DNA of 32,000 nucleotides. It comes from Xanthomonas campestris pv. campestris str. ATCC 33913. Lineage in GTDB: Bacteria; Pseudomonadota; Gammaproteobacteria; Xanthomonadales; Xanthomonadaceae. The translations under genes and the position numbers were made by a program. A model generated the notes under the pieces. The model saw nothing but the letters and a program-made list of their open reading frames with translations, had not been told where the DNA came from and did not search any database. Shown here one piece after another: positions 1 to 32,000 of this stretch. The DNA lies in the NCBI RefSeq assembly GCF_000007145.1, contig NC_003902.1, positions 4,793,426 through 4,825,425 of the forward strand. The letters are read 5' to 3'. Each line of letters begins with the position of its first letter. Position 1 is the first letter of the stretch.

Positions 1-770
1 GTCAGCAACCTGGCGTACGCCGGGATCACCGCGCCGCTCACGGCCGCCTTGGCCTGCGCGCGCAGCTGCGCCTGCTCGGCGGCGGGGATCTGCGCGGGCA
101 GCTGCTTGAACGGTGCGTAGAAGGTGGACTCGGTGGGGTCGCTCACTTGCGCCACGGTGGCGATGGAGCCATCGCGCCCGTCCAGCACCGCGCGCGGCAC
201 GCTGAAGCCGCGGGCCAGGCCGGCGCGCATGTTGGCGACCTGCTGGTCGAAATAGCGCGGCACGTCATTGAGGCGGGCGATGTAGGCGCGGTATTCGGCG
301 GCGGTCTTCATTGGCCGCTGCGCCATGAAGCCCAGGTTGGACCAGAACGAGCTGTCCGAATTGAACGGCATCTCGTAGGCGCGCAGGCGCACTTCGGCGG
401 CGAGGTTTTCCACCTGCGGGCGGTAGATGGCGTAGTTGACCTGGTTGGCCGGGGAGAGCGTGGCCGGGTCGATGCCGTCCAGCTGCTTGAGCACGCCGTC
501 CCAGACCGCCAGGCGCGCCTGCTGCGCGGCCGGGCCAACGTCGGGCAGGCGGGTGTTGTCGCCGGTGGTGTCGGTGTCTTCGTCGGCCTGGCCGGTCTCG
601 GCCTGCCGCCATGCCCATTCTTTCTCGTAGATGGCGCGGAAGCGCGCATCGGCTGGCGCTTCGGCGCGCAGCGTGGCCGGCGCGTTGGCTGCCACCGGTG
701 GCGCGGCATCGGCGCTGAAGGACAGGCCCAGCAGGGCGAACGAAAGTGCGGCGGCAAGGGGAGATGTCAC
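1..770 (-). CDS. DUF885-family protein, N-terminal part (C-terminus lies beyond the window start)
   Basis: My own minus-strand translation from GTG (770-768) stays open to base 1. It is absent from the ORF track because there is no stop in the window. The product begins VTSPLAAALSFALLGLSFSADA (signal-like). It continues ..FRAIYEKEWAWRQ..NYAIYRPQVENLAAEVRLRAYEMPFNSDSSFWSNL..YRAYIARLNDVPRYFDQQVANMRAGLARGFSVPRAVL, which I recognise as the DUF885 pattern. GC3 is high. The exact start codon is uncertain. Confidence 0.65.
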   Translation of the reverse strand, partial: MTSPLAAALSFALLGLSFSADAAPPVAANAPATLRAEAPADARFRAIYEKEWAWRQAETGQADEDTDTTGDNTRLPDVGPAAQQARLAVWDGVLKQLDGIDPATLSPANQVNYAIYRPQVENLAAEVRLRAYEMPFNSDSSFWSNLGFMAQRPMKTAAEYRAYIARLNDVPRYFDQQVANMRAGLARGFSVPRAVLDGRDGSIATVAQVSDPTESTFYAPFKQLPAQIPAAEQAQLRAQAKAAVSGAVIPAYARLL

Positions 771-916
771 GTGCGGGCAACCTGCGGTCGAATCGAACCT
801 CCGATCATCGCAGGCACCGGGCCGGCTGCCATGGGCCGGAAGTCCCAACGCGTGCGTCAGGCTTGCGGCTGGGCTTGCTTCATCTCATGCAGCGCAGCGT
901 GCGGGGTTACCCCAGC

Positions 917-1555
917 TCAGTCCTTGTGCACCACCACCAGGTGACGCTCGCCGTCCAGGCCGGGCACCTGCAACGGATGCACCTCGCCCACGCGCCAGCC
1001 GGCGGGCAATGCGGCGATTTCCTCGTGCGGGTAGACGCCCTTCATCGCCAGCAGGCTGCCGCCCGGGCGCAGCAGATGCCCGCCGACGGCGATGATGCCG
1101 GCCAGCGTATCCAGCGCGCGGGCGGTGAGATGGTCGTAGGCGGCCGGTTCGTCCACGGCTTCGGCACGCGCCTCGGCCACGCGGGCATTGCCCAACGCCA
1201 GGTGCCGCAGCGCCTCGCGCATGAAACGCGCCTTCTTGCCGTTGCTTTCCACCAGCGTCACCTGCAGCTGCGGGCGGGTGATCGCCAGCGGGATGCCGGG
1301 CAGCCCGGGGCCGGTGCCCAGATCGGCCAGCGTGCCGCTGACGATGTAGGGCTGCATGGCCAGCGAATCGAGCAGATGGCGGGTGACCATCTCGCGCGGG
1401 TCGCGCACGGCGGTGAGGTTGTAGGTCTTGTTCCAGCGCACCAGCAGCGTCAGGTAACGCAGCAGCGGCGCGGCAAAGTCCGCATCCAGGGATTGGGCCT
1501 GCAGGCCGTTGGCCAGTGCGGCAGAGACATCGGGGGGAAGCGCAGCATCGTTCAT
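917..1555 (-). CDS. rsmG: 16S rRNA (guanine527-N7)-methyltransferase RsmG (GidB)
   Basis: The ORF 917..1666 contains [46 protein letters not shown] (SAM-binding GxGxG). I chose the internal ATG at 1555, giving 212 aa, because the 37 upstream residues are low-complexity read-through of a tandem repeat. Confidence 0.9.
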
Positions 1556-1587
1556 GCCGCGATTATCGCAGCTGGCAGTGGCGCGGC

Positions 1588-1636
1588 GGGATTGGGGATT
1601 GGGGATTGGGGATTGGGAAGCGGGAAGCGGGAAGCG
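1588..1636 (+). repeat. Tandem heptamer array (GGGATTG)x4 followed by (GGAAGCG)x3
   Basis: Read directly: gggattg gggattg gggattg gggattg ggaagcg ggaagcg ggaagcg. It lies 33 nt upstream of the rsmG ATG, in the rsmG/phoD divergent region. Confidence 0.95.
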
Positions 1637-1729
1637 GCTGTAGCAGCACACGAGCACGTTGCACACCGACGCCAGCCAGCCCCTGATTCATACCGTGTCG
1701 GGTGCGACACAGCGGCGCATCCCCGGCGC

Positions 1730-1765
1730 GGCCTGACGCGTTCGGTGGGGGACGCGCGTCAGGCC
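1730..1765. repeat. Perfect 11-bp inverted repeat (ggcctgacgcg / cgcgtcaggcc) with a 14-nt spacer; function unknown
   Basis: Read directly. It sits 118 nt upstream of the phoD ATG and could be a REP-like hairpin or a leader structure. Confidence 0.6.
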
Positions 1766-1882
1766 GTCCGGATCAGCGTGATCCCGGTCACGCGACTTCC
1801 ACCAGTGCCCTCCCGCGGACACGCGGCGGTCAAACAGCCGCGCTACACCTGCAGGCAGCCGCCGCTGACTGAAGGACTGCCC

Positions 1883-3475
1883 ATGTCTGCCTCCGATCCC
1901 GCCCGCCGCCGCCTGCTGCAAGGTCTGGGTGCCGGCCTGCTGTTGCCGGCCACAGCCGGTTGGTCCACACGCACATTGGCGGCGCCCTCCGGGCGTCCGC
2001 TGATCACCGATGGCGTGCAAAGCGGCGATGTGCAGGAGGGCCGCGCGATGCTGTGGAGCCGCTGCGATCGCCCGGCGCGGTTGCGGGTGGAATGGGATAC
2101 GCGACCGAGCCTGCGCCATGCACGGCGGATCGACGGCCCGCTGGCGCTGCCCACGCAGGATTTCACCGCACGCGTGGACCTGGCCGCGCTGCCGCCGGGG
2201 CAGGACATCTTCTACCGGGTGCGCTTCGAAGATGCACACAGCGGCGTGTTGAGCGCACCGGTGCACGGGCATCTGCGCAGTGCGCCGCAGACACGCCGCG
2301 ATGTGCGCTTTGTCTGGAGCGGCGACACCGTGGGCCAGGGCTTTGGCATCAATCCGGACATCGGTGGCATGCGCATCTATTCGGCGATGCGCGCACGCAA
2401 CCCGGACTTCTTCCTGCACAGCGGTGACACCATCTATGCCGATGGACCGGTCCCGGCCGAACTCACGGTGGAAGACGGCAAACGCTGGCGCAATCTCACC
2501 ACCGCCGCCAAGAGCAAGGTGGCCGAAACACTGGACGAATTTCGCGGCAATTACCGCTACAACCTGCTCGACGACCATCTGCGCCGCTTCAACGCCGAGG
2601 TGGCGCAGGTGTGGCAATGGGACGACCACGAAACCACCAACAACTGGTCGCCCGACAAGCAGCTGGATGCGCGTTACCAGGTGCGCGATATCGAGGTGCT
2701 GGCGGCGCGCGCACGCAAGGCCTTCCTGGAATACGCGCCGATGCGCGGCGTGCGGGCCGACGGCGATGGGCGCATCTACCGCAAGATCAGCTATGGCCCG
2801 CTGCTGGATGTGTTCGTGCTGGACATGCGTAGTTATCGCGGTGCCAACAGCGACAACCTGCAACCAACGCCCGGCGCAGATGCCGCGTTTCTCGGCCCGC
2901 AACAGCTGGCCTGGCTGCAGCGCGAACTGGCCGGCTCGCGCGCGCAATGGAAAGTGATTGCCGCCGACATGCCGATCGGGCTGCAGGTCCCCGACGGCCA
3001 GGATGCGGATGGACGTGCGCGCTGGGAAGCCATTGCCAATGGCGACCAGGGCGTGCCGCGTGGCCGCGAGCAGGAGATCGCCGCATTGCTGCGTTTCATC
3101 AGCACCGCGCGCATCCGCAATACACTCTGGCTCACTGCCGACGTGCACTACTGCGCGGCGCATTACTACCACCCGGATCAGGCCGCGTTTCAGCAGTTCG
3201 AACCGTTCTGGGAATTTGTCGCCGGCCCGCTCAATGCCGGCAGTTTCGGGCCGAATGCACTGGATGCCACCTTCGGCCCCACGGTGGTGTTCCAGAAGGC
3301 GCCACCGGCACCGAACACCTCACCGTTGGCAGGCTTTCAGTTCTTCGGCGAGGTGGAGATCGACGGCCACAGCGGCGTGCTCACGGTGACCTTGCGCGAC
3401 CTCGATGGCGTGGCGCAGTTTCGCCAGCCGATCCTGCCGCATGGCGCATTGCCGCCTCACACCGCCAACGGGTAA
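1883..3475 (+). CDS. phoD: PhoD-family alkaline phosphatase/phosphodiesterase with Tat signal
   Basis: This is the internal part of the 909-aa ORF. It begins MSASDPARRRLLQGLGAGLLLPATAG (twin-arginine motif). PhoD-like metallophosphatase motifs follow: VWSGDTVGQG, FLHSGDTIYAD, WDDHE, LTADVHY. The residues upstream of 1883 are non-protein-like. Confidence 0.88.
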   Translation: MSASDPARRRLLQGLGAGLLLPATAGWSTRTLAAPSGRPLITDGVQSGDVQEGRAMLWSRCDRPARLRVEWDTRPSLRHARRIDGPLALPTQDFTARVDLAALPPGQDIFYRVRFEDAHSGVLSAPVHGHLRSAPQTRRDVRFVWSGDTVGQGFGINPDIGGMRIYSAMRARNPDFFLHSGDTIYADGPVPAELTVEDGKRWRNLTTAAKSKVAETLDEFRGNYRYNLLDDHLRRFNAEVAQVWQWDDHETTNNWSPDKQLDARYQVRDIEVLAARARKAFLEYAPMRGVRADGDGRIYRKISYGPLLDVFVLDMRSYRGANSDNLQPTPGADAAFLGPQQLAWLQRELAGSRAQWKVIAADMPIGLQVPDGQDADGRARWEAIANGDQGVPRGREQEIAALLRFISTARIRNTLWLTADVHYCAAHYYHPDQAAFQQFEPFWEFVAGPLNAGSFGPNALDATFGPTVVFQKAPPAPNTSPLAGFQFFGEVEIDGHSGVLTVTLRDLDGVAQFRQPILPHGALPPHTANG

Positions 3476-4074
3476 CAGGCCAGCGCCGCGCGGCAGTCGG
3501 GCGCGGCCAGCCATTCGTGCAGCTGCCAGTGCGCAGCCTCGCCCAGCGCCGGGTCGCACCAGTGCAGCTGCAGCGCACCGGAGGCAACCGGTGCAAACGC
3601 CAACCGGTGCAGGCCGAACGACAGCCCGTGGCCATGGGCCTTCAGCAGCGCTTCCTTGGCGCACCACAGGCGGAAGAACAGCGGCTGTTGCGTCTCGGCG
3701 GGCAGCGCCGTCAGCCAGGCGATTTCGTCCGGGTGGAAGAACCGCTGCGCGATGTCCAGCAAGCGGGGGCGTTCGCGGATGCGTTCCAGATCCACGCCCA
3801 GCCGCACGCCGTGGCCCAGCCCTACCAGCAGATGATCGCCACTGTGGCTCCAGCCGGTGTCCCACTCGGGCAGGGCCGGCTGCAAGGTCGGCCGCCCGCG
3901 CGCGTCACGCTGCAGCGGCACCTGCGCCGGGTCCAGTCCCAACGCCTTGCCCAGCAATTCGCGCGCCTGCGGCTCGCCGCGTTCGCCGTGCCGATGCGCA
4001 CGCCGCCAGACCTGGGTGGTGCCGAATTGCCAGTGGTCCGGCTCCGCGGCTGGCTGCATGCCGGACGCCATCAC
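3457..4074 (-). CDS. 4'-phosphopantetheinyl transferase (Sfp/EntD type)
   Basis: 205 aa with the hallmarks GVDLERI and FFRLWCAKEALLKAHG (the W/F-x-x-KEA-x-x-K PPTase motif). Its 3' end overlaps convergent phoD by 19 nt. Confidence 0.85.
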   Translation of the reverse strand: MMASGMQPAAEPDHWQFGTTQVWRRAHRHGERGEPQARELLGKALGLDPAQVPLQRDARGRPTLQPALPEWDTGWSHSGDHLLVGLGHGVRLGVDLERIRERPRLLDIAQRFFHPDEIAWLTALPAETQQPLFFRLWCAKEALLKAHGHGLSFGLHRLAFAPVASGALQLHWCDPALGEAAHWQLHEWLAAPDCRAALACYPLAV

Positions 4075-4200
4075 GTGGCCTGCACCAACCCGAACCGCAG
4101 GCCGCGCCGTTCAGCGCGCTGCACAGGCGTTTCACGGCCGGCTGCGTTGAATGGCGCCCACGCACCAGCTCCGGTGCGAACGAACGAGGAGAGTGGGGGC

Positions 4201-4452
4201 ATGGGCATCATCATCTGGTTGATCGTCGGCGGGATCGTGGGTTGGCTGGCCAGCATCATCATGCGGCGTGATGCGCAGCAGGGCATCATCCTCAACGTAG
4301 TGGTGGGCATCGTGGGTGCAATGATCGCCGGGTTCCTGTCTGGCAACAGCATCAACCAGGCCATCACACTCATGACATTCGTGTGGTCGTTGATCGGTGC
4401 GGTCATCCTGCTGGCCATCGTCAATCTGTTTACCCGCGGTCGCGCGCGCTGA
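4201..4452 (+). CDS. GlsB/YeaQ/YmgE-family (transglycosylase-associated) small membrane protein
   Basis: MGIIIWLIVGGIVGWLASIIMRRDAQQGIILNVVVGIVGAMIAGFL.. (83 aa, three glycine-rich TM segments). The RBS gaggagag lies upstream and a terminator follows. Confidence 0.85.
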   Translation: MGIIIWLIVGGIVGWLASIIMRRDAQQGIILNVVVGIVGAMIAGFLSGNSINQAITLMTFVWSLIGAVILLAIVNLFTRGRAR

Positions 4453-4474
4453 TTCCATCGCAGGGCTGTGAACA

Positions 4475-4506
4475 CAACGCCCGGGCAAGCCCGGGCGTTG
4501 TTGTTT
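4475..4506. terminator. Rho-independent terminator, probably bidirectional
   Basis: Stem caacgcccggg / cccgggcgttg (11 bp), loop caag, then ttgttt. It lies between the convergent stop codons at 4452 (+) and 4522 (-). Confidence 0.75.
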
Positions 4507-4521
4507 CAGCTGGCCAAGGGC

Positions 4522-4956
4522 TCACTGCGGCGCGACGCGATCGGCCGGGTGATGGATGCCGTCTTCCACCGGCACGGTGATGTTCAACGCATACGGGTTG
4601 ACGCCCTCCAGGCAGCCGACGTTGTAGCCGTATTCGTTGGGATTGGAACGCCGGCGGTGATGCGTGTAGATGCCGCACACCCCGCAGAAATAATGCGCGG
4701 CTGCATGCGTGTTGAACTGGTACAGCCGCAACACGTCCTCGCCTTGACGCACGTGCAGGCCTTGCAGCGGCACCGAGGCCACGATGGCCCCGCGCCGGCG
4801 ACACATCGAGCAATCGCAGCGGCGCGGATCCACCAGGCCGTGCGGCAGGTCCAGATCGATCTGCACCGCCCCGCAGTGGCAATTCAACCGATGCACGGCG
4901 CCCAGCGTGATATCGCCCACCTTGTGCGTGCTGCGCCGCAAATGCCGCTCGCTCAT
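4522..4956 (-). CDS. GFA/CENP-V family protein (glutathione-dependent formaldehyde-activating-like, Zn-Cys cluster)
   Basis: MSERHL..LNCHCGAV..RRCDCSMC..YFCGVCG shows the typical GFA cysteine pattern. The ATG at 4956 overlaps the xthA stop (ATGA). The longer 243-aa version in the track is Arg/Pro-rich junk. Confidence 0.8.
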   Translation of the reverse strand: MSERHLRRSTHKVGDITLGAVHRLNCHCGAVQIDLDLPHGLVDPRRCDCSMCRRRGAIVASVPLQGLHVRQGEDVLRLYQFNTHAAAHYFCGVCGIYTHHRRRSNPNEYGYNVGCLEGVNPYALNITVPVEDGIHHPADRVAPQ

Positions 4957-5732
4957 GCGCCTGCCTCGGCCAACCGCACCCACGCCGGTGCGTGGTCGCT
5001 GGGGCGCTCCCAGGTGCGTGGTTCGCGGTCGATGCCCGCTTCCACCGCGCGGGCGCGCAGCGCATCCGACACCAACGTCAGGTCGATGCGCAGCCCCAGG
5101 TTGCGGCGGTAGGCGGCCTGGCGGTAATCCCACCAACTGAAGTGGCCGGCATCGTCGTGATGCAGGCGAAAAGCATCGTGCAGGCCCAGCGCCAGCAGCT
5201 TGTGCAGGGCGCCGCGCTCGGCGGTGGAAGTGAGGATGTGGTTGTCGCTCCACACCTCCGGCTCGTACACGTCGCGCGCGTCCGGGGCGATGTTGAAGTC
5301 GCCCAGCACCACCAGCTGCGGGTGGCGCTGCAGCTCCTGCGCGATCCAGTCGTGCACCGCCTCGAGCCAGCGCAGCTTGTAGGCGTACTTGTCGGTGCCC
5401 ACGTCCTGGCCGTTGACCACATACAGATTGATGATGCGCACACCATCGACGGTGGCGGCGATGACGCGCTGCTGCACGTCATCGAACCCGGGGATGCCCA
5501 TCTGCACCTCCAGCGCCGGCGAGCGCGACAGGATTGCCACGCCGTTGTAGGTCTTCTGCCCGCAGAACACGCTGCGGTAGCCCAGCGCGGCCAGTGCCGC
5601 ATCCGGGAACTTGTGGTCTTCCAGCTTGGTTTCCTGGATGCCCACCACGTCCGGCGCAAAATCCGCCAGCCACTGTTGCAGGTGCGGCAGGCGCACGTTG
5701 AGCGAGTTGACGTTCCAGGAGGCAATCTTCAT
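4953..5732 (-). CDS. xthA: Exodeoxyribonuclease III
   Basis: MKIASWNVNSLNVRLPHL..GIQETKL..NGVAILSR..LGDFNIAP..SDHAPAW, full-length at 259 aa, with all ExoIII/AP-endonuclease motifs. Confidence 0.95.
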   Translation of the reverse strand: MKIASWNVNSLNVRLPHLQQWLADFAPDVVGIQETKLEDHKFPDAALAALGYRSVFCGQKTYNGVAILSRSPALEVQMGIPGFDDVQQRVIAATVDGVRIINLYVVNGQDVGTDKYAYKLRWLEAVHDWIAQELQRHPQLVVLGDFNIAPDARDVYEPEVWSDNHILTSTAERGALHKLLALGLHDAFRLHHDDAGHFSWWDYRQAAYRRNLGLRIDLTLVSDALRARAVEAGIDREPRTWERPSDHAPAWVRLAEAGA

Positions 5733-5821
5733 GGCGCGGACCGTGGTTCAAACCACCAATGGTACCGCGCCCTCGTCCATGGCCCGATCAGTCCATCCAT
5801 CCACGACGCTCAAGGCTTCCG

Positions 5822-6382
5822 TCATGGACGCGGTTTGACCACCCGGTATTGGCTGCGCTCGCCGCTGCGTGGCCCGCGCGCATCGACATTGGCGCACAAG
5901 CGGTCACCACATAGAACGACATCGCTGTTGGCCACCGCCTGCAGCACCTTGGCATCGAGCCGGTAGCGCGTCAGGTCCCGGCGCGCTTCGGTCAGCAGGT
6001 ACACACTCGAGGCACAGGCCAGCACCGTCGCAACGATCAACCCGGCGCAGGTGATCCAGGCACGGGTGAGCCACCGCCTGCGCAGCGCTTCGTGCGCGGT
6101 TTCCACCGCCTGCAAGGCCGTGCCGGAGCGCGAGATCACCGCATCCAACCGGCGCGCGGCGGGCGCGAGACTGCTATCGAGCGCCTGCTGCCAGGCCTGC
6201 TGCAGCTGCGGCACCGCGCCGCCGACCAGGCGATTGATGTCATCGCCGTTGCGCGCAGCCAGGGCGCGCAGCGCTGCCATGTCCCGCTCCAGCGCCGCAT
6301 GCTGGCGCTGGTCGCGCGCTTCGATGGTGGCAGCCAGCGTGCCCAACGCCCTGGCCAGGTCCTTCAGCTCTTCTTGGTGCAT
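5822..6382 (-). CDS. Hypothetical coiled-coil protein with one TM segment and a Cys-containing C-terminal tail (tentatively MbeB/MobB-like architecture)
   Basis: 186 aa with host-like high GC3 and the RBS ggaga 6 nt upstream of the ATG. The N-terminal 110 aa are Ala/Leu/Gln-rich and helical. A TM segment (WITCAGLIVATVLACASSVYLL) follows, then the tail VVLCGDRLCANVDARGPRSGERSQYRVVKPRP. The gene starts 60 nt downstream of the lipase gene. Confidence 0.6.
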   Translation of the reverse strand: MHQEELKDLARALGTLAATIEARDQRQHAALERDMAALRALAARNGDDINRLVGGAVPQLQQAWQQALDSSLAPAARRLDAVISRSGTALQAVETAHEALRRRWLTRAWITCAGLIVATVLACASSVYLLTEARRDLTRYRLDAKVLQAVANSDVVLCGDRLCANVDARGPRSGERSQYRVVKPRP

Positions 6383-6442
6383 CCGTCGTCTCCGTCACCG
6401 TGCATCGCCAACGCGCATCCGCCTTGCCGCACATACCGGTGC

Positions 6443-8752
6443 CTACCCGCCACCGCCGCCTCCACCACCGCCGCCCCCTCCTCCGCCATCACCGCCACCG
6501 CTATCGGCCGCGGCCATAGCCGGCCCCTGGTGCATCAGGCTCATCACGCGTACCGGCCCGTGCGCCATCTGCACATCGGCCGGCTGCATGTCGGCCGGGG
6601 TCCAGGTCACCTGGTTGGTCACCGCCTCCTGCTCGCGCTGCTGCATCAACGCCTGCCCCTCCTGCAGCAGCGCTTGCCCTTCGGGCGAATGCCGGATCCG
6701 CTCGGCCGCCTTGAATACCCCCGCCTCGTCGTGATTGCGCAGCGCCTGCAGCATCGCGTCGATGTCCGCATCGCCGGTCCGCAGCGCCGTCGGCGCGTGC
6801 GGATCCTGCTGCGCAGCCGTGCGGCCCTGGCCCAGGACCTGACGGGCCTGCTGTTCTTCCGCATCGATCCGCGCCTGCAGGCTCGGCACCACCGTCTCGG
6901 TCATCAGGTGGCGTTCCAGCGCCTCGTGCAGCGAGCGTTGGCCATGCACCGACAAGGTAGCCGTCTGCGCCACATTGCCAAGATTGTGCGGGGTGCTGGG
7001 CGTGAACCGGAGTTGGGTGGCAGCACCGGCGGCCAGTAGCGCACCTTCCAGCGCACCGGCGCTGGGCGCATGCGCGGTGAGGCCGGCGAGCGCATCGCCG
7101 CCGGCATCCAGGGTGCGATTCAGGCGACCGCCAACAGCGTCCAGCACCTGTTGCGGCAGCGCCGACGCGGTACGCACCTGATCCGCGGCGGCCGTTGCCA
7201 TGCCCGCGGCCGTGTGCATCAAGGTCTCTGCCTGCCGCGCGCCATCTTCGCGCAGCCGCGCGGCGTGCTGCTCGGCCTGCTGGCGGTCCGCCTGGGCCTG
7301 GCGCTCCAATGCCTTGGCCTGCTCCAGCAGGGCGGCCTGTGCGGTATCGGGCAACCAGCGTGCGGCACCGCGCAGTGCGACCGCGGCGGTGTCCTGCGCC
7401 TGCGCCTGGGCCTGCAACGCCCAGCGTTGCGCGCTGGCATCCAGCTCGCCGGCAACCGCACGGCCTGCGGCCAGGCCACGGCCCAGCGTGTCGCCACCGG
7501 CTTCGAGTGCTGCGCCCGTAGCGCTACCGCCATGGCGCACGGCCGCACCCCCCATCTGCATGCCGCGCGCCGCGCCGTCGCCGGCCGCATCCAGCGCCGC
7601 ATCGCCCGCCCGCCCCAGCGCGGCGCTGTGTTCGCCCAGGCCACGTCCGATCTGCGCACCGGCAGCGCCGGCCCGCAACACGCCCAACGCCGGGCCAGCC
7701 AGGTACAGGCTCTCCTGCAAGGTCAGCGCCTGCGCGCGGTCCACCAACGCGCCATCCTGGCCCTGCATCTTGGCCGGCAACACCGGCTCGATGCGGCCGG
7801 CGGCCAGCGGCAGCTGCTGCAGCAGCTGGGCGGTATCGCCCTGCGCCAGCCGGTCCACGAACGCATGCACCGCCGGCTGTGCATTCACCGGCACATCGCG
7901 GGTCAGCGCTTGGTCGAGCAAGGCCTGCCCCTCCGGCAAGCTGCGCATCAGGGTGGCGGTGTCGCCCATCACCGCCGCCAGCTGCTGGCGCCGCGCCGCA
8001 TCCAGCCGGTGGATGTTGTCCTGGATGCCGTTGTTGAGCATTTCGCCCTGGACTTGATAGGCCACGACGGTGTCGGCGGTGTCGTAGAGCTGTACACCGG
8101 GTGTGCTCTTGGCAAAACGCTGCGCAGTCGCCGGATGCAATCCTGCGGCGTTGAACGTGGTTGCCGGCACGCCACTCACCGCAGAGCCTGCCGAGCCCAT
8201 GCCGCCGCCCAGGGAATGGCCGGCAATTTCGAAGTCGACGTTCTGCAACTTTAATTGCGATGCCAAACGCATGGCACGGTCGTAGTAGTCGGTCTGCATG
8301 CCAACCGACTGCGGGAAGTTGTTGGCCAGAAAATCTTCGGCACTGGTATCGCGCAGGCCATTGGCGGTCGCGACCTCTCCCGCTGAGCCTTTGTAGACCA
8401 CGGTGGGCTTGTAGTCGGGCCCGAGGATTGCCGGATCGGGAATGTAGATTTCGGCACGGAAGCCCGAGTCGTCAGGCTTCAGGTAGTCTTTCAATCTATC
8501 CGAGCCAAGCGAGCGCAGCTCAGGAATACGGCTTTGCAGTAACTCGATGTTTTCGCTCCCACGGATCCATCCAACAGGAGAATGGCCGAGTCCCTTGGCC
8601 GAATCGTAGACATCGTCTGCAAGCGAAGCCATCTCATGCGCGTGATAGAGCTGTTGCAGCTCGGCAGCACGCGATACAGCCTCTGCTGTGCCGCTGGCAC
8701 GCAGGTCGTTCAACAGTTGCTCGCGTCGTCTGTGCAGATCTGGCGTTTGCAT
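6443..8752 (-). CDS. Large alpha/beta-hydrolase lipase/phospholipase (GHSLGG nucleophile elbow) with a long low-complexity C-terminal region and poly-Gly tail; candidate secreted toxin
   Basis: 769 aa with no N-terminal signal peptide (MQTPDLHRRREQLLNDL). Residues 40-260 are lipase_3/DUF2974-like: ASLADDVYDS, FEIAGHSLGGGMGSAGS (Ser180, nt 8213-8215), TTFNAAG. Residues 330-600 are Ala/Gly/Gln-rich. The C-terminus reads ..HSPEGQALLQEGQALMQQREQE..SGGGDGGGGGGGGGGGGGG*. Confidence 0.8.
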   Translation of the reverse strand: MQTPDLHRRREQLLNDLRASGTAEAVSRAAELQQLYHAHEMASLADDVYDSAKGLGHSPVGWIRGSENIELLQSRIPELRSLGSDRLKDYLKPDDSGFRAEIYIPDPAILGPDYKPTVVYKGSAGEVATANGLRDTSAEDFLANNFPQSVGMQTDYYDRAMRLASQLKLQNVDFEIAGHSLGGGMGSAGSAVSGVPATTFNAAGLHPATAQRFAKSTPGVQLYDTADTVVAYQVQGEMLNNGIQDNIHRLDAARRQQLAAVMGDTATLMRSLPEGQALLDQALTRDVPVNAQPAVHAFVDRLAQGDTAQLLQQLPLAAGRIEPVLPAKMQGQDGALVDRAQALTLQESLYLAGPALGVLRAGAAGAQIGRGLGEHSAALGRAGDAALDAAGDGAARGMQMGGAAVRHGGSATGAALEAGGDTLGRGLAAGRAVAGELDASAQRWALQAQAQAQDTAAVALRGAARWLPDTAQAALLEQAKALERQAQADRQQAEQHAARLREDGARQAETLMHTAAGMATAAADQVRTASALPQQVLDAVGGRLNRTLDAGGDALAGLTAHAPSAGALEGALLAAGAATQLRFTPSTPHNLGNVAQTATLSVHGQRSLHEALERHLMTETVVPSLQARIDAEEQQARQVLGQGRTAAQQDPHAPTALRTGDADIDAMLQALRNHDEAGVFKAAERIRHSPEGQALLQEGQALMQQREQEAVTNQVTWTPADMQPADVQMAHGPVRVMSLMHQGPAMAAADSGGGDGGGGGGGGGGGGGG

Positions 8753-8830
8753 GCGATCAATCCTTGCGCATGGAGGTCAAAGCAGCGGAATCTCTTTTTC
8801 TTCCGAGGGGAAGTGGAACGCCTTGCGCAT
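8742..8830. repeat. Copy A of an 89-bp duplicated block (3' end of the ankyrin gene, intergenic RBS region and first 11 nt of the lipase gene)
   Basis: It matches 9764-9852 at 88 of 89 positions. The only difference is catgGagg versus catgAagg. Confidence 0.95.
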
Positions 8831-9637
8831 GCGTTTGTAGTGCTCCGGCATCGCAGGTCGCACATATCCACGCGCGAGCAGCCATTCCTGGCATTTTTTC
8901 TGCCAGCGTGGATCCTGAGGGTTTCCCGGATGCCAATATATGGAAGAAATTGTACGCGAATCCATTTTGGCTAACGGAATATCCCCGGAATACTCAATCC
9001 TCGGGTCCGCCCCGTGCTCCAACAACCAGAAAACCCGCTCAAATCCGCCGGACCCCGAGTAATTCTCCAGAATGGTTCCACCCATTCCGGCCAATGCATT
9101 AACGTCGGCTCCCTTTTTCACTAACAACTGGATGTTCGACCACTTATCCTGCTTGATAAGTGCGTGGAAAAGCAGTGTCTCGCCATTTGAATTGTAAGTA
9201 TTCGGATCCCCGTCGTGATCGAGCAGCAGCTTGAGGTAAACAGAATCATCTTGCTCGGCTGCCCACACCATTGCGCGGTTGCGGTAACGTCCCTTGAACC
9301 GCGTCGTCTCCTGCAAAGGATGCAGTTGCCCAGCATTCGGATCGGCCCCATTCTCCAGCATCGCCTTCAACCCGGTCGGGTTGTGGGTGAAGATCGGCCA
9401 GAACAACAGTGGATATCCATCCTTGGAGAAGATCCTGTCCGGATTCACACCCTCCACCTTCATCAGCCGCCGCACTTCCTCGGCATCGCCCTGCTCGGCC
9501 GCCAAAGCCAGTGCCAAGGCCTTGGGGTCGCTGAAGTTGCGCTCGGGCGCATAGCGCGATTGCGCGGCAGGCGAACAGCCGGTGATGGCCAGCAGCACCA
9601 CACAGCAGAACCGGATGAAACAATGCGATGGCTTCAC
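8777..9637 (-). CDS. Ankyrin-repeat lipoprotein (proximal paralog); candidate periplasmic immunity protein
   Basis: The GTG start at 9637 is preceded by GGAGG (9647-9643). The leader (M/V)KPSHCFIRFCCVVLLAITGC carries the lipobox L-A-I-T-G-C. Ankyrin-like repeats follow: ..GDAEEVRRLMKVEGVNPD.., LKAMLENGADPN, LLLDHDGDPN, LLVKKGADVN, WLLEHGADP. The 313-aa version in the track adds an implausible extension before the signal peptide. Confidence 0.8.
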   Translation of the reverse strand: MKPSHCFIRFCCVVLLAITGCSPAAQSRYAPERNFSDPKALALALAAEQGDAEEVRRLMKVEGVNPDRIFSKDGYPLLFWPIFTHNPTGLKAMLENGADPNAGQLHPLQETTRFKGRYRNRAMVWAAEQDDSVYLKLLLDHDGDPNTYNSNGETLLFHALIKQDKWSNIQLLVKKGADVNALAGMGGTILENYSGSGGFERVFWLLEHGADPRIEYSGDIPLAKMDSRTISSIYWHPGNPQDPRWQKKCQEWLLARGYVRPAMPEHYKRMRKAFHFPSEEKEIPLL

Positions 9638-9763
9638 GCGCGCCTCCGTTGCGGCTGATTGCATAGGGACAGGATGGTAAGCCAGTTGGCCGCTTGCAGC
9701 GCAGGACCTGCGCTGCATTTCGTGTGCGCTGCGTCTCCTCGGTGCTGCGGTGCCGGCTGGGTG

Positions 9764-9852
9764 GGCGTTTGCATGCGATCAATCCTTGCGCATGAAGGTC
9801 AAAGCAGCGGAATCTCTTTTTCTTCCGAGGGGAAGTGGAACGCCTTGCGCAT
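9764..9852. repeat. Copy B of the 89-bp duplicated block, including a fossil copy of the lipase RBS/ATGCAAACGCC start
   Basis: See copy A. Offset is 1022 bp. Homology to the lipase gene stops 11 nt into the coding sequence. Confidence 0.95.
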
Positions 9853-10647
9853 ACTCCGATAATTTTCTGGCAATGGAGGGCGCTCATATCCCCGCTTCAA
9901 CAGCCATTGCTGGCACTGTCGCTGCCACTGCGGGTCCTTGGGATTGCCCGGATGCCAAAAGATGGCCTCAATTATTCCAGAGTCTTTGAGATGGACAGGG
10001 TTGCCATAAGCGAACTCGATGGTTGGATCTGCACCATGCTGCAGAAGCCAGTAGACGAAGTCGAAGCCACCGCGGATTGCATAGGCGGCCGTAATGCTAT
10101 TTCCCATTCCCGCAACCGCGTTTATGTCCGCACCGCGCTCGACAAGAAGCTTTATGTTGTCCCATTTGTTCTGCTTGATAAACGCGTGGAATAACAGGCT
10201 CTCGTTGTTTGCATTACGCGTATTGGGATTACCGCCATGATCCAGCAGCATTTTGAGATAGATCGGGTCGTCCTGCTCGGCTGCCCACACCATGGCATTC
10301 GGATTATTGCGAACGCCTCGATCCAGCGTTTGATAAGGCAGCGCCACATTCGGATCAGCCCCATTGTCCAGCATCGCCTTCAGCCCGGCCGGGCTGTGGG
10401 TGAAGATCGGCCAGAACAGCAGTGGATATCCATCCTTGGAGAAGATCGTGTCCGGGTTCACGCCCTCCACCTTCATCAGCCGCCGCACTTCCTCGGCATC
10501 GCCCTGCTCGGCCGCCAGCGCCAGCGCCAGGGCCTTGGGGTCGCTGAAGTTGCGCTCGGGCGCATAGCGCGATTGCGCGGCAGGCGAACAGCCGGTGATG
10601 GCCAGCAGCACGATGCAGCAGAACCGGATGAAACAATGCGATGGCAT
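9799..10647 (-). CDS. Ankyrin-repeat lipoprotein (distal paralog); candidate periplasmic immunity protein
   Basis: The ATG at 10647 is preceded by GGAGG. The leader MPSHCFIRFCCIVLLAITGC carries a lipobox. The ankyrin repeat series matches the proximal paralog. The N-terminal ~80 aa and the last 17 aa (MRKAFHFPSEEKEIPLL) are nearly identical to the paralog, while the centre has diverged. Confidence 0.8.
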   Translation of the reverse strand: MPSHCFIRFCCIVLLAITGCSPAAQSRYAPERNFSDPKALALALAAEQGDAEEVRRLMKVEGVNPDTIFSKDGYPLLFWPIFTHSPAGLKAMLDNGADPNVALPYQTLDRGVRNNPNAMVWAAEQDDPIYLKMLLDHGGNPNTRNANNESLLFHAFIKQNKWDNIKLLVERGADINAVAGMGNSITAAYAIRGGFDFVYWLLQHGADPTIEFAYGNPVHLKDSGIIEAIFWHPGNPKDPQWQRQCQQWLLKRGYERPPLPENYRSMRKAFHFPSEEKEIPLL

Positions 10648-10715
10648 CCCACGCGCCTCCGTTGCGCCGTGTCCGCTGGCTCGACGCGGTAAGGGTGACC
10701 GCTGCACCGCGCGGC

Positions 10716-10737
10716 TTGCCACAGATTGCTGTGGCAA
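10716..10737. repeat. 9-bp perfect inverted repeat ttgccacag-attg-ctgtggcaa upstream of the distal ankyrin gene; candidate operator or hairpin
   Basis: Read directly. It lies 69-90 nt upstream of the ATG at 10647, within the 375-bp gap that must carry the islet promoter. No function is demonstrated. Confidence 0.3.
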
Positions 10738-11022
10738 CGAACTGGCGAATGCAAGCGATACTGACGGACGCAGCATAGCGCAGACGGGTGGCCTGGCAAG
10801 CGCATCGCGCGCTTACTTTACGGGTATAGCCGCATCGGCAGACCGGTGCGATGGGGCCACGGTGTGCCGGCCGGCACGTCACCGAGGCCGATAAAAGCTT
10901 GGCGAAGTCTCACCATGGAACTGCGAACGATGCGGGCAGTCGTGCGTGGACGCGTCATCCACGCCGCGTCCAGAAAGGCGGCCCCTGTCTGGCACCCGCT
11001 TGTCAGGTTTTGTCAGTGGCTT

Positions 11023-12276
11023 TCAGTCAGCAGGCGCGATGCGCACGCCCAGCTGGTTGGCCACCGGGCGCTCGCGGCCCGGGATGCCGGTGTGGATGGG
11101 ACGATTGAGCGCGCGCACGTCGCCGTCCACGCGTGCGGCCAGGGTGCTGGAGCCGCCCCCATCGAGATTGATCGCCGCATGCGCGCCGAGTTGCTCGAAC
11201 ACGGCGGTGAGCGCGTCCAGTGTCATGCCGGCGCTGTAGCCGGGCTGGCGCCCGTCGGCCACCACCATCCACAGGGTGTGGCCGCTGCGGTCCAGGCCCA
11301 CGGCGCTGCGCGGTTCGGGGCCATCGTAATAGGCGGCGCGGCTGGCTTCGCGCGGTTGGCGCTTGCCATCGAGCAACAGCAAGGGACCTGCACCCACGCC
11401 CAGCCGCGACCCGGCCGGGCAGCTGCCGCGCACGATGCGCACCGCGTCGCGCTGGCTGACGCACAGCGCCGCGTTGACGCGGGGGTCGCTGGTGGCCGCC
11501 GCCGAATCGGTGCGGCCGGCCTCGATGGCCAGGCCTTCGGCGGTAACGCCCTGGCCGGCGGCCGGTACGAACGGCTTGTCCAGCAGATGGCCGCCATCGA
11601 AGGGCAGGAAATAGTCGGCATTGATCGCCAATGTCAGCGCGCCATCGCGCACGAACGCGGTAGTGGGCGTGGCGCGGAATTCGCCGCCGTCGCTGCGGTC
11701 GCCAGGGGTGCCGACCAGCTGCAGGCCCGGCGTGGTGAGGTCGATCTGGGCGATGTGCAGCATCACCGGCTGCGCTCCGCCGATGGCCTGCCGCCAATAA
11801 CGCACCCCCGGTGCCAGCGTGAGCGGTGCGGTGGGTGCCGGCACCGGCGCGACCAGCGGCTCGATGGTGACGCGCGCACGCGCCTGGGCCTGGTCCAGCG
11901 CCGCCAGCACGTTGTCCAGTTGCGCCGGCGGCACGCGCAGCAACAAACGCTGGGTGGGCGCCAACTGCAGTACCTGCAACAGCCCGGCGCAGCGCGCGCC
12001 CGTGCACGGCGTGGCATCCATCCCCACCCGCGCCGGGCCGCGCGCGTCATCGCGCACCTGCAACGCCAGGCGGTTGCCTTCGGCCGGTTTGCAGCGGCTC
12101 ACCGCCGCCAGCACATCCTGCGGCCACTGGCCCCAGCAGTCGCCGCTGACCACGGTTTCGATCGGCACGAACGGCACGCTGGCAGCGGGCACGTTGGTCT
12201 CTGCACCGGCGGCAGCGCCGATCGGGGTCAGCAGTGCGCATAGCAGCGCAGCGGCACGCGACGGGTCAAAACGCAT
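11023..12276 (-). CDS. Phosphodiester glycosidase family protein (NAGPA/DUF2233-like), secreted
   Basis: MRFDPSRAAALLCALLTPIGAAAGA is a signal peptide. The C-terminal domain reads ..AINADYF..GVGAGPLLLLDGK..RSAVGLDRSGHTLWMVVADGRQPGYSAGMTLDALTAVFEQLGAHAAINLDGGGSSTL, the typical family signature. The start at 12276 overlaps the TBDR stop by 11 nt. Confidence 0.8.
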   Translation of the reverse strand: MRFDPSRAAALLCALLTPIGAAAGAETNVPAASVPFVPIETVVSGDCWGQWPQDVLAAVSRCKPAEGNRLALQVRDDARGPARVGMDATPCTGARCAGLLQVLQLAPTQRLLLRVPPAQLDNVLAALDQAQARARVTIEPLVAPVPAPTAPLTLAPGVRYWRQAIGGAQPVMLHIAQIDLTTPGLQLVGTPGDRSDGGEFRATPTTAFVRDGALTLAINADYFLPFDGGHLLDKPFVPAAGQGVTAEGLAIEAGRTDSAAATSDPRVNAALCVSQRDAVRIVRGSCPAGSRLGVGAGPLLLLDGKRQPREASRAAYYDGPEPRSAVGLDRSGHTLWMVVADGRQPGYSAGMTLDALTAVFEQLGAHAAINLDGGGSSTLAARVDGDVRALNRPIHTGIPGRERPVANQLGVRIAPAD

Positions 12277-14938
12277 AGTCCACTCCAAGGTAATAGGCAC
12301 GGCCGTTGTCGAGCTGCTCGCGCATGAGTTGTTGCTCTGCACCGATCACGCGGGTGAGCCGCGCATTGCTGAGGTTGCGGCCCTGCAGGGTGAGCCGCAG
12401 CTGCGCACTCAGGCGCCAGGCCAGCTGCGCGTCGTAGCTGGTGATGGCGTCGTAATAGCGGTCGTTGACGCGGTTGTCGGTGGCTGCGGAAATCAGCTGC
12501 GCGCCGGTGTAGTTGGCGCTGATGCGCGCACTGAACGGGCCCACGTCGTACAACAGCGACGCGTTGGCGCTGCGCTTGGGCGATTCCATCAGCCCGGGCA
12601 AGCCGCGCTGGCTGCCATCGGCCATCTGTATCTCGGCCGTGCGCGGGTCGAGCACGGTGAGGTTGAGCATCGCGCCCAGGTTGGACCAACCGCCGGGCAG
12701 AAAATCGAAGCGGCTGTCGATGGCGGTGAATTCGATGCCCTGCACCTGCGCGGTGCCGGCATTGATCGCCTGGGTGGTGGTCACCTGGTAGGTGCCGCTC
12801 AACCCGCCGGGATCGCGCTGGGTGTCGGTGCTGGTGGTGCGCACGATCTCGTCGTCGATGCGCTTGTGGAACAGCGCCACCGACAGTTGCGAGTCGCGGT
12901 CCGGGTACCACTCCAGCGACAGATCCAGGTTGTCCGAGCGGCGCGGGCGCAATTGCGGGTTGGCGATGCTGCGGTTGATGGTGAAGCCGGTGACATCCAC
13001 CACCGGGCTGCTGTTCTGGCCGATGTCGCCATAGGTGGGCAAGCCAATCGTGCGGCTGCCGGCCATACGCAGCTTGAGTGCCTGGGTGATGTCCCAGGCG
13101 AAGTTCGCCGATGGCAGCAAGAAGCGGCGGTCGCTGTCGGCCGATTGCTGGACGTAGTTGCTGGTGCTGGTCAGCGGCTGCGGCACCGCGCTGAGCACGG
13201 TGCGCTGCAGGTATTCGTTGCGCAGGCCCAGCGTGGCCTGAGTGCGTGCGCCATGCCAGACACCCATCGCGTAGGCGGCGCCATTGCGCTCGTCGATGCG
13301 GAAATCACTGATCGCGCTGTTGCGCGCGTTGGTGTTGGCCAGCACGTAGGCGCCCGGTGCGGCAGCAGCGAATGCGGCCACCTTGCCGGGGTCGATCAGC
13401 AGCAGGCAGTTGAAATCGGCGAACGGGCAGATACGCGCGTCATCGGTACCAACAGTGGCCAGCGTCACGCGCCCGGATGGATTGCGGCGCACTTCGTCCA
13501 GGTTGTAGCGCTGTTGCAGATCGCGGTACTGCAGTCCTGTGCGCAGCCCCCAGCCTTGCGCGTCGGCATCGGCGTTCTGGCTGTAATCCAGCTTGACCGT
13601 GGTGGTGTCGGTGCTGCTCTTCTCAGTACGGGTCAGGAAGTACGACTGCGTATAGTTGGCCGGGTTGGCGTAGTACGCCGGGTCGGCCAGCGTGATGGTG
13701 GGCCGCGTGTTGCTGCCCAGCGCATAGCCAAAGCCCAGCCGCGCGGACGCGGCCGCCGCAAAGACGTCTTCGCGGGTGTCCTGCACATAGCGCCCGGTGG
13801 CGCGGTTGAGCACCAGATCCACATGGCCTTCGGGATTGAGCCGGAAGCTGCCGCCAAGCTGGGCGTAACGCAGCGTGCGGGTCTGGTCGAAACGGTTGGC
13901 ATCCACCTGCGCGCTGCCCTGCGCGAACCGGCCGCTGTCGGCATCGGTCACCGCCGCATTGCCGACGCGGTTGATCCACTGCGAACGGCGCTGCTCGTCG
14001 TTGCTGTGCTCGAACACGCCGGCGCTGAGCGCAAGTTTCAGGCTGTCGCCATCGTCGTATTCCAGCTTGCCGAACGCGCTGCGGCGCTGGCGCACGTTGT
14101 CGTAGCTGAGCGGGCGAAACCGGTCCGGCGCGATCGCCAGACCATCGGTATCCAGTGCCGGGGTGAGGTCCTGGCGCCGGCCGTTGGCGTAGTAGCTGTA
14201 ACTGTCGATGGCGGTGTTCAACGACGACGAATCGCGGCGGAAGTAGTCCGCAGACAGCACCACGCCGAAGTGATTGTCCGGCCCGAAGGTCTGGCTGAAA
14301 CTGCCTTGCACCTGCCCGGACGGCGTGCTGCCCTGCAGCTGCCGGCGGTTTTCCCAATCGGCCACATTGGCCCGCACGGTGGCGAAGCTGCCGTCGTGAT
14401 CGAAGGCACTGCGCGTGCGCAACGCGGCGATGCCGCCAATGGCATTGCTGTCCATGTCGGCGTTGAAGGTCTTGTAGATATCCACCTGCTGCGCGAGCGA
14501 GGCGGGAATGACGTCCAGCGATTGCACGCGCCGGCTGGTTTCGGTGGACGGCAGCGCCACGCCGTCGATCAGCACCGTGTTGTAGTCCGGGTTGAAGCCA
14601 CGCAGGCTCATGAACTGCGCTTCGCCGCGGCCGTTGTTGACCACCATCGACACGCCGGGCACGCGCTGCAGCGCCTCGCCCAGGCCGAAGTCCGGGATCG
14701 AGCCGATGTCATCGGCCGCCACGCCATCGGAGACCACCGCCGCCTCGCGCTTGGCGCCAATCGCCTGGCGGATGGACAGGTGCTGGCCGGAGACCTGCAC
14801 GGCATCCAGCTGCACCGGGGCGGTCTCGCCCCCGGCCGCGGCAACCACGGGTTCGGCGGCCTGCGCGCTCAGGCTGGCCGCGACACCCAGCGCCAGCAGA
14901 CTGCGACAAGGGCAAAGAAAGGTGCTGAAACGTGACAT
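12266..14938 (-). CDS. TonB-dependent outer-membrane receptor
   Basis: MSRFSTFLCPCRSLLALGVAASLSAQA is a signal peptide. The plug reads LDAVQVSG..DDIGSIPDFGLGEALQRVPGVS..RGEAQFMSLRGF. A long beta-barrel ends ..YYLGVDYAF (terminal aromatic). 890 aa from the ATG at 14938. Confidence 0.92.
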   Translation of the reverse strand: MSRFSTFLCPCRSLLALGVAASLSAQAAEPVVAAAGGETAPVQLDAVQVSGQHLSIRQAIGAKREAAVVSDGVAADDIGSIPDFGLGEALQRVPGVSMVVNNGRGEAQFMSLRGFNPDYNTVLIDGVALPSTETSRRVQSLDVIPASLAQQVDIYKTFNADMDSNAIGGIAALRTRSAFDHDGSFATVRANVADWENRRQLQGSTPSGQVQGSFSQTFGPDNHFGVVLSADYFRRDSSSLNTAIDSYSYYANGRRQDLTPALDTDGLAIAPDRFRPLSYDNVRQRRSAFGKLEYDDGDSLKLALSAGVFEHSNDEQRRSQWINRVGNAAVTDADSGRFAQGSAQVDANRFDQTRTLRYAQLGGSFRLNPEGHVDLVLNRATGRYVQDTREDVFAAAASARLGFGYALGSNTRPTITLADPAYYANPANYTQSYFLTRTEKSSTDTTTVKLDYSQNADADAQGWGLRTGLQYRDLQQRYNLDEVRRNPSGRVTLATVGTDDARICPFADFNCLLLIDPGKVAAFAAAAPGAYVLANTNARNSAISDFRIDERNGAAYAMGVWHGARTQATLGLRNEYLQRTVLSAVPQPLTSTSNYVQQSADSDRRFLLPSANFAWDITQALKLRMAGSRTIGLPTYGDIGQNSSPVVDVTGFTINRSIANPQLRPRRSDNLDLSLEWYPDRDSQLSVALFHKRIDDEIVRTTSTDTQRDPGGLSGTYQVTTTQAINAGTAQVQGIEFTAIDSRFDFLPGGWSNLGAMLNLTVLDPRTAEIQMADGSQRGLPGLMESPKRSANASLLYDVGPFSARISANYTGAQLISAATDNRVNDRYYDAITSYDAQLAWRLSAQLRLTLQGRNLSNARLTRVIGAEQQLMREQLDNGRAYYLGVDYAF

Positions 14939-14966
14939 GGCGCAACCAATGAGGGCAGAAGCTGCC

Positions 14967-14997
14967 AATTTAATAACTTACTGTGAATTAATTATTT
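14967..14997. promoter_or_regulatory. AT-rich block (4 G/C in 31 nt) in the TBDR/ROK divergent region; probable promoter/operator
   Basis: aatttaataacttactgtgaattaattattt, counted by hand. It lies 29-59 nt upstream of the TBDR ATG and 49-79 nt upstream of the ROK ATG. It is the most AT-rich stretch I saw in the window. The function is inferred from position only. Confidence 0.45.
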
Positions 14998-15045
14998 CAG
15001 CCGCAGCGGCTATGCTTGCGCGTTGCTCCCCCGCCCTGCTCGCCC

Positions 15046-16194
15046 ATGCCGTCCTCGACCGCCTTCGCCGCGCCCGCGCACCGCCAGCCCTTCGAAGGGC
15101 TGAGCCTCAATGAGCGCGACATGCTCAACCGCCTGCGCCTGGCCGGCGTGCTGACCCGCGCCGACCTGAGCCGCGGCACTGGGCTGACCGTGCAGACCGC
15201 GGTGCGGTTGATCGAAAGCCTGCAGGCGCGCGGCATGGTGCGCATGGGCGAGGGGCTGGCGCGGCCCGGCCGCGGCAAGCCGGGCATCGCCGTGTCGTTG
15301 CGCCCCGGCCACGGGCACACGCTTGGGGTCTCGATTGCCACCGACGCGCTGACCCTGGCGCTGATGGACTTCGCCGGGCAGGTGCTCGGCGTGCAGGAGC
15401 TGCCGCTCACCGATCCCAGCGCCGCCGGCGTGCTGGCGCAGCTGCAGGCCGGCGATGCTGCGCTGCTGGCCAGCCTGCCGCACGCGCCCGGCCCGCGCCT
15501 GGGCATCGGCGTGGCGATGACCGGGTTTTTCACCGGCCAGGACGGGCGCATCAATCCGCCCGACCCGCTGCGTGCGCTGGGCGAGTTCGCCCTCTGCCCG
15601 TGGCTGGCGGAGGCCTGCGCGCAGCCGGTGTGGATGGACAACGACGGCAGCGTGGCCGCCGCCGGCGAGGCGATGCTCGGAGTAGGCCGGCGTCATCGCG
15701 ACTTCGCCTATCTGTATCTGAGCTACGGCCTGGGCGGCGGCCTGGTGATCGATGGCAAGGTGCTACGCGGCGCGCGCGGCAACGCCGGTGAATTCGCCGG
15801 CATGTTGCCCGCGCAGCGGCTGGAACGCGCCACCCTGGAATTGCTGCGCGAGCTACTGGCCGAAGACGGCGTGGAGCTGCCGGATATCCGCGCGCTACTG
15901 GCCGCCTACGACCCGCGCTGGCCGGCAATCGAACGCTGGCTGGCGCGCAGTGCCCCGGGTGTGTCGCTGATCGTCTCGGCCATCACCGCGGTCTGCGACC
16001 CGGAGGCCATCGTTTTCGGCGGCCGCCTGCCTGCGGATCTGGCACACCGCCTGATTGCCGCGGTCCGCATCGACAACCAGCCACGCCGCGGGCAGGCGCG
16101 CCCGATCCCACTGCTGCTGCCGGCCGAAGCACCGGCCGATGCCTGTGCGATTGGCGCGGCGACATTGCCGTTGCAGGCGCGCTATTTCGGTTGA
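15046..16194 (+). CDS. ROK-family transcriptional regulator (N-terminal winged HTH plus ROK sugar-kinase-like domain)
   Basis: The HTH reads LTRADLSRGTGLTVQTAVRLIESLQARGMV. ROK core motifs are MDNDGSVAAAGE and YGLGGGLVIDGKVLRGARGNAGEFAG. The start is ambiguous: ATG at 15046 or TTG at 15016. Confidence 0.85.
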   Translation: MPSSTAFAAPAHRQPFEGLSLNERDMLNRLRLAGVLTRADLSRGTGLTVQTAVRLIESLQARGMVRMGEGLARPGRGKPGIAVSLRPGHGHTLGVSIATDALTLALMDFAGQVLGVQELPLTDPSAAGVLAQLQAGDAALLASLPHAPGPRLGIGVAMTGFFTGQDGRINPPDPLRALGEFALCPWLAEACAQPVWMDNDGSVAAAGEAMLGVGRRHRDFAYLYLSYGLGGGLVIDGKVLRGARGNAGEFAGMLPAQRLERATLELLRELLAEDGVELPDIRALLAAYDPRWPAIERWLARSAPGVSLIVSAITAVCDPEAIVFGGRLPADLAHRLIAAVRIDNQPRRGQARPIPLLLPAEAPADACAIGAATLPLQARYFG

Positions 16195-16994
16195 GCCATT
16201 GCACCGCGGTTAGGTGCGTCATCGGCTGCACGACGACAGCAGGCATCGAAGATCTCCCACGCCAGGGTGCGTGCCTGCGCGCCCTGCTGTTCGCTCAAAC
16301 CGTCGAGCAGTTCCTCCTCGCCTTGCAACGCTGTGGAAGCATCGTGCGATGACCCCGCAGGTTGGCGCGCGGCCAGGCGCCAGGCCGCGGCATACACCGG
16401 GTCAGGCGCACGCAGCAGTGGTGATGCCACCACCTGCGCCAGGCTCTCGATGGCATCGGGCTGCCCCTGCAGCGCCAGCAACTCCAGCGCGCTGACGATC
16501 GAGGCCATCTCTCGTTCGTCATTGGGCGCCAGCCGTGCCTGCTGGCCGGCGGGTGTCGCGGCGGCAGTGGCTTGCATCACCTGCGCGGCACGTTGCGCCA
16601 ACAGATAGCGCTGCGCGGCCAGGTCGCCACGCGCTGCCGCCGTACGCAGCAGCGCGTCGACCTGTTCTGGCGGCATCGCCGTGCACAGCGCCTGTGCAGG
16701 CTGCGCGGTTGCGCCACGGGCGATCTGCGCCGTGCGTTGCTGCAGCCGCTCGGTGCAGGCAAGCGCCTGCATCGCAGTGTCGAACAGGTCGCCTGATGTT
16801 GCGTGTCGAACGGGCGCACGAGCGGCGACCTTCACCGCCGCTGGTACGGCCACGACGGCTGCAGCACGGCCCGCGGAGTTCGCCGCACCGTGCATGCACC
16901 ACGCCACCACCAGCGCGGCGACTGCCAACACGGCCGCCAACACCCAGCGTGATCTGCCGACGGCAGCGCGCGCACCGGGGACGGACATCTCCAT
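16182..16994 (-). CDS. Hypothetical membrane-anchored Ala-rich protein (possibly degenerate Sel1/TPR-like repeats)
   Basis: 270 aa starting 12 nt after the parvulin stop, with agga upstream. The N-terminal TM segment is RWVLAAVLAVAALVVAW. Helical segments such as AAARGDLAAQRYLLAQ and LALQGQPDAIESLAQV follow. The 3' end overlaps the convergent ROK gene by 13 nt. Confidence 0.55.
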   Translation of the reverse strand: MEMSVPGARAAVGRSRWVLAAVLAVAALVVAWCMHGAANSAGRAAAVVAVPAAVKVAARAPVRHATSGDLFDTAMQALACTERLQQRTAQIARGATAQPAQALCTAMPPEQVDALLRTAAARGDLAAQRYLLAQRAAQVMQATAAATPAGQQARLAPNDEREMASIVSALELLALQGQPDAIESLAQVVASPLLRAPDPVYAAAWRLAARQPAGSSHDASTALQGEEELLDGLSEQQGAQARTLAWEIFDACCRRAADDAPNRGAMAQPK

Positions 16995-17006
16995 CGGTTC
17001 CTGCCT

Positions 17007-17891
17007 TTAGCGCAGCGCCGCTTCCAACGCGGCATGATCGAACTGCAACGGGTTGGCCTGCCGCAGTCGCTCCAGCGCGGCCGTCGCCGCCTGCTCACGC
17101 AACTGCACCTCGATCTGCCCGCGTGCAGTCTCCAGCGTGGCGGGGATGCGCGCGTCCACACGGATCAGGTGATAGCCCTCTGGCCCACGCACCGGTGCCG
17201 ATACGTCGCCCACGCCCAGCGCCTGGACCGGGGCAGCGAAGACATCGGCCACGTTGCGCAGGAAGATCGACGACAGCTCGCCGCCCTCTGCGGCCGTGCT
17301 GCCATCGTCGGATTCGCGCTTGGCCACTTCCTCGAACGGCGTGCCGCTGTCCAGCTGACGCTTGAGCTGCTGTGCACGGGCCAATGCCTGCGCATCGCTC
17401 AGCGGCGCCCCACGGCGGGCATCGCCTTGCGGCTGCAGCGCCACGAACACATGGCTCAAGCGGACTTCGTCATAGTCGTGCGGGTGCGCGTTGAATTGCG
17501 CCTGCACTTGCGCTGCATCGATGTGGGCCGTGGTGCGGGCGCGCCGCTGCATCGCGTCGGCAAGGATGGCGTCAGTGGCCTGGCGGAGCTGCACAGCGAC
17601 CACCGGGTCGTCTTGCAGGTGCACCTGACGTGCCTGATCCAGCAGCAGCCGCCTGTCGGCAAACGCGCGGACAAATGCCGGGTCAGCCGCACCGGCCGGG
17701 TTGGCGCCCCGCGGCAGATCAGCCAGCGCAAGCGCGCGATATTCCGGTGCAGTAAACGCCTGCTTGCCGATCTGTAACACCGTGGTGACGCTGTGGGATA
17801 CGCCGGAATCGGCGGTGGCGGCCTGCGCCGACGGCACGCCAGCAATCAGACCCAGCGCAAGCGCGCCGGACAAACAAAGGGACTGCAACAT
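17007..17891 (-). CDS. Periplasmic peptidyl-prolyl cis-trans isomerase, parvulin (PpiC/SurA-like) family
   Basis: MLQSLCLSGALALGLIAGVPSAQA is a signal peptide. The parvulin domain reads VRLSHVFV..AQQLKRQLDSGTPFEEVAKRESDD..GGELS..VSAPVRGPEGYHLIRV. The ATG at 17891 was chosen over the 322-aa extension. Confidence 0.8.
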   Translation of the reverse strand: MLQSLCLSGALALGLIAGVPSAQAATADSGVSHSVTTVLQIGKQAFTAPEYRALALADLPRGANPAGAADPAFVRAFADRRLLLDQARQVHLQDDPVVAVQLRQATDAILADAMQRRARTTAHIDAAQVQAQFNAHPHDYDEVRLSHVFVALQPQGDARRGAPLSDAQALARAQQLKRQLDSGTPFEEVAKRESDDGSTAAEGGELSSIFLRNVADVFAAPVQALGVGDVSAPVRGPEGYHLIRVDARIPATLETARGQIEVQLREQAATAALERLRQANPLQFDHAALEAALR

Positions 17892-17978
17892 GCAAGAGAT
17901 CTCCGTGATGACAGGCCCCGACGACGGGCGATGCCGGCGTCGGGGCCACTGGCCCGCATGGGCCGGGAAAGGCACCAG

Positions 17979-19076
17979 TTAGTCGTGCTTGTGGGCTGCC
18001 TGCAGATACCGGATCGCGGCCTTCGGATCATCAGTGGTGATCAGGCCGAAGGCCTGGCTGTGGACGATGTAGTCCAGATTGCCGCGGTTGTCTGCGGTAT
18101 CGCGGCCACCGGAATAGGAGAAATACAGATCCGACAGGGCGTAGCAGCAGGCGCCGCTGTTCTGATAGAACTTGCCGGCAGACGGGCCGTCCGGAATCGC
18201 CTGGAACACGCCGACACGATAACCACGCTCGCGGATGAAATCGGCATCGCTCTGCAGCAAGCCACGGAGTTGCTTGACGTTGATCTCCATCGTCTGGTTA
18301 CCCGCACTCATCCATGCCGAGATCGTCTGGCGCACATTGATCTTGCCCAGCATGTTGGTCGTGAACACTGGAATGCCGACCATGCCGCTGCCATCTGCAC
18401 GGTAGGCATCGCGACTGGTATACAGCGTCGCATTGACCTTGGCGGCGACGTAGCTTGCGGATGCCACGCCGAACTGGCTCTCGGCGGCCTTGCGCACCGC
18501 GCGTACCGTGGCCGCATCCTTGATGTCGAACACCATCGGGGTACGCAAGTTGTGCTGCTTGTAATAGGCGAACAGCTCATCCACGCGCGGCACGTGATAG
18601 CCAGTGGCGGTGCGGCGGTCCGGAGTCAGCAGGAATAACTGGCTGACCTCCGACCATGGGGTGACCAGAATGGATGGATTGACGCCCTGGTTGGTGATCG
18701 GGTCGTACTTCACCCCCGGATGGTGCTGCCACACAGTGGTGGTGCGGCCCAGGTTGTAGTCATGCAGCAGCACCGGCACGCCGTCACTGGTGAGCTTGAC
18801 GTCAAGCTCCACGCCGTCCATGCATTGGTCGTTGGCAGTCTGCAGTGAGCCGCGCGAGTTTTCCGGCATGTCGGGGATACCGGCGTATTTGCCCCATAGG
18901 CCACGGTGCGCCAGCACAACGGTATTGGAGGAGTTGAACAGGATGCGTTGCATTTTGAGGCTAGAGCTGTCGCTGCAGGCGGCCAGCGCCAGCTGCGGCA
19001 GTGCAGTCAGCACGGCCAGTGCGCCGAGCAGGCGGCAGGCGCGGGCCAGCGGATGTGGAGCAAGGATGGTAGACAT
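17979..19076 (-). CDS. Glycerophosphodiester phosphodiesterase (GDPD) family lipoprotein
   Basis: MSTILAPHPLARACRLLGALAVLTALPQLALAAC carries the lipobox LAAC. GDPD motifs are VLAHRGLWG..PENS and GVELDVKLTSDGVPVLLHD. 365 aa from the ATG at 19076. Confidence 0.8.
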   Translation of the reverse strand: MSTILAPHPLARACRLLGALAVLTALPQLALAACSDSSSLKMQRILFNSSNTVVLAHRGLWGKYAGIPDMPENSRGSLQTANDQCMDGVELDVKLTSDGVPVLLHDYNLGRTTTVWQHHPGVKYDPITNQGVNPSILVTPWSEVSQLFLLTPDRRTATGYHVPRVDELFAYYKQHNLRTPMVFDIKDAATVRAVRKAAESQFGVASASYVAAKVNATLYTSRDAYRADGSGMVGIPVFTTNMLGKINVRQTISAWMSAGNQTMEINVKQLRGLLQSDADFIRERGYRVGVFQAIPDGPSAGKFYQNSGACCYALSDLYFSYSGGRDTADNRGNLDYIVHSQAFGLITTDDPKAAIRYLQAAHKHD

Positions 19077-19638
19077 GGTCTCTGTGTCCCGGTTCGTAGG
19101 TGCAGGAAGGGCAAGGGATGGACGAGAGCCGATGGGTCGACGCAATCGGCGAACTCGCTTGCAGCGCACTCGCCAGCCGGTGGATACCGGGGAGAGGCCA
19201 AGCCGGGCGTGATCAGCGTTCGGCTTGCGGGCCAATTTAGTCACTCTCGATGACTTAATTTCTTCGCTGGTGTTGCCGTTTTCTACGACCACGCAGCAGT
19301 GGCGCGAAAAACGAAGTAGATGACGGCATCACCCGAATCGGCGCGAGATGAGGCGACGCCTGACCGCATGCAGATGCGTGCACATCGGGCATCGCGCGCC
19401 GACGTCGACGGTCAGGGGTGTGGTGGTCAGGATCGGGACTTTCGGCCTTCGATCCGCGACAGTCGTCAGATACGTGCATCGCGTGCGCGCTGCGCAGACG
19501 GTCGGCTTCTGGAGAAGGGTTCGGCTGCGCCTTTGCACAGCGCAGCCGCCGGTGGACGCGCAGGCGCTCATGAACCCATCGGCGCGAGGTATCGCAATAC
19601 GCCGGTAGCGTCGGTCGCTCTCATCTGCCCCAAACGCA

Positions 19639-19663
19639 AGACGCCGGCACAAGGCCGGCGTCT
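19639..19663 (-). terminator. Probable rho-independent terminator of actP
   Basis: A 10-bp stem agacgccggc / gccggcgtct with a 5-nt loop lies 29 nt downstream of the actP stop. On the minus strand it is followed by tgcgtttgggg, a weak T tract. Confidence 0.5.
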
Positions 19664-19691
19664 GCGTGACAGCACTCAGTGATGTGGTGGA

Positions 19692-21419
19692 TCAGTGACC
19701 GGAGGCGCCGGACGCACCCAGGCCGGTTTCGGCACGGATCTGCTGTGCCTTGAACGCGGCGCGTTCGTTGGCCGCCTGCGGGCTGCGGTCCAGCACCGAG
19801 AACAGCCAGATACCGACGAAACCAATCGTCATCGAGAACAGCGCCGGCGAGGTGTACGGGAACGGCGCCGAACCGGCCGCGTTACCCAGCGTGTCCACCC
19901 ACACCGACGGCGACAGCACCGTGAGCACCAGCGAGGAGATCAGGCCCAGGAAGCCGCCGACCACCGCACCACGCGTGGTGCAGTTCTTCGACAACAAGGA
20001 CAGGATCAGCACCGGGAAGTTGGCCGAGGCGGCGATGGCGAAGGCCAGCGACACCATGAAGGCCACGTTCTGCTTCTCGAACACGATGCCCAGCAGCACG
20101 GCGATCACGCCCAGCACCAGGGTGGTGGCACGCGAGACCTTCAGCTCCGAACCCGGCGCCGGGTTGCCCTTCTTGATCACCGTGGCGTACAGGTCATGCG
20201 ACACCGCCGAGGCGCCGGACAGGGTCAGGCCTGCGACCACCGCCAGGATGGTGGCAAAGGCTACCGCCGAGATGAAGCCCATGAACACGTTGCCGCCTAC
20301 GGCGTTACCGACCAGCACCGCCGCCATGTTGGCCGCGCCCTTGCCGCCGTGGATGGTGCCGGTGGCGACATCGGCGAACTGCGGGTTGGTCAGCACCAGC
20401 GCGATCGCACCGAAGCCGATGATGAAGATCAGGATGTAGAAGTAGCCGATCCAGGTGGTGGCCCACAGCACCGACTTGCGTGCCTGCTTGGCATCGGGAA
20501 CGGTGAAGAAGCGCATCAGGATGTGCGGCAGCCCGGCGGTACCGAACATCAGCGCCATACCGAAGGAGATCGCCGAGATCGGGTCCTTCACAAAGCCGCC
20601 CGGCCCCATGATCGACAGGCCCGCCTTGGCTGCATCCTCAGGCGATGCACCGCCATTGGCCGCAATCGCGGTCTTCACCCGCACGCCCTCGGCAAACAGC
20701 GCCTCGAAGCTGAAGTTGAAGTGCCACATGATCGCCACGGCCATGAAGGTCACGCCGGTCAGCAGCAGCACCGCCTTGATGATCTGCACCCAGGTGGTGG
20801 CGGTCATGCCGCCGAACAGCACGTAGACCATCATCAGCACGCCGACCAGGGTGACCGCCACCCAGTAGTCCAGGCCAAACAGCAACTTGATCAACGCACC
20901 GGCGCCGACCATCTGTGCAATCAGATAGAACAGCACCACCACCAGCGTGCCCGATGCGGCAAAGCTGCGGATGGCGGTCGGCGCGAAGCGGTAGCCGGCC
21001 ACGTCGGCAAAGGTGTACTTGCCGAGGTTGCGCAGCCGTTCGGCCATCAGGAAGGTCAGGATGGGCCAGCCGACCAGAAAGCCGATCGCGTAGATCAGGC
21101 CGTCGTAGCCGTTGGCCATCACCGCCGCGGTAATGCCCAGGAACGAGGCAGCCGACATGAAGTCGCCGGCGATCGCCAGGCCGTTCTGAAACCCGGTGAT
21201 GCCGCCGCCGGCGGTGTAGAAGTCAGCCGCCGACTTGGTCTTGGCGGCCGCCCATTTGGTGATCCACAAGGTGCCCAGCACGAAGAAGCCGAACATGCCG
21301 ATCGCCACCCAGTTGGTGGGTTGCTTGTCGACCTGGCCCATGTCGCCGCCGGCGGCCAGCGCGAGGCCGGCCGGCAGCAGGCCGGCCAAAATCAGGAGAA
21401 GGCGCGAAGTCTTGCTCAT
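19692..21419 (-). CDS. actP: Cation/acetate symporter ActP (SSS family)
   Basis: 575 aa, multi-TM, with ..[48 protein letters not shown]... The start overlaps the yjcH-like stop (ATGA). Confidence 0.93.
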
Positions 21420-21733
21420 TTGCGGGCTTCCTCCAGGATCTGCGCGGTCAGCTGGTCGTAGGTGTTGTTGGCACGACGCACGTAGATGGCGGTGATGATG
21501 ATGGTGAACACCATCACCCCGATCGCGATCGGGATGCCGACGGAGGTCACGCCGTCGCCGATGGGCTTGGCCAGGAACGCCTTGTCGAAGGCGATCAACC
21601 CGATGTAGCCGTAGTAGGCCAGCAACATCAGCGCAGTGAGGGTCCAGCCCAGCGTGTTGCGCTGGCGCTTGAGGGCGTGGTACTTCGGATTGGCATCGAT
21701 CTTGGCGATCAGTGCGTCATTCGAGACGGTCAT
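21416..21733 (-). CDS. yjcH: DUF485 (YjcH-like) inner-membrane protein
   Basis: [49 protein letters not shown].. (105 aa, two TM segments). It has the canonical position immediately upstream of actP, with a 4-nt overlap. Confidence 0.85.
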
Positions 21734-21806
21734 GGTCAGTCTCCAGTGCTGCAGGGGCGGTACGGCCCCCACCACCGCGGTGGCAGGGGCAACCGATGGG
21801 TGAAAC

Positions 21807-23189
21807 TTAGAAGCTGTACTTGGTGGTGAACTGCAGGCGCGAGATGTCGCCGCTGTCGCCGTTTTCGGCTTCGCGGCGGCCATACATCAGCTCTGCGCCC
21901 ACATCCACCTTGGGCAGTGGCGAATAGAAGACGTTGGCGCGGATGCTCTGCTGCGACTTGCTCGCCAGCGCGCCGGTATTGGCAATGTCGTGGTCGTAGT
22001 TCACGCGCGAATACATGATCGTGCTGCGCAGCTTGGCGTTGTAGTCGTGGCGCCAGGCCACCCAGCCGGCAAGCGTGCTGACGGTCTGGATCTTGCCGTC
22101 GATGTCGATCTCCACGTCCGAGCCGTTACCCAGGCCCAGATACCGCCCCAGGCCTTCGCCGTAGCTGAGCTGGTAGCGCAGATCGTTGTTGGCATTGATG
22201 ATCCAGCGGCCGCCGCCGGCGATGGCGCCGCCGAAATCGGTGTCGTTGGTCAGCGCGCTACGCGTGCGGTACTGGCGCGCAATCGCCGACAGGCCGAAGG
22301 TGCCCCAGGTGCCCTTCCAGTTGTAGCGCGCGGTCAGGTCCGGCATGGCGCCGTGGTCCGAGGCCAGGATGGTGTTGCCGCCCTGGTAGGGCGTGGTCAG
22401 GGTCTCGGGGTTTTCTGCCGACACGCTGAAGGCGCCGCGGGTGTAGCGGATCTGGGTCTGGCGGCTGAACAGCGCGCCGTCGGTCGGCCCGACGATGTCG
22501 GCCGCTTCGGGCAGGATCGTGGCATCGACGAAGTTGGACCAGGTCTGGCCGGCCAGCCAGTTGTTCCAGCTCATGTAGGCGTGCCGCAAGGTGCCGCCGT
22601 ACAGATTGTTGACTTGGTTGGCCAGCGCGTTGCCGAAGAAATCCAGCTCGATGAAGCCGGTGAGCTTGTCGCCGTTCTCGGTGACGGTGTCCACGCCCAG
22701 GTTGAAGCGCGAGAACTTGGCATGGAAGTCGGTGTCCGTGCTCGAGGCCTGTCCCCCGACAGGCGTCTGCGTCGGGATATACAGGTACCGCCCCACCGCG
22801 CCTTCGGGCAATGCGCCGTCGGAGGTGCGGGTGGTCATGAAGTCGGCCTTGATGAAGCCATCGAAACGAAACGTCGTCCCCGGCAACGCATTCGGCGTAA
22901 TGCTGGTCAGCTGGATCGGCCGCTTGCCCGCCGGCAGTGCCGGGGCCGCAGGCGCCTGTGCCTGCGCCGCACGCACCTCGCCGACCTGGGTCTGCGTCTG
23001 GGTGATCTGGCCCTGCTGTTGCTGCTGGGCGGAGACCAGCATCTGGACCTGGCGTTCCAGATCGGCAATACGTGCTTCCAGCGCCTTTTCCTTGGAGGTC
23101 TGCGCGAACGCGACACCCGGCAGGATGGTGGCCACGAACAAAGCGGCAGCCAGCGGTTTGCGCACCAACGGTGCTTTACGGTGTTTCAT
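21807..23189 (-). CDS. DcaP-like outer-membrane porin with N-terminal coiled coil
   Basis: The signal peptide is MKHRKAPLVRKPLAAALFVATILPGVAFA. A coiled coil follows (KALEARIADLERQVQMLVSAQQQQQGQ), then a beta-barrel ending FTTKYSF. I recognise the overall pattern as the DcaP family. Confidence 0.75.
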   Translation of the reverse strand: MKHRKAPLVRKPLAAALFVATILPGVAFAQTSKEKALEARIADLERQVQMLVSAQQQQQGQITQTQTQVGEVRAAQAQAPAAPALPAGKRPIQLTSITPNALPGTTFRFDGFIKADFMTTRTSDGALPEGAVGRYLYIPTQTPVGGQASSTDTDFHAKFSRFNLGVDTVTENGDKLTGFIELDFFGNALANQVNNLYGGTLRHAYMSWNNWLAGQTWSNFVDATILPEAADIVGPTDGALFSRQTQIRYTRGAFSVSAENPETLTTPYQGGNTILASDHGAMPDLTARYNWKGTWGTFGLSAIARQYRTRSALTNDTDFGGAIAGGGRWIINANNDLRYQLSYGEGLGRYLGLGNGSDVEIDIDGKIQTVSTLAGWVAWRHDYNAKLRSTIMYSRVNYDHDIANTGALASKSQQSIRANVFYSPLPKVDVGAELMYGRREAENGDSGDISRLQFTTKYSF

Positions 23190-23452
23190 GGAACCCCCTC
23201 CCCGGTGAAGGCATCGCGCATGGACGGCGACGCTAGGCGGAGCGTGCGGCAGGCCACGCTTTGCCGCCTATTCGCCTTTGGTCGTAGCTGCAATGCAGCA
23301 TTTCGCAAGGCGACCGACTGTCGCAGCGGCAGTTACGACCATGGTCTAAGACTCCGTTGACCGCCGGGACAGAATGGATGCGGCACACTGATTGTCTACG
23401 GGGCGCGCGCAAGCGGCCCTCTTCCGACAAGTTGATCGCAAGTGAGGGTGCC

Positions 23453-25396
23453 ATGGCTGATGTTTATCCCGTCGATCCCGCGTTCGCCGCTGATGCGCGC
23501 ATTACGCGCGAGCAGTACGCAACGCTGTACCGCGAATCGATCGAACACCCCGAGCAGTTCTGGGGCAAGGCCGCGCAGCGGCTGGACTGGTTCAAGCAAC
23601 CCACCCAGATCAAGGACGTCAGCTTCGCGCTGGACGACTTCCACGTGCGCTGGTTCGGCGACGGCGAACTCAATGCCAGCGTCAACTGCCTGGACCGCCA
23701 GCTGGCCACCCGCGGCGACAAGACCGCGCTGCTGTTCGAACCCGACAGCCCGGATTCGCCGTCCTACCCGGTCACCTACCGCGAGCTCTATGAGCGCGTG
23801 TGCAAGCTGGGCAACGCGCTGCGCAACCTGGGCGTCAAGAAGGGCGACCGGGTCACCATCTATCTGCCGATGATCGTCGATGCGGCCGTGGCGATGCTCG
23901 CCTGCGCGCGCATCGGTGCGGTGCACTCGGTGGTGTTTGGCGGCTTTGCGGCCAACTCCATCGCCGACCGCGTGATCGACTGCCAGAGCAAGCTGATCAT
24001 CACCGCCGACGAAGGCCTGCGCGGCGGCAAGAAGATCCCGCTCAAGGCGAACGTGGACGCGGCGCTGAAGATCCCCGGCACCAACACGGTCGAAACCGTG
24101 CTGGTGGTGCGCCACACCGGCGGTGCAGTGGACATGCAGGCCCCGCGCGACCGCTGGTTCCATGACGTGGTCGATGGCCAGCCGGCCGAGTGCGAACCCG
24201 AGCGCATGAACGCGGAAGACCCGTTGTTCATCCTCTACACCTCCGGGTCCACAGGCAAGCCCAAGGGCGTGCTGCACACCACCGCCGGCTACCTGCTGTT
24301 TGCCAGCTATACGCATGAAGTGGTGTTCGACCTGCGCGAGGACGACATCTACTGGTGCACCGCCGACGTGGGCTGGGTTACCGGCCACAGCTACATCGTC
24401 TACGGCCCGCTGGCCAACGGCGCCACCGCGGTGATGTTCGAAGGCGTGCCGAATTACCCCAACGTCTCGCGTTTCTGGGAAGTGATCGACAAGCACCAGG
24501 TCACCATCTTCTACACCGCGCCCACCGCCATCCGCGCGCTGATGCGCGAAGGCGAAGCACCGGTCAAGAAGACCTCGCGCAGCAGCCTGCGCCTGCTCGG
24601 CAGCGTTGGCGAGCCGATCAATCCCGAAGCCTGGCGCTGGTACTACGAGGTGGTCGGCGACAGCCGTTGCCCGATCGTGGACACCTGGTGGCAGACCGAA
24701 ACCGGCGGCATCCTGATCTCGCCGCTGGCCGGCGCGGTGGACCTCAAGCCCGGCTCGGCCACCCTGCCGTTCTTCGGCGTGCAGCCGGCCCTGGTCGATG
24801 CCGAAGGCAAGATCCTGGAAGGCGCCACCGAGGGCAACCTGGTGCTGCTGGATTCGTGGCCGGGCCAGATGCGCACCGTCTACGGCGACCACCAGCGCTT
24901 CATCGACACCTACTTCCGCACCTACCCGGGTAGCTACTTCACCGGTGACGGCTGCCGCCGCGACGCCGATGGCTACTACTGGATCACCGGCCGCGTGGAC
25001 GACGTGATCAACGTCTCCGGCCACCGCATCGGCACCGCCGAGGTGGAAAGCGCGTTGGTGTCGCACCCGAAGGTGGCCGAAGCGGCCGTGGTCGGCTTCC
25101 CGCACGACGTCAAGGGCCAGGGCATCTACGCCTACGTGACCCTGATCGCCGGCGAGACGCCCAGCGAAGAGCTGCACAAGGAACTGGTGAGCTGGGTGCG
25201 CAAGGAGATCGGCCCGATCGCCTCGCCGGACCATCTGCAATGGGCCCCGGGCCTGCCGAAGACCCGCTCGGGCAAGATCATGCGCCGCATCCTGCGCAAG
25301 ATCGCCGAAAACGCCCCGGATCAGCTGGGCGATACCTCCACGCTGGCCGATCCATCGGTGGTGGATTCGCTGGTCAATGAGCGGCTGACGCGCTGA
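23453..25396 (+). CDS. acs: Acetyl-CoA synthetase
   Basis: [96 protein letters not shown]. 647 aa from the ATG at 23453. Confidence 0.95.
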
Positions 25397-25402
25397 GGAG
25401 CT

Positions 25403-25431
25403 GGGAGTGGGGAATCGGGAGTGGGGAATCG
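25403..25431 (+). repeat. G-rich direct repeat (gggagtggggaatc)x2; left arm of a 22-nt perfect inverted repeat
   Basis: Read directly. Positions 25410-25431 (gggaatcgggagtggggaatcg) are the exact reverse complement of 25597-25618. Confidence 0.95.
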
Positions 25432-25596
25432 TGAGAGCGGTTCCCTGGGGGCTGGGGAGTTAGGGCGCGAGGTGGGGATTGGTGAGACGCCGATCCCTGT
25501 TCGCGCACCTCCTCTTCGGCGCCCCGCTCCCGCCGCCTTACACGCCCAACGCCAGATCGCACGCCCTTCGCTTTCCGCTGTTGCTTTTGCAATTCC

Positions 25597-25618
25597 CGAT
25601 TCCCCACTCCCGATTCCC
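25597..25618 (-). repeat. Right arm of the 22-nt perfect inverted repeat (cgattccccactcccgattccc)
   Basis: Exact reverse complement of 25410-25431. The arms are 165 nt apart and fill the acs/response-regulator gap. The left half of the spacer is G-rich and the right half is C-rich. Confidence 0.95.
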
Positions 25619-25627
25619 GGCCCCACA

Positions 25628-26296
25628 ATGACCACCCTGCTGATTGCCGACGACCATCCCTTGTTCCGTGAAGCCTTGCGCGGGGCGGTGCAGCGGGTGA
25701 TGCCGGGGGTGGAACTGTTCGAGGCCGACAACGTGGATGCGCTGTATACCCTGGCCGATGCGCAGCCCGATGCAGACCTGTTGCTGATGGATCTCAACAT
25801 GCCGGGCGCGCAGGGATTCAGCGCGCTGGTGCATATGCGCTCGCTGCATCCGCAGCTGCCGGTGGTGGTGGTGTCTGCACGCGAAGAACCCACCGTGATG
25901 CGGCGTGCGATCGACCATGGCGCGTTCGGCTTCATCCCCAAATCCGCCGACTCGGACACCATTGGCCGCGCCCTGGCCACGGTGCTCGATGGCGAACGCT
26001 GGATTCCGGCCGAGGCACAGAACCTGCCGCCGACCGACAGCGAAGAACGTGAGGTTGGCCAGCGCCTGCGCGATCTCACCCCGCAACAATTCCGTGTGCT
26101 GCAGATGCTGGGCGCCGGCCGCCTCAACAAGCAGATCGCCTACGACCTGGGCGTGTCCGAAGCGACCATCAAGGCACACGTCACTGCCATCCTGCGCAAG
26201 CTTGGCGTGACCAATCGCACCCAGGCGGTGCTGATGGCAGGCAAGCTCGCCATCGATGCCGACGGCATCGTGCTGCCGCCGCCGGAAGACGACTGA
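25628..26296 (+). CDS. NarL/FixJ (LuxR-type HTH) response regulator, no adjacent histidine kinase
   Basis: MTTLLIADDHPLFREAL..DLLLMDLNMPG is the receiver domain with its acceptor Asp. The C-terminal HTH reads LTPQQFRVLQMLGAGRLNKQIAYDLGVSEATIKAHVTAILRKLGVTNRTQAV. 222 aa. Confidence 0.9.
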   Translation: MTTLLIADDHPLFREALRGAVQRVMPGVELFEADNVDALYTLADAQPDADLLLMDLNMPGAQGFSALVHMRSLHPQLPVVVVSAREEPTVMRRAIDHGAFGFIPKSADSDTIGRALATVLDGERWIPAEAQNLPPTDSEEREVGQRLRDLTPQQFRVLQMLGAGRLNKQIAYDLGVSEATIKAHVTAILRKLGVTNRTQAVLMAGKLAIDADGIVLPPPEDD

Positions 26297-26345
26297 CGCC
26301 CGCCAGCGTGCGTGTGCGGGCGTTGGGTTGGTCGGGAGAAGGCCG

Positions 26346-26369
26346 GTCGCGCGCGAGCGCGCTCCTACG
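26346..26369 (-). repeat. REP-like element, reverse orientation (gtaggagcgcgctcgcgcgcgac on the minus strand)
   Basis: Read directly. It pairs with the forward copy at 26449-26473. The GTAGGAGCGC..GCGCGA core resembles REP families of gamma-proteobacteria, from memory. Confidence 0.55.
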
Positions 26370-26448
26370 TGTGATCCCGCTACCCTTGCCGTCGTTGTCG
26401 TTGGGTAATCGATAGAGTTGCTACGCGCGCAACGCAACGCCGCACCAG

Positions 26449-26473
26449 CGTAGGAGCGCACCTGGGCGCGAAG
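26449..26473 (+). repeat. REP-like element, forward orientation (cgtaggagcgcacctgggcgcgaag)
   Basis: Read directly. It is an inverted partner of 26346-26369, about 80 nt away. Confidence 0.55.
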
Positions 26474-26599
26474 GTTTTCTCGGCGAAGCCGCGTGTTGCA
26501 GAAGAATCCTGATGCGCGTTGGCGCGTACGACTGTGGTGGGCGTTACCGGTAAAGCTCCGTCGCGCCCGGGTACGCGCCTACATGTGGAGCTCTGCCGT

Positions 26600-27508
26600 C
26601 TAGTCAGGCGCGCGCACGAACAAGATGTTCAGATCGCGCATCGGCACGAAGTTGGCCTGCGTGAACTGGAAGGTCAGCGGGTCGATCTTTTTCAGCTCGC
26701 CCTCGAAGCACAGGCTGAGGATATCGCTGGCGGCCTGCTTGCGGATGGTCAGCTGGAAGTCCTTGATCGGGCCGTTCCAGTTCTTGCCGGTGGTGAGCAC
26801 GTAGCGCAAGTTGGCCCAGGCCAGGCCGGACTGGCCTTCGCGGCGTTGCATGCTGGTCTTGGTGCCCGGTTCAATGCAGGTGTCCTTGGCATAGGACTCC
26901 AGCAAATACGTGCTGGGCCGCGGCACGCCGGTGGACAGGCTGGGCGCATACGCATGCCGGATCTGCACGCTGCGGCGCGCCGGAAAAGCCTGTTGCCACA
27001 CGAAGTACTCGTTGAGGGTGAAACGCGGTTGCGCGTCGGCATCGACCCAACGCGCGGGCAGCGGTTTACGGCCCTTGGGTGGGGTGCCGGATTCGGTGAA
27101 GGCGGCCACATCGTCCTGGGTCCAGCCGGTGGCGGCGAACGCCTTGGAGATGTCGCTGCCGTCGTCCAGCAACACCACCAATTTGCGCGTGGTGGCGATC
27201 GGCCTGCCGTCCGCCCACAATTTGAAATCGGTGAGTTCGCTGTGGTCGGCCATGCCGAAATACATCGGCGGCATCGGGAAGGCCACCGGCACGCTGAGGT
27301 CGCGCTCGCTGTTGTTGGTGAACACGTAGTCCACCTGCACGCGCTCCTCGCTCAGGAACAGCACTTCCTTGTCCATGCTGATGTCGGGCTGGTGCAGCAA
27401 GCGGATGGTGCCGTTGTCATCGCCAAAGCTGCTGTCGTTGGCCTGCGCGCTGGCGCAGACAAGCACGGCCAGCGCCAGCAGGCGGCGTGCGGAAAAGAGC
27501 GTATGCAT
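26600..27508 (-). CDS. DUF4424-family periplasmic protein
   Basis: MHTLFSARRLLALAVLVCASAQA is a signal peptide. It is followed by NDSS..ISMDKEVLFLSEERVQVDYVFTNNSERDLSVPVAFPMPP, which matches my recollection of the DUF4424 N-terminal signature. 302 aa from the ATG at 27508. The 372-aa version in the track is an upstream extension. Confidence 0.6.
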   Translation of the reverse strand: MHTLFSARRLLALAVLVCASAQANDSSFGDDNGTIRLLHQPDISMDKEVLFLSEERVQVDYVFTNNSERDLSVPVAFPMPPMYFGMADHSELTDFKLWADGRPIATTRKLVVLLDDGSDISKAFAATGWTQDDVAAFTESGTPPKGRKPLPARWVDADAQPRFTLNEYFVWQQAFPARRSVQIRHAYAPSLSTGVPRPSTYLLESYAKDTCIEPGTKTSMQRREGQSGLAWANLRYVLTTGKNWNGPIKDFQLTIRKQAASDILSLCFEGELKKIDPLTFQFTQANFVPMRDLNILFVRAPD

Positions 27509-27887
27509 GGGTCCCCTGGTACAGCGCGCACCGACGCGCCGCAGAGCGCTAGCATGCCACGCCGTCTCCAGGCGCAGCAGACCCAAGCGCCACACCGCAG
27601 TCACTGCGCGCAAGCGGGTGCGACACGCTTGCTCACCTTTTGCCGGCCGCCGGCGAACCCACACGTTCTGCAACACGACCTGTTGGCAACGTGTGCAGCG
27701 CGCGCCAACCGCGTGCACTTGCGCAACTACCGGCTACGTCACGCTGAAAGACTGGCAAGCCCAAGCGCTGCGGCGTGATCGCTTCCACATCCAGGTGTCG
27801 CGCGCCATCGCAGTTGTCGATATCACCATTGACCATCTGCTGATGGCTGGACAAGGCTCGTGCTCACGCGATGCAGCAGGAGCACAG

Positions 27888-28478
27888 ATGGCGCGACGTT
27901 TTCCATGGCTATGGTTGGGCTTGCTGGCGGCGTGCATCCTGGTGGCGGTGCTGGCGTGGCAGAACCAGCAATTGCGCACGCAGCAACAGTGGCTGCAGAC
28001 GCGCGTGACTGCGCCCTACGCCGGCATGTACGTGCCGACCATCGCTGCCCCGGGTGTGGATGGACGCAGCTATACGTTGGGCGCCGCGCAGGGGCAGCCG
28101 CAAGTGCTGTTCTTCTTTACCACCACCTGCCCGTATTGCCGGCGCTCGGCGCCGACGGTGGTGCGTGCGGCGCGACAGTTGCAGGCCAACCTGCCGGGCC
28201 GTCCGCAGTTGCTGGGTGTCTGCCATTGCGACCCGGCGCAGGCTGCGCGCTATGCGCACGTGCATGGTTTCGATTTTCCGGTGGTCACGCTGACCGACCG
28301 CCGCGCGCTGATGCTGTTTCGGGCGCGCAATGTGCCATTGGTGATGGCCGTCGATGGGGAGGGGCGCGTGCGCCATTCCCATGTTGGCCTGTTCGATACC
28401 ACGGAGCGGGTGCAGGACCTGGTCGCCGCATTGCGCCGCACGGATGCGCCAGCGGCATTGGCAACGGTGAAGGAGTGA
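27888..28478 (+). CDS. Membrane-anchored thioredoxin-fold (TlpA/redoxin-like) thiol-disulfide oxidoreductase, active site CPYC
   Basis: The RBS aggag lies 5 nt upstream of the ATG at 27888. The anchor is MARRFPWLWLGLLAACILVAVLAW. The thioredoxin fold reads PQVLFFFTTTCPYCRRSAP..GFDFPVV..VPLVMAVDGEGRV. 196 aa. Confidence 0.8.
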   Translation: MARRFPWLWLGLLAACILVAVLAWQNQQLRTQQQWLQTRVTAPYAGMYVPTIAAPGVDGRSYTLGAAQGQPQVLFFFTTTCPYCRRSAPTVVRAARQLQANLPGRPQLLGVCHCDPAQAARYAHVHGFDFPVVTLTDRRALMLFRARNVPLVMAVDGEGRVRHSHVGLFDTTERVQDLVAALRRTDAPAALATVKE

Positions 28479-28482
28479 GTGC

Positions 28483-28686
28483 ATGAACAAGCGTTGGTTA
28501 TCTGTACGCAATGCGTTGGTGGCAGCGGCGTTCCTGGCCAGTACCGGCTTCGGCGCATTCCAAGTCATGGCAGGCAGCAACACCCAGCCGACGACCGAGG
28601 CCTGCAGCGCATGGCAATGCGCTGCCGAGTGTCCGGAATTCGGCGGCCAATTCGGGCAAGGCAACGTGTGCTATTGCTGCGGCTAA
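28483..28686 (+). CDS. Small secreted Cys-rich peptide precursor (67 aa; six Cys in the last 27 residues)
   Basis: The strong RBS aaggag lies 7 nt upstream of the ATG, which starts 4 nt after the oxidoreductase stop. Product: MNKRWLSVRNALVAAAFLASTGFGAFQVMA|GSNTQPTTEACSAWQCAAECPEFGGQFGQGNVCYCCG. The leader is Sec-like with a V-M-A cleavage motif. A terminator hairpin follows 10 nt after the stop. The gene uses several host-rare codons (tta, tct, gta, caa x3). Confidence 0.7.
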   Translation: MNKRWLSVRNALVAAAFLASTGFGAFQVMAGSNTQPTTEACSAWQCAAECPEFGGQFGQGNVCYCCG

Positions 28687-28695
28687 GCCGCCCGG

Positions 28696-28718
28696 CGGGG
28701 CCACGTGGCCCCGCTTTT
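28696..28718 (+). terminator. Rho-independent terminator after the Cys-rich peptide gene
   Basis: Stem cggggcc, loop acgt, stem ggccccg, followed by cttttcc. Confidence 0.6.
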
Positions 28719-28950
28719 CCGCACGCGGGAACTGTGCGGCGCACTGCGTGCAAGGCAGCAAGCACCTGGCCGATGTCGCATTAGACGGCGCGCGTGATGT
28801 GCGCTGTTTTTCTCGTCGTTGCAATGTAGTGACGTGCGCATGCGCTGAGTGCCTAGGTGATAGCGCTACCTAAACGTGTTCCCGCATGTCCTCGCGCATG
28901 CTGCCCACACGTGCGCATGCATCAGCAACGCATCCGCGTTCTCAGCCGCA

Positions 28951-30585
28951 TCAACCCAGCGCGCGATAGCGGAAATCACGCAGCACCACGCTGCCCTCCT
29001 GCGCGGCGTAGATGCCCAGCTGCAAGCTCAGGAAGCCGCCGAACACGTTGTGATGCATGCCGGAGACTTCCATGCGGGTGGGATGGCGCAGCCAGTTGCG
29101 GCCCTCATCGAATGAATAGTGGTAGGTCACTACCTGCTGATCGTTGGTCAGGCGCAGACGGATGTGGCGCTGCGTGTTGGGCGCGCGTGCCCACACCAGT
29201 TCTTCGGAATATTCGTAGGTCTTCATGGTGTCGGCGGTGAAGCCAATCCCGACGAACGCCTTGTGGTTGTAGAACAACAGGATGCCGCCTTCGGCATTGC
29301 CGACCAGCTCCAACGTCACCTCGGCTGCGTAGGCGCGATCGGGGACGCCGCAGGTCAGCGGTGCGCTGTCTGCCGGCGATGTGCCGGTGCAGGCCAGCGT
29401 GAGCACACGGTCGCCACGTTGGATCCGCGCCTGTTCGCCCGGCTTGGGCGCATGCAGGCTCCACTGGGTGCCGAGCTTGTCGGTGGAAAAATCATCGGAC
29501 AACGCGAAACCGGTCGCCATATTCGCACTACCGGTGGCAGTGCGCGCCGGCGTGCGCAACGGCCTGGACAGATCACCGCCGGTGGCACGGAACCAGCCAT
29601 CGGCGGTCCATTCGATCGGCTCCAGCAAGGTCTGCCGGCCCAGCGTGCGGAAGCCGTTTTCGTAGCCGTGATAGACCATCCACCAGTCGCCGCGTGGGCC
29701 TTCCACCAGCGTGGCATGGCCGCGCGACCACCACGGCTCCTGCGGTGATTGCGTGCGCACCAGTGGATTGTGCGGGCAGTGTTCCCACGGCCCATGCACC
29801 GAGCGCGAACGCGCGGCGATCACCATGTGCCCGGTCACCGGCCCGGCGGTGCCACCGACCGCGGTGACCAGATACAGCCAGCCGTTGTGCCAGTTGAGCT
29901 TGGGGCCTTCGGGCGCGAAGTTTTCCACCACCCAGTCATCCGGGTAACGCCACGGCGCGTATGCCGGTTCGAGCGGGCCGTCGGTGGCCAGGCCATCGGC
30001 GCGTAGACGGATCTTGCGGATGCCGTTGACGAACAGATAGCGCGCGCTGTCTTCGCCCACCACGTGGCCCGGGTCGATGCAGCCGGCGATCTTCAAATCG
30101 ATCGGCGCGCTCCATGGGCCACGGATGTCATCGGCCCAGATCACGAAGATCGACCAGCCGCGGTCGTCCGGATTGGCCGGGATGTAGATGAAGTAGCGGC
30201 CGTCGTGCTTGCACAGGTCCAGCGCCCAGATGGTGCCGAGCTGCTGGCGCAGGGCCGGGCCGATCGGCGTCCAGTTGACCAGGTCGGTGGAATGCCACAG
30301 CACGATGCCCGGGTAGGAGAAGAACGACGAAAACGTCATGGAGTAGTCGTCGCCATCCTTGAGGATGGTTGGGTCCGGGCGGTCGCCGGCCACGATGGGA
30401 TTGCGATAGGTGCCGTTGCCCAGATCCGCAGTGCGCTGGCCCTCGACTCCGCGCCCCCACTGCAGGAGTTGCCCGCAGGCTGCGGCCGGCGGGGCTGCGG
30501 TGGCGCCCAGCGCCGCCGGTGCCACGGCGGCACCGGCACTTGCCGCCAGCAGCTTGAATACGTCCCGCCGGGTGGGGGTTGGCAC
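28951..30585 (-). CDS. Glycoside hydrolase family 43 (beta-xylosidase/alpha-L-arabinofuranosidase type) with Tat signal and C-terminal beta-sandwich
   Basis: The GTG start gives (M)PTPTRRDVFKLLAASAGAAVAP (twin-arginine). GH43 motifs are NPIVAGDRPDPTILKDGDDYSM, LWHSTDLVNW, WALDLCKHDGRYFIY, CIDPGH and PEGPKL. 544 aa. Confidence 0.88.
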   Translation of the reverse strand: MPTPTRRDVFKLLAASAGAAVAPAALGATAAPPAAACGQLLQWGRGVEGQRTADLGNGTYRNPIVAGDRPDPTILKDGDDYSMTFSSFFSYPGIVLWHSTDLVNWTPIGPALRQQLGTIWALDLCKHDGRYFIYIPANPDDRGWSIFVIWADDIRGPWSAPIDLKIAGCIDPGHVVGEDSARYLFVNGIRKIRLRADGLATDGPLEPAYAPWRYPDDWVVENFAPEGPKLNWHNGWLYLVTAVGGTAGPVTGHMVIAARSRSVHGPWEHCPHNPLVRTQSPQEPWWSRGHATLVEGPRGDWWMVYHGYENGFRTLGRQTLLEPIEWTADGWFRATGGDLSRPLRTPARTATGSANMATGFALSDDFSTDKLGTQWSLHAPKPGEQARIQRGDRVLTLACTGTSPADSAPLTCGVPDRAYAAEVTLELVGNAEGGILLFYNHKAFVGIGFTADTMKTYEYSEELVWARAPNTQRHIRLRLTNDQQVVTYHYSFDEGRNWLRHPTRMEVSGMHHNVFGGFLSLQLGIYAAQEGSVVLRDFRYRALG

Positions 30586-30855
30586 GCAGGGCCTGTGGCG
30601 TCATGAAGACCTGGTATCTAGCCCCAGCACCTGCATGCAGGCAACAGGGATTTGCCCTGCCATAGGAACCTCGACTGGCAGGCACGCCTGCCGGCATATG
30701 CTGCACTGCAGCGTGCCCTGTTTACTTATGATTGCGATATTCATATGCGAACAGCCCGGCCCCACCGGCTGCTGGATGTCCCCGATGTCGCATCACCGCT
30801 GTGCCGATCACGTGCGCCCCCTTGCCGCCCGCGCCCTGCGCACCCGGTGGCCGGC

Positions 30856-31863
30856 ATGAATGTGCCGCGCCAGCGTGTGGGCAGCACTGCGGTGCAGTTG
30901 TCGGCACTGGGCTTTGGCGCGGCGCCGATCGGCAATCTGTACAGCGCAGTCGACGAGGGCGACGCGCTGGCCGCGGTGACGGGCGCGTTCGAGGCCGGCA
31001 TCCGCCATTTCGATGCCGCGCCCTACTACGGCTACGGGCTGAGCGAAGCGCGCCTGGGCCGCGGGCTGGCCGGCGTGCCGCGCGCGGACTACACGCTGTC
31101 GACCAAGGTGGGCCGCTGCGTCTATGACGACGCAACGGCGGTTGCCGGGCGCGACGGCTTTGCGGTGGCCGGCCGGCGCGCCGAGTTCGACTACAGCGCC
31201 AATGGCGTGCGGCGCGCGTTCGCCTCCAGCCTGGAACGCCTGGGCACCGACTACATCGATGTGCTGTTGCTGCACGACATCGGTGCGCTGACCCACGGCG
31301 ACAACCATGCCAACGTGCTGCGCCAGGCCTTGGAGGAGGCCTTGCCGGCAATGGCGGAGCTGAAGGCGGCCGGTGCGTGCGGGGCGATCGGGCTGGGCGT
31401 CAACGAGCAGGACGTGGCACTGGAGGTGCTGCCACGGTTTCCGCTGGACTGCGTGATGCTGGCCGGCCGCTACACGCTGCTGGAACAGCACGGCGCCGCT
31501 GCGCTGCTCGACCAGGCGCAGCAACGCAACGTGGCGATCCTGTCGGCTGGCCCATACAGCTCGGGCCTGCTGAGCGACGCGCGCGGCCCCGGCGCCACCT
31601 ATAACTACGCGCCGGTGGATGCGGCCACGCTGGACCACGCGCAGCGCCTGTACGCCGCCTGCGCCGCGTTCGGCGTGGATATCGGTGCGGCCGCGTTGCA
31701 GTTCCCGCTGGCGCATCCGGCGGTGATCACGGTGGTGGCAGGCATGCGTAGCGTGGCCGAAGTGCAGTCGGCCAGTGCGCGCCTGCAGGCGACGGTGCCG
31801 GCCGCACTGTGGCAGCGGCTGCGCGACGACGGCCTGCTCGACGCGGCGTTGCCTACGCCATGA
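30856..31863 (+). CDS. Aldo/keto reductase (aldose 1-dehydrogenase type, e.g. L-fucose/D-threo-aldose dehydrogenase-like)
   Basis: MNVPRQRVGSTAVQLSALGFGAAPIGNLY..FDAAPYYGYGLSE..YIDVLLLHD. 335 aa from the ATG at 30856. The stop overlaps the next gene's ATG (ATGA). Confidence 0.8.
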   Translation: MNVPRQRVGSTAVQLSALGFGAAPIGNLYSAVDEGDALAAVTGAFEAGIRHFDAAPYYGYGLSEARLGRGLAGVPRADYTLSTKVGRCVYDDATAVAGRDGFAVAGRRAEFDYSANGVRRAFASSLERLGTDYIDVLLLHDIGALTHGDNHANVLRQALEEALPAMAELKAAGACGAIGLGVNEQDVALEVLPRFPLDCVMLAGRYTLLEQHGAAALLDQAQQRNVAILSAGPYSSGLLSDARGPGATYNYAPVDAATLDHAQRLYAACAAFGVDIGAAALQFPLAHPAVITVVAGMRSVAEVQSASARLQATVPAALWQRLRDDGLLDAALPTP

Positions 31864-32000
31864 GCCGGGTCGATGCGCACCTGCATTTCTGGCATCTGGG
31901 CCGTGGCGATTACGACTGGCTTACGCCGGAGCTGAGTGCGCTGTACCGCGACTTCGGTCCGGACGATGTGAGCGCCGCGCTGGATGCGGCCGATGTCGAC
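31860..32000 (+). CDS. Amidohydrolase-2 family protein (lactonase-like), N-terminal fragment running off the window
   Basis: My own translation gives MSRVDAHLHFWHLGRGDYDWLTPELSALYRDFGPDDVSAALDAADVD. The metal-binding DAHLHFW motif is typical of amidohydrolase_2 sugar lactonases. Confidence 0.7.
   Translation, partial: MSRVDAHLHFWHLGRGDYDWLTPELSALYRDFGPDDVSAALDAADVD

Follow-up and report, generated by a model that had tools for sequence, protein, structure and literature searches.

A Tle6-type lipase with tandem ankyrin lipoproteins as a candidate interbacterial-competition cassette in Xanthomonas campestris

Four adjoining genes of Xanthomonas campestris pv. campestris ATCC33913 encode a lipase, two ankyrin-repeat proteins and a small membrane protein, raising the question of whether they arm the cell against other bacteria and, if so, how the lipase leaves its producer. 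The best overall explanation, which we hold to be reasonably probable, is an interbacterial-competition cassette in which a lipase toxin is paired with ankyrin immunity proteins and delivered by the X-T4SS via a C-terminal class B domain.

A conserved four-gene unit

In the stretch of DNA analysed (32,000 nt, hereafter the window), four co-oriented open reading frames were called on the minus strand at 5822–6382 (186 aa), 6443–8752 (769 aa), 8777–9718 and 9799–10776. They lie between xthA (4953–5732, Exo_endo_phos) and a NAGPA/TonB-receptor pair, in agreement with the layout given by the original prediction. The gene order is identical in 10/10 X. campestris contexts examined, and the four genes are one conserved unit. 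A consensus scan placed a possible operon promoter upstream of the first gene, Ank1.

10772..10799, minus strand: promoter-like site, TTGCCA-16-TATGCT

Because such sites were no more numerous than in shuffled sequence, this is a positional suggestion only.

The unit had been described as a low-GC islet on the basis of hand counts in four 60-nt segments, which were exact (recomputed as 0.417, 0.450, 0.567 and 0.650). The dip is real and is limited to the two ankyrin genes (0.56–0.57) and lipase codons 1 to ~250 (0.59), with the remaining lipase at 0.73, the 186-aa gene at 0.69 and the window mean at 0.66, but the constant gene order does not fit a strain-specific islet. The same genes are also 4–8 GC points lower in nine other Lysobacterales loci, which makes the dip a trait of the gene family rather than proof of recent acquisition. 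Given a locus that is fixed in X. campestris and a dip that is family-wide, low GC is weak evidence for the horizontal acquisition that had been read from it.

The 769-aa protein is a predicted Tle6-type lipase

Homology identifies the 769-aa protein as a Tle6-type lipase, in which we distinguish a catalytic core, an insertion and a helix that completes the putative active site.

7733..8752, minus strand: alpha/beta-hydrolase core of Tle6 type, residues 1–340 (Pfam PF26363, 'Phospholipase-like')
6953..7720, minus strand: Ala/Gly/Leu/Gln-rich helical-hairpin insertion, residues ~345–600, between catalytic acid and histidine
6809..6940, minus strand: 'ERH615LM...PS...E633' helix, residues 605–648, which folds back to the hydrolase core and provides the catalytic His

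Comparison with Pfam and Tle profiles, as the original prediction had proposed, matched the lipase to the PF26363 Tle6-type family (family profile E = 2.4e-43). The E. cloacae Tle (7ubz_B/9cys) was recovered by phmmer (E = 5.1e-30) and, as 9cys_A, was the top Foldseek match to the predicted fold (E = 7.6e-11, TM 0.61), for which AF2 pLDDT exceeds 90 over most of residues 1–240 and also over 290–340. The GHSLGG motif occupies residues 178–183 and contains the nucleophile Ser180; the predicted catalytic triad is Ser180-Glu237-His615, with S180, E/D237 and H615 each conserved in 52/52 sequences. The window allele is intact and retains every catalytic residue. An insertion of ~260 aa splits the triad, such that the Glu-to-His spacing is 378 aa in the window lipase compared with 55 aa in E. 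cloacae Tle (triad positions from PMC11470151). AF2 models the insertion as long helices with moderate to low confidence, and it gives a weak match to apolipoprotein A-IV (E = 1.3e-3). The helix that follows is predicted with high confidence (pLDDT 91–97); its H615, P623, S624 and E633 are invariant in the 52 sequences, and its ERHLM matches the '[DA][RK]H[GA][MI]' motif found at the C-terminal end of 27 short Tle6-type lipases, which corresponds to Tle His448.

The N-terminus has no hydrophobic stretch (mean hydropathy −0.83 over the first 30 residues; maximum of 1.07 over any 19 aa) and no Sec or Tat signal peptide was found, bearing out the description of a GHSLGG lipase without Sec, Tat or lipoprotein signal. 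The protein would thus be made in the cytoplasm with a Tle6-type phospholipase as its toxic part, its fold interrupted by the amphipathic helical insertion and its His-bearing helix packing back onto the core. In a rival Gram-negative cell it would be expected to hydrolyse membrane phospholipids from the periplasmic face.

Two ankyrin lipoproteins are candidate immunity proteins

Upstream of the lipase, two ankyrin genes occupy a tandem duplication.

9799..10647, minus strand: Ank1, distal ankyrin-repeat lipoprotein of Tli type, 282-aa precursor (Pfam Ank_2 E = 3.6e-15)
8777..9637, minus strand: Ank2, proximal ankyrin-repeat lipoprotein of Tli type, 286-aa precursor, GTG start (Pfam Ank_2 E = 9.5e-15)
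8742..10785, minus strand: tandem duplication of two ~1.02-kb copies, each comprising an ankyrin gene and a junction with the first 11 nt of the lipase gene

Both had been predicted as small ankyrin proteins with lipoprotein signals, and this held (Pfam Ank E = 4e-15 and 1e-14; lipobox LLAITG|C within an identical signal peptide). The starts of the called frames need correction: the real ones are probably ATG 10647 (Ank1) and GTG 9637 (Ank2); GGAGG precedes each, in Ank1 at 8 nt. The lipase ATG lies 25 nt past the Ank2 stop codon, and the remnant 'ATGCAAACGCC' is found just past the Ank1 stop. The direct repeats are 1013–1022 nt apart and share 94% identity in their 5' 300 nt and 70–80% elsewhere, and strains carry either two or three copies of the unit.

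Tli, the immunity protein of the E. cloacae T6SS lipase Tle, is itself an ankyrin-repeat lipoprotein (PMC11470151), and residues 73–255 of Ank1 match it (PDB 7ubz_A, E = 1.5e-10). On this homology both Ank1 and Ank2 are assigned as putative Tli-type immunity proteins. The pairing of lipase and ankyrin protein, which the original prediction thought might be undescribed, is already described as a proposed Tle6/Tli family. In the Lysobacterales, one to five ankyrin homologues adjoin the lipase in 40/40 long-type loci having upstream sequence, and the Ank1 homologues in 40 such loci are 40–65% identical; at short, T6SS-type loci an ankyrin homologue lies downstream of the lipase in 27/35, all these counts being taken over loci that are not phylogenetically independent.

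The closest solved and characterised relative of the lipase is a T6SS effector, so that delivery by a T6SS, as in Enterobacter cloacae, has to be weighed. We consider it very improbable: the lipase fold begins at residue 1, with no N-terminal VgrG-linking, PAAR, MIX or Rhs module, and the locus has the immunity-then-effector order of X-Tfi/X-Tfe pairs, whereas T6SS-type loci place the effector first. Moreover, all 43 Lysobacterales orthologues end in an XVIPCD or a class B domain, and X. campestris pv. campestris is not among the xanthomonads known to have a T6SS.

Ank2 varies with the lipase

Within the species, only the ankyrin repeats and two segments of the lipase N-domain are hypervariable. 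Across nine X. campestris loci the allele class of Ank2 tracks that of the lipase N-domain (r = 0.99), and therefore Ank2 is the probable cognate immunity protein, while Ank1 varies independently of the lipase alleles (r = 0.00). Distal copies are 96–98% identical to the proximal copies of other strains (92% for the Ank1 of the window), and this resemblance to cognate copies suggests that Ank1 is probably an orphan immunity protein against lipase alleles found in other strains of X. campestris. Both proteins would be exported to the periplasm and would there neutralise lipase that sister cells deliver or that leaks from the producer, with Ank2 serving as cognate and Ank1 as orphan immunity.

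These data also speak against a secreted virulence lipase, exported by a T2SS or T3SS, that acts on plant or other eukaryotic lipids beside functionally unrelated ankyrin proteins. In its favour, X. campestris infects plants, eukaryote-directed effectors often contain ankyrin repeats, and there are NCBIfam Legionella Ank effector matches, albeit weak and far below cut-off. We nevertheless judge this the least probable of the readings, given a lipase without Sec or Tat signal, ankyrin proteins whose lipoprotein signals should hold them in the producer's envelope, and a universal linkage and allele co-variation that suit immunity. The predicted contact-dependent antibacterial module, a lipase effector paired with periplasm-facing ankyrin immunity, is by contrast well supported by Tle homology, by the locus linkage and by allele co-diversification; toxin and immunity assignments founded on homology, synteny and population patterns are, in our estimation, highly probable.

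A class B domain occupies the position of the XVIPCD

The end of the lipase comprises a small domain and a tail.

6611..6787, minus strand: class B three-helix domain, residues 656–714, situated where orthologues carry an XVIPCD
6446..6610, minus strand: disordered tail, residues 715–769, Gln/Glu-rich with 'GPVRVMS...GPAM', then acidic poly-Gly (DSGGGDG14)

The original prediction had recognised no XVIPCD, and none was detectable in the window lipase by profile searches. Among species-representative orthologues, 34/43 end in an XVIPCD (confirmed by Pfam PF20410) and 9/43 have class B in its place; the window lipase and nine other orthologues carry class B. The X-T4SS-like character ascribed to the Gln-rich tail fits this distribution. 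An HMM built from 25 class B sequences matches the window lipase with E = 1.6e-17. The ~50-aa domain is modelled by AF2 as three helices (pLDDT about 80), has no similarity to the XVIPCD by hhalign (probability 0.2%) and has no match in Pfam, NCBIfam or the PDB. It also lies at the extreme C-terminus (6–53 aa from the end) of 56 other representative proteins, whose N-terminal domains are diverse and of toxin type where Pfam recognises one: lipase, peptidoglycan-binding, SLT, NlpC/P60 and metallopeptidase among the 35 scanned. As a replacement for the XVIPCD, class B appears undescribed.

Class B tails end in GPVMRM, GPSLAR or ..AR, resembling XVIPCD tails, and the 'GPxM' ending of the lipase tail resembles both. 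The tail of the window lipase (pLDDT <50) runs beyond this usual end into the acidic, poly-Gly extension, unlike published XVIPCD tails, whose last six residues include no acidic ones and are needed for translocation (PMC8740702). The poly-Gly run is written in mixed GGN codons; tail length is strain-dependent, with a frameshift within the tail in one allele.

A membrane protein accompanies class B effectors

5822..6382, minus strand: P186 (186 aa), helical N-domain of ~105 aa, TM helix 112–130 (hydropathy 2.13) and C-terminal CGDxLC hairpin of ~50 aa

The P186 gene has GGAG 7 nt ahead of its ATG. Close homologues are restricted to X. campestris, X. nasturtii and related species, and distant ones lie directly 3' of class B effectors at L005, L010, L091 (three copies), L097 and L101, the last two, both outside the training set, matching the P186 HMM with E = 7.5e-35 and 2.8e-35. 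A P186-like gene follows 8/18 class B modules (four toxin types), being missing beside the other 10/18, versus 0/34 XVIPCD loci (Fisher p = 5.8e-5, loci phylogenetically non-independent). By homology and position P186 is assigned to a family accompanying class B effectors and, as a partner of the domain, appears undescribed; the novelty first suspected for the cassette thus shifts to class B and P186.

Possible delivery by the X-T4SS

The lipase would probably be delivered by the bacteria-killing X-T4SS of Xanthomonadales, with class B, which the Gln-rich tail follows, serving as an alternative recruitment module to the VirD4-binding XVIPCD of most orthologues, and inner-membrane P186 as a dedicated partner that would work at the T4SS inner-membrane complex as an adaptor or chaperone. 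We infer this step and regard its chances as about even. Class B may then be a second way to load toxins onto a bacteria-killing type IV secretion system.

Physical linkage comes from one metagenomic organism (L091/L092), in which three class B effectors (two of them neighbouring Tle1-like lipases, the third one of the 56 proteins) come immediately 3' of virB9-10-11-1-2-3-4-(5)-6. Its VirB10 best matches that of the X. citri X-T4SS (6GYB, E = 7e-103; TrwE, 1e-41). At L093 the same effector as in L091 is next to a DUF4189/Tpf gene, which marks X-T4SS loci. The window itself contains no T4SS genes; X. campestris has an X-T4SS locus, with virB described as fragmented in strains 8004 and ATCC33913 (PMC6536674).

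Class B proteins could instead leave by another route, type I-like or undescribed, with P186 as a component, in which case the XVIPCD/class B alternation would represent one toxin plugged into two different machines. The dissimilarity of class B and XVIPCD, a membrane partner never seen at XVIPCD loci and a Gly-rich extreme C-terminus unusual among T4SS substrates are in keeping with this, and fusions of polymorphic toxin domains, Tle6 among them, to T6SS and T5SS/CdiA delivery modules are known. We think it distinctly unlikely, since ABC/MFP/TolC or other secretion genes adjoin none of the class B modules examined, the adjacent secretion genes found being only virB genes and VirB6 paralogues; RTX GGxGxD nonapeptide repeats were not found, and the tail shares its chemistry (Gln-rich, ending GPxM[RS]) with XVIPCD effectors.

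A further reading takes the lipase for a former X-T4SS effector, retired or repurposed after its ancestor had lost the XVIPCD, class B being no secretion signal and the cassette being kept as an addiction-like toxin/antitoxin or cell-internal 'defence' factor, with immunity genes that mainly resist the lipases of other strains. The missing XVIPCD, the atypical acidic and poly-Gly end and the fragmented virB of some Xcc strains agree with it, as do frameshifted lipase alleles, which are not rare and leave the ankyrin genes in place. 'Atypical T4Es' without XVIPCD, toxic and neutralised by an adjoining gene, have been reported in Lysobacter and X. citri, and one was dispensable for T4SS killing (PMC10989847). 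We rate this reading as rather unlikely: class B is conserved and position-locked at the C-terminus of the 56 toxin-type proteins, which are unrelated and have T4SS-like tails, three copies adjoin a virB operon, the window allele is undamaged, and the lipase N-domain and its cognate immunity protein have strongly co-diversified, which, together with the orphan copies, implies ongoing delivery between strains.

The frameshifted alleles comprise 509–510-aa clusters (P0010-13, 33 member sequences), and the gene is split in L083; with the fragmented virB locus, they suggest that some lineages may be losing the weapon.

A four-gene cassette fixed in X. campestris

The cassette consists of four ORFs, all of which were recovered at the positions and on the strand originally predicted (the ankyrin genes are given here from their likely true starts):

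9799–10647, minus strand, ankyrin protein gene Ank1 (distal to the lipase gene)
8777–9637, minus strand, ankyrin protein gene Ank2 (proximal to the lipase gene)
6443–8752, minus strand, lipase gene (769 aa)
5822–6382, minus strand, gene for a 186-aa membrane protein (P186), 3′ of the lipase gene

The original prediction had read the low GC content of this region as a sign of horizontal acquisition. Its counts over 60-nt stretches are exact (0.417, 0.450, 0.567 and 0.650); recent acquisition is not accepted here, because the locus is fixed in the species and the dip recurs across the gene family. The depression (0.55–0.60, against a window mean of 0.66) is limited to both ankyrin genes and the first ~250 codons of the lipase gene, the remainder of which stands at 0.73, with the 186-aa gene at 0.69. 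Nine other Lysobacterales loci display a like depression of 4–8 points in the ankyrin genes and lipase N-domain, and this recurrence, together with species-wide presence, is why we do not count it as a mark of recent arrival. The gene order TonB receptor, NAGPA, two ankyrin genes (three in one case), lipase, 186-aa gene, xthA and GFA is common to 10/10 X. campestris contexts, so that the apparent islet is a fixed feature of the species, and the X. campestris sequence CP155999.1 is 99.95% identical to the window across 15.7 kb. The other genes of the window are housekeeping (ROK, PpiC, solute symporter, DcaP, acetyl-CoA synthetase, DUF4424, GH43 and aldo-keto reductase), and no secretion-system genes, T4SS included, were found within its 32 kb.

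The lipase shares the Tle6 toxin domain

Searches of the lipase against Pfam and NCBIfam gave no useful match, the Pfam release used being older than PF26363 ('Phospholipase-like'), a family assigned by precomputed annotation to near-identical X. campestris database proteins named 'phospholipase'. Residues 28–275 resemble the E. cloacae T6SS lipase Tle (PDB 7UBZ and 9CYS; phmmer E = 5.1e-30), which has been proposed to form a 'Tle6' T6SS family with Serratia marcescens Slp, and a profile of 52 family sequences matches Tle with E = 2.4e-43. An AlphaFold2 model of the lipase (mean pLDDT 74, core >90) was compared with the PDB using Foldseek, and 9cys_A was by far the top match (E = 7.6e-11, TM 0.61). 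Both enzymes are alpha/beta-hydrolases with a GHSLGG motif, a Ser-Glu-His triad and a '[DE]RH[GL]M' motif.

The GHSLGG motif already recognised from the sequence occupies residues 178–183, placing the nucleophile at Ser180. In the alignment with Tle, whose triad is Ser341/Glu393/His448 (PMC11470151), Ser180 corresponds to Ser341, Glu237 to Glu393, and His615, within 'ERHLM', to the His448 motif. Ser180, the acidic residue at position 237 and His615 are kept in 52/52 family sequences. His615 sits in an invariant helix ('ERH[LG]M...PS...E'), and 27 short Tle6-type lipases from T6SS-style loci terminate in '[DA][RK]H[GA][MI]xQ[AV]I..IE.QK', the equivalent of the Tle helix running from His448 to Lys461. 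We also considered His296 ('AVHAF') as the catalytic histidine and discarded it, since only 24/52 family members have this residue whereas His615 is invariant and fits the Tle motif.

Between the Glu and His of the triad lies a helical-hairpin insertion of ~260 aa (residues ~345–600; window 6953–7720) rich in Ala, Gly, Leu and Gln. Residues 610–645 of the model fold back onto the hydrolase core (pLDDT 91–97); with His615 beyond the insertion, on a helix that returns to the core, the hydrolase fold is therefore split. With the family profile, the insertion matches ApoA-IV in the PDB weakly (E = 1.3e-3), and it could plausibly be a lipid-binding amphipathic helical bundle with a lipid-associating role. 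The Arg-Lys pair used by Tle for immunity-dependent methylglyoxal crosslinking is not evident in the window lipase at the sequence level: Arg10 aligns with the crosslink residue Arg180 of Tle, a position at which only 14/52 family members have Arg, and the helix after His615 (residues 617–648) contains no Lys (Lys461 in Tle). The apolipoprotein signal of the insertion recurs, below threshold, in the homologue P0014 (Pfam Apolipoprotein, E = 3.2).

The lipase was correctly predicted to be made without a signal peptide, the N-terminus being hydrophilic with no signal-like stretch anywhere in the protein. No Pfam match to a T6SS delivery module (N-terminal VgrG-linking, PAAR or Rhs) was found in it either, and the fold starts at residue 1, so the lipase shares the toxin domain of the Tle6 family and not its status as a T6SS effector.

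The upstream ankyrin lipoproteins are predicted Tli-type immunity proteins

Both small upstream proteins match Pfam ankyrin families and both bear the lipoprotein signal claimed for them, with a basic and hydrophobic leader (..HCFIRFCC[IV]VLLAITG-C) ending in the lipobox I-T-G-C. Their likely true starts, judged by GGAGG boxes, are the ATG at 10647 (Ank1) and the GTG at 9637 (Ank2), and the Ank2 stop lies 25 nt 5′ of the lipase ATG. The two genes form a tandem duplication with a unit of ~1.02 kb, into which the opening 11 nt of the lipase gene also fall. Overall the proteins are 69% identical, the first ~100 residues being almost identical and the repeat regions diverged.

The ankyrin immunity protein of Tle, Tli (PDB 7ubz_A), matches across 183 residues with E = 1.5e-10, indicating homology beyond generic repeats. 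In species-representative genomes, 40/40 long-type lipase loci with upstream sequence have one to five ankyrin homologues directly upstream, on the same or the divergent strand, which match the window proteins from end to end at 40–65% identity; these loci come from Xanthomonas, Luteimonas, Lysobacter, Rhodanobacter, Pseudoxanthomonas, Stenotrophomonas and Dyella. Short-type loci, found in Serratia, Enterobacter, Erwinia, Pectobacterium, Burkholderia, Vibrio and others, have one to three near full-length ankyrin homologues downstream in 27 of 35 cases (24–35% identity, tblastn), which is the tle-tli arrangement. On the basis of these comparisons, in which synteny carries more weight than the PDB match, we assign the window ankyrin proteins as Tli-type immunity proteins.

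Lipase and proximal ankyrin alleles vary together

Across nine X. campestris loci the nucleotide identity is 0.98–1.0 over most of the lipase gene and its flanks, and falls to 0.72–0.86 in two segments of the lipase N-domain (codons ~71–97 and ~188–217) and to 0.74–0.90 across the repeats of the two ankyrin genes. The lipase N-domain, for which there are at least three allele classes, varies with the class of the proximal ankyrin (r = 0.99) and independently of the distal one (r = 0.00). Because the N-domain and the proximal ankyrin gene are contiguous, exchange of a single cassette explains their co-variation, and this is the pattern expected of a cognate pair. Distal copies of some strains are 96–98% identical to the proximal copies of others, and Ank1 of the window shares 92% identity with the proximal type that is most frequent. 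Together, the co-variation and the cross-strain identity lead us to read the proximal ankyrin as the probable cognate immunity protein and the distal one as a putative orphan immunity protein directed against conspecific lipase alleles. One X. campestris locus (L082:4079-6956) has three tandem ankyrin genes; the proximal one represents a fourth allele type and shares 98% identity with the distal copy at the locus L089.

Several lipase alleles are frameshifted. These include clusters of 509–510-aa proteins (P0010–P0013, 33 member sequences) that are cut off before His615 and a gene split as 207 + 540 aa (L083:6985-9290). Strains with a frameshifted lipase keep intact ankyrin genes, as would be expected if the weapon is lost while immunity is kept. 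The virB locus has been described as fragmented in X. campestris 8004 and ATCC33913 (PMC6536674), and the frameshifted alleles and fragmented virB loci together suggest that some lineages are shedding the system.

A distinct C-terminal domain takes the place of the XVIPCD

Effectors of the bacteria-killing type IV secretion system of Xanthomonadales (X-T4SS) possess a C-terminal XVIPCD, which binds the VirD4 coupling protein and is needed for translocation (PMC6536674, PMC8740702). After the conserved His helix, the C-termini of the lipase family fall into two classes. An XVIPCD end is present in 34/43 species-representative orthologues, all 34 being detected with a purpose-built HMM, and the Pfam family PF20410 was confirmed in two of them (P0024, 1.6e-26; P0066, 3.1e-20). 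The original prediction could not recognise an XVIPCD in the window lipase and was right in this, as PF20410 has no match there even at E = 10 and the purpose-built HMM also gave none. Nine orthologues (from Luteimonas, Pseudoxanthomonas, Rhodanobacter and Xanthomonas sp. XNM01), along with X. campestris and X. melonis, have instead a helical domain of ~50 aa that ends 6–55 aa from the C-terminus and is followed by a Gln-rich tail, which we term class B (consensus ..LDR.L.A...GD......A...L..TP.A..WL..G.A.L). In the window lipase it spans residues 656–714 (HMM E = 1.6e-17) and is modelled as three helices with pLDDT ~80. Class B might have been a divergent or truncated XVIPCD, but profile–profile comparison (hhalign) gave this a probability of 0.2% and the idea was rejected. 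The domain has no counterpart in Pfam, NCBIfam or the PDB, and the C-terminal 170 residues of the lipase, searched alone against the PDB, gave chance matches only.

The tail of the window lipase consists of a Gln/Glu-rich stretch, 'GPVRVMS' and 'GPAM', then 'AAADSGGGD' and 14 Gly. The published rule for X-T4SS effector tails is that they are Gln-rich with final residues that are basic, hydrophobic or small, and none acidic (PMC8740702), and the tail of the window lipase is atypical in its acidic poly-Gly continuation beyond 'GPAM', which may be tolerated, regulatory or disabling. The poly-Gly run (window 6446–6500) uses mixed GGN codons, varies between ~11 and 14 Gly among strains and has an internal Ser in one allele; a shifted reading frame crosses the run in the allele P0003. 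An extension of this sort, 'GGGGGDGGG', follows the XVIPCD tail of the homologue P0016.

Querying proteins by word index with the class-B alignment returned no match, whereas the HMM, run exhaustively against 1.84 billion representative proteins, gave 68 matches at E < 1e-3. All but three of these (65/68) lie outside the lipase homologue set, and 56 of the 65 have a full-length domain ending 6–53 residues from the C-terminus. Pfam families on the 35 carriers scanned included Lipase_3-like, PG_binding with lysozyme/SLT-like, NlpC/P60, DUF6782 and M91-like metallopeptidases, and DUF6973. The tails of class-B carriers are Gln-rich and end in GPVMRM, GPSLAR, ..LAR or ..MSR, and XVIPCD effectors of the lipase family have endings of the same kind. 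A metagenome scan for class B yielded only two short contigs, one of them informative.

The predicted metagenomic protein P0179 (248 aa) joins a VirB9/CagX-like N-terminus with a signal peptide to a class-B C-terminus; recombination, or chimeric assembly, within a region next to a T4SS may have produced it. At locus L097, some kb beyond the class-B module on its downstream side (L097:15121-17727), are SUKH_5/SMI1_KNR4 and Imm-NTF2-2 genes, which belong to families typical of polymorphic-toxin immunity; this suggests a wider toxin/immunity island.

A membrane protein gene accompanies class-B effectors

P186 has a helical N-domain, one transmembrane helix (residues 112–130) and a short C-terminal CGDxLC hairpin; its AlphaFold2 model (pLDDT 46) was too poor for a fold search. 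Close homologues occur only in X. campestris, X. nasturtii and relatives. Distant homologues (P186-like), which keep the same coiled-coil/TM/CxxxxC architecture, are encoded directly 3′ of class-B lipase orthologues in Pseudoxanthomonas japonensis and Rhodanobacter sp. L36, directly 3′ of all three class-B effectors near virB on the metagenomic contig L091, where a VirB6 paralogue comes next each time, and 3′ of class-B effectors in L097 (metallopeptidase-like) and L101 (an unrelated effector). The L097 and L101 proteins were outside the HMM training set and matched with E = 7.5e-35 and 2.8e-35, respectively. Overall, a P186-like gene is present in 8/18 class-B modules against 0/34 XVIPCD loci (Fisher p = 5.8e-5, for loci that are not phylogenetically independent), and since this holds across toxin types, the gene tracks the class-B domain rather than the toxin. 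From this association we infer that P186 would be a class-B-specific inner-membrane partner, either an adaptor or a chaperone; alternatively, it may have an immunity-like or regulatory role. Kinship with XAC2611, a trans-intoxication protection factor, was ruled out, as XAC2611 is a secreted, cysteine-rich DUF4189 protein.

A class-B locus adjoins an X-T4SS-like operon

X-T4SS loci are listed for X. campestris B100, 8004, ATCC33913 and 756C (PMC6536674). A physical link between class B and such a system is seen on L091, a metagenomic contig of 210 kb, in which the class-B carrier P0154 lies directly downstream of virB9-10-11-1-2-3-4-(5)-6 and is followed by two Tle1-like (DUF2235) lipases, both class-B-ended. 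The VirB10 of this contig is closest to that of the X. citri X-T4SS (6GYB, E = 7e-103) compared with TrwE (1e-41). In a variant of the contig, the same class-B effector has beside it a gene for DUF4189, the Tpf/XAC2611 family reported with almost all X-T4SS loci.

Taking the domain position and these neighbourhoods together, we infer that the window lipase would be delivered by an X-T4SS via class B. More broadly, class B and its P186-like partner may constitute a second, XVIPCD-independent recruitment route into the bacteria-killing T4SS of Xanthomonadales type, a proposal that we put forward tentatively and judge somewhat less probable than its contrary. In such a route, an inner-membrane P186-like adaptor would act alongside, or in place of, direct binding to the VirD4 all-alpha domain.

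The region L091:7764-21512 (Ga0209233_1000128) contains three repeated modules after a complete X-T4SS-like virB operon, in each of which a small ORF (172–184 aa) and a class-B effector are joined by genes for a P186-like protein and for a ~290-aa VirB6 (TrbL) paralogue. The presence of several effector-linked VirB6 paralogues is unusual for the X-T4SS type. At another locus (L098:7678-8343), a gene with Pfam 'XAC0095_dom' lies ~1.7 kb upstream of the class-B effector P0168; XAC0095 adjoins the X. citri effector XAC0096, so here too class-B loci are loosely connected with the surroundings of X-T4SS effectors.

Relation to known effector–immunity systems

The module is a Tle6/Tli toxin–immunity pair with the architecture of an X-T4SS effector/immunity (X-Tfe/X-Tfi) pair, both of which are already known kinds. 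With Tle-Tli it has in common an ankyrin lipoprotein immunity protein of the same family, an effector without a signal peptide, and a target that is presumably membrane phospholipid on the periplasmic side. It differs in that the lipase domain is N-terminal rather than C-terminal, lacks a VgrG-linking domain and has the ~260-aa insertion between Glu and His, and in that the gene order is reversed, with immunity first and the immunity gene duplicated. The delivery module is also C-terminal (the XVIPCD in relatives, class B in the window lipase), and this favours a T4SS over a T6SS. The Tle6 papers describe fusions of the lipase domain to T6SS modules (VgrG, PAAR, DUF4150 and Rhs) and to CdiA, with no T4SS in the list of the 2023 preprint, and the word 'Xanthomonas' is absent from the 2024 paper (PMC11470151).

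Like X-Tfe/X-Tfi pairs such as X. citri XAC2609/2610, the module combines an N-terminal envelope-targeting toxin with a C-terminal delivery region and a Gln-rich tail, has a lipoprotein immunity gene directly upstream across a very short gap, and is of the kind scattered in the chromosome away from virB; moreover, most orthologues of the window lipase are annotated as XVIPCD-domain proteins. However, the window lipase itself has an unrelated three-helix domain in place of the defining XVIPCD, and an extra membrane-protein gene lies downstream. Its lipase family is not that of XAC0574 (440 aa) and XAC2885 (395 aa), both predicted phospholipase effectors, and no ankyrin-type X-Tfi was found in the X-T4SS literature searched.

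The duplicated ankyrin genes recall the orphan-immunity arrays of CDI, Rhs and T6SS islands, in which tandem immunity paralogues lie beside one toxin gene, an additional copy is almost the same as the immunity protein that is cognate in other strains, and diversity is centred on the regions of the toxin–immunity interface. Here, by contrast, the array is upstream of the toxin and has only 2–3 copies, and no displaced toxin fragments were found at it except the 11-nt remnant of the lipase start.

The 'atypical T4Es' (Le1637/Le1636 and XAC2247/XAC2246; mLife 2023) are toxic proteins homologous to X-T4SS effectors but without an XVIPCD, each neutralised by what a neighbouring gene encodes. The spacing of S186 and E243 in Le1637 had suggested that it is the same protein as the window lipase, and this was dismissed: Le1637, at 321 aa, is an extracellular phospholipase A1 of PhlA-like type and falls outside PF26363/Tle6. 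No alternative C-terminal domain or partner was described for it, and it is dispensable for T4SS killing.

X-T4SS papers up to 2026 have identified effectors almost solely by XVIPCD search (e.g. PMC13600162). The pairing of class B with a partner gene seems to be a form of X-T4SS effector organisation not described before. If the proposal is true, XVIPCD-based catalogues miss a whole class of T4SS toxins, among them Tle6-, Tle1- and Lipase_3-type lipases, peptidoglycan hydrolases and metallopeptidases. A second C-terminal module would add to the toxins known from Xanthomonas, Lysobacter, Luteimonas and Stenotrophomonas-like bacteria and from their relatives of soil and plants, and would give a direct handle on T4SS coupling complexes that read different signals. 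The Tle6 lipase/ankyrin-immunity pair would have been ported from T6SS and CdiA scaffolds to a T4SS scaffold, its catalytic fold re-engineered by the 260-aa helical insertion. The several co-evolving lipase/immunity allele pairs and putative orphan immunities of X. campestris populations provide a natural system in which to test the specificity of effector–immunity recognition.

In the Legionella Dot/Icm system, distinct classes of C-terminal signal are read by distinct adaptors (IcmS/IcmW/LvgA and DotM) at the inner-membrane coupling complex. The parallel with class B and P186 is one of analogy, with no sequence relationship, and the role it would assign to the 186-aa protein is hypothetical.

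Other local features of the window

A second local GC dip (~0.61, against higher-GC neighbours) coincides with a 437-aa ORF at window 17979–19292 on the minus strand, which has an apparent signal peptide and by eye is glycerophosphodiester phosphodiesterase-like (HRG...ENS...ELDV...LHD). Five of ten X. campestris genomes (L081, L084, L085, L087 and L089, at about 14000–20500) have, in the interval from the PhoD gene to the GidB gene, a large RHS-repeat toxin gene (1600–1850 aa) and one for a second YD-shell protein, at a site that corresponds to window about 1700–1880. The window and the other five X. campestris genomes are without the RHS gene, so that this site, 8 kb from the lipase cassette, is polymorphic for an insertion or deletion.

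Follow-up and report, generated by a model that had tools for sequence, protein, structure and literature searches.

A thioredoxin-like protein encoded immediately upstream of a small cysteine-rich ORF raises two questions: is the small ORF a gene, and does the oxidoreductase serve its product? We met this arrangement in a 32,000-nucleotide stretch of the Xanthomonas campestris pv. campestris ATCC 33913 genome, called the window below. A first-pass annotation had considered the two ORFs as a functionally coupled pair, and had proposed for the peptide either a disulfide-rich exported molecule or a copper-buffering one. The whole of the claim developed here is computational. The features of the locus are listed in Table 1.

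Table 1. Positions of the features of the enzyme-peptide locus, numbered from the first nucleotide of the window.
Feature	Position	Strand	Basis or remarks
Upstream block of about 135 nt, probable promoter/operator	27753..27887	+	Conserved across Xanthomonas, 30 upstream regions aligned
-35-like TTGACC	27829-27834	+	In conserved upstream block
Weak -10-like AAGGCT	27853-27858	+	In conserved upstream block
TlpA/ResA-type thioredoxin-fold thiol-disulfide oxidoreductase	27888..28478	+	196-aa ORF, TGA stop 28476-28478
Predicted membrane anchor, hydrophobic, residues ~5-26	27900..27965	+	Sequence; hydrophobic block conserved
Active-site CPYC, Cys81-Pro-Tyr-Cys84	28128..28139	+	Read directly
Shine-Dalgarno AAGGAG of the peptide gene	28470..28475	+	Within the last enzyme codons; 7 nt to ATG
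Precursor of exported six-cysteine peptide, 67 aa	28483..28686	+	TAA stop 28684-28686; homologues, invariant Cys
Sec-type leader, residues 1-30	28483..28572	+	Basic n-region, hydrophobic core, GFGAFQVMA
Predicted 37-aa mature peptide GSNTQPTTEACSAWQCAAECPEFGGQFGQGNVCYCCG	28573..28683	+	C-x4-C-x3-C-x12-C-x-C-C-G, net charge -3
GC-rich hairpin GCGGGGCC-ACGT-GGCCCCGC + TTTT, probable operon terminator	28695..28718	+	Sequence, folding

Direct reading confirmed the earlier description of a 196-aa CPYC protein separated by 4 nt from the ATG (28483) of a 67-aa ORF with the arrangement AAGGAG-N7-ATG. The residues read for the TlpA-like ORF at 27888-28478, hydrophobic anchor included, are MARRFPWLWLGLLAACILVAVLAW. 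In the ortholog alignment the anchor block is conserved and followed by WQN(R). As MARR precedes the anchor, the predicted topology holds the protein at the inner membrane and exposes its CPYC-bearing thioredoxin domain to the periplasm. Pfam returned AhpC-TSA (8.3e-10, 39.1 bits, cut-off 26) and Redoxin (1.5e-9, 38.2 bits, cut-off 26.6). The closest relatives in the PDB are ResA/Etrx/MPT53-like thioredoxins at E ~1e-7 or weaker, and the identity to any solved structure is about 25%. C81, V149 and P150, belonging to the CxxC site and the cis-Pro loop, are invariant in 32/32 aligned homologues. C84 is nearly invariant, the variants of the site being CQYC, CKYC, CPHC, CACC and CPYS. The subfamily is marked by its own motifs, GMYVP and FFFTTTCPYC. 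Many orthologues carry an additional CHC/CQC motif beside the active-site strand, and CPYS occurs only in that background. A general catalytic role of this motif was ruled out, since orthologues of Lysobacter and Luteimonas lack it.

Two other identities of the enzyme were rejected. The site TTTCPYCRRS is a CxxC and not the peroxidatic Cys in PxxxT/SxxC of a peroxiredoxin. The top NCBIfam match, MauD (TIGR02661), reached 29.7 bits against an equivalog cut-off of 188.6, and no mau cluster surrounds the gene. Database names of the orthologues vary between 'peroxiredoxin', 'TlpA family' and 'cytochrome c biogenesis'.

The neighbours of the pair in the window are acs and genes for a LuxR-type regulator, a DUF4424 protein, a GH43 protein and an aldo-keto reductase. 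The conserved upstream block includes the AGGAG box of the TlpA-like gene, and in other genera TTGAC(C/G) and a -10-like CAGTAT or CACCAT are found at equal distance. A sigma-70 consensus scan of the upstream region called no promoter. RNAalifold gave no covariation support for the block (covariation term +1.74), which was therefore treated as a DNA-level promoter/operator, and an Rfam search of 27300-29000 returned no meaningful match. Downstream, the 63 nt after the peptide stop fold at -33.8 kcal/mol, and most orthologous loci have similar GC hairpins behind the peptide gene. The claim that the peptide gene has its own terminator is weaker than first stated: the hairpin (28695-28714) is followed by only four T, and it failed the T-run rule of the scan. 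The inverted repeat at 27659-27694 and the DUF4424 gene, both suspected earlier of belonging to the same unit, had to be dropped: the former lies in a stretch that is unalignable between species, and the latter is variably deleted, decayed or inverted among loci. The GH43 gene is not part of the enzyme-peptide unit.

A 67-codon ORF in GC-rich DNA might have arisen by chance, with its adjacency to the enzyme gene an accident of Xanthomonas synteny. Many spurious ORFs do overlap this region, and the incomplete annotation of the peptide in some genomes would fit such an origin. The comparative data refute it, and we give it practically no credence. The ORF is intact in 28/30 Xanthomonas species loci, the two broken ones having an ATG to ACG change of the start (L025) or only the last 17 codons (L030). 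The dN/dS values lie between 0.06 and 0.17 and variation is dominated by third positions, with 20/15/52 variable sites by codon position in Xanthomonas. The Shine-Dalgarno sequence is kept in 29 Xanthomonas loci as AAGGAG, AGGGAG or AAAGGAG, the box having the form (A/G)AGGAG or GAGGGAG. All six cysteines are invariant, also across genera, and enzyme and peptide genes are found together again in genomic surroundings that are unrelated. The small ORF is a real gene, far beyond chance; conservation as a coding sequence, on which the first-pass annotation had staked its proposal, is found together with conservation of the cysteines. A profile search among 1.84 billion representatives yielded 88 peptide relatives. 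One locus of the genome scan (L031) was a false positive, namely the C-terminus of an ABC ATPase (EKCAAECPEF). The codon usage, called atypical before, deviates marginally, with a GC3 of 0.72 against 0.79-0.89 in the neighbours, over 67 codons only.

The peptide matched no family in Pfam or NCBIfam, and its homologues are annotated as 'hypothetical' throughout. Some genomes leave it unannotated or truncated (P0008, P0009).

The enzyme gene lies directly upstream of the peptide gene in 29/30 Xanthomonas species loci, while the adjoining DUF4424 and GH43 genes decay. Loci found starting from the enzyme have the pair adjacent in Luteimonas, Lysobacter and Vulcaniibacterium in unrelated contexts, and the same holds for X. 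indica, one MAG and 17/17 metagenome loci. In Luteimonas and Vulcaniibacterium the two genes overlap by 4 nt. Adjacency is thus kept in every Lysobacteraceae locus examined although the genomic contexts differ, which supports the tight functional coupling assumed at the outset. Beyond these genes, a TlpA-like relative of 37% identity precedes a 75-aa peptide with eight cysteines and the same leader, and one of 36% identity precedes a homologue of that peptide. All TlpA-linked peptides contain a vicinal CC (CYCCG, CDCCAPE, GCCMC). Look-ups begun from the TlpA-like protein found a partner peptide for this subfamily in six of seven cases, which speaks against a wide occurrence of the enzyme without a partner, a finding that the first reading would have counted against itself. 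One TlpA-like relative of 35-39% identity had no peptide nearby. Conversely, a Longimicrobium-like contig encodes a closely similar CYCCG peptide with no TlpA-like neighbour within 4 kb; the enzyme is therefore either not universally required or encoded elsewhere.

These comparisons show that the two genes are real, under purifying selection and linked across genera. Enzyme and peptide form a mobile two-gene module. In two lineages (L032, L037) ABC exporters precede the pair; their similarity to each other is confined to the generic nucleotide-binding half (37% over 326 aa), so that they were discarded as a conserved partner. PADLOC found no defence-system match. The absence of a maturase near the pair, reported earlier, is confirmed, and no MNIO (DUF692) family occurs among the neighbours in the window or in the other loci examined.

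The distribution of the genes also bears on a possible accessory role of the peptide, as redox partner or regulator of an enzyme whose real substrates are other envelope proteins; the peptide would then act as a small disulfide shuttle or an inhibitory cap. Translational coupling through a 4-nt gap or an overlap would ensure stoichiometric synthesis. CxC and CC motifs resemble shuttle disulfides, and the peptide has both; the CHC/CQC near the active-site strand in many enzyme orthologues, with CPYS confined to these, would agree with such an exchange. Related peptides are, however, widespread without a TlpA-like neighbour, which puts the peptide first and reduces the enzyme to an add-on. Moreover, several loci contain two tandem peptide paralogues, and two paralogues per enzyme fit a substrate better than a subunit. 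We regard an accessory role as very unlikely.

What kind of peptide is it? Reading of the ORF bore out the Sec-type leader ending in VMA and the six cysteines. The leader is closed by the conserved GFGAFQVMA, with V and A as the -3 and -1 residues, and is probably cleaved after this motif. AlphaFold predicted a leader helix at residues 2-28 in the full precursor, whose pLDDT was 62 overall and about 55 over the mature part, so that this model was unusable. The mature part modelled alone reached a moderate pLDDT of 70.6 and shows a short helix (10-16) and a hairpin (strands 25-28/32-35). Foldseek found no match to this mature-only model in the PDB, nor did a peptide-profile sequence search of the same database. 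The net charge of the family peptides ranges from 0 to -7. As an anionic molecule, the peptide hardly fits the classical cationic membrane-active type.

Six reduced cysteines in CxxxC and CxCC could also bind a soft metal, Cu(I) or another, the enzyme being a reductase that keeps the thiols available. TlpA keeps the copper-site cysteines of ScoI and CoxB reduced, and its family is typically reductive and copper-linked. The cysteines of the peptide are clustered on an anionic chain, and the dispensability of an intact CxxC in the enzyme is compatible with thiol exchange. Yet seven-plus genomic contexts contain no copper or other metal gene, metal regulator or MNIO, and neither His nor Met is conserved in the peptide family. 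Its conserved FGG / GPGGPG loop and aromatic residues look structural, and the cysteine framework aligns with a disulfide-stabilised fold. The copper-buffer or bufferin-like idea of the first-pass annotation thus found no positive evidence, and we consider metal binding unlikely.

The fold in question is that of the bacterial CS-alpha/beta defensins, or cis-defensins, described in Myxococcota and others as corallosins, xanthusin-1 and classes I-V (PMC11561630). Searching with the peptide profile returned, besides the window type (class A), a class B with the same leader and the classical C..CxxxC..GxC..CxC pattern. The leader type ..GFGAxQAxA is common to the whole superfamily and to published myxobacterial defensins, which are listed in supplementary tables S2 and S3 of the survey (PMC11561630). 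Alignment of the mature parts of classes A and B with hhalign gave a probability of 94.7% and an E of 5.8e-8, scores that composition can inflate in short Cys-rich profiles, and placed C1-C3 and CxC in register. Intermediates ending in CYCAG still possess the GxC cysteine (P0178, P0188). The cysteine-stabilised helix motif is present and invariant in the family (C46-AAE-C50 and C63-Y-C65). The gamma-core GxC and the canonical C1-C4/C2-C5/C3-C6 framework are absent, there being no Cys between C3 and CxC, and an extra Cys directly follows CxC (CYCCG). Pfam Defensin-like and related CS-alpha/beta models matched 21/33 of the class-B and published peptides; at E<=1 these models, scorpion-toxin profiles included, matched 0/47 precursors and 0/38 mature sequences of the window type. 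The missing Pfam match and gamma-core Cys make the peptide a variant and not a member. It looks like a divergent relative of the bacterial cis-defensins, and this profile link favours the disulfide-rich exported peptide among the options first put forward.

Kinship with defensins suggests a toxin with redox immunity, in which the oxidised peptide would be antagonistic and the enzyme would reduce it or hold it covalently in the producer periplasm until release. Some defensins are antibacterial (PMC6989792, PMC12284004). Strict linkage of just two genes, with no further immunity or export gene, would suit such a system, and the tandem paralogues resemble toxin diversification. Against this, the family peptides are neutral to anionic, the published relative xanthusin-1 showed no antimicrobial activity (PMC11561630), no dedicated outer-membrane route is linked, and the peptide is extremely conserved among Xanthomonas species instead of diversifying. 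We judge this reading to be quite unlikely.

We consider it moderately probable that the operon encodes an anchored TlpA/ResA-type enzyme which is the dedicated isomerase or proof-reader of a Sec-exported, defensin-related peptide of about 37 residues. The peptide would have kept CxxxC...CxC, lost the gamma-core Cys and gained the Cys after CxC. Once exported by Sec and freed of its leader, it would need three non-consecutive disulfides, for which the pairing C1-C6, C2-C4 and C3-C5 is predicted. With three cysteines in the last five residues, a general oxidant would readily make wrong neighbouring pairs. The co-translated enzyme would attack these disulfides with its nucleophilic first Cys and reshuffle them, or guide their formation. 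An isomerase is preferred to a simple oxidase because the CPYS variants, which occur on independent contigs and in one Luteimonas genome, lack the resolving Cys and are still accompanied by an intact six-Cys peptide. We infer the direction in which the enzyme changes the redox state of the peptide; as most proteins of the TlpA family are reductants supplied by DsbD/CcdA, the enzyme could also have a purely reductive role. The folded peptide may serve antagonism or signalling. A more far-reaching version, which we put forward tentatively and hold to be rather doubtful, is that the pair is a minimal co-evolving cassette for a new defensin-like class, in which a gamma-core disulfide has been relocated to the C-terminus and in which the dedicated isomerase, for which the nucleophilic Cys is sufficient, forms a covalent enzyme-peptide intermediate.

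The pair appears to be uncharacterised, as had been supposed: all homologues are 'hypothetical', and no publication on the peptide family was found in the literature, nor anything on it in the X. euvesicatoria proteogenomics study. Bacterial defensins have been recognised only recently. Among the 74 found in the published survey, Xanthomonas and Lysobacter are not represented, and a search by its canonical Cys pattern would overlook the family of the window peptide (PMC11561630). With the present family, plant pathogens and biocontrol bacteria contribute a clade of considerable size whose cysteine framework is rewired. The family also brings a genetically linked, dedicated thioredoxin-fold partner of a kind that the survey does not mention, the word 'thioredoxin' having no occurrence in it (PMC11561630). 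The mechanism lends itself to direct tests through the natural CxxS variants and the tandem paralogues, and a practical route to correctly folded defensin-like peptides in Gram-negative hosts is possible. If the cassette exists as proposed, its enzyme would be the first catalyst in Gram-negative bacteria that is dedicated to folding a defensin-type peptide, and the cassette would offer a handle on the actual role of bacterial defensins.

Among known systems, the cis-defensins share with the window peptide a small Sec-exported precursor whose leader (..SFGATQALA or ..GFGAxQAxA) is also that of the corallosins and minutusin, a short acidic N-terminal tail, the CxxxC helix motif with a C-terminal CxC, and six cysteines at neutral to anionic charge. 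Unlike them, the window peptide has neither the gamma-core GxC Cys nor the loop preceding it, and it possesses the vicinal cysteines (CYCCG) and the FGG...(GPGGPG) loop. It is moreover accompanied by a dedicated TlpA-like gene, which is absent from the one class-B example checked.

Bufferins are MNIO-modified, Cys-containing copper-binding peptides. They resemble the pair in joining a small Sec-exported periplasmic peptide with cysteines to a linked accessory gene, and differ from it in that no MNIO/DUF692 or partner gene of theirs occurs in any context examined and that the peptide falls outside the Pfam and NCBIfam families. The enzyme itself has the fold, CxxC and cis-Pro loop of TlpA, ResA, CcmG (DsbE) and Etrx, and a predicted N-terminal anchor like theirs, while its own motifs set it apart; linked genes for cytochrome c, Cox/Sco or Msr are absent. 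MauD is an accessory thioredoxin-like protein for MauA, the disulfide-rich small subunit of methylamine dehydrogenase. It matches the enzyme over its full length, with an N-terminal anchor and a thioredoxin domain, and MauD/MauA likewise assign one dedicated TlpA-like protein to one small Cys-dense periplasmic polypeptide. In the present case there are no mau genes nearby, and the substrate would be a 37-aa peptide, not an enzyme subunit.

A likeness of concept exists to the dedicated thiol-disulfide oxidoreductases of Gram-positive bacteriocins, namely BdbA/BdbB for sublancin, PedC for pediocin PA-1, and SdbA in streptococci; there, an exported peptide with disulfides depends on a thioredoxin-fold protein or has one encoded alongside it. 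Those systems comprise dedicated ABC exporters and immunity genes, whereas the pair described here belongs to the Gram-negative periplasm, would rely on Sec export and consists of two genes only.

In this GC-rich Xanthomonas DNA, for which X. maliensis offered the closest species locus, the first-pass annotation had described a CPYC-containing TlpA-like protein followed at once by a secreted six-cysteine peptide with its own ribosome-binding site. Checked against the sequence and the Pfam and NCBIfam models, this core observation was correct at all points (see the table). After its leader the peptide ORF reads GSNTQPTTEACSAWQCAAECPEFGGQFGQGNVCYCCG, and no family of Pfam or NCBIfam was matched by the peptide.

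Features of the TlpA-like/peptide locus and its surroundings (positions in the window)
Feature	Position	Strand	Description
12-nt inverted repeat, left arm	26492-26503		CGTGTTGCAGAA; flanks DUF4424
DUF4424 gene	26600-27508	-	segment inverted in some species: 26611-27562
Imperfect inverted repeat	27659-27694		unalignable between species
12-nt inverted repeat, right arm	27666-27677		TTCTGCAACACG
Conserved motif	27719-27726		TTGCGCAA
Conserved upstream block	27753-27887		~135 nt directly upstream of enzyme gene, e.g. CATCGCAGTTGTCGATATCACCATTGACCAT
TlpA-like protein	27888-28478	+	196 aa; basic and hydrophobic N-terminus MARRFPWLWLGLLAACILVAVLAW; thioredoxin-like domain
CPYC of TlpA-like protein	28128-28139	+	within thioredoxin-like domain
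AAGGAG box of peptide ORF	within last codons of TlpA-like gene	+	7 nt to peptide start
Peptide ORF	28483-28686	+	67 codons; begins 4 nt past TlpA-like stop codon
Peptide leader	28483-28572	+	predicted Sec-type: basic n-region, hydrophobic core, ...GFGAFQVMA
GC hairpin and four T	28695-28718	+	3' of peptide ORF
GH43 beta-xylosidase	28951-30585	-	intact in some Xanthomonas

Homologues of the peptide were found in many Xanthomonas species with all six cysteines invariant. Every one is named 'hypothetical protein', and the enzyme appears in databases as 'peroxiredoxin', 'TlpA family' or 'cytochrome c biogenesis'. When one genome of each species was scanned, 30 Xanthomonas loci were recovered, 28 of them with a full-length peptide ORF and an intact start codon; at one locus (L025) the start codon is changed from ATG to ACG, and in X. 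bromi (L030) the peptide is cut to its last 17 codons and the TlpA-like gene is gone too. Pairwise dN/dS values were 0.06-0.17, in leader and mature part alike, and variable sites at codon positions 1/2/3 numbered 20/15/52. Sequence constraint by these measures shows the small ORF to be a real gene. The atypical codon usage attributed to it is visible as a dip in GC3 (0.72 versus 0.79-0.89), which is only modest. One 84-aa homologue (P0007) joins the first ~34 residues of a LuxR-type response regulator in frame to peptide residues ~21-67, the two genes concerned lying in the window at 25628 onwards and 28483 onwards. Its sequence implies a deletion of ~2.9 kb, in which DUF4424, the TlpA-like gene and the remainder of the regulator were lost; the loss in X. 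bromi is independent of it.

Linkage of the two genes was examined by look-ups begun either from TlpA-like homologues or from the peptide. All 29 Xanthomonas loci having the peptide have the TlpA-like gene directly in front of it, that gene is also upstream in all 17 loci of a peptide-started metagenome scan, and peptide-started look-ups also found the pairing in X. indica and a MAG. When only enzyme-started look-ups are counted, a partner peptide stood beside the enzyme in six of seven. Enzyme homologues of 45-50% identity in Luteimonas sp. R10, Lysobacter firmicutimachus and Vulcaniibacterium tengchongense are directly followed by an ORF of 66-74 aa (with a 4-nt overlap in two of the three loci), which carries a leader as in the window peptide and the pattern C..C...C...CYCCG, in wholly different genomic surroundings. 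Two more distant loci, L057 and L058 (enzyme 37% identity), bear a 75-aa ORF with a LAFGAIQVFA-type leader and an eight-cysteine mature part ending GCCMCLM, a homologue of which lies downstream of the enzyme in L035 (36% identity); no partner peptide was found at L059, the locus of a third distant relative. In six loci a single enzyme gene precedes two tandem peptide paralogues, of the ...CDCCAPE and ...CYCCG types. A Longimicrobium-type contig encodes a very similar CYCCG peptide with no TlpA-like enzyme within 4 kb. The proposed coupling is supported by an adjacency that recurs across genera in differing contexts; as read from these gene orders, enzyme and peptide genes are a module whose conservation is solid. 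In the eight-cysteine lineage, L057 (1390-2712) and L035 (4045-5244) share a homologous 400-440-aa protein after the pair, with faint DUF4876/CarboxypepD_reg similarity, which may be a third component of the module or reflect close kinship of the two genomes.

Among Xanthomonas loci, the neighbouring genes DUF4424 and GH43 vary between intact, fragmented and deleted states. Neither belongs to the unit, although DUF4424 had been suggested as a possible member. In X. hortorum, X. arboricola and Xanthomonas sp. Leaf131 the DUF4424 segment runs opposite to the orientation seen in the window, X. euvesicatoria and X. pisi, and many further species have it deleted or fragmented. GH43 is fragmentary or absent in, for example, L010, L014, L017, L019, L022 and L025, next to an intact pair. 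The perfect 12-nt inverted repeat flanking DUF4424 has both arms in non-alignable breakpoint zones, the right one within the imperfect repeat earlier taken for an operator; the inversion could have proceeded via such short repeats, or the repeat could have arisen by chance (~0.1 such pairs expected in 1.75 kb). The imperfect repeat itself, lying in an unalignable stretch, was dropped from the unit. The block that directly precedes the enzyme gene hardly varies among Xanthomonas species, a conservation far beyond the needs of a minimal promoter, and holds a -35-like TTGACC recurring in other genera; a further conserved motif lies upstream of it. The block had no Rfam match and no covariation supporting RNA structure. 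Across the contexts examined, the pair had no consistently linked gene for transport, immunity, regulation or metal handling. ABC exporters upstream of it in two lineages were rejected as partners, not being orthologous. What follows the pair in one MAG (L037, 5496-8774) is a protein with ankyrin repeats and a phospholipase-like one that bears an XVIPCD domain, the signature of Xanthomonadales type IV secretion effectors that kill bacteria; these are probably an effector/immunity pair unrelated to the module.

Pfam assigns the enzyme to AhpC-TSA/Redoxin. Its best NCBIfam match, over the full length, was MauD (29.7 bits versus a cut-off of 188.6), followed by ResA, StoA, TrbB and DsbE, and the nearest solved structures were ResA/Etrx/MPT53-type envelope thioredoxins (E ~1e-7 or weaker). 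The subfamily is marked by GMYVP ahead of the domain, FFFTTTCPYCR and an invariant cis-Pro. The first active-site cysteine never varies; in Luteimonas sp. FCS-9 (P0032) and two independent metagenome contigs (L060, L061) serine takes the place of the second (CPYS), all three in a background with a CHC motif ~30 residues downstream. Downstream of the CPYS enzyme in L060 (2501-3311), a 71-aa ORF encodes an intact six-cysteine peptide, and L061 has a 71-aa ORF at the equivalent position. Left with the nucleophilic cysteine alone, a thioredoxin fold lacks the ability to store a disulfide that a DsbA-type oxidant needs; it can still attack substrate disulfides or form mixed disulfides. In every enzyme-linked peptide type a vicinal CC stands next to a further cysteine, an arrangement in which stepwise oxidation would readily join the wrong cysteines. 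Because a CPYS variant keeps a six-cysteine partner, all linked peptide types have the vicinal CC and the canonical class-B example examined has no such enzyme beside it, we favour a role in which the enzyme would act on the peptide as a dedicated isomerase, proof-reader or covalent chaperone. It could instead keep the peptide reduced, an alternative of some weight since the TlpA family is mostly reductive. For this reason, and because of the enzyme-free Longimicrobium-type peptide, we put the isomerase role as plausible; the proposed mechanism is directly testable.

A profile from 47 family members, searched against 1.84 billion representative proteins (E<=1e-3), gave 88 matches, nearly all of 63-75 aa with a ...LGFGATQALA-type leader and six cysteines. 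They split into class A, with the pattern of the window peptide (C-x2-6-C-x3-C ... C-x-C-C), and class B (C-x3-5-C-x3-C ... G-x-C ... C-x-C), the classical cysteine-stabilised alpha/beta framework of cis-defensins. The canonical class-B example examined had no TlpA-like neighbour. Myxobacterial peptides in the bacterial cis-defensin catalogue have exactly the class-B framework, and catalogued leaders are alike in kind (..SFGATLAL.., ..SFSATQALA, ..SLGATQALA) (PMC11561630). Lysobacteraceae, Myxococcota and Longimicrobium-like contigs share the leader core (G/S)F(G/S)A(T)Q(A)(L)A (P0116-P0194; PMC11561630 tables S2/S3), with conservation far above that of a generic Sec hydrophobic region, which suggests that the leader may do more than targeting, such as being recognised by a processing or export factor. 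Of the mature sequences of class B and of published peptides, 33 in all, 21 matched Pfam 'Defensin-like', and many also matched gamma-thionin, arthropod defensin or scorpion-toxin models; no class-A sequence matched any Pfam defensin model. With leaders removed, profile-profile comparison of the classes gave a probability of 94.7% (E 5.8e-8), with C1, C2, C3 and CxC in register, the class-B gamma-core cysteine without a counterpart and the final class-A cysteine extra. Two intermediates (P0178, P0188; ECAPF.G.C ... CYCAG) have a class-A flavour with cysteines placed as in class B. AlphaFold modelled the mature peptide alone, with moderate confidence (pLDDT 70.6), as a short helix over CxxxC and a beta-hairpin ending in CxC. 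We infer that one disulfide partner moved from the gamma-core to a position next to CxC, which would give C1-C6, C2-C4 and C3-C5. Plant defensins have a disulfide joining N-terminus and C-terminus, of which this putative arrangement is reminiscent. In contrast to cis-defensins, the window peptide is without the defining gamma-core cysteine. Because of this, and because neither Pfam defensin models nor PDB sequence and Foldseek searches returned a match, we call it a defensin-related variant and not a member; family membership falls short of being established.

Net charge ranges from 0 to -7 among the enzyme-linked peptides and is -3 in the window peptide; this anionic character and the lack of antimicrobial activity in the published relative xanthusin-1 (PMC11561630) together argue against a classical cationic antimicrobial. 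Near-invariance among Xanthomonas species speaks against a rapidly diversifying toxin, and occurrence in non-pathogenic soil and hot-spring genera against a plant-specific mimic.

We found no description of the peptide family or its enzyme pairing in the searchable literature. The suggested analogy with bufferins is unsupported, since MNIO was absent from every context examined. Closest in kind are bacterial cis-defensins for the ancestry of the peptide and the TlpA/ResA family for the fold of the enzyme. Dedicated thioredoxin-fold helpers are known in MauD, which serves MauA, and in the oxidoreductases BdbA/B, PedC and SdbA of Gram-positive bacteriocin systems, and it is these that the TlpA-like enzyme, as a putative dedicated helper, would most closely resemble in concept.
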